From NCBI GenBank assembly GCA_030670545.1, contig DAOVBM010000002.1, positions 4,258 to 68,257 on the forward strand: a DNA stretch of 64,000 bases, written 5' to 3'. Both the position numbers and the translations under genes were made by a program. The notes under the pieces were generated by a model that saw only the letters and a program-made list of their open reading frames with translations, was not told the origin of the DNA and did no database searches. This document shows, one piece after another, positions 1 through 64,000 of this stretch; position 1 is the first letter of the stretch; each line of letters opens with the position of its first letter. This DNA is from Candidatus Woesearchaeota archaeon. GTDB lineage: Archaea > Nanobdellota > Nanobdellia > Woesearchaeales > JAGLGH01.

Positions 1-19
1 GGGCAAGACAAAACAAGAG

Positions 20-1033
20 ATGTTCAAGACAGTCTGCAAAAAATGCGAGAGTGAGATAAAGAAAGAATACATAAATTTTGACATAAAAATGATCTGCCCT
101 TATTGCGAAACAGAGAACATAATCCCTCCAGAAATAAAAGAAGATTTCATATCCTGCAAAGGATGCAAAAGAATCCTAAGAAATAATGAAAAAGGTGGGG
201 CACAGCAATGCCAAAAATGCGGGAATAAGGAATTTATCCAAAAATTTGACAACTCATCAATACTTGAGATTGATTCTGTTCTTATATCGTCCAGGCACCT
301 TTACAGGATGGTCTACAGCCTGCACGAGAAATCAGGGCTTGCATCTGTGCCTGTTGACATAGATAAGATACTTGATTTCAAGAGGGAAGATGCAGATCCA
401 AAGATTGTGAAGATAGGGGATACTGTATTCCTTGACACATCAAAATGCAGGCCAAATGAAGCAGGCAAGCTGATACAGGAAGCATTTGATGATGATCCTC
501 TTATTGAAGTGGAAGAGATTGAGCTAAACAAGGAATATGAAACTCCGAGGTCTGCTATACCTCAGGAGTTTTTTCCTCCATGCATAAAAAAGATGCTTAA
601 TGGTATGAAAGATGGAAAAAAGCGCGCCTTGTTTGCGCTTATAAATTTCCTTGACTCTTTGGGATGGGGACATGATGGCATAGAAGATCTGGTAAGAGAA
701 TGGAATGAAAAAAATGAAGAGCCGCTTAGGGAAGTATATATCAAAGGCCAGCTTAAGCATCACAAGCAGAAAAAGAAGCATATGCTGCCGCAGAACTGCA
801 AAAGCTATTATGAGGACCTCCAGGCCTGTTTTCCAGATATGATCTGCAGTAAGATAAAGAATCCTGTGAATTATGCGCATGTCAAAGTGTGGATAAAGAA
901 TAATGATAAGAACAGGAATAAGAAGCTGCCAAGAGAGAAGCCAGACCTGACAAAAGAACAAAAAGAGTTCATGCAAAAGAGAAAGGAAGAAGAGAAAGAG
1001 TTTAAGAAAAAGATGAAGGAAAAGAAGAGTTAA
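20..1033 (+). CDS. Zn-ribbon protein with DNA primase large subunit C-terminal (PriL-CTD, Fe-S) like domain
   Basis: N-terminal CxxC...CxxC ribbons. Central segment FPPCIKKML...KRALFALINFLDSLGW...EDLVREWNEKN...YIKGQL matches the conserved FPxCM...LFL...G...E..L..W block of eukaryotic/archaeal PriL/PRIM2 CTD. Additional Cys residues (NCKSY, QACFPDMIC) are candidates for 4Fe-4S ligands. Lys-rich tail. Confidence 0.5.
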   Translation: MFKTVCKKCESEIKKEYINFDIKMICPYCETENIIPPEIKEDFISCKGCKRILRNNEKGGAQQCQKCGNKEFIQKFDNSSILEIDSVLISSRHLYRMVYSLHEKSGLASVPVDIDKILDFKREDADPKIVKIGDTVFLDTSKCRPNEAGKLIQEAFDDDPLIEVEEIELNKEYETPRSAIPQEFFPPCIKKMLNGMKDGKKRALFALINFLDSLGWGHDGIEDLVREWNEKNEEPLREVYIKGQLKHHKQKKKHMLPQNCKSYYEDLQACFPDMICSKIKNPVNYAHVKVWIKNNDKNRNKKLPREKPDLTKEQKEFMQKRKEEEKEFKKKMKEKKS

Positions 1034-1104
1034 GGATATTCTACAATATATATGTTTGATTATAAATATCTTTTTATATTGGGAAAGTCTAGGATGGTAA
1101 AAAG

Positions 1105-1629
1105 ATGAAAGTTAAATTAATTATTCTATTCATTGTTCTTATGCTTGTTTGTAGTGGTATTGCTGTTGCTGACCAGAAGGTTGTCAGTAGTGAGAATGAT
1201 TTTACTGCTGGGAGTTTTAGTGGTTTGCAATTGAATCTTGAGCCGACAAGCACTTCATGCAATTATAAGTATACCTCAATTGGTTATGATTATTATACAA
1301 GTGGTCAGCATGGCTGTGATACATGTAATGCTTGTAATAGTATAGGTGCTTGTGATGCAGTACCTATTGATACACCTTGTGGCAGCTGTCAGTATTGCGA
1401 CAACAACGGGCAGTGTAGGATAATGAAGTGGTCTTACGCTGGGTTTGCAACTGGTAAGTGTCGTGTTATAGCGTACGGATCAGTGGCTTGTCTTCCAAGT
1501 ACTGTCGGCACGAAAAGCTATCCTAATCTGGTAACGAATGGTGCGTGTGACGGTGTCTACGCTTCAACAATCGACACTTCACAACCTACTTTTGTCTGTA
1601 GAGCACAATTGTGCGGATATGCTAGTTAA
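1105..1629 (+). CDS. Cys-rich small secreted protein (signal peptide), partner of the downstream PEF-CTERM protein
   Basis: N-terminal hydrophobic signal MKVKLIILFIVLMLVCSGIAVA. About 20 Cys in 150 aa. Ends 4 nt before the next gene. A second such pair occurs at 38718-42478. Confidence 0.6.
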   Translation: MKVKLIILFIVLMLVCSGIAVADQKVVSSENDFTAGSFSGLQLNLEPTSTSCNYKYTSIGYDYYTSGQHGCDTCNACNSIGACDAVPIDTPCGSCQYCDNNGQCRIMKWSYAGFATGKCRVIAYGSVACLPSTVGTKSYPNLVTNGACDGVYASTIDTSQPTFVCRAQLCGYAS

Positions 1630-1632
1630 TAC

Positions 1633-2841
1633 TTGATAAAAATGAACAAAAAAACAATCATCGTAACTTTACTAACCATTTTCTTAGCTAGCTCTGTCTC
1701 TGCATTGAATCTTACGCTTGAGGAAACAGGAGGGATCTATGCAACATCTGGCACTTGGAATTACAACCTGGATTCTGGATATTCTGCTGCTGAATGGCAT
1801 AATATTACATGGGTTGGAGATGAGCCTGTAAATACAAATATCCAGTTCAGGGCAAGGACTGCTGAAGATGAATCTTCATTAAGTTCTGCAACTTGGTCAG
1901 GCTATATTGAAACCTCAGTAATAGCATTAGATATTGGAAACGGCAGGTGGGTAGAAGTTGAGGTTGCTCTTAGCACAACTGATACATCTGTAACGCCAGC
2001 CTTATACAGTTTTACAATAAATTATGTTGAAATGACTGAGCCAACATTTTCCAGTTTTGATGATTCAGATACAACTAACTTATCAGCAGTTGAAAATATA
2101 ACAAATGTAACAAGCATGACACTTGCAGTAATAGGCAAAGGAAAGATCAAATTTCCAGAAAGCATTGAAATAAATGCCTTTGCCCAGGATTATGACATGC
2201 ATATAAAGATAGAAGATGAATTTATCTCTGTTGATACTGCTGCTCTGGATGAAAGCTTTAACACTTCTGCAACTCTTACATTAGAAGGTGTAACCTGTCC
2301 TGTTGCGACAATCACATATCAGGAAGGAACATTTACCTCAAAAGATGATATCATCGCAGGAGGTAGCAATTGTGAATTAGATGGAGTCTGTTCAAACATA
2401 CAATGTACTGGAACAACTCTGACATTTGATGTAGCTCACTTTACAGGATTCGCAGCAGGAGCAGATGCTAATCTTACAACAGAAGCAGAAGCAGGTGTCA
2501 AATTCCCTCTTGATAATATTGAATTCTATGCATGGTATGTTAATTCAACAGATGGAACTCCAATATCAGGAGAATGTGATATTACCTTTGATGACGACTG
2601 GAATTCTGCATTCACTATGGATTACAATGGTTCAGAATATAATTATACAAAGTCATTTGCTACATCTGGGATGCATGAATACAATGTGACATGCTCATCT
2701 GCAAACTTTGTGACATTAGAAGCGAATGATACAAAGCTGGTAAGCAGCGTTGATATACCTGAGTTTAGTTTATTAACATTAGGATTAGGATTGATTGCTG
2801 TGTTGATAGGATTGTTTGTAATTAGAAAGAAAAAATCATAA
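1633..2841 (+). CDS. PEF-CTERM sorting-signal cell-surface protein (putative archaeosortase substrate), N-glycosylation sequon rich
   Basis: Signal peptide. C-terminus is IPEFSLLTLGLGLIAVLIGLFVIRKKKS, i.e. a PEF motif, then a TM helix, then a basic tail. Shares a ~60-aa pre-anchor module and a CSNIQCTGTTLTFDV motif with the 21128-24529 and 39515-42478 proteins. Confidence 0.75.
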   Translation: MIKMNKKTIIVTLLTIFLASSVSALNLTLEETGGIYATSGTWNYNLDSGYSAAEWHNITWVGDEPVNTNIQFRARTAEDESSLSSATWSGYIETSVIALDIGNGRWVEVEVALSTTDTSVTPALYSFTINYVEMTEPTFSSFDDSDTTNLSAVENITNVTSMTLAVIGKGKIKFPESIEINAFAQDYDMHIKIEDEFISVDTAALDESFNTSATLTLEGVTCPVATITYQEGTFTSKDDIIAGGSNCELDGVCSNIQCTGTTLTFDVAHFTGFAAGADANLTTEAEAGVKFPLDNIEFYAWYVNSTDGTPISGECDITFDDDWNSAFTMDYNGSEYNYTKSFATSGMHEYNVTCSSANFVTLEANDTKLVSSVDIPEFSLLTLGLGLIAVLIGLFVIRKKKS

Positions 2842-2899
2842 TTCAATCAGATTTTCTGACAAATACAATAACAAGTAGCTTTGTTTTTTAGCATATCCT

Positions 2900-2952
2900 G
2901 TTACATAAAAACGTAACATTTATATATTATATGTTACTTTCTACTGTAACAT
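2900..2952 (+). promoter_or_regulatory. Promoter with TATA box (~2919-2927) flanked by two GTTAC-N8-GTAAC inverted repeats, the second overlapping the ATG
   Basis: GTTACataaaaacGTAAC (2900-2917), tttatata TATA, ATGTTACtttctactGTAACAT (2931-2952, a perfect 7-bp inverted repeat spanning the start codon at 2951). Confidence 0.45.
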
Positions 2953-4234
2953 GATTATTGAGATACTCACAGAATGGAATCCATGGTGGGAAAAGAAGGA
3001 ATTAATTCATGAGATAAAAGGCAGGCAAAGGCCTCACTATGATGATTTAATTGATTCTATTGGGATAAGGGAGATAACAATCATAACTGGCATCAGAAGG
3101 TCAGGAAAAAGCACTTTGATGTACCAGATGGTTGACAGCTTATTAACCAGGGGAATTTCTCCTGAGCAAATCTTATTTGTAAATCTGGAAGATAAGAAAC
3201 TGATAAAATCCAATCTGGATGAGATTTATAACTCATACAGGGGACGCCTGAATCCTGATAAGAAGGCATTCATATTCCTTGATGAAGTTCACAGGAAAAA
3301 AGGCTGGGAAGCATGGATTCGGAAAAAATACGACTTAAAAACCAATGATAAGTTTGTGATATCAGGATCCAGCTCTTATTTATTAAAAAAGGAGTATGCC
3401 ACTCTTTTAACAGGCAGAAATTTGACATTTGATGTTTTTCCACTTTCCTTTAAGGAATATCTGCTTTTTGCAAACCTATCCCCAGAACAAGCCAAACTAA
3501 AAAAGGGCATAATCCTTGATAGGACAAAACATCTAATCCTGAAACATCTAAGAAAATACCTTACTCAAGGGGGTTTTCCTGAAATTTTCTTTAAGGAGGA
3601 AAGATACAAGACACAAATTCTTGAACAGTATTTTGATGATATCCTATATAAGGATATTATTGACAGGTACAACTTAAACAGCCAGAAGGCAAAAGATTTA
3701 GCATTGTTCCTTATGACAAATTTTACAGGCATAATCTCGCTAAGAAATTTAAGGAAATCTTTAGGGATGTCTTATGATACTATTAAAGATTACCTGTCTT
3801 ACTACAAAGAAGCATTTCTTTTCTTTACATTGGACCATTTCTCTTATTCTTTTAAGGAGCAAAAAACACTTGCTTCAAAGATATACTGCATAGATGATGG
3901 GCTAAGGAATGCTGTGTCTTTCAAATTCTCAAAAGATGAAGGGAAACTGGCAGAGAACCTTGTATTTATAGAACTGAAAAGAAGAGGAAAAGAGGCATAT
4001 TACTGGCAAAGCAAAGGGGAAGTGGATTTTATTGTTAAAAACAAGGATAATTCACTGACTGCAATAAATGTCACATATGCAGATGAGATAAACGACAGGG
4101 AGACAAAGGCGCTGATTGAGTTCAAAAAGGAATTCAAAAAAACAAAAGAGCTTATACTGCTGACAAGGGATACAGAAAAAAGGCAGCAGGGTATTAGGTT
4201 TATTCCTTTGTGGAAGTATTTACTCAGAGAGTAA
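2951..4234 (+). CDS. AAA+ ATPase of the COG1373 family (ATPase domain + DUF4143-like C-terminal domain)
   Basis: Walker A GIRRSGKSTLMYQM, Walker B FIFLDEVH. Length and architecture are typical of archaeal COG1373 proteins. Confidence 0.7.
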   Translation: MIIEILTEWNPWWEKKELIHEIKGRQRPHYDDLIDSIGIREITIITGIRRSGKSTLMYQMVDSLLTRGISPEQILFVNLEDKKLIKSNLDEIYNSYRGRLNPDKKAFIFLDEVHRKKGWEAWIRKKYDLKTNDKFVISGSSSYLLKKEYATLLTGRNLTFDVFPLSFKEYLLFANLSPEQAKLKKGIILDRTKHLILKHLRKYLTQGGFPEIFFKEERYKTQILEQYFDDILYKDIIDRYNLNSQKAKDLALFLMTNFTGIISLRNLRKSLGMSYDTIKDYLSYYKEAFLFFTLDHFSYSFKEQKTLASKIYCIDDGLRNAVSFKFSKDEGKLAENLVFIELKRRGKEAYYWQSKGEVDFIVKNKDNSLTAINVTYADEINDRETKALIEFKKEFKKTKELILLTRDTEKRQQGIRFIPLWKYLLRE

Positions 4235-4853
4235 ATGCTTAAAAATAGTGATTATCTCTTAAAAATCTTTTCTATGTCTGCCAGGTCAAATAGTATAACT
4301 CCATCTCCTTTTATCTTTTCTTTAAAGGATCTTGCGAATATTGCATAATATTCTTTTCTGTTCTTATTATTCCATCTCTTCCAGTTCCTCTTTCCTGTTG
4401 TAAAATTTCATTTCCTTTCTTCTGGCTGTACTTTGATTATATTTATAATGATTATTTTTATAATCATTCTATAATCATTCTATATTGGTTAGTGGATGCA
4501 GCAGCTACGCCTCATTGGTGAAAGAACTGGCTGGACTGTTTGTAATCCTAAGAACTAAATAAAATCATATATTCAAATGTTTCTTTTTAATTTTGTTCTG
4601 ATTTACCCGCATTATTACTCATTCTTTCCTTGTACAACTTCCAAATACTGAAAATATAATCCAAATCAGAAAGCTTTATAAATGCTGCATAACCCCCACA
4701 CATATTGCAATGTACATCTAACTGAGCTTAAATGTGCAATAAACAAGCCTGAAAAGAAACTTTTTCAGTACAGTTTAATTAATAAGACTGTTTCTAGGGT
4801 AAAGTTTCTCAATAGGCGTTTGTTAAATAAAATAAAGCATATAAGATAAGAGA

Positions 4854-5837
4854 ATGGGAAAAACAGGATCACCAAGGCATGGAAGCCTACAATACTGGCC
4901 GCATAAAAGGTCAAAGAGGCAATATCCTAGAGTCAGATCCCAGACTACAGTTAAAGACACAAAGATTTTAGGGTTTGCAGGATATAAAGCCGGCATGACT
5001 CATATTCTGTTTACTGACAACTCACCAAATTCCCTGACAAAAGGAACAGATATCAGTTGTCCTGTGACTGTGATTGAGTGCCCGCCACTCAAGGTTGCTT
5101 CTGTCAGATTCTATAAACAAAAAACAACAAATCTCGTTCTTCTCACTGAAATCCTATCTGAAAAGATGGATAAGGAACTTTCACGTAAAATCGTGCTGCC
5201 AAAGAAGGTCAGCAAGAAATTTGAAGATATAACTGATTTCGATGAGATAAGGCTTCTTGTATATACACAGCCAAAGCTTACAGGAATAGGAAAAAAGAAG
5301 CCGGAGATCTTTGAAGTTGGAATAGGAGGATCAAAAGAAGATGCTCTTGTTTATGCAAAAGAAAAGCTGGGAAAGGAGATATCAATTGAAGATGTCTTTA
5401 CAGAAGGCCAGCAATTTGATGCTCATTCAGTAACAAAAGGAAAAGGATACCAGGGAGCTGTAAAGCGATTTGGAGTAAACCTAAGAAGCCACAAATCAGA
5501 AAAGACCAAAAGGGGCGTAGGATCCTTGGGCCCATGGTGCGGACAGGCGCATATTATGTGGAAGATTCCTGCAGCAGGAAAGCATGGATATTTCGTAAGG
5601 ACAGAACATAATAAACGGCTGCTAAAGATTGGAAACGAGCCAAAAGAGATAAACCTTAAAGGTGGTTTTCTCAGGTATGGCATTATAAAGAGTAATTATA
5701 TACTGATGAAAGGCAGTGTTCCAGGTTCAGTTAAGAGGCTTATAAGGATGAACTTTCCTTCAAGGCCTAACAGGAAGATACCTTCAAAGGCTCCAGAAAT
5801 AACATACACAAGCCTTGAATCACCGCAGGGCAAATGA
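4854..5837 (+). CDS. rpl3: 50S ribosomal protein uL3
   Basis: MGKTGSPRHGSLQYWPHKRSKR N-terminus and length are typical of archaeal L3. First gene of the conserved cluster. Confidence 0.9.
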   Translation: MGKTGSPRHGSLQYWPHKRSKRQYPRVRSQTTVKDTKILGFAGYKAGMTHILFTDNSPNSLTKGTDISCPVTVIECPPLKVASVRFYKQKTTNLVLLTEILSEKMDKELSRKIVLPKKVSKKFEDITDFDEIRLLVYTQPKLTGIGKKKPEIFEVGIGGSKEDALVYAKEKLGKEISIEDVFTEGQQFDAHSVTKGKGYQGAVKRFGVNLRSHKSEKTKRGVGSLGPWCGQAHIMWKIPAAGKHGYFVRTEHNKRLLKIGNEPKEINLKGGFLRYGIIKSNYILMKGSVPGSVKRLIRMNFPSRPNRKIPSKAPEITYTSLESPQGK

Positions 5838-6841
5838 AAATGAAACTTAATGTATTATCAGCAAAAAATGTAGAAGTCAGAAAGATTGACATGCCTGGCC
5901 AGTTCAATGAGCCTGTAAGGCCTGACCTTATCAAAAGGGCTGTAAAGGCGATTGAATCGCATAACAGGCAGGCTTATGGAAGCGACCCGAGAGCAGGGAT
6001 GAGGCATTCTTCATTTGTATCAAAAAGAAGAAACAAGTATAAAACCACATATGGTATAGGCCAGTCCAGGACTCCCAGGAAAGTAATGTCAAGCAGAGGA
6101 ACAAGGTTCAACTGGGTAGGAGCTACTGCTCCACAGACAGTTGGCGGAAGAAGAGCGCATCCTCCAAAAGCAGAAAAGATCTGGAGCCAGAAGATAAACA
6201 AGAAAGAGAACAGGAAAGCGATAAGAAGCGCAATCAGCGCAGCAATGATAAAAGATCTTGCAGATGTAAGAGGCCATAAGGTGCCTGATAATTACCCATT
6301 CATAGTCGAATCGTGCATAGAGGATATATCCTTGACAAAAGAAGCTATTGAGATGCTTGAGAAGATTGGTATAGCAGAAGATCTTGAAAGGTCTGCAGTC
6401 AAGAAAATCAGAGCTGGAAAAGGAAAAGCAAGAGGAAGGAAATACAGGCACAGGATAGGACCTCTATTAGTAGTATCAGAAGAAGAGTGCGCTGCCATGA
6501 AATCATTCAGCAATATACCTGGTGTTGATGTTGAGGTTGCGCATAAGCTTAACGCCCGAATCCTGGCTCCTGGATGCGTGCCTGGAAGACTGACTATATT
6601 CACAGAAAAAGCAGTTGCAAGGATTGGCGATGAAAAGCTGTTCACAGAAGACGTTAAGCTCAAGGCAGCAGAAGAGAAGAAAAAGATAAAGCCAAAGAAA
6701 GAAGCGAAAAAAGAAGAAGCAAAACCCAAAACTGCTGTCAAACCAGAAGTGAAAACGTTAAAAAAAGAAACACAGGTAAAAGAAAAAAAGAATACTGCTA
6801 AGGAAGACATTAAAGAAAACAAAACTGCAAAAAAGGATTGA
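5834..6841 (+). CDS. rpl4: 50S ribosomal protein uL4 (L4/L1e) with Lys-rich C-terminal extension
   Basis: Follows L3 with a 4-nt overlap. The motif VRPDLIKRAV...QAYGSDPRAGM is L4-like. The ~60-aa tail is KKKIKPKKEAKKEEAKPK. Confidence 0.85.
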   Translation: MKMKLNVLSAKNVEVRKIDMPGQFNEPVRPDLIKRAVKAIESHNRQAYGSDPRAGMRHSSFVSKRRNKYKTTYGIGQSRTPRKVMSSRGTRFNWVGATAPQTVGGRRAHPPKAEKIWSQKINKKENRKAIRSAISAAMIKDLADVRGHKVPDNYPFIVESCIEDISLTKEAIEMLEKIGIAEDLERSAVKKIRAGKGKARGRKYRHRIGPLLVVSEEECAAMKSFSNIPGVDVEVAHKLNARILAPGCVPGRLTIFTEKAVARIGDEKLFTEDVKLKAAEEKKKIKPKKEAKKEEAKPKTAVKPEVKTLKKETQVKEKKNTAKEDIKENKTAKKD

Positions 6842-6850
6842 TGATCAAAA

Positions 6851-7114
6851 ATGGACACACAGGACATAATAAAATTTCCCTTATCAACTGAAAAAGCGAT
6901 AAGGCTTATGGAATCAGAGAACAAGCTTGTCTTTGTAGTGGACATAAAAGCAAAAAGGCCTGAGATAAAGCAGGCTATTGAAGATGCTTTCAAAGTAAAG
7001 GTCACAAAGGTAAACACACTTATCGCGCCAGATGGAAAGAAAAGGGCGTATATTAAGATTAGCTACGATACTCCAGCTATAGATGTCGCAACAAAGCTGG
7101 GCATAATGGGATAG
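6851..7114 (+). CDS. rpl23: 50S ribosomal protein uL23
   Basis: Position between L4 and L2, 87 aa, IKFPLSTEKA...VFVVD motif. Confidence 0.85.
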   Translation: MDTQDIIKFPLSTEKAIRLMESENKLVFVVDIKAKRPEIKQAIEDAFKVKVTKVNTLIAPDGKKRAYIKISYDTPAIDVATKLGIMG

Positions 7115-7123
7115 TGAAACAAG

Positions 7124-7843
7124 ATGGGAAAGAATCTAGTTCAACAGGCAAGGGGAAAAGGCGGTCCAAGATACAGGGCGCCAAGCTTCAGGTACAAGGG
7201 AAGCGCAAGACACAAATCATACACAGACCCTGAAAAGAATGTAAAAGGAGTTATAATCGATTTTATCAAATGCCCTGGCCATACAACACCTCTTGCATGC
7301 ATAGAATATGAAGACAAAGAAATGAACCTTATGCTTGCTGGAGAAGGCATGAAAGTAGGAGATATCGTGACATATGGCAATAATGCTGAGCCTGATGCAG
7401 GAAACACTCTTGCCCTTGGCTCAATCCCTGGAGGCACACTCATATTTAATATAGAATCACAGCCTGGAGACGGCGGAAAGTTTGTAAGAAGCTCTGGAGC
7501 ATTCGCAAAAGTGCTGACACATACACAGAATACTGTTGTGATCATGCTTCCTTCAAAAAAACAGAAGAATTTCAGCGCAGGATGCAGGGCATGCATCGGT
7601 GTGCTTGCAGGAGGAGGAAGAACAGACAAGCCAATACTCAAAGCAGGTAAGCGGCATCATATGATGAAAGCAAAGAATAAGCTTTACCCTATTGTATCAG
7701 GCTCTGCGCAAAACGCTGTTGATCATCCATTCGGAAACAAGAGGACAGCCAGGAAGTCCAAGGCAAAGCCGACTTCAAAGCATGCGCCTCCTGGAAGGAA
7801 AGTGGGAATGGTTGGAGCAAGAAGGACTGGCAGGAAGAAATAG
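7124..7843 (+). CDS. rpl2: 50S ribosomal protein uL2
   Basis: GKNLVQQARGKGGP...GNTLALGSIPGGTLIFNIE...GGGRTDKP are classic L2 motifs. Confidence 0.9.
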   Translation: MGKNLVQQARGKGGPRYRAPSFRYKGSARHKSYTDPEKNVKGVIIDFIKCPGHTTPLACIEYEDKEMNLMLAGEGMKVGDIVTYGNNAEPDAGNTLALGSIPGGTLIFNIESQPGDGGKFVRSSGAFAKVLTHTQNTVVIMLPSKKQKNFSAGCRACIGVLAGGGRTDKPILKAGKRHHMMKAKNKLYPIVSGSAQNAVDHPFGNKRTARKSKAKPTSKHAPPGRKVGMVGARRTGRKK

Positions 7844-7854
7844 GAAGAAATAAA

Positions 7855-8235
7855 ATGGCAAAAAAAGAATTCACATATCGAGGAAAAAAGATAGAAGAGC
7901 TGAAAGAGATGGGTCTCAGCAAATTCATGGAGCTTTTGCCTTCAAAAGAGAGAAGGAAGATCAAAAGAGGATTCACAGAACAGGAAAAGATACTGCTTAA
8001 TAATCTTAAATCAAAGGATTCAGTCAAGACACACTGCAGGGACCTGGTAATAATCCCAGAGATGGTGGGAAAGGTCATCAGTATATTTAATGGCAAGACA
8101 TTTGAGGTTCTCAGGGTAGAGCCAGACATGCTTGGCCACAGGCTTGGCGAATTTTCAATAACAAGGAAAAAGCTTGCGCATTCAGCTCCAGGAATAGGGG
8201 CTACAAAATCAAGTGCAAGCGTATCTGTCAAATAA
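7855..8235 (+). CDS. rps19: 30S ribosomal protein uS19
   Basis: FTYRGKKIEEL...NGKTFEVLRVEPDMLGHRLGEFSITRK is the S19 signature. Confidence 0.9.
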   Translation: MAKKEFTYRGKKIEELKEMGLSKFMELLPSKERRKIKRGFTEQEKILLNNLKSKDSVKTHCRDLVIIPEMVGKVISIFNGKTFEVLRVEPDMLGHRLGEFSITRKKLAHSAPGIGATKSSASVSVK

Positions 8236-8254
8236 ATGAACGTGGAAACATACA

Positions 8255-9061
8255 ATGGATCATAAATACTCATTCCAGAAATTTAACAATGAAACCATGG
8301 CAAGAGCTGTTGGAAGAAGCATGCCTATATCAGTAAAGCATAGTGTAGAAGTCGCTAATGCAATAAGGGGTATGTCTGTATCAAAAGCAAAGAAATACCT
8401 TGAAGAGGTTATGGAATTGAAGCAGCCTGTAACATACAGGAGATTTAATGACAATCTGGGCCACAAGAAAAAAATAGGGCCAGGAAGGTTCCCAATAAAG
8501 ACAGCCAAGTATTTCCTTGGAATACTTAAGCTTGCTGAGTCTAATGCATTATTTAAGGGGCTAAGCGCGCAGGATCTTGTCATTGTGCATGTAAACGCGA
8601 ATAAATCTGCTGGCCAGTGGCACTTCGGAAGAAAGAGGCGAAGACAATTCAAAAGCAGCCACCTGGAAATTGTAGTCGAAGAATTTGTTGAAAAGAAGAA
8701 AAAGGCAGAGCCTAAAAAAGAAGTGAAGAAAGAGAAAGAAGGACCAGCTACAGCCAAGACAGAAGCAAAACCTGCTGCTGCAAAAACAGAGATAAAAGCA
8801 GAATCCGGAAAAAAAGAAAAAGAAGAGCCAAAAGCCAAGCCAGCGCAGCAAAATCCAGAAAAAGCTGAGAAGAGCCAAGCCAAAAAAGAAGAGAACGAAA
8901 AACAAGAAAAGCCTAAGGCCAAGCAAGACGATCTAAAAGAGACCTCACAATCACCAAAGCAGAATAATAATACTCTTAAGGAAGAAAAAGATATGAAGGA
9001 AGAAAAGGAAGTAAAAAAAGAAGAGAGTGCAAAAAAACAAGAGGATATAAAAAATGATTGA
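8255..9061 (+). CDS. rpl22: 50S ribosomal protein uL22 with ~120-aa Lys/Glu-rich C-terminal extension
   Basis: N-terminal ~150 aa match L22 (ARAVGRSMPISVKHSVEVANAIRGM...). The tail is KKKAEPKKEVKKEKE... Confidence 0.8.
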   Translation: MDHKYSFQKFNNETMARAVGRSMPISVKHSVEVANAIRGMSVSKAKKYLEEVMELKQPVTYRRFNDNLGHKKKIGPGRFPIKTAKYFLGILKLAESNALFKGLSAQDLVIVHVNANKSAGQWHFGRKRRRQFKSSHLEIVVEEFVEKKKKAEPKKEVKKEKEGPATAKTEAKPAAAKTEIKAESGKKEKEEPKAKPAQQNPEKAEKSQAKKEENEKQEKPKAKQDDLKETSQSPKQNNNTLKEEKDMKEEKEVKKEESAKKQEDIKND

Positions 9062-9848
9062 AAGGAAATTTATCGCTGACAAACTCAAGGAATTCAGGAT
9101 TCATGAATTCATTTCACAAACTGTAAAAAGGGTTGGCCACAGTCATACAAAATTCACAAAAACCCCTATGGGGGAGAAGGTAATAATCTATACTTCAAGG
9201 CCTGGACTGATTGTTGGAAGAAAAGGCAAGAATATAAAGAAAATAACATCTGCGCTTAAGAAGAAATTTAATCTGGAAAACCCCCAACTGGAAATCTCTG
9301 AAGTGGAAAACCCTTCCCTGGATGCCAATATTGTTGCAGAGAACATAGCGAGTTCACTTGAAAAGTTCGGTCCGAGCAGGTTCAAAGGAGTAGGTCATAA
9401 AACCATGAGTGAAGTCATGAACGCCGGCGCAAAAGGCATAGAGATACTGATATCTGGAAAGATTCCAGGCAGTAGGGCAAGAAGATGGAGATTTTACCAG
9501 GGATACCTTAAAAAATGCGGTGAAGCTTCAGTATCAGGAGTAAAGAAAGCATATACATCAGCTGAGTTGAAGACAGGAGTAATAGGCATACAAGTTAGAA
9601 TAATGCCTCCTGACCTTAGGCTTCCTGACGATATAAGGCTCAGGACTAAGATTGTTGAGGAAGAAGCTGAAAAACCAGAAGAAGAAAAAAAGGAAAAGAA
9701 AGAAAAAGTGAAAGAAAAACCTAAAGAAAAACCTAAAGAAAAACCTAAGGAAGAAACTAAGGAAGAAACTAAAGAAGAAACTAAAGAAAAACCTAAAGAG
9801 AAAAGAAAGAAAAAAGAAGATACCAAAACCAAGGATAAGAAAAAATAA
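9054..9848 (+). CDS. rps3: 30S ribosomal protein uS3 (KH domain) with KEKPKEK/KEETKEE repeat tail
   Basis: KH-domain motif LIVGRKGKNIKKI. The C-terminal tail is encoded by 15- and 12-bp tandem DNA repeats at ~9711-9800. Confidence 0.85.
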   Translation: MIERKFIADKLKEFRIHEFISQTVKRVGHSHTKFTKTPMGEKVIIYTSRPGLIVGRKGKNIKKITSALKKKFNLENPQLEISEVENPSLDANIVAENIASSLEKFGPSRFKGVGHKTMSEVMNAGAKGIEILISGKIPGSRARRWRFYQGYLKKCGEASVSGVKKAYTSAELKTGVIGIQVRIMPPDLRLPDDIRLRTKIVEEEAEKPEEEKKEKKEKVKEKPKEKPKEKPKEETKEETKEETKEKPKEKRKKKEDTKTKDKKK

Positions 9849-9866
9849 TAATTTATACAATTAACC

Positions 9867-10076
9867 ATGGCAATAATAAACAAACAGGAATTGAAGAATC
9901 TGGAAGCAGATGACATCAAGGCAAAAGTGGAAGAGCTTAAAAAGGAGTTGATAAAGCATAATTCCCAGATAGCTACAGGAACTACACCAAAAAGCCCAGG
10001 AAGAGTAAGAGAGATTAAGAAAACTATTGCCAGATTATTAACTATAAGAAAAAACAAGGAGATTAAAGGTCAATGA
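9867..10076 (+). CDS. rpl29: 50S ribosomal protein uL29
   Basis: 69 aa, LKNLEADDIKAKVEELKKEL...IKKTIARLLT, position after S3. Confidence 0.8.
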   Translation: MAIINKQELKNLEADDIKAKVEELKKELIKHNSQIATGTTPKSPGRVREIKKTIARLLTIRKNKEIKGQ

Positions 10077-10381
10077 GCGAAATATGTTCAACTTGTGGGT
10101 TGCCTAAGGAATTATGCGTCTGTGAGACAATAGCAAAAGAGAGCCAAAGAATAGTCATCTCAATCATAAAAAAGAAATTCGGCAAGAAATATACAGTTAT
10201 CAAAGGCATTGACTCAAAACAGATAAACCTCAAGGAAATAACAAAACAACTAAAGAACAAACTTGCATGCGGAGGAACAGTCAAGGGCAATGAAATTGAA
10301 CTCCAGGGCGACCATAAGCAAAAAGTCAGGTTGTTCCTGATTGAGATTGGTTTTATGCCTGAAACAATAGATATAAGATAA
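10073..10381 (+). CDS. Translation initiation factor 1 (aIF1/SUI1)
   Basis: N-terminal CxxC..CxC followed by a SUI1 fold pattern IKKKFGKKYTVIKGID...LKNKLACGGTVKGNEIELQGDH. Confidence 0.8.
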   Translation: MSEICSTCGLPKELCVCETIAKESQRIVISIIKKKFGKKYTVIKGIDSKQINLKEITKQLKNKLACGGTVKGNEIELQGDHKQKVRLFLIEIGFMPETIDIR

Positions 10382-10384
10382 AGA

Positions 10385-10648
10385 ATGGAGAGCAAAAAGC
10401 AACAAAAGATTGAGTTCATTGGCTTGGAGATGGTGGTGCTGGATTCCCGGAACACTTCACTAATAGGCATTAAGGGCAGGGTCATTGACGAAACAAAAAA
10501 CATAATCATTATCGAGACAAAGGACAAAAAAATAAAAAAGCTGATAAAAAAAGACATCATATTTACAATAAAAAACAAAAGTGAAACACACACGATAAAC
10601 GGAAGCAAAATCACATACAGGCCTGAAGACAGAATTAAGAGGATATAA
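10385..10648 (+). CDS. rnp1: RNase P protein component 1 (Rpp29/Pop4)
   Basis: IGLEMVVLDSRNTSLIGIKGRVIDETKNIIIIE is an Rpp29 Sm-like barrel motif. Its position between L29 and S17 is the canonical archaeal placement. Confidence 0.75.
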   Translation: MESKKQQKIEFIGLEMVVLDSRNTSLIGIKGRVIDETKNIIIIETKDKKIKKLIKKDIIFTIKNKSETHTINGSKITYRPEDRIKRI

Positions 10649-10650
10649 AA

Positions 10651-11082
10651 ATGGTTGAAGCAAAAAAATTAGGGATTGATGTAAAGCCCCCAAAAGACAA
10701 GTGCGATGATGTAAAATGCCCTTTTCATGGAGAGCTTAAAGTCAGAGGCAGGACAATCAAAGGATTCATAGTATCAAGAGATATCCATACAAGCGCAACC
10801 CTTGAAACAGAAAAGATGAATTATGTAAAAAAATATGAAAGACACCTGAAAAAAAGGATGAAACTGAGGGTTCACAATCCACACTGTATAAATGCACAGG
10901 TAGGGGATGAGGTCAAAGCAATGGAATGCCGTCCATTAAGCAAGACAAAACATTTTGTTATTGTGGAGAAATGCAGACATGACATATTTGTTGAACAGAA
11001 GATAAAAGAGATAGAAGAAGAGAAAAAAGCTAAGAAAGGCAATAACGATAATAAAAATAATCAAGAGGATAAGAAAGAATGA
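10651..11082 (+). CDS. rps17: 30S ribosomal protein uS17
   Basis: CPFHGELKVRGRTIKGFIVSRDIHTSATL; Lys-rich tail. Confidence 0.85.
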   Translation: MVEAKKLGIDVKPPKDKCDDVKCPFHGELKVRGRTIKGFIVSRDIHTSATLETEKMNYVKKYERHLKKRMKLRVHNPHCINAQVGDEVKAMECRPLSKTKHFVIVEKCRHDIFVEQKIKEIEEEKKAKKGNNDNKNNQEDKKE

Positions 11083-11480
11083 AAGCAATTTCATCCAGGA
11101 TAGTAAAAGGCCTGCCTGTTGGATCGACTGTATCTACATGCGACAATAGCGGCGCAAAGACTCTCAGGATATGCGGAGTAAAGGGCCAGAAGACTGTAAA
11201 AGGCAGGGTTCCTGCAGCAGGAATCGGCGACATGGTGCTTGCTTCTGTCAAGAAAGGTAAGCCAGACATAAGGAAAACAGTTGTCTTCGCAGTGATAGTC
11301 AGACAGAAAAAGGAATACAGGCGGACTGATGGGACAAGAATCAAATTTGCAGACAATGTAGCTGTCGTGCTAAAGGATGATAAAGGGAATCCAAAAGGTA
11401 CAATATTCAAAGGAGCCATAGCAAAAGAAGCATGCGAAAGATACCCTGGAATATCAAAGATCGCTAAGATAATAGTATAA
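11079..11480 (+). CDS. rpl14: 50S ribosomal protein uL14
   Basis: VGSTVSTCDNSGAK...GDMVLASVKKG are L14 motifs. Confidence 0.9.
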   Translation: MKAISSRIVKGLPVGSTVSTCDNSGAKTLRICGVKGQKTVKGRVPAAGIGDMVLASVKKGKPDIRKTVVFAVIVRQKKEYRRTDGTRIKFADNVAVVLKDDKGNPKGTIFKGAIAKEACERYPGISKIAKIIV

Positions 11481-11498
11481 TCATAAAAAGGAATCAAA

Positions 11499-11927
11499 AT
11501 GAAAGCAGCATTTTCAAACTCGTGGAAAAGAAGCACCCAGCCAAGAAAGCAGAGGAAATACAGGCACAATGCCCCTCTTCATATAAGGCAAAAATTCATT
11601 AGGGCCCACTTATCCAAGGAATTGAGAGAGAAGCACAATAAGAGGTCTTCCAGCGTAAGGGTAGGAGATAAGACAAAGATAGTAAGAGGACAATTCAAGG
11701 GCAAGACTGGAAAAGTAGAAAGGGTTGACCTCAAAAAATCCAAGATCTATATTTCAGGTATAGAATCTGTAAAGAAAGAGGGCGCAAAAGTGCAGATTCC
11801 GATTAATCCTACTAATGTTATTATAACAGAACTCAACCTTGACGATAAAAAGCGAAAAGAAAGCATGACCAAATCTGCTGCTGAAAGCAAAAGCAGGACA
11901 GGCCCAAAAAAAGAAAGGGAGAAATAG
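11499..11927 (+). CDS. rpl24: 50S ribosomal protein uL24 (KOW)
   Basis: VRVGDKTKIVRGQFKGKTGKVERVD KOW motif, position after L14. Confidence 0.85.
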   Translation: MKAAFSNSWKRSTQPRKQRKYRHNAPLHIRQKFIRAHLSKELREKHNKRSSSVRVGDKTKIVRGQFKGKTGKVERVDLKKSKIYISGIESVKKEGAKVQIPINPTNVIITELNLDDKKRKESMTKSAAESKSRTGPKKEREK

Positions 11928-11930
11928 AAA

Positions 11931-12623
11931 ATGGTAAAACAACATCTGAAAAGGATAGCTATGCCAAACACATGGCAGATAAAGAGAAAGGGTATAACAT
12001 TCATTACAAGGCCAAAACCTGGCGCTCACAAGCTATCTGCAGGAATGTCATTTGAATCGCTATTGAAATACATACTATGCATCACAACAACAAAAAAAGA
12101 GTGCAAGGCAATTATGCATGACAAGAATGTCCTTATTGACGGGGTTGTAAGAACATGCCACAGGTACATGACAGGAATCTTAGATGTCATAAGCTTTCCA
12201 AAGATAAAGAAGCACTATCGTGTTATCCTGAATAATAATGCAAAAATAGGTGTTATTGAAATTAATGAAAAAGATGCAGGAATCAAGCCCTGCAGGATAA
12301 AGAAGAAGACAATACTTAAGAATAATAAAGTACAGCTTAACTTATCAGGAGGAAGAACAATAATCATAAAGAAAGACAGCTACAAGACTGGCGATACAAT
12401 CATGATAAGCCTGCCAAAACAGGAGATAAAGGATCATATCCCACTTGAGACTGGCGCTTTTATCCTGCTTTCAGGAGGAAAGCATGCAGGAGCCATGGGA
12501 AAAGTAACAGGAATTGAAGGAAAAAATATCAAGCTTAAAACTGCAGACAAAAAAGATATTGAGACACTAAAGAAATACGCATTTGCTATTGGAAAAGACA
12601 AGCCATTAATCAAAATACAATAA
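11931..12623 (+). CDS. rps4e: 30S ribosomal protein eS4
   Basis: Length 230 aa, HLKRIAMPNTWQIKRKGITFITRPKPG N-terminus typical of S4e. Confidence 0.85.
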   Translation: MVKQHLKRIAMPNTWQIKRKGITFITRPKPGAHKLSAGMSFESLLKYILCITTTKKECKAIMHDKNVLIDGVVRTCHRYMTGILDVISFPKIKKHYRVILNNNAKIGVIEINEKDAGIKPCRIKKKTILKNNKVQLNLSGGRTIIIKKDSYKTGDTIMISLPKQEIKDHIPLETGAFILLSGGKHAGAMGKVTGIEGKNIKLKTADKKDIETLKKYAFAIGKDKPLIKIQ

Positions 12624-12640
12624 TGAATCAATGAGACAAA

Positions 12641-13150
12641 ATGAACCAGATGAGAAATATAAAAATTGAGAAAGTCACCCTTAATGTAGGGGCAGGAAAA
12701 GACCTTAACAAGCTTGAGAAAGGCGCTAAGCTGCTCAAGACAATCACAGGGATAGATCCTGTCAAGACAATTACATCAAAGAGGATTCCCAGCTGGGGAC
12801 TCAGGCCCGGGCTCCCAATAGGATGCAAGATAACATTAAGAAAAGAAAAAGCTGTAGAAATATTAAAGCGCCTAATTGAAGCAAAAGATAATTTGCTCAA
12901 GGAATCGCAATTCGATACTAACGGTAATCTGGCATTCGGGATCCATGAGTACATTGATATCCCTGGAATGGAATATGATCCAGATATAGGGATCATGGGC
13001 TTTGAAGTATGCGTGACTTTAGAAAGGCCTGGATTCAGGATAAAAAGAAGAAAGCTAAATAAGCGAAAGATACGAAAAAACCATTCCATAACAAAGCAGG
13101 AAGCAATAGAATTGATGAAAAAAGAGTTCAATATGAAAATTGGTGAATAA
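12641..13150 (+). CDS. rpl5: 50S ribosomal protein uL5
   Basis: [13 protein letters not shown]...[32 protein letters not shown]. Confidence 0.9.
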
Positions 13151-13152
13151 AA

Positions 13153-13383
13153 ATGACAGTAAGCTCCCATACAAAAGTATTCAAACAGCTGAAGGTTAAA
13201 CCCCTGAAACTGAAGAAGTTCATAAAACACAATGCTCCTAAAGAGAGATCATGCGGAAAAGCGCTCAATAAATGCAAAAGATGCGGAAGGTTAGGCGGCC
13301 ATATAAATAAGTACAAGCTTCACCTCTGCAGGCAATGCTTTAGGGAGATTGCAACAAGAATAGGATTTAAAAAATACTCTTAA
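13153..13383 (+). CDS. rps14: 30S ribosomal protein uS14 (type Z, zinc-binding)
   Basis: CxxC...CxxC with [20 protein letters not shown]. Confidence 0.85.
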
Positions 13384-13415
13384 AAGAAAAAAATAAAACA
13401 TTCATGAGGTAAAAA

Positions 13416-13808
13416 ATGTCTCTTAACGACCCAATTGCAAACACATTTTCAAAGATAATGAACAGCGAAAAACTTGGCAAAGGCGAATGCCTGATCAAGC
13501 CAGTTTCAAACATAATAAAGACTCTGCTCACGCTGATGAACGACAGGAATTATATAGGAAAATTCAAAGAGGTTGTTTATTCGCAGGGGAACTATATAAC
13601 AGTTAACCTGCTTGGCAGGATAAATAAATGCGGAGTAATAAAGCCAAGATATGCTATAAAAAAAGATGATTTCGAAAAATTTGAGAAAAGGTACCTGCCT
13701 GCAAGGGGATTCGGTATCCTTATAGTATCCACATCAAAAGGAATAATGACAAATGAAGACGCAAAAGAAAAAGGCATTGGAGGAAGGCTGATAGCATATT
13801 GTTATTAG
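13416..13808 (+). CDS. rps8: 30S ribosomal protein uS8
   Basis: MSLNDPIANTFSKIMNSE...GGRLIAYCY is a classic S8 start and end. Confidence 0.9.
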   Translation: MSLNDPIANTFSKIMNSEKLGKGECLIKPVSNIIKTLLTLMNDRNYIGKFKEVVYSQGNYITVNLLGRINKCGVIKPRYAIKKDDFEKFEKRYLPARGFGILIVSTSKGIMTNEDAKEKGIGGRLIAYCY

Positions 13809-13829
13809 TGTTATTATAATGTTATTAAA

Positions 13830-14378
13830 ATGAAAATCAAACAAATTGAGAGAATCATTGAAATCCCTGAAGGAATCAGCATAGAATTAGATAAAACCCT
13901 AGTAACTGTAAAAGGAGAAAAAGGGTCAGTCTTAAGAACATGGGACAATCCTAAAATAAATGCTGTAATGGAAGGTAATATGCTCAAGATTAGCGTAAAT
14001 AACGCAACAAACAGGGAGAAGAAAGACCTCCTTACGCTCAATGCGCATTTGAAGAACATGCTGAGAGGCGTAAAGGATGGCCATATCTATAAACTTAAGA
14101 TATGCTCTGGCCACTTCCCAATGAATGTCAGCATATCCAATAATGTAATCTCTGTCAAGAATTTCATTGGCGAAAAGATTCCAAGGACATATGCGATAAA
14201 AGAAGGGGCTGATGTCAAGATAGATGGCGACATAATAATAATCAAATCCTGCAGTAAGGAGATAGCAGGAGATACTGCTGCAAGCATAGAAAGGTTAACA
14301 AGAATAACAAATAAGGACAGAAGAATATTCCAGGATGGACTATATATCATAATGAAAGACGGCAAGGAGCTAAAATGA
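13830..14378 (+). CDS. rpl6: 50S ribosomal protein uL6
   Basis: IEIPEGISIELDKTLVTVKGEKG...SGHFPMNVSI. Confidence 0.85.
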   Translation: MKIKQIERIIEIPEGISIELDKTLVTVKGEKGSVLRTWDNPKINAVMEGNMLKISVNNATNREKKDLLTLNAHLKNMLRGVKDGHIYKLKICSGHFPMNVSISNNVISVKNFIGEKIPRTYAIKEGADVKIDGDIIIIKSCSKEIAGDTAASIERLTRITNKDRRIFQDGLYIIMKDGKELK

Positions 14379-14965
14379 AAGATTTAATTATCAAAAGGAA
14401 GGCAATGAAAGCTAAAAAGCCCACATTCCGCAGGCAGGATTCCCATAAGAAAGATAGGCTTGGCAGCGGATGGAGAAAACCAAAGGGGCTGCATTCCAAA
14501 GTAAGGCTTTGCAAGAAAGGCTATTGCAGAAGCGTAAGTACAGGATATGGCTCTCCAAAAAATGTTGCAGGCTTGAGTAGGGAAGGTCTTGTAAAAGTAA
14601 ATATCGCATCAGTTAATGATCTTAACATAATAGATAATAAGATACAGGGAGTGATCATAAACTCATCTGTGGGAAATAAAAAAAGGCTTGAGATAATAAA
14701 AACTGCAAAAGAAAAGAATATCATGATACTCAATCTAAAGGATCCTGAAAAATATGCAGCAAAGATAGAGGATGCTATGAAAAAGAAGAGACAAGATAAA
14801 GATAGCAAAAAGAAAGAAAAAGAAATGAAAGCCAAGGAAAAAGAAGAGAAGAAGAAAGAGAAGCTGGAGACAAAAATAGAGAAAGAAGAGACTGGCGAAG
14901 AGAAGAAGGATAGAGAAAAGAAAGAAAAAGATAAGATATTGACATCAAAGAGTGAATCACTATGA
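14375..14965 (+). CDS. rpl32e: 50S ribosomal protein eL32 with Lys/Glu-rich tail
   Basis: RRQDSHKKDRLGSGWRKPKGLHSKVR eL32 motif. ~70-aa tail KKRQDKDSKKKEKEMKAKEKEEKKKEK. Confidence 0.8.
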   Translation: MKDLIIKRKAMKAKKPTFRRQDSHKKDRLGSGWRKPKGLHSKVRLCKKGYCRSVSTGYGSPKNVAGLSREGLVKVNIASVNDLNIIDNKIQGVIINSSVGNKKRLEIIKTAKEKNIMILNLKDPEKYAAKIEDAMKKKRQDKDSKKKEKEMKAKEKEEKKKEKLETKIEKEETGEEKKDREKKEKDKILTSKSESL

Positions 14966-15432
14966 AACTTGACGTACAAAAAAGGATAATTTCAGATCTC
15001 TTGGAAGTATCTAAAAAGAGAATAGTTTTTGACGAGACAAGATTGGATGAGATAAAAGAGGCCATAACAAAATCAGACCTTAAGTCACTTGTTAAAGACA
15101 AGGCTATTTCAGTACTGCCAAAAAGAGGAATCTCCCGTGTAAGAGCAAGAAAAATCATGAAGCAGAAAAAAAAGGGCAGGATGAAAGGCCACGGCAGCAG
15201 GAAAGGAAAGAATACTGCGCGCCTTCCAGGAAAAAGGGTATGGATAAATAAAATCCGGGCACTGAAAACCATGCTCAAGGTGCTGAGAGATAAAAAGATT
15301 GTGGAGACTTCAACTTATCAAAATCTTTACAATAAGGCAAGAGGCGGCTTTTTCAGATCAAGGAGACACCTCAGGCTGTATATAAATGAGCAAGGGCTTA
15401 TAAAAAAGAAGATTATAAAAAAGAAAGAATGA
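14962..15432 (+). CDS. rpl19e: 50S ribosomal protein eL19
   Basis: MKLDVQKRIISDLL..., RARKIMKQKKKGRMKGHGSRKGK, position after L32e. Confidence 0.85.
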   Translation: MKLDVQKRIISDLLEVSKKRIVFDETRLDEIKEAITKSDLKSLVKDKAISVLPKRGISRVRARKIMKQKKKGRMKGHGSRKGKNTARLPGKRVWINKIRALKTMLKVLRDKKIVETSTYQNLYNKARGGFFRSRRHLRLYINEQGLIKKKIIKKKE

Positions 15433-15441
15433 TGATTAAAA

Positions 15442-16029
15442 ATGAAAAAAAATTTTAAAACCCGCGTAGTGCAATTCAGAAGGAAAAGAGAAGGGAAAAC
15501 AAACTATAAGAAGAGGCTAAAGCTGCTTAAATCAGGCATGCCCCGGTTGGTCATAAAAAAGTCGCTTAAGCATATCTCTGTGCAGATAATAGAATATTCG
15601 CAGCATGGAGACAAGGTTGTCGCAACAATCAATTCAAAAGTGCTTGAGAAGATGGGTTGGCCTGCAAAAGGAAATATCCCTAGCGCTTATCTTACAGGAT
15701 TGCTGGTGGGAAAAAAGGCTGTTGAGATGAAGATAAAGAAGATTATCCTTGACACAGGCATGCAGTCTGTTGTAAAGGGATCAAGGATATACGCTCTTGC
15801 CAAGGGAGCTATTGACGCAGGAATGGATATTCCTCATGCAAAAGATGTATTGCCTAATGATGATATAGTGAAATGCAAAGCAATAGAAAACTATGCAAAA
15901 ATCCTAAAAGAAAAAGATGCTGATGCTTACAAAAAGCAATTTTCACAATATTTAAAAAATAACATAGATCCTTTAATGCTGGGAAAGATGTTTGAAACAA
16001 TTAAAAATAAAATAACCGGTGCCAAATAA
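15442..16029 (+). CDS. rpl18: 50S ribosomal protein uL18
   Basis: RRKREGKTNYKKRLKLLKSG...RLVIKKSLKHISVQII. Confidence 0.85.
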   Translation: MKKNFKTRVVQFRRKREGKTNYKKRLKLLKSGMPRLVIKKSLKHISVQIIEYSQHGDKVVATINSKVLEKMGWPAKGNIPSAYLTGLLVGKKAVEMKIKKIILDTGMQSVVKGSRIYALAKGAIDAGMDIPHAKDVLPNDDIVKCKAIENYAKILKEKDADAYKKQFSQYLKNNIDPLMLGKMFETIKNKITGAK

Positions 16030-16897
16030 AATGCCTAAAAAAGAAGACAATAAAAAAGAAGATATTGAAGAAAAGAAGGAAGAAACAACTGTTGAAGGAG
16101 AGGAAAAAGTTGAAACTACAGCAAAAGATGCTGAGATCCCAGTTGAAAAGCCGTCTGAAGAAATAAAAGAAGCTGCTAAACCAGCACAAAATGCTACTCT
16201 TAGCGGGTGGAATCCTGCAACAGACATTGGAAAAAAAGTAAAATCAGGAGAGATAACTAGCTTTGCTGAAATAAAGGAAAAGGGCCTTAAGGTGATGGAA
16301 CCAGAGATTACAGAAGTCCTTCTTCCAGAACTTGAATCTGATCTGCTCCTTATAGGTCAGGCAAAAGGAAAATTCGGCGGTGGCCAGAGAAGAGTTTTCA
16401 AGCAGACACAGAAGAAGACAAAAGAAGGAAACAAACCAAGCTTCGCAACCTTTGCAGTTGTAGGCAACAGTAATGGCTATGTGGGAGTAGGTTATGGAAA
16501 AAGCAAAGAAACAGTTCCTGCAAGAGAAAAAGCCCTAAGGAATGCTAAGCTCAGTGTTATGAAGATCAGAAGAGGATGCGGCAGCTGGCAATGCGAATGC
16601 AAACAGCCACACTCTATACCTTTCGAGGTCTCTGGAAAATGCGGGTCAGTAATATTAAAGCTAATGCCAGCTCCAAAAGGAACTGGAATGTGCGTAGAGC
16701 CTGAATGCCAGAAAGTATTGAGATTAGCAGGAATCACAGACATCTGGTCAAAATCCCTTGGACAGACCAAGACAAAAACTAATCTTATCAAAGCGTGTGT
16801 TGATGCACTGCATAACCTCAACAGGATGAAGATATCCCCTAAAGATAAAGAAATGCTAGGGATTGTTGAAGGAAGCATAAAAAAGGAAGAAAACTAA
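16019..16897 (+). CDS. rps5: 30S ribosomal protein uS5 with ~70-aa acidic/Lys-rich N-terminal extension
   Basis: WNPATDIGKKVKSGEI...FAVVGNSNGYVGVGYGKSKETVPAREKA is the S5 core. Confidence 0.85.
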   Translation: MPNKMPKKEDNKKEDIEEKKEETTVEGEEKVETTAKDAEIPVEKPSEEIKEAAKPAQNATLSGWNPATDIGKKVKSGEITSFAEIKEKGLKVMEPEITEVLLPELESDLLLIGQAKGKFGGGQRRVFKQTQKKTKEGNKPSFATFAVVGNSNGYVGVGYGKSKETVPAREKALRNAKLSVMKIRRGCGSWQCECKQPHSIPFEVSGKCGSVILKLMPAPKGTGMCVEPECQKVLRLAGITDIWSKSLGQTKTKTNLIKACVDALHNLNRMKISPKDKEMLGIVEGSIKKEEN

Positions 16898-16898
16898 A

Positions 16899-17285
16899 AT
16901 GGAAGAAGCAACAAAAAGCAATGGTGGCAAGGAAAATTTGGCTGTAATACGTATAAGGGGAGTAACTGGCATAAAACATGACATAAAACAGACCCTTGAT
17001 ATGCTTAATCTTCATAGAAAGAACAACTGCGTTGTTATTCCTAAAACCGATGTTTATCTTGGTATGCTTGCCAAGGTTAAGGATTTCACTACATTCGGAA
17101 CAATAGATGATGATACTTACAAGATACTTGTCGAAAAAAGGGGAAAAGAAGAACAAAAGTTCTTTAGGCTGCACCCACCAAGGAAAGGGTATGCAAGAAA
17201 AGGCATAAAGACGCCTTTTTCAATGGGCGGCGCGCTTGGAGACAGGAAAGAAAAGATAAATGAACTAATAATAAGGATGATTTAA
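16899..17285 (+). CDS. rpl30: 50S ribosomal protein uL30
   Basis: LAVIRIRGVTGIKHDIKQTLDMLNLHRKNNCVVIP. Confidence 0.85.
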   Translation: MEEATKSNGGKENLAVIRIRGVTGIKHDIKQTLDMLNLHRKNNCVVIPKTDVYLGMLAKVKDFTTFGTIDDDTYKILVEKRGKEEQKFFRLHPPRKGYARKGIKTPFSMGGALGDRKEKINELIIRMI

Positions 17286-17744
17286 GTGGTAATCAATAAA
17301 AGATCAAAACTTAGTAGGCAGAGAGGCACCCATACACATGGCTGGGGTTCAAAGAAAAAGCACAGGGGAGCAGGCAACAGAGGCGGAAGAGGCAATGCAG
17401 GATCTGGAAAAAGGGGAGATGCAAAAAAGCCTGGGAACTGGTCAGGAAGATATTTCGGCAAGTATGGATTCAATAAAGTGAACAAAGTTATATTTAATCC
17501 TATAAATATAAGGATTCTTGAAGATAATATAGATAGATTTATAGCAGAAAGCAAGGCAAAAAAAGAAGGTGAGTTCTATCTTATGGATATATCAGATCTT
17601 AACTGCAATAAGCTCCTTGCAACAGGAAAAGCGACAAAGAAGATGAAAATAACTGCAAAATATGCTTCAAAATCAGCGATTGAAAAGATAAAGTCTGCAG
17701 GTGGTGAAGTGATTCTCACTGGTGCGCAGGATAAAAAGAATTAA
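17286..17744 (+). CDS. rpl15: 50S ribosomal protein uL15 (GTG start)
   Basis: KRSKLSRQRGTHTHGWGSKKKHRGAGNRGGRGNAGS. Confidence 0.85.
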   Translation: MVINKRSKLSRQRGTHTHGWGSKKKHRGAGNRGGRGNAGSGKRGDAKKPGNWSGRYFGKYGFNKVNKVIFNPINIRILEDNIDRFIAESKAKKEGEFYLMDISDLNCNKLLATGKATKKMKITAKYASKSAIEKIKSAGGEVILTGAQDKKN

Positions 17745-17770
17745 ATAGTATAAGTTCAATAAAAAGAAAG

Positions 17771-19135
17771 ATGAGTGTTATCCAAAACATGCTGATGAAC
17801 CTGCCAGAGATTGCAGGCCCCACTCAAAAAAGGCTGTCATTCAAAGAAAAGCTTAAGTGGACATTAATAGTTCTTGTATTATTCTTTATCATGGGGGTAA
17901 TCCCTCTTTTTGGGCTTGGAGAGAACCAGCTCGCGCAGTTTGAATATCTTTCGATAATGTTGGGGGCCAGTTTCGGTTCTATAATCTCCCTTGGAATCGG
18001 GCCGCTTGTTACATCTTCAATCGTCCTGCAGTTATTAAACGGCTCAGGGCTTGTAAAATTTGACCTGACAACACCTGAAGGGAAAAGGAATTTCCAGGGC
18101 ATACAGAAATTGCTGGGTTTTTTCTTCATAGTGTTTGAGGCTGCAATATTTGTACTGATGGGAGGACTTGCACCACTGCCAGGAGTGCCTGCATGGATGC
18201 TTATATTCCAGCTTACACTTGGTGGAATCATTATAATGTTTATGGATGAAGTTGTATCAAAATGGGGCTTTGGCTCAGGCATCAGCCTTTTTATAGCGGC
18301 AGGAGTCTCACAAAGCATATTCATAAGGGCATTGAGCCCACTTCCGTCTCCTACAAACCCTGCTATCGCTGCAGGAGCTATCCCTGCATTGTTCCAGTCT
18401 CTTGCTGCAGGAGACCCGCAGACTGCTGCGCTTAACATAGCAGCAATATTATCAACAGTTTTTGTGTTTTCGATATCTGTCTATGCCCAGGCTATGAAGA
18501 TTGAGATTCCGTTGTCTTTTGGAAGGATAAGAGGCCATGGCATAAGATGGCCTTTAAGTTTTATCTATACTTCAGTCATCCCAGTGATTCTTGTTTCTGC
18601 ATTGATGGCAAATGTTCAGCTCTGGGCACGGTTGCTTGAAAGGTGGGGGCATCCTATACTGGGGACATTTATAGGCAATATGCCAGCAACAGGTCTTGTT
18701 GCATGGATATATCCTCCAGATCTTATAGGCAAGCTTATTAAAGGTTCTATAGCTGGCGCAGATATAGGACATTCTCTTGTATACATGCTTTTTATGATAG
18801 TAGGAGCAGTAGTATTCAGTATATTTTGGATGCAGACAGCAGGGATGGATGCAAGAAGCCAGGCAAAGCAGATCATGGCATCAGGCTTGCAGGTACCTGG
18901 GTTTAGAAAAGATGAAAGGATTCTCGAGAGATTGTTGAATAGGTACATCTGGCCCCTAACTGTTATGGGTGGGATAGCAATAGGATTCCTTGCATCAAGC
19001 GCAGACCTTACTGGAGCATTGTCACAGGGAACAGGAATCCTTCTCAGTGTCATGATCATATATAAACTGTATGAAGAAATTGCAAAACAGCATATGATGG
19101 ACATGCATCCTATGATGCGTAAGTTTATGGAATAA
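17771..19135 (+). CDS. secY: Preprotein translocase subunit SecY
   Basis: 10 TM helices, position after L15, 454 aa, conserved plug and TM2 region. Confidence 0.9.
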   Translation: MSVIQNMLMNLPEIAGPTQKRLSFKEKLKWTLIVLVLFFIMGVIPLFGLGENQLAQFEYLSIMLGASFGSIISLGIGPLVTSSIVLQLLNGSGLVKFDLTTPEGKRNFQGIQKLLGFFFIVFEAAIFVLMGGLAPLPGVPAWMLIFQLTLGGIIIMFMDEVVSKWGFGSGISLFIAAGVSQSIFIRALSPLPSPTNPAIAAGAIPALFQSLAAGDPQTAALNIAAILSTVFVFSISVYAQAMKIEIPLSFGRIRGHGIRWPLSFIYTSVIPVILVSALMANVQLWARLLERWGHPILGTFIGNMPATGLVAWIYPPDLIGKLIKGSIAGADIGHSLVYMLFMIVGAVVFSIFWMQTAGMDARSQAKQIMASGLQVPGFRKDERILERLLNRYIWPLTVMGGIAIGFLASSADLTGALSQGTGILLSVMIIYKLYEEIAKQHMMDMHPMMRKFME

Positions 19136-19137
19136 AA

Positions 19138-19896
19138 ATGGTATTTGAAACACTACTTGACCCAATATTTTCACCATTATTGAAGCTTAACCCATTAGTA
19201 GGTATTGCTTTGATATCTTTCTTGATTTCTGTAGTAATTACTGTAATCTATAAGTATGTGACAGACCAGAATCTTATGAAGCGGCTCAAGGAAGAGATAA
19301 AAGCATTCCAGAAAGAGATGAAAGAACTTAAGGACCACCCTGAAAAAGTCATGAAAGTGCAGAAAAAGGTTATGGAAACAAATATGAAATACATGATGCA
19401 CTCCTTAAAGCCTACTCTTTTTACAATGATTCCAATAATTATGATATTCGGCTGGCTTAATGCGCACATGGCCTATCACCCCCTGGTTTCTGGACAGGAA
19501 TTTACAGCGACTGTATTTTTTGACTCGGGAACAACAGGGCAGATTGAACTGATAACTGGAGATGGATTGTGGATTGTTGGAGAATCTGTAAAGATTATTG
19601 AGGACGGTTCTGTTGTCTTCACACTTAAAGGTGAAGTAGGAGAATATCTCCTCGAGTTTAGGAAAGACAGCAAAAGCTATATAAAAGAAGTAATGATTAC
19701 AAACGAAAGGAAATACAGTAAAGTGGAAGAAATAATAAAGACAGACGGCATAAAGACAATCAAGCTCAGCAATCTTCCAGTAAAGCCTTTTGGCAGGTTT
19801 AACTTATTCGGATGGCACCCTGGCTGGCTTGGGACTTATATCATATTTTCTATTGTATTCAGCAGTCTGCTCAGGAAAGGAATGAAGATTTATTGA
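19138..19896 (+). CDS. DUF106 (EMC3/TMCO1/Oxa1-like) membrane insertase homolog with C-terminal beta-rich extension
   Basis: TM helix, then the coiled-coil KRLKEEIKAFQKEMKELKDHPEKVMKVQKKVMETNMKYM, then two further TM helices, as in the archaeal DUF106 fold. Starts 3 nt after the secY stop. An extra ~130-aa C-terminal domain is present. Confidence 0.55.
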   Translation: MVFETLLDPIFSPLLKLNPLVGIALISFLISVVITVIYKYVTDQNLMKRLKEEIKAFQKEMKELKDHPEKVMKVQKKVMETNMKYMMHSLKPTLFTMIPIIMIFGWLNAHMAYHPLVSGQEFTATVFFDSGTTGQIELITGDGLWIVGESVKIIEDGSVVFTLKGEVGEYLLEFRKDSKSYIKEVMITNERKYSKVEEIIKTDGIKTIKLSNLPVKPFGRFNLFGWHPGWLGTYIIFSIVFSSLLRKGMKIY

Positions 19897-19933
19897 CAAA
19901 ACATTTATTAACTCTTTATTCTTACAATAACAT

Positions 19934-21100
19934 ATGCTTGACTACAACTTCAGGAGATATACAGAGATTAATCTTATACTGGCTTTTGCTATATATCTTA
20001 TCTCTCCTATTCTTGGCCCTTATATAAAATCAATGGGCTATACTAACACACAGACAAGCCTGATTTTTGCTGTTCTTCCTCTCTCAATTATGCTGTCTGT
20101 CCCTATTCTTGGCAATCTGTCAGATAAGATAGGAAGAAAGAGCATAATATGCATAGCAATACTCGCTGAAATTATTGCATACACTCTTTATCTGTTTGAC
20201 AACTGCCTTGCGTGCATAATAATAGCAAGATTCCTTGGCGCTATTGCAGCAAGCATATTGCCGTTACTAACACTTGCAAAGATAGAGGACGGCATTAAAA
20301 AAGACAGGGGTTATCTTAGTGGCTTGTTCCTTAGCATAGGCCATATCGGAAGGCTTGTGTCTCCTGTAATTGGCGGTCTGCTTGCAGATCATTTCTTTAT
20401 GAAGTTCCCTTTCATAGTGTCAATAGCTATAATGGCTGCTCTTTTGCTATGCCTGCTGAAAGGAACCAAGTTCAAGCTAAAGAAGATCAAAAAAAGTGAT
20501 TTTAACATAGTATCTGATATCAAGACATTCCTTTCTTTCAGGGATTTAAGAGCAATGGCTGTTCTTGGCATATGCGCCCATGCTACAGTTCCAATAACAA
20601 CACTTTTTCTCCCCATTTTCATAATTGAAAATCTTAATTTATCAAACACTCATGTTGGGATTGCGCTTTTCCTTCTTGGGGTAACCCATCTTTTTCAGGG
20701 TCAGCTTGGGAGATGGGGGGAGAAGATAGGTAATGCTAAAGCTGTTGTGACCGGGCTTATAATGACAGGGGTCATCTTCTGCCTCATATACCTGACAAAT
20801 AGTTATCTGCCGCTAGTCATACTTCTTTTCATTCAGGGAATATGGGGGGCATTCTGGAATGTCTCTGCATGGACCCTTATGTCAGATATTGGGGAAAATG
20901 TGCATAAAGAAGGCCTGATAGTCACAAGTTATCTTTCAATAGCAAAAATGGGCGCATTGCTCAGCTATTTTGTGAGCGGAATCATCGTTGATATGTACTC
21001 TTTCCAGTTTCTCGCATTCCTGAATGGGATAATACTTATCGCTGCCTGCCTGATTTCACTTCTCATGTTTAGTGGGAAGTATCTTAGAAAGAATAATTAA
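19934..21100 (+). CDS. MFS transporter
   Basis: 12 predicted TM helices, motif A GNLSDKIGRK between TM2 and TM3. Confidence 0.75.
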   Translation: MLDYNFRRYTEINLILAFAIYLISPILGPYIKSMGYTNTQTSLIFAVLPLSIMLSVPILGNLSDKIGRKSIICIAILAEIIAYTLYLFDNCLACIIIARFLGAIAASILPLLTLAKIEDGIKKDRGYLSGLFLSIGHIGRLVSPVIGGLLADHFFMKFPFIVSIAIMAALLLCLLKGTKFKLKKIKKSDFNIVSDIKTFLSFRDLRAMAVLGICAHATVPITTLFLPIFIIENLNLSNTHVGIALFLLGVTHLFQGQLGRWGEKIGNAKAVVTGLIMTGVIFCLIYLTNSYLPLVILLFIQGIWGAFWNVSAWTLMSDIGENVHKEGLIVTSYLSIAKMGALLSYFVSGIIVDMYSFQFLAFLNGIILIAACLISLLMFSGKYLRKNN

Positions 21101-21127
21101 TCTAATCATGAATTCAAATAATGGGAT

Positions 21128-24100
21128 TTAGATCCTTTGCTTTTTTCTGACAATTACTAATCCAATCAGCACAGCAACAAGTCCTAATCCCAAAGTGATT
21201 ATTGAGAATTCTGGAATCTCAGCGCTTGTTATGGTAGCATTGTCAAAAGCAGTCAATGTTGAGAATCCTGTCTTGCTGCAGGTTACATTGTAATCCTTTA
21301 AGCCTTCTGTCACAAATGTCCTGTTGTAAGTGTATATTGCGCCTTCAGCCATTGGATAATTTCCGTCAGTGAAATAAATTGTGCATGTTGCTCCTGGTAT
21401 TGGTGAATCATCTGTCACATTCCTGTAATCTGCTGTGAAATGCACTTCCTGACCAACAAGCTTAGGATCATCTGCATCAATTGATAAATTAACATCTGCT
21501 TCTGCTGCATAACCAGAGAAAGATAATACATCAACAGTTAATGTTGTGCCTATACATTGAATGTTTGTGCATTGTGGAGCAAGGCACTGATTGTTTTCAG
21601 ATAAAAGAGTTGCTCGGTCATTTGCTGTTGCGCTATAAAACACATATGGGCTTGAACAATCAACATTATCAAATGTTAATGTTGCAGAGTTGTTTAACTC
21701 ACTGTATGCTACTGAATCCACTTTAACAAATTTGTCAGAAAAAATTGTTGCAGTATCAAAATCAATTGATTTTGCATTAAGATCAAGAGATGTTCCAGTC
21801 CAGTCAATCTTGCTTTGAGTGCCATTAACAACTAAGTCTTTGACTGTATAGTTGCTTATTGCATTTGTTGTTACTGTGTATGTTGATGAGGATATAGAAG
21901 GCGCTGTTCCATCTAATAAATCAAAATCACGATGGATATTGTAATCCAATAGTTCATTCATATCACCATATATCCAAACATCATACCTCACATCATCTGC
22001 AACACTGTTATCAAAGTTTGTTGAACCAAAATATCCATTGTAAACTCCTACAGAAACATAAGTCATACCTGATTTTGTATGTGAACCATAAGGATGTCCA
22101 TAATGGTTTGTAAGGTTAAGTTTAATCTCTGAGGGATTATAAAGAACTCCATCTCTTCTTATTGTAATCTGATACCAGATATCATCTCCAACATAATAAG
22201 TAGATGTTCCTGAAGGATACAAGAAATCTGTTTCAATGCTGAAATTATAACTTGCATCTGATCCTGAACAATCCTCGTCTATACCATTTCCAACAATATC
22301 ATAAGCCTCAGGATTAATATCTGCATTATTATCATTGCAGTCAGGAACAGTTGGATTGTCGCATTGAGTTAAGTTTGTGCCTTCTGTACCATAACCATCG
22401 CCATCATTGTCAACGCAGCCAGCTGCCCCTCCAGTATATTGTATTGTGATTCCGCTTAACTCAGGAGTGTTTGCTGAATTAGTTGTTCCTAAATCAATTG
22501 CAAAGTCTAATGTGCCTGCACTGAATCCATAAGACCATTGGCTTTCAGTTATTGCTTCTAAAGCTGTTTTAGACATTCCATTTGTTTGTAGATCATCAAG
22601 AGTTGATGTTGTCCATGCACTACCTGCCCAGTACTTCCAATTGATTCTGCCATCAAAGCTAACAAGATATTTAAGTGAAGTTCCTGAAGGTGTTGTTTCA
22701 GTTGTTGTAACTGATTTGATTGCAGGCCATGATGAAGTGTCTATCTGGGAGTTGTTTGAATAGATGTAGTATGGTTTGGATGTTGGGTAGGCAGAAGATA
22801 TTGATGTTAAAAATGTTTTTGTTTCTCCGCCAGTAAAACTAATTCCACTTCTTGAGTCCAATAAATTCCAAGTTGAATCATCATTTGATCCTTCAAGTGT
22901 CCAAACAGTAGGTTTATAACAACCACCTGCATCACAATAAGAAGAAGTACTCAATCTGTATTGAGAAATAATGTAATTGTTTCCGTTTCCAAAATCTATT
23001 GTAACATAGTAAGGAAATGGGGCATAATTTATAACTCCATCTACATAAGAAGATGTCGGACCAAATCCATCAAACATTTTCCATACAGGTGTTGTTCCGT
23101 AAAAACCATTTGGAGCATATCCTGTAACGACTTTAGGACTAGGCGTTGTTGATGAAGTCATATCATTCATTATCCATGATTCTGTTCCAGAATTATAAAA
23201 TTGTAACTCTGCTACTTGTCCCTGTTCATGCGATGGGGAACTAGAAGAATTAATTATTGTAATCTTAAAATATCTAAAAGAATATTCTTCAGTAAATAAT
23301 CTGATTATATTATCAACAAAAACAGTTCCATCTGTAGCATCTTCCTGTACCCAGGCACTTTCTGTATCAAAATCAATATCATATGTGCCAGTATCAGATA
23401 CATTAAAGTGAATATAATAATCATATGTTACATTACTTGTTGCTGTATCATTACACTTAATGTAATAATCATAATTACCGCCATTAGTTAATCCGATTAT
23501 TGTTGAACTATGTGAAGTTCCGCCTGTTGTTGAAAAGAATATCATTTGTGAAAAATCCAGTTCTAAACTTGTTGAATATTTGCAATTTGCATTAATGTTA
23601 GTTGAAACTCCTAATGTTGTATTTGTTGTTCCAAAAGCTAATTGTGAATTATTTGTTGGTTGCGGATTTGAGATTTCCAAAACAGGCTCTTCAATATACC
23701 TTATTATTACTATCCCTGAACCACCTGTACCTCCAAAGAAATTTGCAGATCCAGATGAACCTGCACCACCGCCACCCCCCCCTGTGTTTACAGTTCCTGC
23801 TATTCCATTACCATATGACACACCACCTGCACCTCCACCACCACTACCTCCAGAACCAGAAGTACAACTTACATGACAGCCACCACCACCACCACCAGCG
23901 TAATAAGTTCCAAAAACAGACAATCCTACACCACCATTTCCTGAAGCTACTCCACTTGCGCCAACTGCTCCTGCACCTCCACCGCCACCCCCACGATAAG
24001 TAGGACTACTTGTAGCAGCTCCGCCATTGTTCCCTTGCTCAGCTGTTTCTGATCCACCTGCACCAGTGTGGTAAACTCCTCCACCTCCAGAACCACCACT

Positions 24101-24529
24101 ACCGCCTGCAGCACTACTCCCTCCTGGACCTCCTCCTCTTCCACCACCTATAGCAATTTCATTATCAAACACAGAATTCAAACCATTACTTCCTGCACTT
24201 GCACTTCCGCCTGCCCCACCAGCACCTACAGTAACAATATTATTTCCAGGTGTTAGGGATTTTGTTTTATATATTAAGCCACCTGCGCCGCCTCCACCAC
24301 CAGAACCGCCTCCACCTCCACCACCAGCAACAACAAGAATTTCTACTTCTCCACCTGTGGATACAGCAAATGTGCCGGAATTTGTAAAAGTATGGACTGT
24401 ATAATCACCATCATATGTAATTGTTCCACCTGTTGCTGAGATTGCGCTCACTCCAACACTTCCAGCTATAACAAACACCGAACTAATTATTATAATCAAT
24501 AATATTCCATTAAAGTTATTCTTCATCAT
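21128..24529 (-). CDS. Large PEF-CTERM cell-surface protein with Gly-rich region and MopE-like acidic metal-binding motif (start taken at MMKNNFNG)
   Basis: Signal peptide. ~270-aa region of GGGGSGGGG-type runs. CVDNDGDGYG...DCNDNNADINPEAYDIVGNGIDEDCSG motif. C-terminus IPEFSIITLGLGLVAVLIGLVIVRKKQRI. Confidence 0.75.
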   Translation of the reverse strand: MMKNNFNGILLIIIISSVFVIAGSVGVSAISATGGTITYDGDYTVHTFTNSGTFAVSTGGEVEILVVAGGGGGGGSGGGGGAGGLIYKTKSLTPGNNIVTVGAGGAGGSASAGSNGLNSVFDNEIAIGGGRGGGPGGSSAAGGSGGSGGGGVYHTGAGGSETAEQGNNGGAATSSPTYRGGGGGGAGAVGASGVASGNGGVGLSVFGTYYAGGGGGGCHVSCTSGSGGSGGGGAGGVSYGNGIAGTVNTGGGGGGAGSSGSANFFGGTGGSGIVIIRYIEEPVLEISNPQPTNNSQLAFGTTNTTLGVSTNINANCKYSTSLELDFSQMIFFSTTGGTSHSSTIIGLTNGGNYDYYIKCNDTATSNVTYDYYIHFNVSDTGTYDIDFDTESAWVQEDATDGTVFVDNIIRLFTEEYSFRYFKITIINSSSSPSHEQGQVAELQFYNSGTESWIMNDMTSSTTPSPKVVTGYAPNGFYGTTPVWKMFDGFGPTSSYVDGVINYAPFPYYVTIDFGNGNNYIISQYRLSTSSYCDAGGCYKPTVWTLEGSNDDSTWNLLDSRSGISFTGGETKTFLTSISSAYPTSKPYYIYSNNSQIDTSSWPAIKSVTTTETTPSGTSLKYLVSFDGRINWKYWAGSAWTTSTLDDLQTNGMSKTALEAITESQWSYGFSAGTLDFAIDLGTTNSANTPELSGITIQYTGGAAGCVDNDGDGYGTEGTNLTQCDNPTVPDCNDNNADINPEAYDIVGNGIDEDCSGSDASYNFSIETDFLYPSGTSTYYVGDDIWYQITIRRDGVLYNPSEIKLNLTNHYGHPYGSHTKSGMTYVSVGVYNGYFGSTNFDNSVADDVRYDVWIYGDMNELLDYNIHRDFDLLDGTAPSISSSTYTVTTNAISNYTVKDLVVNGTQSKIDWTGTSLDLNAKSIDFDTATIFSDKFVKVDSVAYSELNNSATLTFDNVDCSSPYVFYSATANDRATLLSENNQCLAPQCTNIQCIGTTLTVDVLSFSGYAAEADVNLSIDADDPKLVGQEVHFTADYRNVTDDSPIPGATCTIYFTDGNYPMAEGAIYTYNRTFVTEGLKDYNVTCSKTGFSTLTAFDNATITSAEIPEFSIITLGLGLVAVLIGLVIVRKKQRI

Positions 24530-24888
24530 ATCCCTTGCCTCTTTATGATTATTGATAATCAATATATCATTAGTTATCAACAAGCCATTGCCCATTAGGT
24601 TAAACTTTACTCTATAATAAATAAACACCTATAAAAACGTTTCGAAAACTTCTCATCAAATAAACATTTGGGATCTATAATTATAGGATAAAACTAGCAA
24701 ATATATTATTTATAACCCAATAGCTCATCCACTGGACATCCCTCCTCCCATCTTGTCGATAGTACTAAGAAAAAGAGAATGAAATCCTAGTAAATTGAAG
24801 CTCATTAAAGGGATATAATCTTAAGTCCATTCAAAGGATTGATTAGATATAATTTGAATCAAAGAATATTTTGACGAATCATAAAAAT

Positions 24889-26136
24889 CTACTTAACCAA
24901 TTCATCAACTGTATATTTTTTTTCTTCACCAGAATCAAGATTTCTTACTTTTATCTTGCCTTCCTTGAGTTCATTCTCTCCTATAATGACTGCGTATTTC
25001 GCTCCGATTGAATCTGCATAGGACAGCTGCTTGCCAAGCTTCCTTCCCAACAGGTCCATATCAACACTATATTTTTGCCTCAGCTTTGCAGCGATCTTTG
25101 AAGCTTCTGCAACAACATCTGCGTTGACAGGAGCTATAAAATAGTCACACTTCTTACTTGGCTCTGGAAAGATACCTTTCTCTTTGAGAAGAAGGCTGAG
25201 TGTCGCAAATCCAATCCCGAATCCTGTAGCATGGGTTGCTTCGCCTCCAAATAACTGGACCATATTATCATATCTTCCTCCGCCTGCAATAGACCTTAAC
25301 TTGCTTTTCCTGCCAAATACTTCAAATACTGTTCCTGTATAATATGCCAGCCCCCTAACTGTAGAAAGGTCTATCTCAATAAATCTGGTATCAAGATTAT
25401 GAATTATCTGCGCAATCTCATTAAGCCCTTCTTTTGTGAGGTCATTCTTAGGCTCAATGCTTTCAAGATTCTCTATCAGAAGTATGTCAAATATAGTCTC
25501 TATCTGGTCATCGTCTATTCCAAGATCTCTTAGGTTAGCCTCTACTTCACCTCTTTGCAGTTTTGATACTTTATCAATCTCTGTGAATACTGCTTCAATC
25601 TTGTCCTTGTCTATAAAGTCCATTATAAGGCCCTGCAGCAGCTTTCGATTATTTATCCTGACCACAAAATCATTTTCTGTAAGCCCAAGATCTGTAAAAC
25701 ATTTTATAAGAAATGATATAATCTCAGAATCCGCCTGCGGCTTTGCTGAACCGAAAAGTTCTGCGCTGAATTGGTAGAATTCCCTGAGCCTTCCTTGCTG
25801 TGGCTGTTCATATCTCCACATCCTTGAGAGAGCAAACCATTTAACAGGCTTGGCAAGCATTTTCTGTTTTTCTATAAACATCCTCACAAGCGATGCAGTA
25901 AGCTCGAATCTTAGGCCAATCTCTTCCTTGCTCCTCTTCTCAAGCGTAAATATCTGCTTTTTTATCTCTTCTCCTGATTTGCATGTAAGCAGTTTCATTG
26001 ATTCAAGAGCAGGAGCTTCTACTTCTTTGAAATTGTATGATTCAGCAGTTTTCTTGAGCGAATCAAATATCTGGTTCCTTATACTCATATCTTCAGGGTA
26101 AAAATCAACTGTTCCTTTCACTTTTTTGAATGCCAT
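24889..26136 (-). CDS. hisS: Histidine--tRNA ligase
   Basis: Class II motifs, GGGRYDNMVQLFGG...ATGFGIGF signature of HisRS, C-terminal anticodon-binding domain. Confidence 0.9.
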   Translation of the reverse strand: MAFKKVKGTVDFYPEDMSIRNQIFDSLKKTAESYNFKEVEAPALESMKLLTCKSGEEIKKQIFTLEKRSKEEIGLRFELTASLVRMFIEKQKMLAKPVKWFALSRMWRYEQPQQGRLREFYQFSAELFGSAKPQADSEIISFLIKCFTDLGLTENDFVVRINNRKLLQGLIMDFIDKDKIEAVFTEIDKVSKLQRGEVEANLRDLGIDDDQIETIFDILLIENLESIEPKNDLTKEGLNEIAQIIHNLDTRFIEIDLSTVRGLAYYTGTVFEVFGRKSKLRSIAGGGRYDNMVQLFGGEATHATGFGIGFATLSLLLKEKGIFPEPSKKCDYFIAPVNADVVAEASKIAAKLRQKYSVDMDLLGRKLGKQLSYADSIGAKYAVIIGENELKEGKIKVRNLDSGEEKKYTVDELVK

Positions 26137-26224
26137 GCTCTTGGTTTATTGTTGTCCATTTAAATAATTTTCTAAAAACTTGGAATTAAAGAGTATAGGG
26201 GCAAAATTGGAAATGTTTGATAGT

Positions 26225-26526
26225 AAGTAAAAAGTCAGATGCAAAGGAGCACAAGCATCTTCAAATCTTGGGATAGGTTATTAGAAGGCTCTGCTCCCCC
26301 GCAACTGGTTACGCTCAGTTGACACGCAATGTGGAGCATGAAGCTCCACTACGCGGCAATTAGGTTTTATTGAAAGCCGCGATGTGTGACCTTGAGGTCA
26401 CACCACCTTTTATCAAATTTTGTTAAAATTTGAGGGACAACCCCCAGCGACGAGCAAGATAAGGAAAAGGATTAAGTTTTGACTGATGATGCTGGTGCTC
26501 CTTGAATAGCAGACTTTTTACTTACG
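26225..26526 (+). repeat. Family-1 long-hairpin MITE-like element, copy A (with ~130-bp nested insertion)
   Basis: Termini GTAAGTAAAAAGTC...GACTTTTTACTTAC are inverted. Inner arms GGAGCACAAGCATCTTCAAA...TGATGATGCTGGTGCTCC are inverted. The insertion sits between CCCCCG and GGGACAACCCC. Confidence 0.7.
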
Positions 26527-26567
26527 TTTGATAGAAAACCTTAAATATTGTTTCTCAATCCAGATTA

Positions 26568-28412
26568 ATGATGAAAAAAGTCTTTCTGATTTGGTGCCTT
26601 ATAGCAATATTATTAATAATCCCTGTATCGCTTGCAGAATATGGCAGCCTTAAGCTTCTTGCTGTCCAGGAGAAAGGAGGAAATCTCTCAGGCAGCCTTG
26701 CAGACTTGCATCTGGAGATAAATCCAGGAAACGGAAGGGTGTTTATGGATACTTTTCCCCTGACAAAACTTGACACCCAGGTATCGACAAGGTTTGCAAA
26801 AGAGATTGCATGCAATTATCTTGACATTAATTGCGATAAGTATGACTTTTTTTATACCATCAGATCAAATTCCCCTATAATTGCAGGTCCTAGCGCTGGC
26901 GCAGCCATAACAGTGCTTACTATAAGCCTTCTTGGAGATATTGATATCTCTGAAGATGTTGCAATAACCGGCACAATCAACTCTGGAGGGATAATAGGCC
27001 CTGTAGGAGCTCTGCAACAGAAGATAGAGGCAGCAAGCAGGGATGGAATAAGGAAAGTGCTTATTCCTGTAGGAGAAAGATACTCTGCAAAGGATATCAC
27101 AGGCCTTAACAATCTCTCAGCAATTATAGAAACAGGCGCAGATGAGAACATCACTGCAAAAGATATAATACAAGGCAGGAAAGGCATTGACCTTATTGAA
27201 TTAGGGGAAGAGCTTGGCATAGTAGTCAGGGAAGTGTCAGATATTGAAAATGTTCTTTTTGAGTTCACAGGAGTATCTTATGGAAAAGATATAGGGAATA
27301 TATCAATTGACCCTCATTACAGTCTGGTCATGAGCCAGCTTGCGATAGAGTTATGCAGGAGAAGCGGTGAGTTCATGGACAAGATAACATCAGATAGAAC
27401 AGTTTCCCACAGCTTTGAAGAGAGTTATGAGAATATATATCAGACTGCATTAAATTTTACAGGAAAAGGGGATAAAGCATTTGAGCAGGAAAGGTTCTAT
27501 TCATCTGCAAGCTATTGTTTTGGCGCAAATGTAAAATTAGGCCATATTACATTATGGATACAGAATGAATCTGATACGCAGCTTACAGAAAGGATAAATG
27601 CGATTGAGACAGAGATTGAGGCATTTAAGAAAAAAGAGTATAAGACAATAACAGACCTGCAGGCATATATGGTAGTAGAAGAAAGGATAACAGATGCAAA
27701 AGATTTTCTTGAAGCAAGCAAAAAGGAACTAGCTATGGGAAACAGAGATCAGGCATTGTATAGTATTGCTTATGCTATAGAAAGAAAATTCAGCGCTTAT
27801 GCATGGAGCACTTTCATAACCGGAAAAGGAAAAGCATTCAGGCTGAGTAATGAGGATATGCGCAAGTCATGCCAAAAAAAGCTAAGTGAAGCTGAAGAAA
27901 GATACCAGTATGTCGCATTATTCCTGCCAAGCTATCTCTCTAAGATTAGGAAAGGCATTGATGCAGCATATTTGGATTTCAGTAATAATAATTCTGAGGC
28001 ATGTCTCTTCAAGGCATCAAAAGCAAAAGCTGAGATCAATGTAATATTGAATGTATTTGGTGTTGAAAAAGAAAATTTTGATAACCTTATTGAAAGAAAA
28101 CTTGATATTGTGGAAAAGACTATCATTAAACAGACCAGGAAGGGAATCTTTCCAATAGTCGGGTTTAGTTATTATGAATACGCTAGTGATCTGAAAGATA
28201 TTGATCAGTTTTCTTCATTGCTTTATATCGAATATGCGCTTGAGATGAGCAATCTTGACATATATTTTCCTGAAAAGTATGAGATAACATTCACTGATCA
28301 GGATAAGAGTGAGATAGGAATCTTTCTTATAGGACTGGGAGCAGGACTTCTGATTGCTGTCATAATCATGATAAGAGCAAAGAGGAAGCCGATATCAAAA
28401 AAGAAAAAATAG
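26568..28412 (+). CDS. Exported Lon-like serine peptidase (S16 family proteolytic domain) with C-terminal TM anchor
   Basis: Signal peptide. The GPSAGAAITV...K (QQKIEAASRDGIRKVLIP) Ser-Lys dyad region resembles the Lon protease domain. C-terminal TM plus KKKK tail. Confidence 0.55.
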   Translation: MMKKVFLIWCLIAILLIIPVSLAEYGSLKLLAVQEKGGNLSGSLADLHLEINPGNGRVFMDTFPLTKLDTQVSTRFAKEIACNYLDINCDKYDFFYTIRSNSPIIAGPSAGAAITVLTISLLGDIDISEDVAITGTINSGGIIGPVGALQQKIEAASRDGIRKVLIPVGERYSAKDITGLNNLSAIIETGADENITAKDIIQGRKGIDLIELGEELGIVVREVSDIENVLFEFTGVSYGKDIGNISIDPHYSLVMSQLAIELCRRSGEFMDKITSDRTVSHSFEESYENIYQTALNFTGKGDKAFEQERFYSSASYCFGANVKLGHITLWIQNESDTQLTERINAIETEIEAFKKKEYKTITDLQAYMVVEERITDAKDFLEASKKELAMGNRDQALYSIAYAIERKFSAYAWSTFITGKGKAFRLSNEDMRKSCQKKLSEAEERYQYVALFLPSYLSKIRKGIDAAYLDFSNNNSEACLFKASKAKAEINVILNVFGVEKENFDNLIERKLDIVEKTIIKQTRKGIFPIVGFSYYEYASDLKDIDQFSSLLYIEYALEMSNLDIYFPEKYEITFTDQDKSEIGIFLIGLGAGLLIAVIIMIRAKRKPISKKKK

Positions 28413-28585
28413 TAAGTCAAAAGTCAAGTGTAACGGAGCACAAGCATCTTCAAAACTTAGGATGGGTTATTAGAAGGCTCTGCTCCCCCGTAAGGGACAA
28501 CCCCCAGCGACGAGCAGAATAATGAAAAGGATTAAGTTTTGACTGATGATGCTGGTGCTCTTTGAATAGCAGACTTTTTACTTAC
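28411..28585 (+). repeat. Family-1 hairpin element, copy B (overlaps the TAG stop of the protease gene)
   Basis: ~90% identical to the other copies. Begins at the stop codon TAGTAAGTC. Confidence 0.75.
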
Positions 28586-28942
28586 AAAAAATAGAATGAT
28601 TTTTGAATAGATAATAAACCCAAGGAAACAATTCAGCAAGCTGAACCGTCCCCTTGGGAAAAAGAGGTGATTATGTTTTCTTTTTGAGTTTATGAATTAA
28701 AAACTCCTGCAAACAGCAAAACTCCTGTGATTTGCATGAGGAAAAGAGAGTATAGATTATGAATTGCCTCTTTTTTTGAAAATTAGACAATTAACCTCTT
28801 TTTTGTTATTACTTGAGAATGGTATACTTATATTTAAATCTTTCTATTTTGATAGTATTTTTGAGTAGTTACAGTTGGGGCGGCGGAAATATTCCGGATT
28901 TGAGTACATAACAAATATAAATCTCCTGCTCTTCTACAGGTC

Positions 28943-29980
28943 ATGCACAAAGATAATATAACTAATTCAGTAAGCAAGAAAAGAGCTATGCTGATATTTG
29001 TGTTAATCCTGGTAATATCACTTTGTTTTATCGAATATGCAAATTCCCACCCTGCTAACATTGCAGATAATCCATTACCTGAACAATGCCCCAATCCAGC
29101 AATATACTTTTGTCCAAGAGACAACTGCAGCCAGAATCTCGCATTAACTATAACCTCAGCAAACAATTCAGTGCACTGCGCATTCTTTGACATTGATTCA
29201 TCAGATGTTATTAATGCTCTGGCAAGGAAATCAATATATGCTGATGTAAAACTGGTTATTGATAATAATAATCAAGACAACAGGATAAAAGGTAATGTTA
29301 AGTACGACACTTCCAGACAATTGACACATAACAAATTCTGTGTAATTGACAGCATGATTGTATGGACAGGCTCATTCAATCCAACAGAAAGAGGCAGCAA
29401 CAAGAACAATAATAATGCAGTCCTTATTTATTCAAAACAGCTTGCAGCAAACTATGAAAAAGAGTTTGAAGAGTTGTGGATGGGTAGATTTGGGTCAGGC
29501 GAAAAAACAGAAATAACAAAAGTAAGAATAAACAATATAACGATATACAGCTATTTCTGCCCTGAAGACAGCTGTGCAGAAAAAGTTATTGAAGAGATAA
29601 GAGGCGCAAGAAAAAGCGTATATTTTATGACTTTTTCTTTTACGCATGAAGCTATTGCTGATTCTCTTCTTTTTCTTAATAAAAATATTGACATAAAAGG
29701 AATTTTTGAAAAGTCACAGGGGGGCAGCAAGTACTCACAATTTAAAAGGCTGGATGAATTTGGAATAGATGTAAAAAAAGATTCAAACCCATACAATATG
29801 CATCACAAGGTGTTTATCATTGACAACAATACTGTGATAACTGGCAGCTTTAATCCCACAAAGAATGGAGATGAGAGGAATGACGAGAATCTTCTGATAA
29901 TTAAAGATAAAGATATTGCAGAACAATATGTTGATGAGTTCTTTTATATCTGGAGTTTGACAGAATCAAATAGAAGTTAA
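28943..29980 (+). CDS. Secreted phospholipase D-like / HKD-motif (Nuc-type) nuclease or phosphodiesterase
   Basis: Two HxK(x4)D motifs: HNKFCVIDSMIVWTGSFNPT and HHKVFIIDNNTVITGSFNPT. Signal anchor. Confidence 0.7.
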   Translation: MHKDNITNSVSKKRAMLIFVLILVISLCFIEYANSHPANIADNPLPEQCPNPAIYFCPRDNCSQNLALTITSANNSVHCAFFDIDSSDVINALARKSIYADVKLVIDNNNQDNRIKGNVKYDTSRQLTHNKFCVIDSMIVWTGSFNPTERGSNKNNNNAVLIYSKQLAANYEKEFEELWMGRFGSGEKTEITKVRINNITIYSYFCPEDSCAEKVIEEIRGARKSVYFMTFSFTHEAIADSLLFLNKNIDIKGIFEKSQGGSKYSQFKRLDEFGIDVKKDSNPYNMHHKVFIIDNNTVITGSFNPTKNGDERNDENLLIIKDKDIAEQYVDEFFYIWSLTESNRS

Positions 29981-30033
29981 TATTTCTTTGGTCTTATCTC
30001 TTGTGTCTTTTTGCAATCTTCTATAGTTTGTAT

Positions 30034-30200
30034 GTAATAAGTCTTATATCATAGAGCAGTAGCATCTTCAAAACTTAAGATGTGATTTTGGAAGGCTCTG
30101 CTCCCCCGTAAGGGACAACCCCCTGCGACGAGCAGGATGTAAAAATAGAAGGAGTTTTGACCTGATGATGCTACTGCTCTAAGAATCGGAGACTTATTAC
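30034..30200 (+). repeat. Family-1 hairpin element, copy C (variant termini GTAATAAGTCT...AGACTTATTAC)
   Basis: Same core CTCTGCTCCCCCGTAAGGGACAACCCCC; terminal inverted repeats. Confidence 0.7.
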
Positions 30201-30203
30201 AAA

Positions 30204-30590
30204 CTATCGCTTATCTTCTTTCTCTTCTTCACTGGCTTCACGCCTGAGATAATATTCAATAAGCACTGCTTTTACTACAAGGAAAAACGAGAGGAATATG
30301 GCTGCTATCCTGAACGCATTCCTGGGATCTGCGCTTTTTCCAAATATGGACCCTATAAGGAATATAAAAAGCAAAAGGAGCATGAGATGTGTCTGCGCAT
30401 CTTTTGCGAAAACAGAAAAATTTTTTCTTACAATTGACTCAAAAAGATGGCTGTAGAAATAAAACAATATGAACGCTATTGCTACAATAGCCATGACACC
30501 GACCATGTCGCTGAGATAATACCTAAAGAGAAATGAGATAAGTATTATAAGCCCTGCAATGCTAAGCATATTGCTTGATACCTTGAACAT
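30204..30590 (-). CDS. Small integral membrane protein, unknown function
   Basis: Four hydrophobic segments; acidic C-terminal tail. Confidence 0.4.
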   Translation of the reverse strand: MFKVSSNMLSIAGLIILISFLFRYYLSDMVGVMAIVAIAFILFYFYSHLFESIVRKNFSVFAKDAQTHLMLLLLFIFLIGSIFGKSADPRNAFRIAAIFLSFFLVVKAVLIEYYLRREASEEEKEDKR

Positions 30591-30652
30591 GTTCCACCTC
30601 TTTTTATACCTTCTGGATTAGGTTATTAATAAATTTTGCCTTTTATTGATAG

Positions 30653-31114
30653 CTAAATATCTTCTTTTATCGGGATTGTAACTATTGTTGTCAATGTCTT
30701 TAGTATATCTTTGTTCTTCCTAAGATTTATTATATAATCATTGAATTCATTTATGCCTGAAAATTTCAGCTTGAGCAGAAGGTCATATTCTCCTGTTACC
30801 CCAAATGCCTCTTTGACATGATTATTTTTGAAAAGAGATGACTGTAGATCAGTAGCAGTATTCACAAACATGAAAACTATGAAATCTTCTCCGACAGCAG
30901 CATTATCCAGCTTGATAGTGAATTTCTTTATGGTTCCCTTATTCCTCAGTTCCTTCATTCTCTTGTGCACTGTAGAAGGTCTGATGCCAGTTGATTTAGC
31001 TATATCTCTTATTGGCATGCGGGAGTTTTCTTTGAGAATTTCTATTATCTTTTTGTCTTTTGCGTCTATTTTTGCGCAGGTATTTCCAGCAACTGCAGAT
31101 AGCTTTTTTGTCAT
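30653..31114 (-). CDS. Lrp/AsnC family transcriptional regulator
   Basis: HTH DKKIIEILKENSRMPIRDIAKSTGIRPSTVHKRMKEL followed by a RAM domain. Confidence 0.8.
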   Translation of the reverse strand: MTKKLSAVAGNTCAKIDAKDKKIIEILKENSRMPIRDIAKSTGIRPSTVHKRMKELRNKGTIKKFTIKLDNAAVGEDFIVFMFVNTATDLQSSLFKNNHVKEAFGVTGEYDLLLKLKFSGINEFNDYIINLRKNKDILKTLTTIVTIPIKEDI

Positions 31115-31236
31115 CTGCAGTTATAATTTCTCATATATTTATAAATATTTCTAATTTTGTGCAATTAAATCATAAAAAATGGGACAAATGGTATTATAAC
31201 ATTCTTAATCTATATAAATCATCTAACAATCCGTAT

Positions 31237-31627
31237 GTAATAAGTCTTATATAAAAGAGCAATAGCATCTTCAAATCTTGATGAGCGTAGCTCATTAAGA
31301 ACTTAGAGAGCTTTGCTCTCCAAGTACTTAAGATATGATTTTGGAAGGCTCTGCTCCCCCGCAACTGGTTACGCTCAGTTAATGCTGAGTAATCAGAGAT
31401 TACTGGCAACTTCGGCGGAGCTGAAGTCACGCAAGGTGGAGCATGAAGCTCCACTACGCGGCAATTAAGTCTTATTGAAAGCCGCGAAGTGTGACCTTGT
31501 GGTCACACCACCTTTTATCAAATTTTGCTAAAATTTGAGGGACAATCCCCTGCGACGAGCAGGATGTAAAAATAGAAGGAGTTTTGACCTGATGATGCTA
31601 CTGCTCTAAGAATCGGAGACTTATTAC
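31237..31627 (+). repeat. Family-1 hairpin element, copy D (two nested insertions, ~390 bp)
   Basis: Same termini as copy C. Carries the same inserted module as copy A plus an extra ~55-bp segment. The hairpins GTGGAGCatgaaGCTCCAC and GTGTGACCttgtGGTCACAC lie inside it. Confidence 0.7.
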
Positions 31628-31669
31628 ATACAACAATCCATTTTAAAATCAAACTAAACAGGTGGTATC

Positions 31670-32932
31670 ATGGACAAAGGAGACAATTATGAAGTAAAGG
31701 ACATAAGCCTTGCAGAGCAGGGAAAGATGAATCTTGAGATAGCAGAAAGCCATATGGGAGCTTTGCTTAAGATCAAAGAGAGATTTGAAAAAGAAAAGCC
31801 TTTTGAAGGTGTAAAGATTGGCTTGGCTCTTCACATCACAAAAGAGACTGGAATTCTTGTAAGGACATTGATTGCAGGAGGCGCGGAAGTCGCAATTACA
31901 GGCTGCAATCCGCTGTCAACACAGGATGATATTGCAGCAGCTCTTGCTGAAGAAGGTGTCAATGTATGGGGATACAAGGGAGAAAACAATGAGGATTATT
32001 ACAGGTACATCAATAATGTGATTGCATGCAGGCCGCATATCACAATAGATGACGGCTGTGACCTGGCCAGTGAGATTCATAAGAATCATAAAGACCTTAT
32101 CCCTGGGCTGATTGGAGGATGCGAAGAGACAACAACAGGCATCATCAGATTAAAAGCAATGGAAAAGGACAATGCGCTGAAATATCCGATAATAGCAGTC
32201 AATGACAACAAGACCAAGCATCTTGTCGACAATTATTTTGGAACAGGACAGAGCACTGTAGACGGCATAATCAGAGCATCCAATGTTCTGTTTGCAGGCA
32301 AGAATATTGTCGTTGCAGGATATGGTGACTGCGGCAAAGGATTTGCAATGAGGTGTAAGGGATTAGGGGGAAATGTCATTGTGACAGAAGTAGATAATTT
32401 CTGTGCATTGCAGGCAGCATATGACGGCTTCAGGGTTATGAAAATGGACGATGCAGCTCTTATTGGAGACATATTCTGCACATTGACAGGCAACAAGCAT
32501 GTCCTTAGGGTTGAGCATGTCAAAAAGATGAAAGATGGAACAATACTTGCAAATTCAGGCCATTTTGATATAGAGATTGATGTGAAAGGCATGAAAGATG
32601 CAGCATCATCTGTAAGAAGGGTAAGGCCTTTTCTTGATGAATATGCAATTGATGGGAAAAAGATATTTCTCTGTGGAGAGGGCAGACTGGTGAACTTATC
32701 AGCAGCAGAAGGACACCCCAGTGAAGTAATGTCAACATCATTCTGCGGTCAGGCAATGGCATGCGAATTCCTTGTAAGAAATAAAGGAAAATTAGAAAAC
32801 AAAGTGATCCAGCTTCCTAATGAGATTGATGACGAAATCGCAGCTTTACAGCTGAAAGCGATGGGAATTGGCATTGATGAACTGACAGCAGAGCAGGTTG
32901 AATATCTTAACAATTGGGAAGAAGGGACTTAA
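31670..32932 (+). CDS. ahcY: S-adenosyl-L-homocysteine hydrolase
   Basis: Highly conserved AdoHcyase sequence, NAD-binding GYGDCGKG. Confidence 0.9.
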   Translation: MDKGDNYEVKDISLAEQGKMNLEIAESHMGALLKIKERFEKEKPFEGVKIGLALHITKETGILVRTLIAGGAEVAITGCNPLSTQDDIAAALAEEGVNVWGYKGENNEDYYRYINNVIACRPHITIDDGCDLASEIHKNHKDLIPGLIGGCEETTTGIIRLKAMEKDNALKYPIIAVNDNKTKHLVDNYFGTGQSTVDGIIRASNVLFAGKNIVVAGYGDCGKGFAMRCKGLGGNVIVTEVDNFCALQAAYDGFRVMKMDDAALIGDIFCTLTGNKHVLRVEHVKKMKDGTILANSGHFDIEIDVKGMKDAASSVRRVRPFLDEYAIDGKKIFLCGEGRLVNLSAAEGHPSEVMSTSFCGQAMACEFLVRNKGKLENKVIQLPNEIDDEIAALQLKAMGIGIDELTAEQVEYLNNWEEGT

Positions 32933-33007
32933 AGTTTTGATTTTAACTTTTTATTATTTTTTTTGTATTCAGTTTAGAAAATAATATAATATCTATTAGA
33001 TACTATC

Positions 33008-33172
33008 ATTATCGAAAATTTCGCAAGAAATTTTATTGGGGTTTAATACCCCTCACTTCAGTGCGAAATTTTGGATTCCAAAAATTTGATAATCTATAAT
33101 GCAAATCCGTAATACCCCCATTTATGGTGGGGATAGGATTTGCTATCAATAAATTGTCAAATTTTTGTTATA
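33008..33172 (+). repeat. Family-2 structured repeat, copy 1
   Basis: ~90% identical to 49521-49688. Contains the palindrome CGAAAATTTCG and the hairpins GGGGTTTAATACCCC and CCCCATTTATGGTGGGG. Confidence 0.65.
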
Positions 33173-33185
33173 ATTAAATTTAGAA

Positions 33186-33851
33186 TTATACTACAGATTC
33201 AAAAGTTAATTCAATTTCTTTAGATTCTTTCTTAAGTATTTCAATAGCATCTTTTAATTTATCTTTAATAACCTTGCAGTCTTTGTTAGTTCTCTTTTTT
33301 AAAGCTTCTATGTTTTCACGATTAAAGGATTTTATTCCAATTTCAAGAAAATCATTCAGTTTGTCATTAAAATTTTCTACAGTCTTGAGTACTCTCTTCA
33401 TATTTTCAATTAAACCATGAATTACATATACTTCCTCTGCCTCTTCCTCTTTAAACTTTTTCTTAATATTATCTGGAGTTGCAGTTTTAATATCTACTAT
33501 AATTTTAGCAAATTCCTTTTTATTAGCTTTGGAAATATTATCTATGAAAGCAATCAAGTAATTAATCTCTGAAGCCATCTTAACTTTTGATAGCTCTTTT
33601 GATTTATTAATTAAATCTTTATTATAACCTAGCGGCTCAAGATCCAATAAATGATAAAAAGTTTCAAATCTTCCATACATTTCTTTTAATACTTCTTCTG
33701 ACTCAAAAAGCAAATCTCCAACTTTATCTATTCTACGCTTTGATATATTTTTTAATCTCTTAACAAATTTCTTTTTCTTTGATTCACTCAACCAGGCATC
33801 CAATGCCTCATGATCTCCGCTTAGACCTTTAATTAATTTTATTAGATTCAT
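33186..33851 (-). CDS. Hypothetical alpha-helical protein
   Basis: 221-aa ORF, no recognisable motifs. Confidence 0.4.
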   Translation of the reverse strand: MNLIKLIKGLSGDHEALDAWLSESKKKKFVKRLKNISKRRIDKVGDLLFESEEVLKEMYGRFETFYHLLDLEPLGYNKDLINKSKELSKVKMASEINYLIAFIDNISKANKKEFAKIIVDIKTATPDNIKKKFKEEEAEEVYVIHGLIENMKRVLKTVENFNDKLNDFLEIGIKSFNRENIEALKKRTNKDCKVIKDKLKDAIEILKKESKEIELTFESVV

Positions 33852-33899
33852 CTTTAAAATATAAATAATAGGAGATATATATAAAATGTTCTATAAGGG

Positions 33900-34072
33900 G
33901 TAAGTAAAAAGTAAGATGTCCTGAAGCACAAGCATCTTCAAAATTTAGGATAGGTTATTAGAAGGCTCTGCGTCCCCATAAGGGACAACCCCCCGCGACG
34001 AGCAGGATAAGGAAAAGGATTAAGTTTTGACTGATGATGCTGGTGCTCCTTTAATAGCAGACTTTTTACTTT
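33900..34072 (+). repeat. Family-1 hairpin element, copy E
   Basis: GTAAGTAAAAAGTAAGATG...CAGACTTTTTACTTTC termini; same core. Confidence 0.7.
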
Positions 34073-34105
34073 CTATAATGGCCAATAGTCCTGTGCTATC
34101 ATGTT

Positions 34106-37100
34106 TCATATCTTCAGGCTAACAACATTGCTGATGCCATGCTCATCCATACTTACTCCATATAGATTGTCTGCTTCAGATATTATGCCGTCATTGTGAG
34201 AGATAATCACATACTGCGACCTGTCTGAATATTTCCTTATGAGTTTTGCAAGCTTTTCAGAATTCTTTTTGTCAAGAGCAGCATCAACTTCATCAAGGAC
34301 ATAGAATGTAGCAGGGTCATGCTCTTGTATCGCGAAGATGAATGCAAGCGCAGTCATTGTCTTCTCACCCCCGCTTAATCCTCTTATATCCATGAACTTG
34401 TTTCCAGACAGCCTTACTTTGATATTAAGCCCGCCCTCGAAAGGACTCTCTGGCGTTTCGAGATCAAGGGATGCCTCGCCTTTTGTGGATAGATTCATGA
34501 ATATCTCTTTGAAATTGGCATTTACTACATCATAAGTATTCATGAAGAGCTCGCGTTTCTTGCCTTCTATCTCTTTCATCATCTCAAGGACATCATCTTT
34601 CTCCACCTTAAGAGTGTCTTTCTTCTGCAGCAGCTTGCTGTACTCTTCTTCAACGCTTTCATATATCTCAAGTGATTTGAGGTTTACTGAACCTATGTTC
34701 TCAACCATCCTTTCGAACTTGCTGATCTCTGACTTGAGCTGCTCTTCAGGCTTATCTGTAAACAGTTTTATGCTGTGATACTGCTCAAAATCTTTCTCAA
34801 GACCTGAAAGCTCTGCCTTGATGCCTGCAAGCTGAAGCGATATTACATTTGATTTCTGCTCTGTCTCCCTGCTTTTTGACAACAGGTCGTCAACTTCAAT
34901 CTCATTATGGGATATCTCTTCCTGAATTTTTGAACGTTTGCTGAACAGTGATTTGAACTGTGAATAAAACTCTGATACTTTCTCTTCTTTTACTTTGAGT
35001 TCCCTGCTGTCTTTTGATATTTTCTCATCAAGCTCTTTTGTCTCAATCCTGAAATCCTCCTCTTCTTTAACCAGCTGCCTGATTATCTTTGAGCTGCTTT
35101 CCAGCTCAGGCGTGAATATATTATCTGCCTGCATTTTCATGTTCTCTGATTCAGATCTGAGTTTGATAAGCTGCTCATTAAGCTCTGCTTTTTTCTGCTC
35201 AAATGTGTTAAGTTCCGCAAGCTTCAGTGGATTTCTCAATTCGTTTGATTTTGAACGGAGTTCCTGTTTCTTTATCTTGCAGTTTGCCAGTCCCCTGTTA
35301 TGCGCAGAGAGAGTATTCTGGATATGGTTTATCTTTGCTTCGATTTGCTCAAGCTGTTTTGAAAGTTCATCCTTTTTCTGGCTGGACAGATCCATGTCGC
35401 CTGAATCAAGATGCAGGCTTTTCTCTGTCTTTATTATGTCTCCTTCGAGATTTGCTTTCTCCTCACGCAGCTTTGTTATTTTTGCTTCATTCTCTTCTCT
35501 CCTTTTTTCAAGCGCAGAAATTGTATTCTGGAGCTCTGCAATCATCTCCTCAGTCTTATCAATATCCTTTGTAAGCTCTTTCTCCTTGAAACCATACCCT
35601 GACCTTGAAGCTTTCCTGTAGCCTCCATGCATCACACCGCTGATTTCAGCCATGTCACCGTCAAGAGTTACCATCTTAGCTTTTCCTATACCCAGCCTTC
35701 TTGCAACATCAATATTGTCAACCACAAGCGTGTTTGCGAATATATACTTGAACACTTTATTTAGCCTTGGCTCAAACTCCACAAGGTCAATTGCAAGCCC
35801 TTCAACTCCATTTGATTTCAGCATATCTTTTATCTTTGGATCAGTATCCCTTGCTTTCAGCTTGTTTATAGGCAGGAATGTGGCTGTGCCTAACCTGTTT
35901 GATTTCAGGTATTTTATGCAGTCTGATGCTGCCTTATCATTGTCTACTACAATGCTTCTCATCCTTGGTCCTGCAGCAGTTTCAAGAGCCAGTGCATATT
36001 TTGAGCTAACATTTCCTAAATCAGAAACAGTGCCAAGAACTCCTTTGAATCTTTCCTTGTTCTCTACAATCTTTTTGACAGCAATATCCCTGGATATCTT
36101 CTCTTTTATTCCTGCTGTCCTCACTTTCAGTTTTGCAAGATTCTCGTTTGCTATAAGGAGTGTCTTCCTCGATTGCCCTAATCTTGCAGAATGTGTAGAA
36201 TCCTCATCAAGGCATTTATTGAGGTCAAGAGTTGCTGACTTGAACCTGCTTTTCATCTGCTTTAGATTATCTATTTGTACTTTATTCTCTTTTTCGACCT
36301 CAAGGACTTTGCTGATCTTCTCATCTATTGTCTGTATCTGATAAGATATCTTGTCCTGCTCCCTTATAAGGTCCTGCTGATTTTCCCTCAATACCTGTAT
36401 ATCTTTTTGCTTGTCTTCAGCAAACTTGTCAAGCTTATCAATCTCATCTTCTATATCTCCTGCATCATCCATGTTATGTTTCTTTTTGAACCTGCTAATC
36501 TTTTCTTCAATTATTGATTTCTCCTTATTTAATGATAATATGGATCTCTCATTTTCTGTAATTGTTAACTTTAGGTCTTTTATGCTGTTTTCTGTCTTCT
36601 CTATGTTTATTTTCAGGTCTTCTTTCCTGTTTTTTATCTTCTTCAACTCAGATTCAAGTGATTCTATCCTGCTCTTGTTCTTTGCAATATCTATTTTTAG
36701 GTTCTCTACCTCTTTGTTAATCCTGACCTGCTCAGTCTCTCCTTTTGTCTCTACTTCCTTTGATATCTTTTCAATCTCTTCCTTTAGTTCACTGTTTTTT
36801 TGCTTTATAGCAGTTATCTTCTTGTTTTTAGATTCAGTCTTTGAATTAAGATTATCAACCTGTGACTGGAGTTTGCTTTTCTGTCCACTCTTCTGGTCAA
36901 TCTGTATCTTAAGATATGATGCCTTGTTCTGCTTTATCTTGTCAGCCATCTCCTTGTATCTAAGCGCCTGGTCACGCTCTTTCTTAAGCTCCCTGAGATA
37001 TGCCTTTCTCTCAGTAAGTATGATGTCTGCTTCATTCAGCTTTCCATCGACTTTATCAAGCTCGCGCAGTGCGCTTTGCTTCTTTTCTTCATACAAAGAT

Positions 37101-37603
37101 ATGCCTGCTATCTCTTCTATGATCTCCCGTCTCTGTACAGGATGCATCTCAACAAACCTTACTATGTCTCCCTGGAGAATTATGTTATAGCCGTTAGGGT
37201 CTATCTTTGCAAGCGATAGAAGTTCAAGCATCTCATGCCTTGTCCTTCTCTTGTCATTTATCTTATAGACACTTTGGCCGTTGCTTTTTATTATCCTTGT
37301 TATCTTGACCTGGGACATGTCTGTTGGAAATATTTTTTTTGAATTGTCAAAGAAGATAGAAACTTCGCCTTGTTTTGCAGACTTTTTTGATTTGCCTCCA
37401 TTATATACCAAATTTGCGCTTTTTTCAGCTCTCAGCGCCCTGGAAGATGATTTTCCTAATACAAAGCATATGCTGTCAAGAATATTCGATTTCCCGCTGC
37501 CGTTCGGGCCCAGAACGCAGTTGAACTTTTCCCCAAAAAGAAGCTCTGTCCTGTTTGCGAATGATTTAAAGCCCTTGACTAATATTTTATTGATTTTTGT
37601 CAA
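34106..37603 (-). CDS. smc: Chromosome segregation protein SMC
   Basis: N-terminal Walker A GPNGSGKSN, long coiled coils, hinge, C-terminal LSGGEKTMTALAFIFAIQ signature and Walker B. Confidence 0.9.
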   Translation of the reverse strand: MTKINKILVKGFKSFANRTELLFGEKFNCVLGPNGSGKSNILDSICFVLGKSSSRALRAEKSANLVYNGGKSKKSAKQGEVSIFFDNSKKIFPTDMSQVKITRIIKSNGQSVYKINDKRRTRHEMLELLSLAKIDPNGYNIILQGDIVRFVEMHPVQRREIIEEIAGISLYEEKKQSALRELDKVDGKLNEADIILTERKAYLRELKKERDQALRYKEMADKIKQNKASYLKIQIDQKSGQKSKLQSQVDNLNSKTESKNKKITAIKQKNSELKEEIEKISKEVETKGETEQVRINKEVENLKIDIAKNKSRIESLESELKKIKNRKEDLKINIEKTENSIKDLKLTITENERSILSLNKEKSIIEEKISRFKKKHNMDDAGDIEDEIDKLDKFAEDKQKDIQVLRENQQDLIREQDKISYQIQTIDEKISKVLEVEKENKVQIDNLKQMKSRFKSATLDLNKCLDEDSTHSARLGQSRKTLLIANENLAKLKVRTAGIKEKISRDIAVKKIVENKERFKGVLGTVSDLGNVSSKYALALETAAGPRMRSIVVDNDKAASDCIKYLKSNRLGTATFLPINKLKARDTDPKIKDMLKSNGVEGLAIDLVEFEPRLNKVFKYIFANTLVVDNIDVARRLGIGKAKMVTLDGDMAEISGVMHGGYRKASRSGYGFKEKELTKDIDKTEEMIAELQNTISALEKRREENEAKITKLREEKANLEGDIIKTEKSLHLDSGDMDLSSQKKDELSKQLEQIEAKINHIQNTLSAHNRGLANCKIKKQELRSKSNELRNPLKLAELNTFEQKKAELNEQLIKLRSESENMKMQADNIFTPELESSSKIIRQLVKEEEDFRIETKELDEKISKDSRELKVKEEKVSEFYSQFKSLFSKRSKIQEEISHNEIEVDDLLSKSRETEQKSNVISLQLAGIKAELSGLEKDFEQYHSIKLFTDKPEEQLKSEISKFERMVENIGSVNLKSLEIYESVEEEYSKLLQKKDTLKVEKDDVLEMMKEIEGKKRELFMNTYDVVNANFKEIFMNLSTKGEASLDLETPESPFEGGLNIKVRLSGNKFMDIRGLSGGEKTMTALAFIFAIQEHDPATFYVLDEVDAALDKKNSEKLAKLIRKYSDRSQYVIISHNDGIISEADNLYGVSMDEHGISNVVSLKI

Positions 37604-37675
37604 TGTCTATCCCTTTATATGGTTATGAAATCAGATATATTTTTAGTTTATAAAACTTACTCTGCAAATCTTTGT

Positions 37676-38338
37676 TTAAAAACCTAATAAGTCTTTCTGT
37701 TTTTTCTTTCCTGCAACCCTCTTATATGATATCCATGTCTTCCTGAATATACTTTCCTTGTCATATTTATCATAATTCTCTGCAAGGAATTTTACTGTCC
37801 TTGGATCAGAGGGGTATCCTGAGCCAAAATCTTTCCTAATCTTGTCTTTTATTTTTTTAATTTCCCTGTCTCTTGTGACCTTGGCAATTATTGATGCTGC
37901 TGATACAACAGGATAATTTACATCAGCCTTATGTTCTGATATTATTTTTATGCTTTTATCTTTTAAATTCTTCCTCACATAATCTGAATAGGCTTGGAGA
38001 TTTGGGCTTGGACAGTCTAATATTGCTGTCTCAGGCTTAAGTTTGTTTATTATATTTGCAGATGTCACAGCCTCAAGCCAGTTAAGATTCATGGTTGGAT
38101 GCATTAGTGTATCATCAATATCTTTTGGAGAAAGAATTACTATGTCAATATCTTTCGCCATCTTCTTTATCCTGTCAAATAATGCCTCCCTTCTCTCAGG
38201 CGTAAGCAGCTTTGAGTCTTTTACTCCAATCTCTCTAAATCTTTCTTCGTCTTTATCTTCTATTGTTACTCCTGCCATCACCATAGGCCCAATTACAGGT
38301 CCTCTTCCAGCTTCCTCAATACCGCATACTATTACCAT
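37676..38338 (-). CDS. rnhB: Ribonuclease HII
   Basis: GIEEAGRGPVIGPMV...DSK motif of RNase HII. Confidence 0.85.
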   Translation of the reverse strand: MVIVCGIEEAGRGPVIGPMVMAGVTIEDKDEERFREIGVKDSKLLTPERREALFDRIKKMAKDIDIVILSPKDIDDTLMHPTMNLNWLEAVTSANIINKLKPETAILDCPSPNLQAYSDYVRKNLKDKSIKIISEHKADVNYPVVSAASIIAKVTRDREIKKIKDKIRKDFGSGYPSDPRTVKFLAENYDKYDKESIFRKTWISYKRVAGKKKQKDLLGF

Positions 38339-38717
38339 TTTGATATGATTAATGAAATAGAGGATATTAATAAATGTTTTTAAAATGCGCTTTAAATGTT
38401 ATTATTCTGCTGGAAGGGATTGTACTTATTTAGTTGGAGGATGGCGAAATATTTCGGAAGATTCGTTTGGAGTGATGTTATATCCTTTAAATGGACTCTG
38501 AGTATATCCTGTGGATGAGCCATGGTGTTATAAATCATGGATTTTATAAGTTTAGTGAGAGATTTGAAGGTTTGATTTCTTCTGGAAATATCATCGAGAT
38601 TTCTAAAAGGATTGTGTTTTCACGGAACTAAATGTCAAATCCATATTTGAGGAAGTTTTATATAGGAGTTGTGGTTTAAAACAAATCATCATTATTTATT
38701 ATTTAAAATAAGAGAGT

Positions 38718-39488
38718 GTGTGGATGAAAAAGATAATAATTATATTTGCTTTATGTATTGTTTTAGCAGTAGGCAATGTGATAGCTTTGTCTGTGTGGAA
38801 TACAGAGGAGAAATTAGTCACAGGAAGTGTTCTGAATAGAGTCCAGATAAATATAGATAATACAGGAACATGCGAAGCAAAAAGATATGTCTATTTTGGT
38901 TATGATTTTCCTATTTCAGGAATAGATTCTGGCCTATGCAGTGAATGCGATGGTTCTGGCAGCATGACTTCTGCTTCAGATGATTCTGGCTGCGGAATAA
39001 TAGACTGCGACGGTATGAATTATTATTTCACAGAAGGCAGTGCTTCTGCAATAGGAACAAATTATTGTAAACAAAAAGATTATGCTGACATAACTTCAAA
39101 CAGATGCGAAGGATTAAATGACTGCAAAGATGCAAACACAGCAGACTGCACATCTTATTCAGATTTAACTGCTGCTACATGCGGAACATGCAAATATGCA
39201 ACAGGCGCTTGTTCAAGCTGCACAAATTACGGTTCTGGAACCTCCTGTAGTTCAGGAATGGCATGCGATGGCAGTGGGAATTGCGTTGCAACAGGAGGAA
39301 CTTGGGTTTATACAGGGGCTTATCTTATTGGTGATTCAGGCCCACCTGGTTGTCCAGTTGGAACAACAGTAGGAGGGGTTTGTCCTACTCTTGGTGAAAA
39401 ATGTAATATAGGAGTAGTTGGTATGGGTCCTCCTACTATGGGTTTTCCTACTGGAACCCCAATCATTGGTATTGTAACATGTCAATAA
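38718..39488 (+). CDS. Cys-rich secreted protein (second copy of the small-partner family)
   Basis: Signal peptide, >25 Cys, immediately upstream of a PEF-CTERM protein. Confidence 0.55.
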   Translation: MWMKKIIIIFALCIVLAVGNVIALSVWNTEEKLVTGSVLNRVQINIDNTGTCEAKRYVYFGYDFPISGIDSGLCSECDGSGSMTSASDDSGCGIIDCDGMNYYFTEGSASAIGTNYCKQKDYADITSNRCEGLNDCKDANTADCTSYSDLTAATCGTCKYATGACSSCTNYGSGTSCSSGMACDGSGNCVATGGTWVYTGAYLIGDSGPPGCPVGTTVGGVCPTLGEKCNIGVVGMGPPTMGFPTGTPIIGIVTCQ

Positions 39489-39514
39489 AGTTTAAGCAAA
39501 TAACTACTTAAAAA

Positions 39515-42478
39515 ATGAAAAAAACAACAACAACAATCATAATAACTTTATTAACAGTTTTAATAACAAGCTCTGTCTCAGCATTAAACATAACGCTTTA
39601 CTACAATGAAACAACTGGGCTGTATGATGAGAGCGGGGATTATACATCATCTGCAGACAATTACGGTGGCTCGCCATTATACGCCTGCGTGATTGAATGG
39701 GAAGAAGATACTCCTTCAGGTACTGATATCACAATGCAGCTGAGGTCTGGCAATGCAGAGCCTTTGTCAGGAGACTTTATAGGGCCTGACGGAACCTCCG
39801 ACACTTATTATCAAACAAGCCCTTCTATCGCAAACTCAACGCATAATTCTAATACCTATATTCAATGGAAATCATTTTTAACTACAACAGATACATCAAT
39901 AACTCCAACATTATACAATGCAACTTATTGGTGTTATTCAACCTGTACTTCAGATTTAAATTGTAATGCAGGCTTATACTGCATCAGTAATGAATGCGTT
40001 CCGAACACTGCTCCTGAGATGGTAGGCATAACAGACAGCCCAGATCCAATCAAAGGCGGGACAAGCATCACAATCACTGCAAATGGAGTCACAGACCTCC
40101 AGGATGATACGCTTTATCTTTACTGTGGAACAACAACTACCCCTGATTCAGGAAATACTATCTGCGCAGGCGGAACAACATCAGATACAGGAGATCCTTA
40201 CAATCTTGACTGTACATTTCCTGTACCAACAGATGACACAACACATACAGTCTATTGCAGGCTTTATGATGGAACTGTCTACAGCGCTGTAAACTCAACA
40301 ACATATACAACAGACAGCACTCCTCCTGCAGCTGTTACAATCACAAGTTTAGATGGTGATATAGCATCACCTTACTGGGATACTTCAGACAATTCACAAA
40401 CAATAATCTACGCAGACAGGCCGGATTCAGGTATGTTATGCAGATGGTCAACAACTGATATACCATATTCCAGTATAAGCAGTTCTAATGATTGTACAAT
40501 GGGAGAGGATAGTACACAATGCAACCTAGGCAGCCTTTCCCAATCAGCCTCTTACACATACCACATATCTTGTTCTGATGCTGTTGGCAATGATCAATCA
40601 ACAGCCCAAAATACAGGTATCACATTCGGAGTTGACTGGACAGAACCCAGCACTTATGTAAGCGGCACAGGAAGCTATTATGTTCCAGGACATGAAGTCA
40701 TATTCCATGAAGAAGATAATATAGGCACACCTGCTACAATCCTTACATGGCATTGTACTTCTGACCTCGGCTGCACTCCTGTAATTGAAATTGACAATCT
40801 TGAGGATGTTACATTCACAGAAAGAGGAACTAATTATTTAAGATGGTACAGTAAAGATGCAGCAGGCAATGACCAGCCAGCACAGGGTGTAACTGTAGAA
40901 ATTAACAGCCTGCCTGTGATAACTGATGATGATATGTTCTCAGGTGTCGAGGGATCAGGTGATTTCACTGGACAAAAAGGCCAGAAAGCGCATTTCTACT
41001 GCAAAGGCACAGATTCAAACGGAGCAGTTGACGGCAATGCAGGATATTCTGCAAAGATATGGTTAAGAGTCTCCGGTTCTGGAACATGGGACAGGGTAAA
41101 TGGCGTTTCAATGACATGGGATTCAGCAAATAACAGATTTTTCTATAATTTAGTTTCACCTATCACTGACAGCTATAATACAAAATGGGATATGATGTGC
41201 GAGATTACTGATGATTTAAATGAAGGGGCAAATCATACAAAGAATAATGTATTTACAGTTGTAAATACCCCTCCAAATGTTGATGAGATATTTGTAGGCT
41301 ATCCAAATGCGCAAAAATTCGATAATCAGCGCTGGAAATGCGCAGTAGTTGATTATGATGACCAGCATTCAGGCAATGCTATGGAAGTAATATTCTCGCT
41401 GGCAGAAAGAGGTTATCTTATTTCGGGTCCCCTGCTTCTTGATAATGTTACAATGACATGGGAAAGCGGGGCTAATTATTATTATGATAGGATTGTGCTG
41501 GAAGATGGAGATACACATTATGATGCACAATGCCTGGCTTACGATGGAGTAGAGTATTCATCAATGCGCACAGAACTTGATGTTCCAGAACATATTGTAA
41601 GCAATGACTGGGACGGCGACGGAGTATCAGATTCAGCAGATAGCCTTGAAGGTACAGGAGCAGACCTTGACACAGCACTGAGTGTTACAATAAAAGTTGA
41701 CGGCATAGTCAACAATAGTCCGAGAGGCTCGCATACAGTTACATTCGAAGATAATGGTGTAGAATTTGTTAGGTTTACAAATGACTTTGATACAAACGAA
41801 CTTTTAACACCATGGATTATAGTTGATAGGATAGCAACAGGCGAAAAAGGAAGTGTGCTTGTTAGTGGACTTGAAGGGATATCAAAGACATTGCGTATTC
41901 CTAAGCTTCTTGGCTCTGGTTTAATATGTCTAAAGAATTCATCAGTAACAAGCATTAGTGAGATAAGCTCTGGGTGTGATGAACCAGACGAGATATTATT
42001 TGCCAACTGCGGTATTGGAGGGGAAACGATTGGAGGAATTACATGTATTGATAAGACCACATATTATGAAGTAAGTGGAGTGACCCATTCTGCAGTAATT
42101 GAATTTGGCAATGCAAGATTAGAGGTATGGTCAGAGGGTACATATTGGCAGCTTGATGATATATTCTTCTATGTCAACTACACAAATTCAAGTTCAGGTG
42201 CAGCAATAACAGGAGCTGATTGCAATATCTGGTTTGATGACACTGGATGGAATGATATGGCCTTTGATGGAACATTGCATAACTATAACCGGACTTTCAA
42301 CAGCGCAGGAGACAGGACATACAATGTAAGCTGTACACATGCAACTTATACAAATCTAACAGTTCAGGACAGCTTTACAATATCTCAAAGCGCTATCCCT
42401 GAGTTTTCAGTATTAACTCTTGGATTAGGGTTGATAGCTGTGTTGATTGGATTGGTAATAATCAGGAAAAGAAGATAG
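39515..42478 (+). CDS. Large PEF-CTERM cell-surface protein
   Basis: Signal peptide, many N-x-S/T sequons. C-terminal module YNRTFNSAGDRTYNVSCTHATYTNLTV...IPEFSVLTLGLGLIAVLIGLVIIRKRR. Confidence 0.75.
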   Translation: MKKTTTTIIITLLTVLITSSVSALNITLYYNETTGLYDESGDYTSSADNYGGSPLYACVIEWEEDTPSGTDITMQLRSGNAEPLSGDFIGPDGTSDTYYQTSPSIANSTHNSNTYIQWKSFLTTTDTSITPTLYNATYWCYSTCTSDLNCNAGLYCISNECVPNTAPEMVGITDSPDPIKGGTSITITANGVTDLQDDTLYLYCGTTTTPDSGNTICAGGTTSDTGDPYNLDCTFPVPTDDTTHTVYCRLYDGTVYSAVNSTTYTTDSTPPAAVTITSLDGDIASPYWDTSDNSQTIIYADRPDSGMLCRWSTTDIPYSSISSSNDCTMGEDSTQCNLGSLSQSASYTYHISCSDAVGNDQSTAQNTGITFGVDWTEPSTYVSGTGSYYVPGHEVIFHEEDNIGTPATILTWHCTSDLGCTPVIEIDNLEDVTFTERGTNYLRWYSKDAAGNDQPAQGVTVEINSLPVITDDDMFSGVEGSGDFTGQKGQKAHFYCKGTDSNGAVDGNAGYSAKIWLRVSGSGTWDRVNGVSMTWDSANNRFFYNLVSPITDSYNTKWDMMCEITDDLNEGANHTKNNVFTVVNTPPNVDEIFVGYPNAQKFDNQRWKCAVVDYDDQHSGNAMEVIFSLAERGYLISGPLLLDNVTMTWESGANYYYDRIVLEDGDTHYDAQCLAYDGVEYSSMRTELDVPEHIVSNDWDGDGVSDSADSLEGTGADLDTALSVTIKVDGIVNNSPRGSHTVTFEDNGVEFVRFTNDFDTNELLTPWIIVDRIATGEKGSVLVSGLEGISKTLRIPKLLGSGLICLKNSSVTSISEISSGCDEPDEILFANCGIGGETIGGITCIDKTTYYEVSGVTHSAVIEFGNARLEVWSEGTYWQLDDIFFYVNYTNSSSGAAITGADCNIWFDDTGWNDMAFDGTLHNYNRTFNSAGDRTYNVSCTHATYTNLTVQDSFTISQSAIPEFSVLTLGLGLIAVLIGLVIIRKRR

Positions 42479-42536
42479 ATTCCTGGTTTAAATATTAAAG
42501 AATAGTTATATAATGCAATAAATTGGTGATGGTTTT

Positions 42537-42875
42537 ATGGAACCAATACAGATAACAGGAATAGATGAGCTAAAGCCCAATGAACTTCCTCTTGCAAACA
42601 AACTTGTGAATGAATATTATGAAAAGATAAAGAGAGAGCTGAACAACATTACAACCCTTGCAGTGCATTTTAAGTGCTATGAGAAGGAGGGCAACAGAAG
42701 AAAATTCGCAATCCACGCAAAAGCCATAGCTCCAACACAGATATTTGCATCCACAAAGGCGCAGGATTGGGACCTTGCAAGGACAATGCATAAATGTTTC
42801 AAAGACCTCGAGAGACAGATAAGGCATAGATTGAAGACTGATGAGCAAAGGCCGAAACCATATATCCATAGATAG
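42537..42875 (+). CDS. Ribosome hibernation factor-like protein (HPF/RaiA, S30AE family fold)
   Basis: IQITGIDELKPNELPLANKLVNEYYEKIKR... and AKAIAPTQIFASTKAQDWDLARTMHKCFKDLERQIRHRLK align with HPF/YfiA ([40 protein letters not shown]). Confidence 0.5.
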   Translation: MEPIQITGIDELKPNELPLANKLVNEYYEKIKRELNNITTLAVHFKCYEKEGNRRKFAIHAKAIAPTQIFASTKAQDWDLARTMHKCFKDLERQIRHRLKTDEQRPKPYIHR

Positions 42876-42895
42876 AATTTTTTCTTAAACAAATC

Positions 42896-43060
42896 GTATG
42901 TAAACAGTCTGCTATTCAAGGAGCACCAGCATCATCCGGTCAAAACTCATTCTATTTTTACCTCCTGCTCGTCGCGAGGGGTCGCTCCATCCGGGAACGC
43001 AGAGCCTTCTAATAACCCATCCCAAGTTTTGAAGATGCTTGTGCTCTATGACCTCTGACT
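42896..43060 (-). repeat. Family-1 hairpin element, copy F (reverse orientation, variant core)
   Basis: Reverse complement carries GGAGCACAAGCATCTTCAAAACTTGGGATGGGTTATTAGAAGGCTCTGCGTTCCCGGATGG... Confidence 0.65.
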
Positions 43061-43115
43061 TTTTACATACAACAAATCAAAACTATTATAAATAATTCTA
43101 TAAATATATCAATGA

Positions 43116-43871
43116 ATGGAAGAGAAGGTATTTATCATTAATAAATCAGGAGAGAAATTAATTGGATTAAAAACCATCCCTTCAAAGAAGAAGATAAAAA
43201 ACAAAACCGCAGTTCTTGTGCATGGATTTGGCTTTTATAAAGAAGAAGATGGTATGTTTGATGATTTAGCAAAAATATTATCTGAACAAGAATATCTTGT
43301 TTATAGATTTGATTTTAGCGGCTGCGGAGAAAGTGAGGGTGATTTTATCAATGCAACTTTAACAAAATTAGTTTCTGATCTCAATGAAATAATCAATTAT
43401 GTAAAATCCGAATCAGATGTAGACGCTTCAAAGATTGTAATAATCAGCCAATCATTTGGAACATGCACAACAATCGCCCTTAATCCAGAGGCAAATTGCA
43501 TGGTTATGCTTGGCTCATTTGCGAATGCAAGAACAGTTTTGGCAGATAATTTTGGTGATGGATTCAATCCTCATGGAATTTCTGAAAAAAGAAGGCGTAA
43601 TGGAGCTTATCTTAGAATTAAAGAAACATTTTGGAATGATTTAAGCGATTATAAGATAGATAAATTGGTTAAAGAAATACATTGTCCTATCTTATTTATC
43701 CATGGGGACAAAGATCCAATTGTTTCTTTATCTGAGATGGAGATCCTTTATTCTAATGCAAATGAGCCAAAAACAAAAGTGATTATCAAGAATGCTGATC
43801 ATGGTATGAGACCAAAGAGAGAAGAGATGTATGATAACGTGATGGAGTGGCTTTCTGCGAATTTAGTATAA
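43116..43871 (+). CDS. Alpha/beta hydrolase fold protein
   Basis: VLVHGFG...nucleophile elbow ISQSFG...D..., HGM triad arrangement. Confidence 0.65.
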   Translation: MEEKVFIINKSGEKLIGLKTIPSKKKIKNKTAVLVHGFGFYKEEDGMFDDLAKILSEQEYLVYRFDFSGCGESEGDFINATLTKLVSDLNEIINYVKSESDVDASKIVIISQSFGTCTTIALNPEANCMVMLGSFANARTVLADNFGDGFNPHGISEKRRRNGAYLRIKETFWNDLSDYKIDKLVKEIHCPILFIHGDKDPIVSLSEMEILYSNANEPKTKVIIKNADHGMRPKREEMYDNVMEWLSANLV

Positions 43872-43972
43872 GCGGCATTCGACTGTTATCACAAGCAGAT
43901 TAATAGGTTTATAGACATTTTTGAGTGTTCATTATCGATATCTTTTTATAATTCAAAACACATACTTTTATT

Positions 43973-45151
43973 ATGGCCAAAAAGACCAAGAAGAATCCTT
44001 TTGCAAAGTCTGCTAAAAAAGAGCGTTTAAAGGATTTTGAGACTAGGAGAGAGAAGTCATCTACTAAAGATAAGATTGCTGAGCTTGAGAAAGAGCTTTC
44101 TACTACAAAATATAACAAAAGGACTCAGGGTTCAATCGGACTTCTCAAAGCAAAGATCGCCATGCTTCGGGAAAAAGAGACTAAGAGAAAAGGAGGCGGA
44201 AAAAAGGCTGAAGGGTATTCTGTAAGGAAGACTGGAGATGGAACTGTAATAATTGTCGGATTTCCCTCAGTCGGAAAGAGTACACTTCTCAATAATCTTA
44301 CAAACGCAGAATCTGAAGTAGCCCATTATGCATTTACTACCCTTTCTGTGATACCAGGTCTGCTTGAGCATAAGTATGCAAAGATACAGATTCTTGATGT
44401 TCCTGGAATTGTCGAGGGAGCAGCAGCCGGCACTGGCAGAGGCAGGGAAGTGCTTTCATGCGCTATGAGCGCAGAAATGGTCATGATGGTCGTTGATGTA
44501 TTCTATCCTGAGCATCTCAAGATACTTAAAAAAGAGGTATATGATACTAATATCAGGCTGAATCAGGAGAAGCCTGATGTCAGGATAATAAGAACTGCAA
44601 AGGGCGGTATAAATATAGGCGCAACAGTAAAGCTTACAAAAATTAGCAATGTAACTATCGCTAGGGTGCTCAGGGAATTCAAGATAGTGAATGCAGATAT
44701 CGTCATAAGAAGCGATATTGATGTTGACCAGCTCATAGACTGCATTGAAAAGAATAAGAAGTACATCCCAGGCATAATAGTGCTGAACAAGGTTGACCTG
44801 TGCTCTAAATATGAGCTTGATAAAGTCAAGAAACTAATCAAGCCTGACCTATGCATTTCAGCTGAGACAGGCTATAACCTTGATAAGCTCAAGGACATCA
44901 TATTTGACAGGATGAATTTTATGAGGGTGTATTGCAAGGAAGTAGGCAAGAAAGCAGACCTTGAAGAGCCACTTATCATTTTCAGAAATGCAACGCTCAA
45001 TGACATGTGCCTGAAATTGCATAAGGATTTTGCTGAAAAGTTCAGGTTTGCAAGAGTCTGGGGCAAGAGCGCAAAATTCGATGGTCAGATGCTGAGGAAA
45101 CTAGGTCATGTGCTTAAAGACGGAGATATTGTTGAATTGCATATCAGCTGA
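43973..45151 (+). CDS. DRG-family (Obg-like) GTPase with C-terminal TGS domain
   Basis: G1 GFPSVGKST, G2 FTT, G3 DVPG, NKVD. N-terminal basic region and TGS-like tail. Confidence 0.8.
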   Translation: MAKKTKKNPFAKSAKKERLKDFETRREKSSTKDKIAELEKELSTTKYNKRTQGSIGLLKAKIAMLREKETKRKGGGKKAEGYSVRKTGDGTVIIVGFPSVGKSTLLNNLTNAESEVAHYAFTTLSVIPGLLEHKYAKIQILDVPGIVEGAAAGTGRGREVLSCAMSAEMVMMVVDVFYPEHLKILKKEVYDTNIRLNQEKPDVRIIRTAKGGINIGATVKLTKISNVTIARVLREFKIVNADIVIRSDIDVDQLIDCIEKNKKYIPGIIVLNKVDLCSKYELDKVKKLIKPDLCISAETGYNLDKLKDIIFDRMNFMRVYCKEVGKKADLEEPLIIFRNATLNDMCLKLHKDFAEKFRFARVWGKSAKFDGQMLRKLGHVLKDGDIVELHIS

Positions 45152-46054
45152 TTACCCAATACTCTCCAAATAATCTTTCTTATATCTATAACCATGCAGC
45201 TTTGCAAGCTTTTTAATTGCCTTATCTATATTTGAGCCGTACTGCGCAGCACTCTTTTTCCTGTAAGCGAATACTTCTGGGATTCCCATATCCAGTGCTG
45301 CCTTTCTTATGGGCAGCTTGTTGTTTGTCTGTGATATCTTCCTGCTTCCAGGTATCTGCATTGCATGGATTATGACATCCCTGTCAAGCAGCGGAACGAG
45401 AAGATTGATTCCAAAATGCTTTGCAACAGCATAATCTCTTACAAAATCCCTTGCATACATTGACTTAAGCCCTTTCCAGCATTCCTTGTTGATGTCTTTT
45501 GCTTCTACATGGCGAAGGTATCCTGCAAATATTTCTTCAGAGCCCAATCCTGAGAACAGATACTTTACATTGTCTTTTTTCGCTCTCTCAAGCGCAGCAT
45601 ACACAACTGCAGCGACACCTACTTTTACAATATCTGTGCCAACAATCTTCACTACTTCCTTTATTATCTTCTCAATCTCTTTCAGGCCAAGCATAATCTC
45701 CTTGCACTCAAGCCCAAACTCTTCAGCAGCTTTTCTGGACCATGCAAGATCAGGGGATTCCCTTATATCTCCACTTTGAAATCCTACTGAATAGCAGACA
45801 GGCTTAACACCAAGCTTTTTGCAGATGACTGCAATAAGAGTAGAATCAACTCCTCCTGAGAACAATACCCCTATTTTCTGTTTCTTCTTCTTTACTTCTT
45901 TTGGTATTCTTTTCTTTACAGCCTCGATTATCTTTTCAAGGAGAATAACTGTACCTGTATCTGTCTTTATATCCTTAAGCCTTGATATATAGCTAATCCA
46001 CTCTTCTTCCTGCACAATCTTACCATTTATTGTTATCTTGGAAAATTCTGTCAT
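45152..46054 (-). CDS. PP-loop ATP pyrophosphatase, asparagine-synthase C-terminal-domain-like
   Basis: SGGVDS PP-loop motif. YLFSGLGSEEIFAGY resembles the AsnB LSGEGSDELFGGY motif. No glutaminase domain. Confidence 0.5.
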   Translation of the reverse strand: MTEFSKITINGKIVQEEEWISYISRLKDIKTDTGTVILLEKIIEAVKKRIPKEVKKKKQKIGVLFSGGVDSTLIAVICKKLGVKPVCYSVGFQSGDIRESPDLAWSRKAAEEFGLECKEIMLGLKEIEKIIKEVVKIVGTDIVKVGVAAVVYAALERAKKDNVKYLFSGLGSEEIFAGYLRHVEAKDINKECWKGLKSMYARDFVRDYAVAKHFGINLLVPLLDRDVIIHAMQIPGSRKISQTNNKLPIRKAALDMGIPEVFAYRKKSAAQYGSNIDKAIKKLAKLHGYRYKKDYLESIG

Positions 46055-46272
46055 ATTTGGATATAGTTCACTGATTATTTTTATATGTTTGTATGCATTA
46101 AGCAGCCAAGCCCACGTAATTCAAATAATTCCTAATTTTTTCTTTTCATTTGCGTATGCCAATGATGCCGTCGCGAGTACAATGGTACTCGCAGGCAAAG
46201 AACTGATAAGAATTGATTTGAAACGCAGAGAAATATTGAACAATTATTTTCATCATAAAAACTTTAAACAAT

Positions 46273-48096
46273 CTAACACTTGATCTTATGATGCACTATA
46301 AAGCATTCTTTTGAATCTACCACCTTTACTTCTGACTCAATCTCTTTTTTTATCTTTTCGCAACTTGTCTTTGGATTGAGCTTCTTGTCATATCCCACAG
46401 AAAGATATTCTATTTTCTCGAATGATTCATGCTCCCTCAGGTTTATCTTTGCCTTGCTGAGAGGTATCATCCTGCTCTGCGTTATGTCGGTTATTATATC
46501 TCCTTTGATCAAATCAAAAAGCAGCTTGAACTCACAGCCTTTATCTTTGCAGGTCAGCATGCATGCAGGGATAAGATATGTAGTTATGCTCTTTACAGGC
46601 TTTTCTGACATAAGCACAAGGTCTTTTATCGACGTCTTTGGCTTTATCACTGGCAGTATATCTTTTGATGCAAACTTCTTTGTCTCCTTCAGCACATCAA
46701 TAGTCTCTTCCTCTTCTCCAAGGATATCAATCGCTTCTCCACCATGCTTTGATCTCTTGGGCCTTATATTCACAAGAAGGGGCATGTCAACAATCCCTGT
46801 GATCATTGCTGTCCCTATAGGCAGGCTCTTGATATTGCTTTCAGACTCTGAAGATATCCCCTCAACTGATGATATGATTGCCTTAAGGTCATTTGGATTT
46901 GTGACTTTCAGGATTATCTGTGTATTGCACTGCGAGAGCACAGATTTCTCGACTCTTGCAGGCCTCTGCGTAATTATGCACATCCCAAGCCCAAACTTGC
47001 GGCCCTCGCTTGCTATTGTCCTGATGATGCTTGCGGATTTTGCATCCCCAAATCCCCTTTCAGGGCAGAAGTTGTGCGCTTCTTCAATGACTGCAAAAAA
47101 AGGCGGTATCCTGCCCCTTTTCCTTTCTTCAAAAAGGTCTTTCATCAGCTTGTAGACAATTATCTGCTGCATCTCAGGCTCTATCCCTCTCATGTTGATT
47201 ATAGAGCAGTTGCCTGGCTGTATCAGTTCATTATATTGCGTATAATCTGAAGAGAACAGCTCAAGCTTGTCAAGATAGTCTATGACATTGATAAGGTTCC
47301 ACTTTGCATTATTCTCCTCGGTTTCAAGCTCAAGCAGCAGCCCTGTGATTGTCACAGGATTAAGGTTCTTGAGCGCAGAATACAGCACAGCCATCTGGTT
47401 TGATGTCAGCTTGCCAGGCATGAGGTGGATAAGCTCCTGGCTTGTCATCTGATCATTTAGCTTCAGCGGAATTGATTCATTGTTTATGTTTATATCTCCA
47501 TATTCCCTAATCTGTCCTGCATAGCTCTTGGCTGTTATGCCAAACTTTTCCATCCTCTCTATGTCTTTCTTATTGTCATTCTTCTGTTTTAATGCAGAGT
47601 ACTCTCCATGGGGGTCTATTATAAGCAGAGGAACTTTCTTCTCGAGAATCTCTTCTATCAGCACTGAGGCCATGTATGATTTTCCTGCTCCAGTTTTTGC
47701 GATTATTGATACATGCTTTGTGAGAAGCTTTTTCAGGTCAAGCCTTATCATTATGTCCTTAGAGTCAAGTTTTCCTATATAAGCTCCATTCCTGTTTGTT
47801 TCAAGAGCAAGCACACCTTTTATTAGTTTGTCTTCAGCTTTCAGTACTTCTGAACCAGAAGCAAAAGGAATTCTCATCTGCCTTACTTTCTTATCTTTGT
47901 CAACATAGCCTATCACATTGCAGAGAGCTATAGTTTGGTTCTTATCAGAAATAAGCTCTATTATCTGACCAAGCACAAACTCATAATTCTTATGATACAC
48001 CTGCACATAATCAAACTTTCTTGCATCATGGTCTACTGCAAACCTGAAACTGGTTGTTGTAATCCTTCCTGTAATCTTGCCAAAAATCATAGACAT
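46273..48096 (-). CDS. HerA/FtsK-superfamily ATPase (DUF87-type) with extra Cys-containing C-terminal domain
   Basis: N-terminal barrel, Walker A IIAKTGAGKSY, DPHGEY, Walker B LLIIDEAH-like block (FFAVIEEAHNF). No NurA/Mre11/Rad50 neighbours. Confidence 0.65.
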   Translation of the reverse strand: MSMIFGKITGRITTTSFRFAVDHDARKFDYVQVYHKNYEFVLGQIIELISDKNQTIALCNVIGYVDKDKKVRQMRIPFASGSEVLKAEDKLIKGVLALETNRNGAYIGKLDSKDIMIRLDLKKLLTKHVSIIAKTGAGKSYMASVLIEEILEKKVPLLIIDPHGEYSALKQKNDNKKDIERMEKFGITAKSYAGQIREYGDININNESIPLKLNDQMTSQELIHLMPGKLTSNQMAVLYSALKNLNPVTITGLLLELETEENNAKWNLINVIDYLDKLELFSSDYTQYNELIQPGNCSIINMRGIEPEMQQIIVYKLMKDLFEERKRGRIPPFFAVIEEAHNFCPERGFGDAKSASIIRTIASEGRKFGLGMCIITQRPARVEKSVLSQCNTQIILKVTNPNDLKAIISSVEGISSESESNIKSLPIGTAMITGIVDMPLLVNIRPKRSKHGGEAIDILGEEEETIDVLKETKKFASKDILPVIKPKTSIKDLVLMSEKPVKSITTYLIPACMLTCKDKGCEFKLLFDLIKGDIITDITQSRMIPLSKAKINLREHESFEKIEYLSVGYDKKLNPKTSCEKIKKEIESEVKVVDSKECFIVHHKIKC

Positions 48097-48139
48097 AAGA
48101 AAGTGTTGAATGTTTATATAAGTTGCTGTTTATGGTATG

Positions 48140-48235
48140 TAATAATCATATGTAAAAGAGCAGTAGCATCTTCAAAACTTAAGATAGGTTATTCGAGGGC
48201 TCTGCGTTCCCGGATGGGACAACCCATGTCATTAA
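48140..48235 (+). repeat. Family-1 hairpin element, truncated copy G (5' half only)
   Basis: Matches the family from GTAATAATCA...GGGACAACCC, then diverges. Confidence 0.55.
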
Positions 48236-48375
48236 GTTAAGGTATTTTATTCAAGATTTTCTTAGGATTCAAATCCATCCTAATCTAATTCTTTGCCTGC
48301 TTCCACCATTGTTCCAGCGACGGCCATTAGCATTCGCAAAGGAAAAGAAAAGAATTAGGAAAGATTTGGAGAGGC

Positions 48376-48528
48376 TACACGAAAAAAAGCAGAAAGTATT
48401 GTCCTTTAGGACGAGGATGGATGCTATTGCATTTTTGCTTTATGCTTTTTTTGTGTCCTAGAAATCCGTCTCGAAAATTCGGCGCAAGCCAAGTCCTTTA
48501 GGGCTTGGTAAGTCGGATTTTAGGATTT
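48376..48528 (+). repeat. Family-3 repeat, copy 1 (direct repeat flanking the 48551-49420 gene)
   Basis: ~80% identical to 49694-49851. Internal hairpins GTCCtttaGGAC and CCAAGTCCtttaGGGCTTGG. Confidence 0.6.
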
Positions 48529-48550
48529 CCATGACATCTTAAAGACTCAT

Positions 48551-49420
48551 CTATTGCTGATTTACATATTCAAAATAGCCGTACTTAAGCTTATTCTGCA
48601 TCTTTTCAAAATCTTTATCAGACATCAGGCCGCCTTCTCCTGAAAATCCTCCCTGATGTTCTTTAAAATCTTTTGCCAGGATTACCATATCACCTGCCAT
48701 TTGTGTCAGGCCTGTTATATACTTAACCTGCCTTGGATCTTTTGCGCCAGGATAGGCAAGAATTTCCTTAAATGTATCCACAATTATTTTATATCTGGAT
48801 AAGTGTGTATTTGCCATGCTGTTTATGATTTTTGTGTCGCTGGGCCCAAATTTCCCGCCTTTACCTGTTAATTTGTATCCTGTTTCTGCAAGAACCTCAA
48901 TCCCTTCTTTGAGATGGCCTGCTGTTTTTGTGAGCTTTAAGAGAGAGTGAATTTGATAATCATCTTTTGCTATTACATCTATCCCTGGATAAGAAGGAAA
49001 ATTCTTTGTTATTTCTTCAACTATACATTTGTACCTTGTTTCGTTAATATTCTCCATATTTTTTATCAAATCGCATAAATTATGGAATTCATTCCCAGTA
49101 ATATCTCTAAATTTCCCTTTTTTTCTATATCCTGTCCCTAATATATTTATTGCCCCTGTTATATAATCCTTCTCAGTGTTGAGATAATCCAGCCATAATT
49201 TGTGTTCTGGTTTGTTTAAAGATACAGATAATTCCAGATTGTCTTCAAGATTTTTTATAATCTTGTTTATTCTGGATTCTTTGTAATTATGTTCCAGCTG
49301 GGTTATTGTGGGTTTAGGCTGCCTCTCCATCAATATGTTATTTCCTGCAGCAGAGTCCTCACTATATAGAAGAATGGTTCCAACTACGCAAATCATTGCG
49401 ATTCCTTGTTTTATTTTCAT
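48551..49420 (-). CDS. Secreted hypothetical protein (signal peptide) bracketed by family-3 direct repeats
   Basis: N-terminal hydrophobic segment. No recognisable domain. Confidence 0.45.
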   Translation of the reverse strand: MKIKQGIAMICVVGTILLYSEDSAAGNNILMERQPKPTITQLEHNYKESRINKIIKNLEDNLELSVSLNKPEHKLWLDYLNTEKDYITGAINILGTGYRKKGKFRDITGNEFHNLCDLIKNMENINETRYKCIVEEITKNFPSYPGIDVIAKDDYQIHSLLKLTKTAGHLKEGIEVLAETGYKLTGKGGKFGPSDTKIINSMANTHLSRYKIIVDTFKEILAYPGAKDPRQVKYITGLTQMAGDMVILAKDFKEHQGGFSGEGGLMSDKDFEKMQNKLKYGYFEYVNQQ

Positions 49421-49520
49421 TTTTATACTAAAAAGTAGGCATCCTTTATAAACTTTACTATATATTTATCACTATTTAGTGACCACTTGATTGTAACCTG
49501 GTTTTGGGATTTGAGGGATC

Positions 49521-49688
49521 ATGTTATCGAAAATTTCGCAAGAAATTTTATTGGGGTTTAATACCCCCACTTCAGTGCGAAATTTTGGATTCCAAAAATT
49601 TGATAATCTATAATGCAAATCCGTAATACCCCACATTTATGGTGGGGATAGGATTTGTTATCAATAAATTGTCAAATTTTTGTTATTG
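49521..49688 (+). repeat. Family-2 structured repeat, copy 2
   Basis: See copy 1. Confidence 0.65.
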
Positions 49689-49693
49689 TGATT

Positions 49694-49851
49694 ACACGAA
49701 AAAAAGCAGAAAGCCTTGTCCTTTAGTACGAAGATGTATGCTATTGCCTTTTTGCTTTCTTCTTTTTTTGTCCTAGAAATCCTTCTCGAAAATCCAGCGC
49801 AAGCCAGGTTATTTAGGGCCTGGTAAGTAGGATTTTAGGATATATATTACT
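49694..49851 (+). repeat. Family-3 repeat, copy 2
   Basis: See copy 1. Confidence 0.6.
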
Positions 49852-49973
49852 TTGAAAATCATAGTTTATATTTTTTTTGGTTTTTAATTTTCATTTATGG
49901 AAACTTACTTCCATTAATGTAATCTTCTTTCTTAAAATAGAAATATTTAAATACTTTCTATCCTGATGACTGT

Positions 49974-50234
49974 ATGATGAATCCTGTTGGAGAGCTGATA
50001 GACCCTAAGATTGCCAGAGTCATAGCTCTGCTTATAAAGAACAGGAAAGACTATTTCCATCTGCAAAAGATATCACAGGAGGCAGGTGTCCCGATTTCTA
50101 CTACTTTCAGGATAATAAATAAGTTGGTAAATCTTGGCTTTATCGAGAAGACAAATGTCGGTAATTTCAAGATATACAAGATAGCAGGAAACAGGAAAAC
50201 TGCGCAACTTTGCAGGGTATTATCAATCAAATGA
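49974..50234 (+). CDS. Small winged-helix transcriptional regulator
   Basis: HLQKISQEAGVPISTTFRIINKLVNLGFIEK is a HTH plus wing. Its stop overlaps the start of the giant gene in an ATGA arrangement. Confidence 0.5.
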   Translation: MMNPVGELIDPKIARVIALLIKNRKDYFHLQKISQEAGVPISTTFRIINKLVNLGFIEKTNVGNFKIYKIAGNRKTAQLCRVLSIK

Positions 50235-53200
50235 GAATAGGCAAAGAGACAAATGACAATCTTGCTCTCAGGAGAGCAGGAAGAGAAAAGAGAAAGCTGA
50301 TCAAGCTGCTAAGGGGGACTCAGATGAACAAATCTGCTCTTATCAATGCAGTAAAAGGCCTTAATGAACAGTATGAAAAAGGAATGTTCAGCTATGATCT
50401 GTATAAGATAAGGTATGATGCTCTTCTTGGAACAAGGACAGTAAAGCAGTGGTCCAGGCATTATGATTATTATGCAAAATGCTGCATGGATGGCATTGAC
50501 AAGCTGGACACGCAGATTGAGCTATTAAACTCTGAAAGACAAGAGCTTCCTGTCCCTCCTGCTATAGCATACCTTGTGTTTGCAGCATTGATAGGATTAA
50601 TGGGATTTTTCCTCATTAAGCCTGCATTCATAGGGTTTGTGACATTTGAAAAAACAGTTAGCGCAAGTGATGATCTGAATCTCACATTTAACGAGTCTGG
50701 AACTTATATCTGGTCTCTATCAAGAGCAGGACAGCTGAACAGCATAATGGTGTCTGGAAGAGTCACATCCGGCGGCTCTGCAATAGTATCAATAATAAAC
50801 GACAATAAAAGCTATGTTATATTCAATTCCTCTTTGCTTGAATTAGGAGGTTTTGGAGCTATAACCGGCTATGCCACATTCGGAGAATATGCAGCAGAAG
50901 TGGATAATATAGCAGTCACAGAGCCGGTTGTCATTACTGAAGGTGATGTTCCTGGAGATGTAACTCTTGACATCTCAATGCAGTACAAACCAGGAACAGT
51001 ATTTGATCCTGAAGATGATGGCAGGGAATCAACAGGAGGATTTATTGATTTCACAGTTGAGAACACAATAACAGATCAGGATGAGTCATTTCTTTGCGCT
51101 ATCTGGGATATAAACAATATCTACAGGGAATGCTATGGGAGTGGATTGTGCTGTGACTTTGTAGAAGTTGAGAGGTATGATTCAGACTGGAAAAAACCTT
51201 TCCTTGTATTTTATGGGCTTGAAGGAGTAAATCTTGATAATAATATAACTTCCCAGGTGTGGTATGTTGATTACAATCTTTCCCTTGAGAATCCATATTC
51301 ATACATATACTCAAGCGATACACTGCAGCTGCCTGCAATGTTCTATTACAGGGGGTATCTGTTTGAGGATTCATGCATAGACACCTGTCTTATTGCAGGA
51401 TTGGGATTCAACAAGACAAATTATACACTGAACATAACAATAGATAATGCTGAGATTGATATATCGACACTGGATTACATCCTTAGTGTTGAGGAATATG
51501 CTGCGAAAGAGACATTGGTTCAGCATAAGGCAGAGATAAACAAGCCTGTCAGATGGACAAAAACAAAGAAATATGATGTTAAACAAGATAGTATTCCATT
51601 TAATATATCTGAGAATGCAGAAAATATTACGATATATAAAAAGGAGAAACAAGACCTGAAAAAAGTTAAAGAAGAAAACATCAAAATAAAAAAAGAAGAA
51701 GATAAAAAAATAGAGATACTGATTAGTGAAGAAGCAAACGAAATAGAGATTGAATACTATACTCCTGCTCCTGAAACAATTGAGATGGACATATCTCCAT
51801 CCTCCAAAAAAATTATTGTAACATCTGAAGAGCATTATACAGATATCTTTACTTATACATCTCTGCCTTCAGAAGCAAAACCAGAGTTTGTGCATCTCTA
51901 CTGGCTTGTCAATGATACAAGGATAGAAGTACCAGATGTTGTGAAGAATGACACAAATGGTAATGGATTAATAGACTGGATTGAATGGATAACTCCTCAC
52001 CTGAGCAACCAGACTTATGTGATTGAGATAGATATAAACAGATCAAGCCCTACATTCTATGAAAGAAGCCCTGATACATGCGACGCTACAGAGTATGCAC
52101 TTGTTGATGATAATCAATATACAACCTGTAAAAAAGGCCAATATGACTGGTGGAGCGGCTATGATTTTTCAGGCATACCTGATAATGCTAATATTACAGG
52201 GATAAAGATTGAACTTAAAGATGCATATACCAAGAAAGGCAAAGAGTCTTACGCAGGCATTAGGTTATCCTGGGATGACCATTCAAACTGGACTCTTGCT
52301 AAAATCTCATCTGTAATAAATGAAAGCAGCTTGCCTGGAGGCACATATGTTTTCGGCAGCTCCACTGACACCTGGGGCCGTAACTGGACAGCTGATGAGC
52401 TAAAAAACCATTTCTGGGTAGAATGGAATATAACTGGACTTAATCCTGTATCTGCAGACTGGCTGCCTGTATCTGTATATTACACTCTTGAGATAGACCT
52501 GCTCTCCCCAGTTACTGATCTTGGACGCCAATCTTCTGACAATACCTGGATATACTGGAATTGGACAAACCCCTCTGAAGAAAATTTTACAGAGAATATC
52601 ATATATATTGATGGAGTCTGGAAACAGAACACTTCTAATAATTACTATAATGCAACTAATCTTGTCCCTAAGCAAAACTATACAATCACTGTCCATACCA
52701 AAGACATATACAGCTATGTCAATACTAACGATGTGAACAACACTGCTGCTGCTACAAATGCAACACCTCCTATAGTCACAAACATAACAAGAGTCAGCCC
52801 TTCAGCTTTCATTGAAAGCCCTTCAAGGTGCAGTGATAGTTTATACGTTTATAGTGATGATGAACAATATGCATACTGCGACAAAAATGAATATGAATGG
52901 TGGAATGGGTATGATTTTTCAAGCATACCTGGTGGCGCCATTATTACTGGAATACAGGTTGAACTTAAAGATACATATTGCCCCTCAGAGAAAATATCTT
53001 ATGCAAACATAAGCCTGTCGTGGGACAACAGAAGTTCCTGGACAAGCGAAAAAATCTCATTCCAGATAATTGATACAATCCCTCCTGGAAGAACATATAT
53101 TTTCGGTGGTTCAAATGACACCTGGAATCATAATTGGACATTAGATGAAATAAAAAACAATTTTTGGGTTGAATGGGAAACAACTGGAGAAAATGCAGGC

Positions 53201-54805
53201 GGAGTATATATGGACTGGCTGCCGGTAACAATATTTTATACCTATGTCCCTCAACTAGGTTCTGTGGCAAACCTCAATAATCCAGATGCTGGAAAGACAT
53301 GGCTATACTGGAACTGGACAAATCCCCGTCTTGGGGACTTCAGTGAGGCTGTCATCTATCTGGATGGTGTCAATGTGATTAATACCTCTAATAATTATTA
53401 TAATGCGACTAATCTTATGCCCAATACTGCTTACACTATTATTGTGCATACCAAAGATGTCGATGGGAATTTGAATACATGGGATGTAAGCAGATCTGCA
53501 ATTACCAGAAAGATTGTTTATTTAGAAGCAAACGCCAGCAAAATAAGTCCTACCACCTTTGTGCAAAGCCTAAGTAAATGTGATGCATCCAGTTATGTAT
53601 ATATCTATGATGACCTTTATACTTATTGCAATGAGGGTAGATATGACTGGTGGGGGGGATACAATTTTTCAATCATCCCTGATAATGCAATAATCCATGG
53701 CATAGAAGTCTCACTATTTGATACATATACTGTCAAAAATCGCGTATCTTATGCAAACATAAGCCTATCCTGGGATAATATGAGCTCCTGGACCAGCGCA
53801 AAGACCTCCCTCCAGATTAATGAGATTGAATTGCCTGGGGGAGATTACATATTAGGAGGAGAAAATGATACCTGGGGACGCAGCTGGACTGCTGACGAGA
53901 TAAAGAATTATTTTTGGGTTGAGTGGACGACTGTTGGAACAGATGCAGGGAGGGTATATGCCGACTGGCTGCCTGTTACTATATACTATTCTGTACCTAC
54001 ACAGCTGCCTTTAGTTAATGAATTCATTCATCCTGACACCACAAACTTTTCTGCTGCTGCAGATTTAGAAAAGATTGAAAGAATGACATTAGCAGTAGAT
54101 AATACAAAAGTGGCCTGGATAAACGCAGTGAATGCTACTGGTGAAGATTATGATGTTGAGATAAATATGGCTGAAGGGTTTGTATCAGTCAATGTGCATG
54201 CATTGCATCATACAATCAATTCAACTGCAAATGTCACTTTAGAGAATATCAATTGCAGTGAGTTTAGATTATATTATGCAGAAGGATTTTACCCGTCAAG
54301 GTTTGAGCTTGTGTCTGTGGGGAATATCATAGCTGATGAATCAAATCTGGAAGGGAATTGTACAGATGCTTCAATATGCACTGATTTATATTGTTCTGGA
54401 AATACTCTTAACTTCATTGCTCAGCACTTTGATGGGTTTGGTATTGGAGCGATATTGTGGGTAAATGCAACATCTCCTGTTGGATTTGGAGATAATGTTA
54501 CTATAGATACAGAAATCCTTGAAGGCAATTATACAATTGATACTGTTCTGGCTGGCATAAAACCTCCTGGAGCTGATGAAGTGAATTATACAATGCATAA
54601 TATTTCCTCAAGCACATTTGTTCTGGATAATTATACTAATTATCTCCCTGGCACTTATAATTATACTGTGTATGTGAATAATACTGATGGTAATATAACG
54701 ACCGATAGCGGATTCTTTGACATGTGGATTAATATGACTCTCGGAATTATGACTATTAAAGATATATATAGGGTTGATGAGATTGTGAACCTGACAAGTG
54801 TATGA
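50231..54805 (+). CDS. Giant (~1520 aa) membrane-anchored, heavily N-glycosylation-sequon-rich surface protein with 3 tandem ~250-aa repeats (novel domain + FN3-like)
   Basis: N-terminal cytoplasmic ~100 aa, one TM helix (AIAYLVFAALIGLMGFFLIKPAF). Repeat units begin CDATEYALVDD, CSDSLYVYSDD and CDASSYVYIYDD at 52079, 52829 and 53579 (750-bp period). FN3-like WIYWNWTNP...NYYNATNL...YTITVHTKD. C-terminal CTDLYCSGNTLNFIAQHF motif shared with the PEF-CTERM proteins, but no PEF anchor. Confidence 0.7.
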   Translation: MRIGKETNDNLALRRAGREKRKLIKLLRGTQMNKSALINAVKGLNEQYEKGMFSYDLYKIRYDALLGTRTVKQWSRHYDYYAKCCMDGIDKLDTQIELLNSERQELPVPPAIAYLVFAALIGLMGFFLIKPAFIGFVTFEKTVSASDDLNLTFNESGTYIWSLSRAGQLNSIMVSGRVTSGGSAIVSIINDNKSYVIFNSSLLELGGFGAITGYATFGEYAAEVDNIAVTEPVVITEGDVPGDVTLDISMQYKPGTVFDPEDDGRESTGGFIDFTVENTITDQDESFLCAIWDINNIYRECYGSGLCCDFVEVERYDSDWKKPFLVFYGLEGVNLDNNITSQVWYVDYNLSLENPYSYIYSSDTLQLPAMFYYRGYLFEDSCIDTCLIAGLGFNKTNYTLNITIDNAEIDISTLDYILSVEEYAAKETLVQHKAEINKPVRWTKTKKYDVKQDSIPFNISENAENITIYKKEKQDLKKVKEENIKIKKEEDKKIEILISEEANEIEIEYYTPAPETIEMDISPSSKKIIVTSEEHYTDIFTYTSLPSEAKPEFVHLYWLVNDTRIEVPDVVKNDTNGNGLIDWIEWITPHLSNQTYVIEIDINRSSPTFYERSPDTCDATEYALVDDNQYTTCKKGQYDWWSGYDFSGIPDNANITGIKIELKDAYTKKGKESYAGIRLSWDDHSNWTLAKISSVINESSLPGGTYVFGSSTDTWGRNWTADELKNHFWVEWNITGLNPVSADWLPVSVYYTLEIDLLSPVTDLGRQSSDNTWIYWNWTNPSEENFTENIIYIDGVWKQNTSNNYYNATNLVPKQNYTITVHTKDIYSYVNTNDVNNTAAATNATPPIVTNITRVSPSAFIESPSRCSDSLYVYSDDEQYAYCDKNEYEWWNGYDFSSIPGGAIITGIQVELKDTYCPSEKISYANISLSWDNRSSWTSEKISFQIIDTIPPGRTYIFGGSNDTWNHNWTLDEIKNNFWVEWETTGENAGGVYMDWLPVTIFYTYVPQLGSVANLNNPDAGKTWLYWNWTNPRLGDFSEAVIYLDGVNVINTSNNYYNATNLMPNTAYTIIVHTKDVDGNLNTWDVSRSAITRKIVYLEANASKISPTTFVQSLSKCDASSYVYIYDDLYTYCNEGRYDWWGGYNFSIIPDNAIIHGIEVSLFDTYTVKNRVSYANISLSWDNMSSWTSAKTSLQINEIELPGGDYILGGENDTWGRSWTADEIKNYFWVEWTTVGTDAGRVYADWLPVTIYYSVPTQLPLVNEFIHPDTTNFSAAADLEKIERMTLAVDNTKVAWINAVNATGEDYDVEINMAEGFVSVNVHALHHTINSTANVTLENINCSEFRLYYAEGFYPSRFELVSVGNIIADESNLEGNCTDASICTDLYCSGNTLNFIAQHFDGFGIGAILWVNATSPVGFGDNVTIDTEILEGNYTIDTVLAGIKPPGADEVNYTMHNISSSTFVLDNYTNYLPGTYNYTVYVNNTDGNITTDSGFFDMWINMTLGIMTIKDIYRVDEIVNLTSV

Positions 54806-54908
54806 AACTAAAACTTTGTTGTAAAGCCTTTGAGAAATTGCGCAGTGAAATGATTCATGTGAGAAAAACTAAAGAGCAAAAAAGGTGAAGCATGTTGCTA
54901 GCTATTGC

Positions 54909-55268
54909 TTATTTCTTCCGATAACCAAACTTTTTATTATATCTTTCATGATCAATAATATCCAGAACAAAACATATTATTTCTACTTCATCTCCCTTAA
55001 TAGTATACAGCATTCTCCAATATTGAGAAAGTTCAACTCTCCATAAATTTTGAACATTATACTTTTGAGGTATACATTTTTTAGGGATATTGTCTCCATA
55101 AAATGGATTGGCCTTTACAAATTCAAATTTCTGTTTTATAGAACGCAATAATTGTATCTCTTTTGTGCTTTCCATTCCTTGTTTTCGCTGGTTGCCAACT
55201 ATTTCATTTAATCTCTTGTATTCACTATCTGCTTCATCTAAGAGAATTACTCTTACTGACTGATTCAT
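54909..55268 (-). CDS. RelE/ParE-superfamily toxin-like protein
   Basis: C-terminal NLWRVELSQYWRMLYTIKGDEVEIICFVLDIIDHERY resembles the RelE/ParE core. 4-nt overlap with the upstream small ORF. Confidence 0.45.
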   Translation of the reverse strand: MNQSVRVILLDEADSEYKRLNEIVGNQRKQGMESTKEIQLLRSIKQKFEFVKANPFYGDNIPKKCIPQKYNVQNLWRVELSQYWRMLYTIKGDEVEIICFVLDIIDHERYNKKFGYRKK

Positions 55269-55561
55269 ACTTCTGTTCCCCTTTTGATTAATTCATTTAA
55301 TTCTTTCCTTTCAGTAAAAATCCATAGGACTCCTTTTGTTCCAATCATTATTTTCCCGCTAATCTGCAGATAGTCTAATATTTGTATTAAAGTCTGATGC
55401 ATCACTTTTCGGGGCAATTTTCTTTTTAAATCTGCCAATGTTACTAATTCCCTTGCTTCTTTTAGTGTTTCTTCTACCATTAATACAGTATTCAGATTAG
55501 GAGAATGTTGTAATTTTTGTTTTTCCAATATTTGTGTTGTGTGCGCCATTTTGTATATCAA
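55265..55561 (-). CDS. Putative cognate antitoxin / small DNA-binding protein
   Basis: 98-aa ORF translationally coupled (ATGA overlap) to the RelE/ParE-like gene. Confidence 0.35.
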   Translation of the reverse strand: MIYKMAHTTQILEKQKLQHSPNLNTVLMVEETLKEARELVTLADLKRKLPRKVMHQTLIQILDYLQISGKIMIGTKGVLWIFTERKELNELIKRGTEV

Positions 55562-55694
55562 TTAGATATAAGTATATATCTAAAGAATATATATTTATAT
55601 ATAAAGGTTTCGGTTTAGGGTCTTATGGTTTATTCAATTTGCCTGCATATTTATACACTCAAATTAAGAAAAAACCAATAAACTTATATACTTC

Positions 55695-55796
55695 TTGTCA
55701 TACAAATTAAGATTAATTAATCCCTCATACACTCATATATTAAAAACAAATTAGGTCAAGCAGATTATTTTATTTTTTACTTTGTCATACAAATTA
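55695..55796 (+). promoter_or_regulatory. Two 15-bp direct repeats TTGTCATACAAATTA (55695-55709, 55782-55796) upstream of the dual-HTH gene
   Basis: Exact 15/15 repeat spaced 87 bp apart in an AT-rich promoter region. The second copy ends 9 bp before the ATG. Confidence 0.45.
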
Positions 55797-55804
55797 GGGA
55801 ACAT

Positions 55805-56359
55805 ATGAAAAAAACTGTCAAAAAGGATGCCGAATCTTATAGTTTTGTTAATGATAAGGCTGTCACATCATTTGAGGCAAAAGAGAGCAGTTTTCTGAAT
55901 AAGATAAGGGAGTTTAAGAAAAGGCATAAGATTTCAGTCGAAGAGTTCATGCTTCTTGTCGAACTTCCTTCCATGAGTATTCCTGTTTCTATTTTTGATT
56001 CAGAAATGCCTCCTCTTGAGGCAGTCACTCTTTATCTAAATTCATGTTATAGTGTCAATGATATCTCACAGTTATTGAAAAGAAGCCAGAAAACAATCTG
56101 GACCACACTAAAAAATGCAAAGTCAAGAGGATTTGAGCTGAATATTTCAGGTACTGAAAGAGTTCCTCTACAGATTCTTGCTGACAGGCAATTCAGCATC
56201 CTTGAGAGCACAGCAAAATATCTCAGGGAAGAGAAAGGCCTCAGGCTGATAGACATTGCAAACCTTCTCTCAAAAGACAGGCGCTTAGTCTGGACTGTCT
56301 ATGACAGGGCGAAAAAGAAGATGCAATCAAAAGAAAAGAAACAAGATGCGCAAGAATAA
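55805..56359 (+). CDS. Regulatory protein with two sigma-70 region-4/LuxR-like HTH modules
   Basis: EAVTLYLNSCYSVNDISQLLKRSQKTIWTTLKNAKSRG and QFSILESTAKYLREEKGLRLIDIANLLSKDRRLVWTVYDRAKKK are both helix-turn-helix patterns of the r4 type. Confidence 0.45.
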   Translation: MKKTVKKDAESYSFVNDKAVTSFEAKESSFLNKIREFKKRHKISVEEFMLLVELPSMSIPVSIFDSEMPPLEAVTLYLNSCYSVNDISQLLKRSQKTIWTTLKNAKSRGFELNISGTERVPLQILADRQFSILESTAKYLREEKGLRLIDIANLLSKDRRLVWTVYDRAKKKMQSKEKKQDAQE

Positions 56360-57527
56360 GACATTAAGAGGAATATGGAAATATAACAGGAATTTGATAG
56401 CTTTAGCTGTAATCCTGTTTGCCATGCTGTCATTTGCAGCTGCATCTGTCTCTGCTGTAAATGAAAGCTGGGTCAGGAACTTAGGCCCAACCAATGCATC
56501 AATATTCCTATTGATTAAAGTTGATTACTGGAACAGCACAAGCTTAGTATGGGAGGCTGAGTTTACAGCCCTTGATGACATAACTGGCAGATACACGCAG
56601 GGAAATGACAGCTATATTGCGCTTGACCAGTTCTTCAATGGAAAGTACAATTCATCAGAGAACTTTACGCATGGAGATGGAACTTACAGGATTTATGCTG
56701 CAGTGACTGATCCTGAAAACAATGTGCTGCAGGATGTGGAAGGCAGCAGTATTGAAGCAAGCTATAATTTCACAATCAAGATAACTAATGTTCCACCGCC
56801 AAAAGTCACGCTTATAGCTCCTGCAAATGATTCATTTGGCTATGATAAGAGGTCGACTTTCAACTGGTCTTCTGTCATTGATGATAATGGAGACAATGTT
56901 ACATACAGGCTGTATCTGATCAGGACAGGATGCTATGGATTGTCAGACTGCATCAATCCAGAAGTTGATGTAGACAATATAACTGGAACAAGCTACACTA
57001 TTGAGGAAGATTTGGACCTTGACAGCCCATACAACTGGACTGTAACAGCGCATGACGGAACAGAATATGGTGAAGAATCAGATATCTGGAATTATACAGT
57101 AGCATCTCTTATTGATATCAGTCTTGTTGTCAGTGATATAAGTGTAGCAGGAATGGAACCCGGAGACAATGAAAGTACAGAGGATGATTCTCCTCAGCCA
57201 TTCATAGTGCAAAATAAAGGCAATGTGCATGTCAACCTTACAGTCCATGCATCTGTACAGCTATGGGATCTTGCCCCTCTTGGAACTAAGTACTTCATGT
57301 TCAAAGCAGGAGAATCGACTATAAAACCAGCATCATTCAATATGACTCTTTCCGCATCTGACTGGCTGAACATGACAGGTTTAGCACAGTTTGCTGTGGC
57401 AAATCTCCATTATAATGATACTAAAGATTATGCTGAGATAGAGCTGGCTGTAGAAGTGCCGCATAACGAGCCGCCTGGCGCAAAATCGACAGATATAATA
57501 ATAGAAGCTGTTGGTACAAAAACATAA
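56346..57527 (+). CDS. Signal-anchored surface protein with Ig/FN3-like segments (start at MRKNKTLRG overlapping upstream stop)
   Basis: TM at LIALAVILFAMLSFAAASVSA. Many NxS/T sequons. TLIAPANDSFGYDKRSTFNWSS...VTYRLYL is an FN3-like strand pattern. Confidence 0.5.
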   Translation: MRKNKTLRGIWKYNRNLIALAVILFAMLSFAAASVSAVNESWVRNLGPTNASIFLLIKVDYWNSTSLVWEAEFTALDDITGRYTQGNDSYIALDQFFNGKYNSSENFTHGDGTYRIYAAVTDPENNVLQDVEGSSIEASYNFTIKITNVPPPKVTLIAPANDSFGYDKRSTFNWSSVIDDNGDNVTYRLYLIRTGCYGLSDCINPEVDVDNITGTSYTIEEDLDLDSPYNWTVTAHDGTEYGEESDIWNYTVASLIDISLVVSDISVAGMEPGDNESTEDDSPQPFIVQNKGNVHVNLTVHASVQLWDLAPLGTKYFMFKAGESTIKPASFNMTLSASDWLNMTGLAQFAVANLHYNDTKDYAEIELAVEVPHNEPPGAKSTDIIIEAVGTKT

Positions 57528-57541
57528 ATATGTAGATAAAA

Positions 57542-59155
57542 ATGGTATCCCTAATTAAAACCGGAGTTGGAATCTTGGTCATAGCAGCTGCGTTATTGTT
57601 GATAACTATTGAGCCCGTCTCAGCATTTGGAATATCCCCTGCTGGATATAATGAGTTTTTTAAGTCTGATACTGCTTATATATATTCTTTCTGGATTGTG
57701 AATTCAGATAAGCAAAATTTTACTGTTAGTATTTCTGCAGATGGGGAATTAAGCAAGTATATCACATTGCTGAATCATTCAATATCCTTAACTGATGCTG
57801 ATGATTTCAAGAAAGCGTTTTTTAAGATTAGCTATCCTGAGTCATTAGGCGAGCCTGGACAGCACAGCGCATATCTAATCTTCACGCAAGATGATAAAAC
57901 CCCTGAAGCAGAAAGGGATTCAAGACAGGATAATGTCAGAGTTATTCCTGTTGTAAAAGCAATGTTCAACGCTTTTGTGCCTTATCCTGGCCTGTACCTT
58001 GATTCCAATATGAGCATAGAATCATTAAATCCTAGGCAGCCAGTCTCTTTAATATTCCCTTTGTCAAACAGGGGTTTGATTGATATTGATTCCATATATG
58101 CAGATATAAGAGTATATGATAATGGCGGTGCGCAAATTATTGATGCGAGGACTGATGAGATTTCTCTGCAATCAAAGAAACAGGTTGACTTACGAAAAAA
58201 ATTTGGTGATGAACTTAAGCATGGTTCATACAAGTGCAGCGCAATCCTGTATTATGATGGAAATTCTGTAAATTTCAACAGGGATTTTGATTATGGCTCA
58301 TGGATGGTAAGTATACAGGATATCAGGGTTGATGATTTTAAGATTGGTGGGTTTGCAGATTTCAATATAACACTTTCCAATAACTGGAATCAGGATGCAG
58401 TGGGCACTGTTGCAGATATGATTATTACAAGCAAGACAGGATATCATTATGAGAGCGTTACAAGCGTTGAGACTATTCCTGCGCATGGTTCTGCGCAGTT
58501 TAGCGCTTATTGGGACACATCTGATGCAATAGCAGAAGATTATTTTATTACACTAAGGATATATTATGGCCAAAATGTACAGCAATATTCAGAAACATTT
58601 ACTGTAGAGGAAAACCGGATAATCACAAGATATTATACTCCTCCAGAGAAAGTATATGAAACGTGGTATAAGAAACATAAGGAGGATATCAGCTACTGGG
58701 CATTCCCTGCAATACTGCTTATCCTTGCAATGCTTGTATTCTTTATATTAATACAGTTCCTGCCGCTGTTAGATGCTATTATAGCAAGGATGAAAAAGAT
58801 AATATTAATTCCTGTAAGATGTGTGTCCAGAGTTATTTCTTATATTGCAGGATTGTCTTTCTTTGACAACTATAAGAGGAAGAGAAGGATAAGGGAATTG
58901 CAAAAAAGAAAAAATCTGTGCATAAAGTCAATAAGGTCAATAAAAGACGATCTGGTTATTATGAAAAAAGCAGTAGAAGGCCTTTATCATGAACTTGAGA
59001 AAGGCATAATCAACAAAAGCGAGTTCAATAACAGGCTAAACACAATACTTGAAGGAAAAACATTAGAATACTTGGAAGATTATTATGTATCGGTTATTGT
59101 TCAGTTAGAAGAAAAGATAAAGCAGATTAATAAGAAAATATGGGAAGAGGGGTAA
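57542..59155 (+). CDS. Membrane protein: signal peptide, beta-rich ectodomain with VPYPG motif, C-terminal TM and coiled-coil cytoplasmic tail
   Basis: Paralogous to the partial ORF at 62997 (AFVPYPGLYL vs IFVPYPGKYL; ILYYDGNSVNF vs ILINYDGIDLEV). TM YWAFPAILLILAMLVFFILI. Confidence 0.5.
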   Translation: MVSLIKTGVGILVIAAALLLITIEPVSAFGISPAGYNEFFKSDTAYIYSFWIVNSDKQNFTVSISADGELSKYITLLNHSISLTDADDFKKAFFKISYPESLGEPGQHSAYLIFTQDDKTPEAERDSRQDNVRVIPVVKAMFNAFVPYPGLYLDSNMSIESLNPRQPVSLIFPLSNRGLIDIDSIYADIRVYDNGGAQIIDARTDEISLQSKKQVDLRKKFGDELKHGSYKCSAILYYDGNSVNFNRDFDYGSWMVSIQDIRVDDFKIGGFADFNITLSNNWNQDAVGTVADMIITSKTGYHYESVTSVETIPAHGSAQFSAYWDTSDAIAEDYFITLRIYYGQNVQQYSETFTVEENRIITRYYTPPEKVYETWYKKHKEDISYWAFPAILLILAMLVFFILIQFLPLLDAIIARMKKIILIPVRCVSRVISYIAGLSFFDNYKRKRRIRELQKRKNLCIKSIRSIKDDLVIMKKAVEGLYHELEKGIINKSEFNNRLNTILEGKTLEYLEDYYVSVIVQLEEKIKQINKKIWEEG

Positions 59156-59219
59156 TTAGCATGATTTATCCGTAAATCTAGGAATTATCGTGCCAAATAG
59201 AAAGTTTTATTAAGTAATA

Positions 59220-60479
59220 GTGTTTAGGATGGTTATAATGGTGACTAAATATGATGTATTCATGGAATTGTACGAAAAAGGAGGTCCACGAAAGATTGTG
59301 GATATTGTGCAGGGACTTAAGCAAAAGAAGTCAGAATATGATAAGATCAGGAAGATTTTGGAGACTCTTGTAGGAATTAAATTAATTGTCAAGAATGAGT
59401 ATGGCTATGAAAGGAGCATGAACCAGAAGAATCAGCATTTATTTGAGATGCTAAAGTACTGTATAAAAAATGATGTGAATTACAATGAATTGTTTGATGA
59501 GACCGTTGCCAAATATCTAAGCAAAGCATTCCTGAAAAAATCTTTTGGAGTTAAAGATATTGGGCTTCATGCAAGAACATTCTCAAAAATATCATCTGTT
59601 CTGGAAAATAATGGATTTCTGGTTGTGCTTTCAAGAAAACCATTCAAGGCTATTGTTCCCTATAATTCTTTTTTAGGTGATATTATTGTTTATTTTGGCC
59701 ATAGGCCAATGGTTTCCAGACTAAAAACAGATGAATATTTTGATGATATTAAGAAAGAGCTTGCAAAATTCAAAAGGCTAATAGAAGACAATAATAGAAA
59801 GTATCAGGAGATTCTTGAGACATTCCAGATAAAGTTTATTCATCATAGTCTGAGTATTGAAGGCAATCCAATTACTCTCAGGCAGACAATCAAGCTGCTT
59901 AAGGATAAAATTGTTCCAGAGAACCTGAGTGTTGAGTCTGTTCAGGAAGTCCAGAATTATCAGAAAGCTTTTCTGCAGATGATCCAGAATGTGAGGGACG
60001 AGCTTCCTCTCTCAAAAGACAGCATGTTGAACTATCATTTTATTGCGCTGCAGCACAAACCAGAATGGGCTGGCAAGATTAGAGATGACCATGTTACTAT
60101 ACGCGGGAATGTAGATTACAAAGTTGCTCATTATAAAGATGTAGATTCGCTGTTAGATAAACTTGTCAAGAGATACAATGACTTTCTTAATGTGAAAAAG
60201 CACGCATTAAAAGAACTTCTTGAATTTGCTTCATATATTCATAATGAGTTTCAGCACATTCATCCTTTCTTTGACGGGAACAGCAGGACAACCAGGCTTA
60301 TTGTCTTCCATTTCCTGCAAATAAATGAAATCCCTATTTTTGATATACCTCTGGGATTGCTTGAAGAATATGTGTTTTCCACAAAAGGAGCAAAGAAGCG
60401 TGACGACCAGAAGTTAGGTCAGATACTTCAGCAAATAATTCTCTATAATCTAAAGACAATTAATGAGAAACTCTCTTGA
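59220..60479 (+). CDS. Fic/DOC family protein (probable AMPylase) with N-terminal wHTH
   Basis: Fic motif HIHPFFDGNSRTTR matches HPFx[DE]GN[GS]R. Confidence 0.8.
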   Translation: MFRMVIMVTKYDVFMELYEKGGPRKIVDIVQGLKQKKSEYDKIRKILETLVGIKLIVKNEYGYERSMNQKNQHLFEMLKYCIKNDVNYNELFDETVAKYLSKAFLKKSFGVKDIGLHARTFSKISSVLENNGFLVVLSRKPFKAIVPYNSFLGDIIVYFGHRPMVSRLKTDEYFDDIKKELAKFKRLIEDNNRKYQEILETFQIKFIHHSLSIEGNPITLRQTIKLLKDKIVPENLSVESVQEVQNYQKAFLQMIQNVRDELPLSKDSMLNYHFIALQHKPEWAGKIRDDHVTIRGNVDYKVAHYKDVDSLLDKLVKRYNDFLNVKKHALKELLEFASYIHNEFQHIHPFFDGNSRTTRLIVFHFLQINEIPIFDIPLGLLEEYVFSTKGAKKRDDQKLGQILQQIILYNLKTINEKLS

Positions 60480-60521
60480 TTATATTCTCCTTGAGTCATA
60501 CCAAAAGTGGCTTTTGATACA

Positions 60522-61100
60522 CTAAGAAATTTGCAAACCAATTTCTGGTGCACAAAAAATCTTTTGATTTTTTAGTGTTTCTGCAGTTAAAATAGCGTAT
60601 TCTTTTTTTGTTTTTATGCCTCTTTTATCCCATTCGCCAGTTAATTCATCTCTTACTGCTATTCCTCTAACTCGTTTCTCAATCCAATCTTCTGAATAGC
60701 CCTTTGCTTTGTATAATTCTTTCATACGTTTTTGAGCCAATTCAGGGTTTTCTATTTCCTGTACTCTCTGATAACCTACTTCTGCGAGCCATTGTTTAAA
60801 AGGTTCTGCCTTTTTAGATGGAATAGATTGGATTACCCTAAATGCGTTTTTTGTATTTACGCAGTCAGTTAGGTAGGATTTACTATCAGAAGACACTAAT
60901 TTCAGTTGTCCGATTTTTGCGGACAACTCAAAACCTTCTTCAGTAAGCCTTTTTTTTAGGTCAGACCAGTATTTTCTTGCCCTTCCGCTTTCTGTTAATA
61001 CACTTATGATATCAACTACTGAAAACCACCATTCATCATTGAACCAAGTTCTTCTAATACTTTTTCCTTGAAATACTACTAATGCTTTTTCTGTGTCCAT
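60522..61100 (-). CDS. DinD/Bro-N-like (DNA-damage-inducible protein D family) protein
   Basis: VVFQGKSIRRTWFNDEWWFSVVDIISVLTESGRARKYWSDLKKRL resembles a Bro-N/DinD N-terminal domain. Downstream helical region resembles DinD. Confidence 0.45.
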   Translation of the reverse strand: MDTEKALVVFQGKSIRRTWFNDEWWFSVVDIISVLTESGRARKYWSDLKKRLTEEGFELSAKIGQLKLVSSDSKSYLTDCVNTKNAFRVIQSIPSKKAEPFKQWLAEVGYQRVQEIENPELAQKRMKELYKAKGYSEDWIEKRVRGIAVRDELTGEWDKRGIKTKKEYAILTAETLKNQKIFCAPEIGLQIS

Positions 61101-61378
61101 TTTTAATTTGCTTCTTTAGAAATTCTTTTTTCCATAGTCCTGCCATACTAAAATAAGAATATAGCTTTTATTTATATATTGAGAGTTTTGAATAACCCAT
61201 CAATTTGTTCAAAACTCTGATAGATTACTTTGATTAATTCATCAAAAATGGGGTTAATCAAAGTCCTCTATTCTTCTACTATTAAATCGGAAAATATTCG
61301 GTCGGTAACGCAGCGTGGACAGCAGTTTGAATTAGGGCATGCAACATTTATATTATATGGACATTAATCCATGATATT

Positions 61379-61546
61379 ATGAGGACATTTACAGCATTAA
61401 TACAAAAGGAAGAAGATATGTACGTAGCTACATGTCCTGAGATTGGTACAGTAAGTCAAGGTACTACTATCGAAGAAACTTTGGATAATCTTAAAGAAGC
61501 TACTGAACTTTATCTACAAGAGTTTCCAGTTGAGCAAAGGAATTAG
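61379..61546 (+). CDS. HicB-like (UPF0150) antitoxin, 55 aa
   Basis: YVATCPEIGTVSQGTTIEETLDNLKEATELYLQE matches the HicB N-domain pattern (Y.A.CPEL.G..AQG.T.EEA..N..EA..L.LE). Below the 60-aa track cutoff. Confidence 0.6.
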   Translation: MRTFTALIQKEEDMYVATCPEIGTVSQGTTIEETLDNLKEATELYLQEFPVEQRN

Positions 61547-61565
61547 CTACTTTTGAGGTGGCTGA

Positions 61566-61673
61566 AATTGCCAAGACTTAAGAAAAAATCATAAAGAGCT
61601 TAAGATTGGAACTCTCAAAGGAATTCTTAAATTAGCTAAAATCGATGAAGAAGCTTTTGTTAAACATTTATAA
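61566..61673 (+). pseudogene. Remnant of HicA-like toxin (C-terminal ~30 codons, no start codon)
   Basis: Frame encodes ...RKNHKELKIGTLKGILKLAKIDEEAFVKHL*, which resembles the HicA C-terminus (HPKKDLPKGTLKSILKQAGL). Preceded by an in-frame stop. Confidence 0.35.
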
Positions 61674-62009
61674 GATTAAAATCCTGTATTATTATGGCTC
61701 ATAATATTGCCTATTGCTGAATCCCTCGAAACTGCGATTTTTAAACCTATATTCCTAGTTCTATATTATCTGTATATTTGTGTTGTTTTTTGTATACTGG
61801 GGTTTACTACTTCAAAATCACTAACTAAACCCCCCTTTCTGTGGTTTTTAGTTTTTATCGTCTAAAAATTCCCCAAATCAGCAGCCAAAGGGGTATTATT
61901 ATAGAGACTATATCTTGCAATATCTATTCTATAACACAATAATCTTTATATTTGAAATATGTTCAGAGAAGATTATTAGATTAGTAATTAAACATTAGGA
62001 GGTGTTTAG

Positions 62010-62261
62010 ATGGCCGATATTTCAAACAGAACATTGGCAATTTTGATAGTAGCGATATTGGTGACTTCGTTACTAAGCACTTGGCTGGTTTTGTCTCAGC
62101 ACTCTTATGATATGAGCTGGTACCCTACAGAAGACAGGGGAGTTGGTATTGTAAAGCTCTACATTGAAGGAGTAGAAGTAGGAGAACAGGCACAGGATGG
62201 TCAGGTGAGATTGGTAGTGTTGCCTCAGGCAACAGCACCAGTGGCGGCTACGCCAGGATAG
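62010..62261 (+). CDS. Small N-terminally anchored protein (paralog pair member 1)
   Basis: MADISNRTLAILIVAILVTSLLSTW hydrophobic N-terminus. RBS-like AGGAGGTG 8 nt upstream. Confidence 0.5.
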   Translation: MADISNRTLAILIVAILVTSLLSTWLVLSQHSYDMSWYPTEDRGVGIVKLYIEGVEVGEQAQDGQVRLVVLPQATAPVAATPG

Positions 62262-62317
62262 ATTTTTTTTAAGGATTGAAAATAAAAAACTAAATAAACG
62301 CGAGGTGTTAAATAAAA

Positions 62318-62941
62318 ATGGCAGACGAGATTTCAAATAAAACATTGGCAGTCATTGTTGTTGCTGCGATTGTAGTGACACTTGGAAGCACTGCTCTGAT
62401 ACTTAGAATGGGAGCGCCTATGATCACAGGTATGGTTATCGAACAGGCAGGAACTGCAACATTCAACATTACATCAGTTACATCCATTGCAATCCCAGAG
62501 AATACGATTGATTTTGGAGCTGGAGCAGTAGATGCAGGAGTAGCATCAGCAACAATTGATTCAGATGGAAATACACTAAACTGGACTGGAACAGTTCCTG
62601 ATGGCGCTTTTGTGATTGAGAATGACGGAAACGTTGACATTGATATTAATGTCAATTCAACAGTAGATGCAGACGGATTTATCGGAGGTACTGCAGATGT
62701 CAACTCTTTTATGTGGAAGGTAGATAAGACAGAAGGAGGAGAAGTTTCAGCTTGTGTTAGTAGCGACATAGATGCTTATACAGAGGTTGTCACAACAGGT
62801 GGCGCACTATTCTGCGGAAACCTATCATCTATTGACGCTGCAGACCTTGTAGCTATGGACCTTCAGTTGGTAATTCCATCAGATGCTGTGCCAGGCTCAA
62901 AGTCAGCAACCATTAACTTTATAGCTTCAGCAACTTCTTAA
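62318..62941 (+). CDS. N-terminally anchored beta-rich surface protein (paralog pair member 2)
   Basis: MADEISNKTLAVIVVAAIVVTLGST is nearly identical in pattern to the N-terminus of member 1. Thr/Asp/Gly-rich beta-strand body. Confidence 0.55.
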   Translation: MADEISNKTLAVIVVAAIVVTLGSTALILRMGAPMITGMVIEQAGTATFNITSVTSIAIPENTIDFGAGAVDAGVASATIDSDGNTLNWTGTVPDGAFVIENDGNVDIDINVNSTVDADGFIGGTADVNSFMWKVDKTEGGEVSACVSSDIDAYTEVVTTGGALFCGNLSSIDAADLVAMDLQLVIPSDAVPGSKSATINFIASATS

Positions 62942-62996
62942 GCTGAATCTATTATTTTTTTATTTTTATTATTTTTTATAGAATCAGAGGTATACA

Positions 62997-64000
62997 ATGA
63001 ATTCTAAAAAAATCTTAATGTTCATCTCATCATTATTTATCCTGATTTTGCTATGCCAGCCGATTCTGGGCATAGGCATTAGGGGAATAGTAAACTATTT
63101 CCAGATATATGAGCCAAATGCTCATATTGAACTTGATTATGGAGTAGTAAGCAATATGCCTCCAATGGATGTTGTGATTGGATTTGAAGAGCCTCTGGAG
63201 ATGAAAGGATCTATTAAGGTTGATACGGAAAAAATGTTTCTTCGAACTGGTGAAGAGAAACAGATTCATGTAACCCTTGATCTTCCGTCTGAAGTAAAAA
63301 CTCCAGGACCTCATGACTTCTGGGTTTTGGCTGTTGAATCTCCTCCAAAATTAAGGGGGGGTCAGGTAGGAGCAGTAGGAACTGTAAAATCAAAGATAAC
63401 AATATTTGTGCCTTATCCTGGAAAGTACCTTAGGGGTAAGATTGAGGCAAAACCAGTCAAAGAAGGCGAAGAGATGGCTATAGACCTTATACTGACGCAT
63501 TTAGGAAATGAGACTATAAAGTCTGTAAAAGCCATAGTTGAGATTTATGATCCTGAAGATAACAGGATTGCGACAATGCAGGCATACCAGCCAGGCAATA
63601 AAAATGACTTTGAGATATCGATTAAGCCAAAAGAGACAAAAAAGATGTATATTGACTGGCTGCCTGCTGAGGGATTAAAAGGCAAATTCAGGGTAAGAAT
63701 CCTTATCAATTATGACGGCATAGACCTTGAAGTTGGGGGCATAGCTTATGTTGGATATAAGAATATAGAAATTATTAATACGTCAAAACAGGTTGAGGCA
63801 GGCACTGTTACACAGTATCTTGTAAATATAGGAAGCCTGTGGAATGATGTGCTGTATGATGTGTTTACAGATGTCACATTCTTTAACAGCACTGGTGATG
63901 AGCTTGACATTGTGCGCTCTTCGCGATATGACATCCTGCCATTCAAGAGTCTCTGGTTCAGGAGCTACTGGAATACAAGAAACCTAAGGCCTGGAAATTA
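62997..64000 (+). CDS. Secreted beta-rich protein of the VPYPG family (partial, runs off window end)
   Basis: Open frame from the ATG at 62997 with no stop before 64000. Signal peptide MNSKKILMFISSLFILILLCQPILG. Paralog of 57542-59155. Confidence 0.55.
   Translation, partial: MNSKKILMFISSLFILILLCQPILGIGIRGIVNYFQIYEPNAHIELDYGVVSNMPPMDVVIGFEEPLEMKGSIKVDTEKMFLRTGEEKQIHVTLDLPSEVKTPGPHDFWVLAVESPPKLRGGQVGAVGTVKSKITIFVPYPGKYLRGKIEAKPVKEGEEMAIDLILTHLGNETIKSVKAIVEIYDPEDNRIATMQAYQPGNKNDFEISIKPKETKKMYIDWLPAEGLKGKFRVRILINYDGIDLEVGGIAYVGYKNIEIINTSKQVEAGTVTQYLVNIGSLWNDVLYDVFTDVTFFNSTGDELDIVRSSRYDILPFKSLWFRSYWNTRNLRPGN

Follow-up and report, generated by a model that had tools for sequence, protein, structure and literature searches.

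A small winged helix-turn-helix (wHTH) gene runs into the start of a very large open reading frame in the 64,000 nt stretch of archaeal DNA analysed here (the window), and the locus raises two questions: what kind of protein the large gene encodes, and why it is coupled to a DNA-binding protein. A preliminary description had suggested an adhesin or S-layer-associated protein of a host-attached archaeon. DPANN archaea depend on physical attachment to a host, and we know of no attachment molecules established for the uncultivated Woesearchaeota and Nanoarchaeota.

The giant gene and its membrane topology

The giant gene (50231–54805, plus strand) encodes 1,524 aa followed by a stop codon. It starts with an ATG at 50231 that shares ATGA with the stop of the 86-aa wHTH gene (49974–50234, plus strand), in agreement with the ORF of about 1520 aa and the overlap described earlier. 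A protein identical to the giant protein is present in the public collection (P0001), an independent assembly (L003) has the window sequence, identical across the entire 5.8 kb, and another sample (L002/P0002) carries an 81%-identical ortholog with the same three repeat copies, each 84–89% identical to its window counterpart. The locus is not an assembly artefact. Comparison with the ortholog gave an overall dN/dS of 0.21, showing that the giant gene is under purifying selection. The closest relatives of the protein are labelled Nanoarchaeota or Woesearchaeota, so that the archaeal source proposed previously can be narrowed to a DPANN archaeon, and the window encodes SecY, SMC and HisRS, showing that it is chromosomal.

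The protein begins with a basic, helical or coiled-coil tail (aa 1–104, nt 50231–50542; 21 K+R against 14 D+E) that holds a single N-x-S/T sequon. No Pfam family was found for the tail, and its PDB sequence matches were limited to weak coiled-coil hits (CdvA, E ~0.008) that were judged to be compositional. A single transmembrane (TM) signal-anchor follows (aa ~105–139, nt 50543–50647), the only segment with a Kyte-Doolittle 19-residue mean above 1.6, and immediately after it lies a KP.(I/F)(T/I)G motif that is kept across the tails of the family described below. The hydrophobicity scan detected no C-terminal TM segment. The protein contains 58 sequons, 57 of them in the ectodomain, compared to 19.8 ± 3.9 (maximum 34) expected from 2,000 composition-preserving shuffles; this corresponds to 3.8 per 100 aa, against 0.4–0.5 in the cytoplasmic proteins of the window. 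The single N-terminal TM helix and the dense packing of sequons noted at the outset were thus both upheld, and the best reading of the predicted topology is a type-II (N-in, C-out), single-pass, probably heavily N-glycosylated cell-surface protein.

A constant stalk and an exchangeable jelly-roll head

The membrane-proximal stalk (50648–52042, plus strand) consists of domain B (aa 140–240), the Cys-rich domain C (aa 241–436; 6 Cys) and domain D (aa 437–604), which carries a DTNxNGLID loop and an LSNQT motif. It is common to homologs P0003–P0014 at 24–58% identity. The domain C motif (..LC..W....CYGS..CC.F.. ... QV.YVDYNLS) aligns with P0003–P0011 at 32–58% identity, and that of domain D (EIEY.TPAP ... 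HY.N(I/V)L.Y ... DTN.NGLID.I.W..P.LSNQT) is present at aa ~505–601 of the window protein. AlphaFold2 (AF2) modelled aa ~426–600 confidently as all-beta and domain C with low confidence; the stalk had no meaningful fold match in the PDB (TM ≤0.21) and no Pfam match.

The stalk family is uncurated and is defined here by homologs P0002–P0014 and loci L009–L087. When GTDB species genomes were searched by tblastn with domain D motif patterns, 102 loci were recovered, almost all of them in genome bins with a DPANN label. The longest family ORFs exceed 3,000 aa, and two or three loci occur in several genomes. The relatives also have an N-terminal TM segment, and the 14 homologs retrieved by word index share the stalk and/or the C-terminal domain. 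As judged from its sequence, the giant protein is a member of this large, DPANN-restricted family of stalk surface proteins, since domain D, domain C and the N-terminal signal-anchor with its sequon-rich ectodomain are all present.

The distal part of the protein is dominated by three copies of a domain with an N-terminal Cys pair. These lie at 52043–52498 (aa 605–756, Cys 617 and 633), 52793–53248 (aa 855–1006, Cys 867 and 883) and 53543–54001 (aa 1105–1257, Cys 1117 and 1133), all on the plus strand, and were delimited by alignment and by hmmsearch (i-Evalues of 2e-81, 7.5e-86 and 8.4e-86, respectively). They are spaced 750 nt from start to start and are 63–72% identical in DNA (81–84% in the best stretches), close to the ~70% estimated previously, and 52–56% identical in protein sequence over ~150 aa. 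The copies have diverged so far that Tandem Repeats Finder (TRF) missed them, yet 59 columns of their alignment, the Cys pair and nine Trp among them, are invariant. Because the 81%-identical ortholog holds the same three copies, the triplication predates the split between the two, which confirms that the duplications are old.

The repeat had been described as a ~250-aa unit present three times. The ~150-aa Cys-pair domain is indeed triplicated, but the FN3-like segment follows only copies 1 and 2, and after copy 3 its place is taken by domain E. The two spacers (52499–52792, aa 757–854; 53249–53542, aa 1007–1104; both plus strand) are paralogous (84% identity over 44 nt, repeat family D5). 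They are FN3-like at best, as both fall below the gathering threshold of 25 bits for Fibronectin type III (PF00041), spacer 1 at 12.8 bits (E 0.14) and spacer 2 at 19.0 bits (E 0.0017). Domain E (54002–54802, plus strand; aa 1258–1524; 4 Cys) has no Pfam match and is shared with relatives that carry other heads; it is 56% identical to aa 1572–1839 of P0003 and 60% identical to aa 2164–2412 of P0005.

Structure prediction of one repeat unit, copy 1, returned a confident all-beta jelly-roll (AF2; pLDDT 85.4, pTM 0.83). The best PDB folds found by Foldseek were CBM6/22/36, the Eph ligand-binding domain and Cry domain III (TM 0.45–0.5), and the sequence identity of 6–11% in the CBM matches places the resemblance at the level of fold only. 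Higher scores (TM up to 0.65–0.71) were obtained with viral folds, namely predicted phage tail, neck-appendage and host-specificity proteins; some of the phage tail proteins resembling the jelly-roll carry a host-specificity annotation. Many of the conserved Trp residues could belong to the domain core.

The likeness to CBMs bears on the idea of an extracellular enzyme or scavenging protein, in which the jelly-rolls would act as CBMs that bring a stalk or C-terminal domain with catalytic activity to polysaccharide, and this idea also draws on the fact that no known function is assigned to those two regions. It is very improbable: searches along the 1,524 aa brought up neither a catalytic family nor a catalytic motif, and where the stalk was modelled with confidence it is a plain beta-sandwich.

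Searching with a profile built from six jelly-roll copies retrieved 1,728 protein clusters at E ≤1e-3 (217 at ≤1e-10), from CPR bacteria, Chloroflexi and archaea, with matches spanning profile positions ~15–152. A search for the WVEW/DWLPV domain in DPANN and CPR proteomes had been proposed; the domain is not a private invention of this lineage but part of a widespread family that is uncurated. Among its named members are proteins of Nealsonbacteria and Dehalococcoidales, in which it is combined with LamG, LTD and CarboxypepD_reg domains. The window jelly-roll matches the profile of the wider family across the whole ~140-aa domain and shares its conserved motifs (IP.GATI.GIEV, LSWDGG.SWT, GG..D.WGR.W and vD.i.V.VYY; seen in P0015, P0016, P0019, P0047 and others). 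No Pfam family matched the jelly-roll in seven single- or two-domain members scanned.

Within the stalk family, the jelly-roll head is present only in the window protein and one ortholog, and is absent from the other 79 family loci; relatives carry LamG or another repeat type instead. By sequence comparison, the chassis of the family (tail, TM anchor, three-domain stalk and often the C-terminal domain) is constant and the distal head is exchangeable. Against the ortholog, dS is 0.95 (95% CI 0.76–1.19) over aa 1–604 and 0.34 (0.29–0.40) over aa 605–1524, and nucleotide identity to L002 rises from 70% in the wHTH gene and 76% in the stalk to 89% in the head and 94% in the toxin-antitoxin region downstream. 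The drop in dS together with the rise in identity points to recombination at the stalk/head junction, and indicates that the head, or 3′ part, of the giant gene has a mosaic history. A constant chassis with heads swapped by recombination is the pattern expected of host-recognition molecules.

These data also bear on the S-layer association suggested earlier, and more broadly on a structural envelope protein (S-layer or S-layer-anchoring) whose repeats would serve to make a stiff, glycosylated coat. Such a role would suit a membrane-anchored, all-beta protein of this size with its many potential glycosylation sites, and the window holds other large surface-type proteins. However, no S-layer family was matched in Pfam or NCBIfam (DUF2846 alone appeared, sub-threshold, at E 0.011), and a private regulator argues against constitutive bulk expression. 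The two or three loci in several genomes, the swapped, lineage-specific heads and the recombinant 3′ part are better suited to a variable recognition protein, such as an adhesin, than to a lattice-former. An envelope role is accordingly improbable, and the S-layer part of the original suggestion was not sustained.

The coupled DNA-binding gene

The 86-aa wHTH protein matches Pfam HTH_IclR (PF09339; 31.4 bits, cut-off 22, E 1.6e-7) and TrmB (24.4 bits), and consists of an IclR/TrmB/MarR-type HTH without an effector domain. IclR family members are proteins of ~250 aa with a C-terminal effector-binding IclR domain. This domain is absent from the 86-aa protein, which scores only 18 bits against NCBIfam IclR equivalogs (cut-offs 250–380); membership of the IclR family was rejected, and the protein is a stand-alone wHTH. 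In L001, L002, L009 and L010 an ortholog lies in the same position.

Alignment of the upstream regions of these four loci and the window locus revealed a conserved promoter-proximal footprint (49888–49919, plus strand) with the invariant block TTTCnATTTATGrAAAC..TTyC. It includes an imperfect palindrome, TGGAAAC-TT-ACTTCC (49898–49912; half-sites GGAAAC/GGAAGT), that is perfect in L009 (GGAAAC-TT-GTTTCC) and L002 (TGAAAAC-TT-GTTTTCA). With one mismatch allowed, the pattern occurs twice in the window against 2.07 expected from shuffles, so there is no excess. Further downstream (49939–49953, plus strand), AGAAA (49939–49943) and a TTTAaATA element (TTTAAATA, 49946–49953) are invariant or nearly so in all five regions, and from general knowledge of archaeal promoters we take these to be a BRE and a TATA box. 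The putative TATA box lies 20 nt before the wHTH ATG, which suggests a leaderless or near-leaderless mRNA. The palindrome is a candidate operator for the wHTH protein; as it lies upstream of the BRE/TATA and not over it, activation and repression would fit equally well.

A small gene also overlaps the start of the giant gene in L001, L004, L006 and L007, and in L002 stops a single nucleotide short of it. Across the family, 39 of the 76 loci with upstream DNA show a small ORF on the same strand whose end falls within -23 to +6 nt of the giant start, and in about half of the 76 there is no recognisable small DNA-binding gene upstream. By fold, the 39 comprise 21 r4-type (sigma-70-region-4-like), two LuxR-type, two IclR-type, five other wHTH, five RHH-like (sub-threshold assignments), one AbrB-like and three unclassified proteins. 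In the converse test, in which loci were picked by r4-HTH alone, 63 of 70 downstream ORFs had a TM segment in their first 220 aa, most overlapped the HTH stop by 4–17 nt, and 17 carried stalk domain D. These comparisons identify a coupled DNA-binding slot that is filled by non-homologous folds. The preliminary description had conceded that it would be refuted if the repeat were a well-known domain and the wHTH coupling were not conserved; the synteny comparison shows the coupling to be conserved, so this refutation fails. A Type II toxin-antitoxin module was considered for the slot and giant gene, since HTH, RHH and AbrB are antitoxin-like folds, and was rejected because the downstream product is a 1,524-aa membrane protein.

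A toxin-antitoxin-like pair does occur nearby, outside the operon (54909–55561, minus strand): a 119-aa ParE/YoeB-like protein (54909–55268; Pfam ParE_like E 6e-4 and YoeB E 1e-3, both sub-threshold) and a 98-aa partner (55265–55561). It also adjoins the ortholog of the giant gene. Beyond it lies a second, related module of three plus-strand genes (55805–59155), encoding a 184-aa double sigma-70-region-4-like HTH protein (55805–56359; Sigma70_r4_2-type matches), a 408-aa TM-anchored, sequon-rich protein that overlaps it (start at 56301 or 56346, end at 57527) and a 537-aa partner protein (57542–59155). Residues 159–406 of the 408-aa protein match aa 1908–2155 of P0003 (62.5% identity, 1e-103), and the product of the gene that follows P0003 is a match for the 537-aa protein (32% identity, 2e-95). 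In L001 the module parts form one operon, in the order wHTH, 2,157-aa giant and 529-aa partner.

The slot resembles a bacterial ECF sigma/anti-sigma operon, where the gene of a small DNA-binding protein runs into that of a single-pass membrane protein with a cytoplasmic N-terminal domain and an extracytoplasmic part that varies greatly. The two genes could form a transmembrane signalling pair (cf. ECF sigma/anti-sigma or ToxR-type systems), with the giant protein as a contact sensor whose tail tethers the co-translated regulator at the membrane until the ectodomain meets a ligand or the host, or is cleaved by a protease, and the freed regulator switches gene expression. The tight stop/start overlap is as expected of 1:1 partners, and sigma-70-region-4-like HTHs are the commonest partner. 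In the r4-HTH set the constant part is a ~90-aa cytoplasmic helical tail plus TM, with ectodomains of ~80 to more than 2,000 aa, which is the architecture of anti-sigma factors. The tail motif, G.(I/F)S..(E/L)Y...L.G.(R/K)T..(Q/E)W..Y(D/N), recurs in many tails of the family, and the 537-aa partner carries the same tail at its C-terminus. The giant of L016 carries, fused to its cytoplasmic end, a small N-terminal domain that L018 and L076 encode as an upstream ORF of its own. However, this fused 'YYY' domain is not identifiable as DNA-binding, the tail type does not covary with the partner (the same motif stands beside wHTH, r4, LuxR, RHH and AbrB), and many coupled giants have tails of only 3–30 aa. 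Archaea lack sigma factors, the partner in the window is a wHTH and not an r4 protein, and ectodomains reach more than 3,000 aa. In the family listings of the scanned upstream proteins Sigma70_r2 does not appear, and the tails match no anti-sigma family. On these grounds the locus does not qualify as an ECF sigma/anti-sigma module.

We consider a signalling pair rather unlikely. If true, it would represent a new kind of archaeal transmembrane signalling. A version specific to archaea, in which the tail sequesters or activates the regulator and a host-cell ligand bound by the exchangeable head releases it, is unlikely; it would supply 'one head, one regulator' sensors for DPANN host recognition, and episymbiotic DPANN archaea are, to our knowledge, largely without two-component systems.

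Proposed function and comparison with known systems

The interpretation we favour, and regard as moderately probable, is that the giant gene and the wHTH gene form an autoregulated, modular, adhesin-like surface protein system. The BRE/TATA promoter would drive both genes on one mRNA, which is probably leaderless, while the ATGA overlap would couple translation of the giant gene to that of the wHTH. A wHTH dimer most likely binds the palindrome upstream of the BRE/TATA and autoregulates the operon, in either direction, serving as the private regulator of an expensive surface protein. The giant protein would most likely be a multivalent ligand- or glycan-binding adhesin, with a head of three jelly-rolls separated by two FN3-like spacers that the stalk keeps off the membrane. 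An adhesin function is plausible, from fold resemblance at modest TM scores and by analogy. The conserved ~90-aa cytoplasmic tail is superfluous for a plain adhesin and counts against this reading. Two uncurated building blocks also emerge from the analysis, the jelly-roll (~1,700 clusters) and a translational coupling between TM-anchored surface proteins and small DNA-binding proteins whose folds are unrelated. Should the coupling be regulatory, it would offer testable operators and candidate switches for the choice of surface protein.

Large LamG-containing surface proteins have been discussed for ARMAN/Micrarchaeota and Nanohaloarchaeota, and Nanohaloarchaeum antarcticus has the SPEARE proteins, which are giant multidomain surface proteins. 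Like the protein described here, they are very large, extracellular and multidomain, and are thought to mediate host attachment in ultra-small archaea. LamG occurs in relatives of the giant gene as well, whereas the protease/nuclease domains of SPEARE are lacking from the giant protein. A literature search found no description of the tail-TM-stalk chassis, the jelly-roll head or the coupled DNA-binding gene of this family, nor of the pairing of a DNA-binding gene with a giant surface protein.

The likeness of the head to CBM6/22/36 and phage tail proteins lies in its fold class and in being an aromatic-rich, extracellular, tandemly arrayed domain. There is no sequence-level relationship, no known binding-site residues could be placed on the jelly-roll, and it has motifs of its own (WW.GY.FS.IP, LSWD..S.WT, DTWG..WT, FWVEW and DWLPV) in addition to the N-terminal Cys pair.

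The RTX, Bap and SiiE-type proteins are giant repeat adhesins of bacteria, built from a membrane- or wall-proximal anchor, an extender and distal ligand-binding modules. The giant protein has the same design, and in both cases the distal modules are shuffled. It differs in having an N-terminal signal-anchor in an archaeal membrane and no T1SS signal, in that its repeats are few and old instead of many and near-identical, and in that its gene is coupled to that of a DNA-binding protein.

The giant surface protein and its triplicated domain

The open frame at nt 50210–54805 is a single long ORF in the window, and translation from the ATG at 50231 gives a product of 1,524 aa. At this position the sequence ATGA joins the gene to its upstream neighbour, the start codon of the giant overlapping the TGA of an 86 aa winged helix-turn-helix (wHTH) ORF (nt 49974–50234, same strand). 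A protein in a public collection (P0001) is identical to the product, and an independent Logan assembly (L003) is the same as the window across all of its 5.8 kb. One hydrophobic segment (aa ~105–139) follows a basic N-terminus of 104 aa, and a hydrophobicity check of the full protein found no C-terminal transmembrane (TM) segment. The giant is thus predicted to be a type-II signal-anchor protein with ~1,385 aa outside the cell. N-x-S/T sequons number 58, of which 57 are in the ectodomain, while composition-preserving shuffles of the giant gave 19.8 ± 3.9 (maximum 34); their density is 3.8 per 100 aa, compared with 0.4–0.5 for two other proteins encoded in the window, HerA and SMC. A preliminary description of this DNA had pictured a ~1520 aa protein overlapped at ATGA by a small wHTH gene, held by one N-terminal TM helix and packed with sequons, and all of these features are borne out. 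The dN/dS ratio against the ortholog P0002 is 0.21 overall (0.10–0.33 per region), consistent with a functional gene. Directly C-terminal to the TM helix lies a KP.(I/F)(T/I)G motif (nt 50630–50650), kept in many family members, which may be a processing or packing motif.

The three repeat copies are spaced 750/750 nt. By repeat search their DNA identity is 63–72%, rising to 81–84% in short stretches, and they were missed by Tandem Repeats Finder because they are too diverged. At the protein level, three units of ~150 aa are 52–56% identical and align with 59 invariant columns, including a Cys pair and nine Trp; the conserved blocks are WW.GY.FS.IP, LSWD..S.WT, DTW..(N/S)WT.DE(L/I)KN.FWVEW and DW(L/M)P(V/L). 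Units of ~250 aa had originally been thought to be tripled. The triplication and its spacing stand, and the tripled part is the ~150 aa Cys-pair domain only, the FN3-like segment being present behind copies 1 and 2 but not behind copy 3. There, a different C-terminal domain is found, homologous to the C-terminal regions of two relatives (P0003 and P0005). The two spacers scored 19.0 and 12.8 bits with Pfam fn3, below the cut-off of 25, and their FN3 assignment is weak. The ortholog P0002 (81% identical to the giant) has the same three copies, each 84–89% identical to the copy at the same position. The triplication is therefore older than the split of the two lineages, in line with the initial view of the ~70% identical DNA repeats as old duplications.

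A profile built from the six copies and searched against 1.84 billion representative proteins matched 1,728 clusters at E ≤ 1e-3 (217 at ≤1e-10, 8 at ≤1e-30). Members share the motifs IP.GATI.GIEV, LSWDGG.SWT, GG..D.WGR.W and (F/Y/V)(L/V)D.(L/I/V).V.V.Y, and are found as single or tandem copies in proteins that have signal peptides, LamG, LTD, CarboxypepD_reg or C-terminal anchors. Those with names are from Nealsonbacteria (CPR) and Dehalococcoidales; their labels read 'hypothetical' or refer to another domain. AlphaFold2 modelled one unit confidently as all-beta (pLDDT 85.4, pTM 0.83). In the PDB, the Foldseek matches (TM 0.45–0.5) were to the GlfT2 N-terminal domain, the Eph ligand-binding domain, CBM6/22/36 and Cry domain III, a resemblance of jelly-roll class only. 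Against BFVD, the best matches were predicted phage tail, neck-appendage and host-specificity proteins (TM up to 0.65–0.71). The profile gave only noise against PDB sequences (E ≥ 0.17), revealing no sequence relative, and Pfam, NCBIfam and PHROGs hold no model for this domain and no family for the whole giant, its stalk, its tail or its C-terminal domain. From the clusters, the model, the structural matches and the empty family databases, the repeat domain is read as a common, uncharacterised extracellular jelly-roll. Ligand or glycan binding would be a plausible role for it.

A modular stalk family with exchanged heads

A word-index homology search with the giant returned only 14 proteins, and BLAST mapping of the giant on its relatives showed a modular pattern. 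Five parts are common to various relatives: the tail with the TM segment (aa 1–139), domain B (aa 140–240), the Cys-rich domain C (aa 241–436), domain D (aa 437–604) and the C-terminal domain E (aa 1258–1524). The middle region (aa 605–1257) is common to the ortholog only; in its place, P0003, P0009, P0010 and P0012 carry LamG repeats, and P0005 a different repeat of ~370 aa.

Domain D found 102 relatives in a search of one genome per GTDB species, and 79 of these were kept as loci. Nearly all lie in bins labelled Woesearchaeota, Nanoarchaeota/Nanoarchaeia, Aenigmatarchaeota or Pacearchaeota; about ten are labelled otherwise (uncultured Methanosarcinales, one Saccharibacteria bin, 'uncultured archaeon') and are taken to be mislabelled. 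ORFs of the family reach >3,000 aa, and several genomes have two or three loci. Viral contigs gave no stalk relatives, and the family thus shows no sign of being virus-borne. The jelly-roll HMM had no match in the other family loci of the GTDB set (79 loci), indicating that the head is a lineage-specific cassette, from a domain otherwise mostly outside the family. In the stalk model, the beta-sandwiches of domain D are confident and domain C is poor; the structures that Foldseek matched to this model were generic beta-sandwiches (TM ≤ 0.21), none of them an informative relative.

Between the giant and its ortholog (L002 414–4988), dS is 0.95 (95% CI 0.76–1.19) for aa 1–604 and 0.34 (0.29–0.40) for aa 605–1524, a sharp drop at the stalk/head boundary with non-overlapping bootstrap intervals. 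Nucleotide identity to this locus is 70.5% in the wHTH gene, 76.1% in the 5′ half of the giant, 89.2% in the 3′ half and 94.4% in the toxin-antitoxin (TA) region downstream. These differences on the two sides of the junction point to a recombinant history of the giant, with a breakpoint near it. The TA region holds a ParE/YoeB-like pair directly 3′ of the giant (nt 54909–55561, complementary strand; a 119 aa protein and a 98 aa partner with a 4 nt overlap), which also adjoins the ortholog. Its 94% identity to L002, against 70–76% for the wHTH gene and stalk, suggests that the head-plus-TA segment moved recently.

The coupled DNA-binding gene and its putative promoter

The 86 aa wHTH protein matches Pfam HTH_IclR above threshold (31.4 bits, E = 1.6e-7), as well as TrmB and MarR-type wHTH models. 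So short a protein is a lone winged helix and no member of the IclR regulator family. Every relative first examined has a small gene that adjoins or overlaps the start of its giant gene. In the close relative L001 it encodes an 85 aa IclR-type wHTH with a 4 nt overlap, and in L002 an 87 aa IclR-type wHTH ending 1 nt before the ATG. L004 and L007 have proteins of 168 and 183 aa, each with two sigma-70-region-4-like (r4) HTHs, and L006 an 87 aa protein with a single one.

The same slot was surveyed in the 76 GTDB family loci with upstream DNA, taking ORFs of <210 aa on the same strand. In 39 of them the end of such an ORF falls from −23 to +6 nt relative to a giant-ORF start codon, most commonly with a 4 nt overlap. 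The encoded proteins are of r4 type in 21 loci (own HMM, E = 1e-23 to 1e-53, one at 4e-4), LuxR/GerE-type in two, IclR-type wHTH in two (the closest relatives of the window), other wHTH in five, RHH-like in five (sub-threshold assignments), AbrB/MazE-like in one and unclassified in three. Pfam searches of 25 representatives confirmed Sigma70_r4_2, HTH_23, GerE, HTH_24, MarR, HTH_5 and MazE.

Conversely, 80 metagenome loci were picked by the r4-HTH motif alone from at least 448 relatives, with no selection on the giant. A TM segment lies within the first 220 aa in 63 of the 70 visible downstream ORFs, most of which overlap the r4-HTH stop by 4–17 nt. Stalk domain D is present in 17 of the 70, and 29 are ≥500 aa, many of these ending at contig ends; some are small (190–360 aa), with a tail, a TM segment and a short ectodomain. 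Among the 27 r4-HTH ORFs in 876 kb of GTDB loci, 24 are followed by a TM-anchored ORF, which in most cases is sequon-rich. The survey of the upstream slot and this converse test establish the coupling of a DNA-binding gene to the giant as a family rule. Since non-homologous DNA-binding folds fill one slot, the coupling looks functionally constrained, not merely inherited.

One apparent HTH-giant fusion (L070 7221–12746) was rejected. Its double r4-HTH lies in frame at the end (aa 1716–1834 of a 1,841-codon frame), another TM-anchored ORF comes next, and it is probably the regulator of that next module, in a tandem arrangement where a stop is missing or the assembly is faulty. The motif K..YYY....R...G.V....YLG marks a small basic domain, which is a separate upstream ORF in L018 (5556–5864) and L076 (2343–2474), and is fused to the cytoplasmic N-terminus of a giant protein in L016 (5981–6955); the only similarity found for it was a faint one to the SSV1 D-335-like family (E = 0.065).

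The upstream regions of five IclR-type loci are diverged except for an invariant block (nt 49888–49919 of the window) containing a palindrome. Both L009 (GGAAAC-TT-GTTTCC) and L002 (TGAAAAC-TT-GTTTTCA) have it in perfect form; the copy in the window is imperfect. Downstream of this block comes AGAAA..TTTAAATA at nt 49939–49953, 20 nt upstream of the ATG. The block is a putative operator and, from general knowledge of archaeal promoters, we take the second element to be a putative BRE/TATA and the mRNA to be leaderless. Given a leaderless start of the wHTH gene, re-initiation at the ATGA would be a sensible route to the giant. The window has no other clear instance of the operator pattern, and with one mismatch allowed only this site and one other match, equal to shuffles; as the pattern does not recur, no regulon is proposed.

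Neighbouring genes, the tail module and function

A second HTH-to-surface-protein module (nt 55805–59155, +) encodes a 184 aa double r4-like HTH (nt 55805–56359, +), a TM-anchored protein of 408 aa whose gene overlaps it, and a 537 aa protein. In the 408 aa protein, residues 159–406 match the C-terminal end of the giant in L001 (62.5% identity, 1e-103), and the 537 aa protein is orthologous to the 529 aa partner in L001 (32% identity, 2e-95). The L001 operon runs wHTH, 2,157 aa giant, 529 aa protein, and the equivalent parts are split in the window, in the order wHTH and 1,524 aa giant, TA pair, 184 aa HTH, 408 aa, 537 aa. With the C-terminal module of a single giant in the relative forming a protein of its own here, an ancestral operon appears to have been split. 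Directly downstream is a Fic/DOC-domain protein (419 aa, nt 59220–60479, +).

Two genes before the wHTH lies a HerA/DUF87-type ATPase (607 aa, nt 46273–48096, complementary strand), 75% identical to the gene at the same position in L001. It was rejected as part of the system, the synteny being kept only with this close relative, probably by phylogenetic inertia, and absent in distant loci. Between it and the wHTH promoter, a 289 aa protein (nt 48551–49420, complementary strand) has an N-terminal hydrophobic segment; it has no family match and is absent at the equivalent position in L001. Elsewhere in the window are two other large putative surface proteins, one of 1,166 aa (nt 21128–24628, complementary strand) that carries Gly_rich_2 and a metal-binding motif of MopE type, and one of 987 aa (nt 39515–42478, +) that has 26 Cys and no Pfam family. 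On the + strand, the long region ~6000–18000 is very strongly skewed towards purines (AT and GC skew) and has many short ORFs; it ends at SecY (nt 17771–19135) and is probably a ribosomal-protein operon.

A helical cytoplasmic tail motif of ~90 aa (G.IS..EY...L.G.T..EW..Y) is found at the N-terminus of the giant (nt 50231–50542), at the C-terminus of the 537 aa protein (nt 58850–59155; E ~1e-4 to the N-terminal tails of giants) and on numerous TM proteins, small and large, whose genes lie behind an r4-HTH gene. The giant and the 537 aa protein may associate via their tails. In the PDB, the tail profile weakly matched a 'ribophorin 1 superfamily' protein and the coiled coil of CdvA (E ~0.007–0.008), and one member reached 0.01 against Pfam CdvA; these matches were treated as coiled-coil composition, and homology was rejected.

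The best-supported reading, and a reasonably probable one, is that the operon is autoregulated and encodes an adhesin-like surface glycoprotein of modular build. A transmembrane signalling pair is its main rival; the tail of the giant would then control the co-translated regulator. Tail and TM segment are indeed the constant part of the r4-coupled proteins, with ectodomains varying ~30-fold; however, the tails do not covary with regulator type, as a specific anti-sigma-like pairing would lead one to expect, and are very short in many family members, making such a pair rather unlikely. Readings of the giant as an S-layer protein or as an enzyme have little support.

In a literature search of incomplete coverage, no description was found of the chassis family, the jelly-roll domain family or the regulator-coupling rule. 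DPANN archaea are known to have giant surface proteins rich in LamG, and the repeat protein itself is fairly ordinary; the part worth following is the conserved coupling of the giant to interchangeable DNA-binding proteins.
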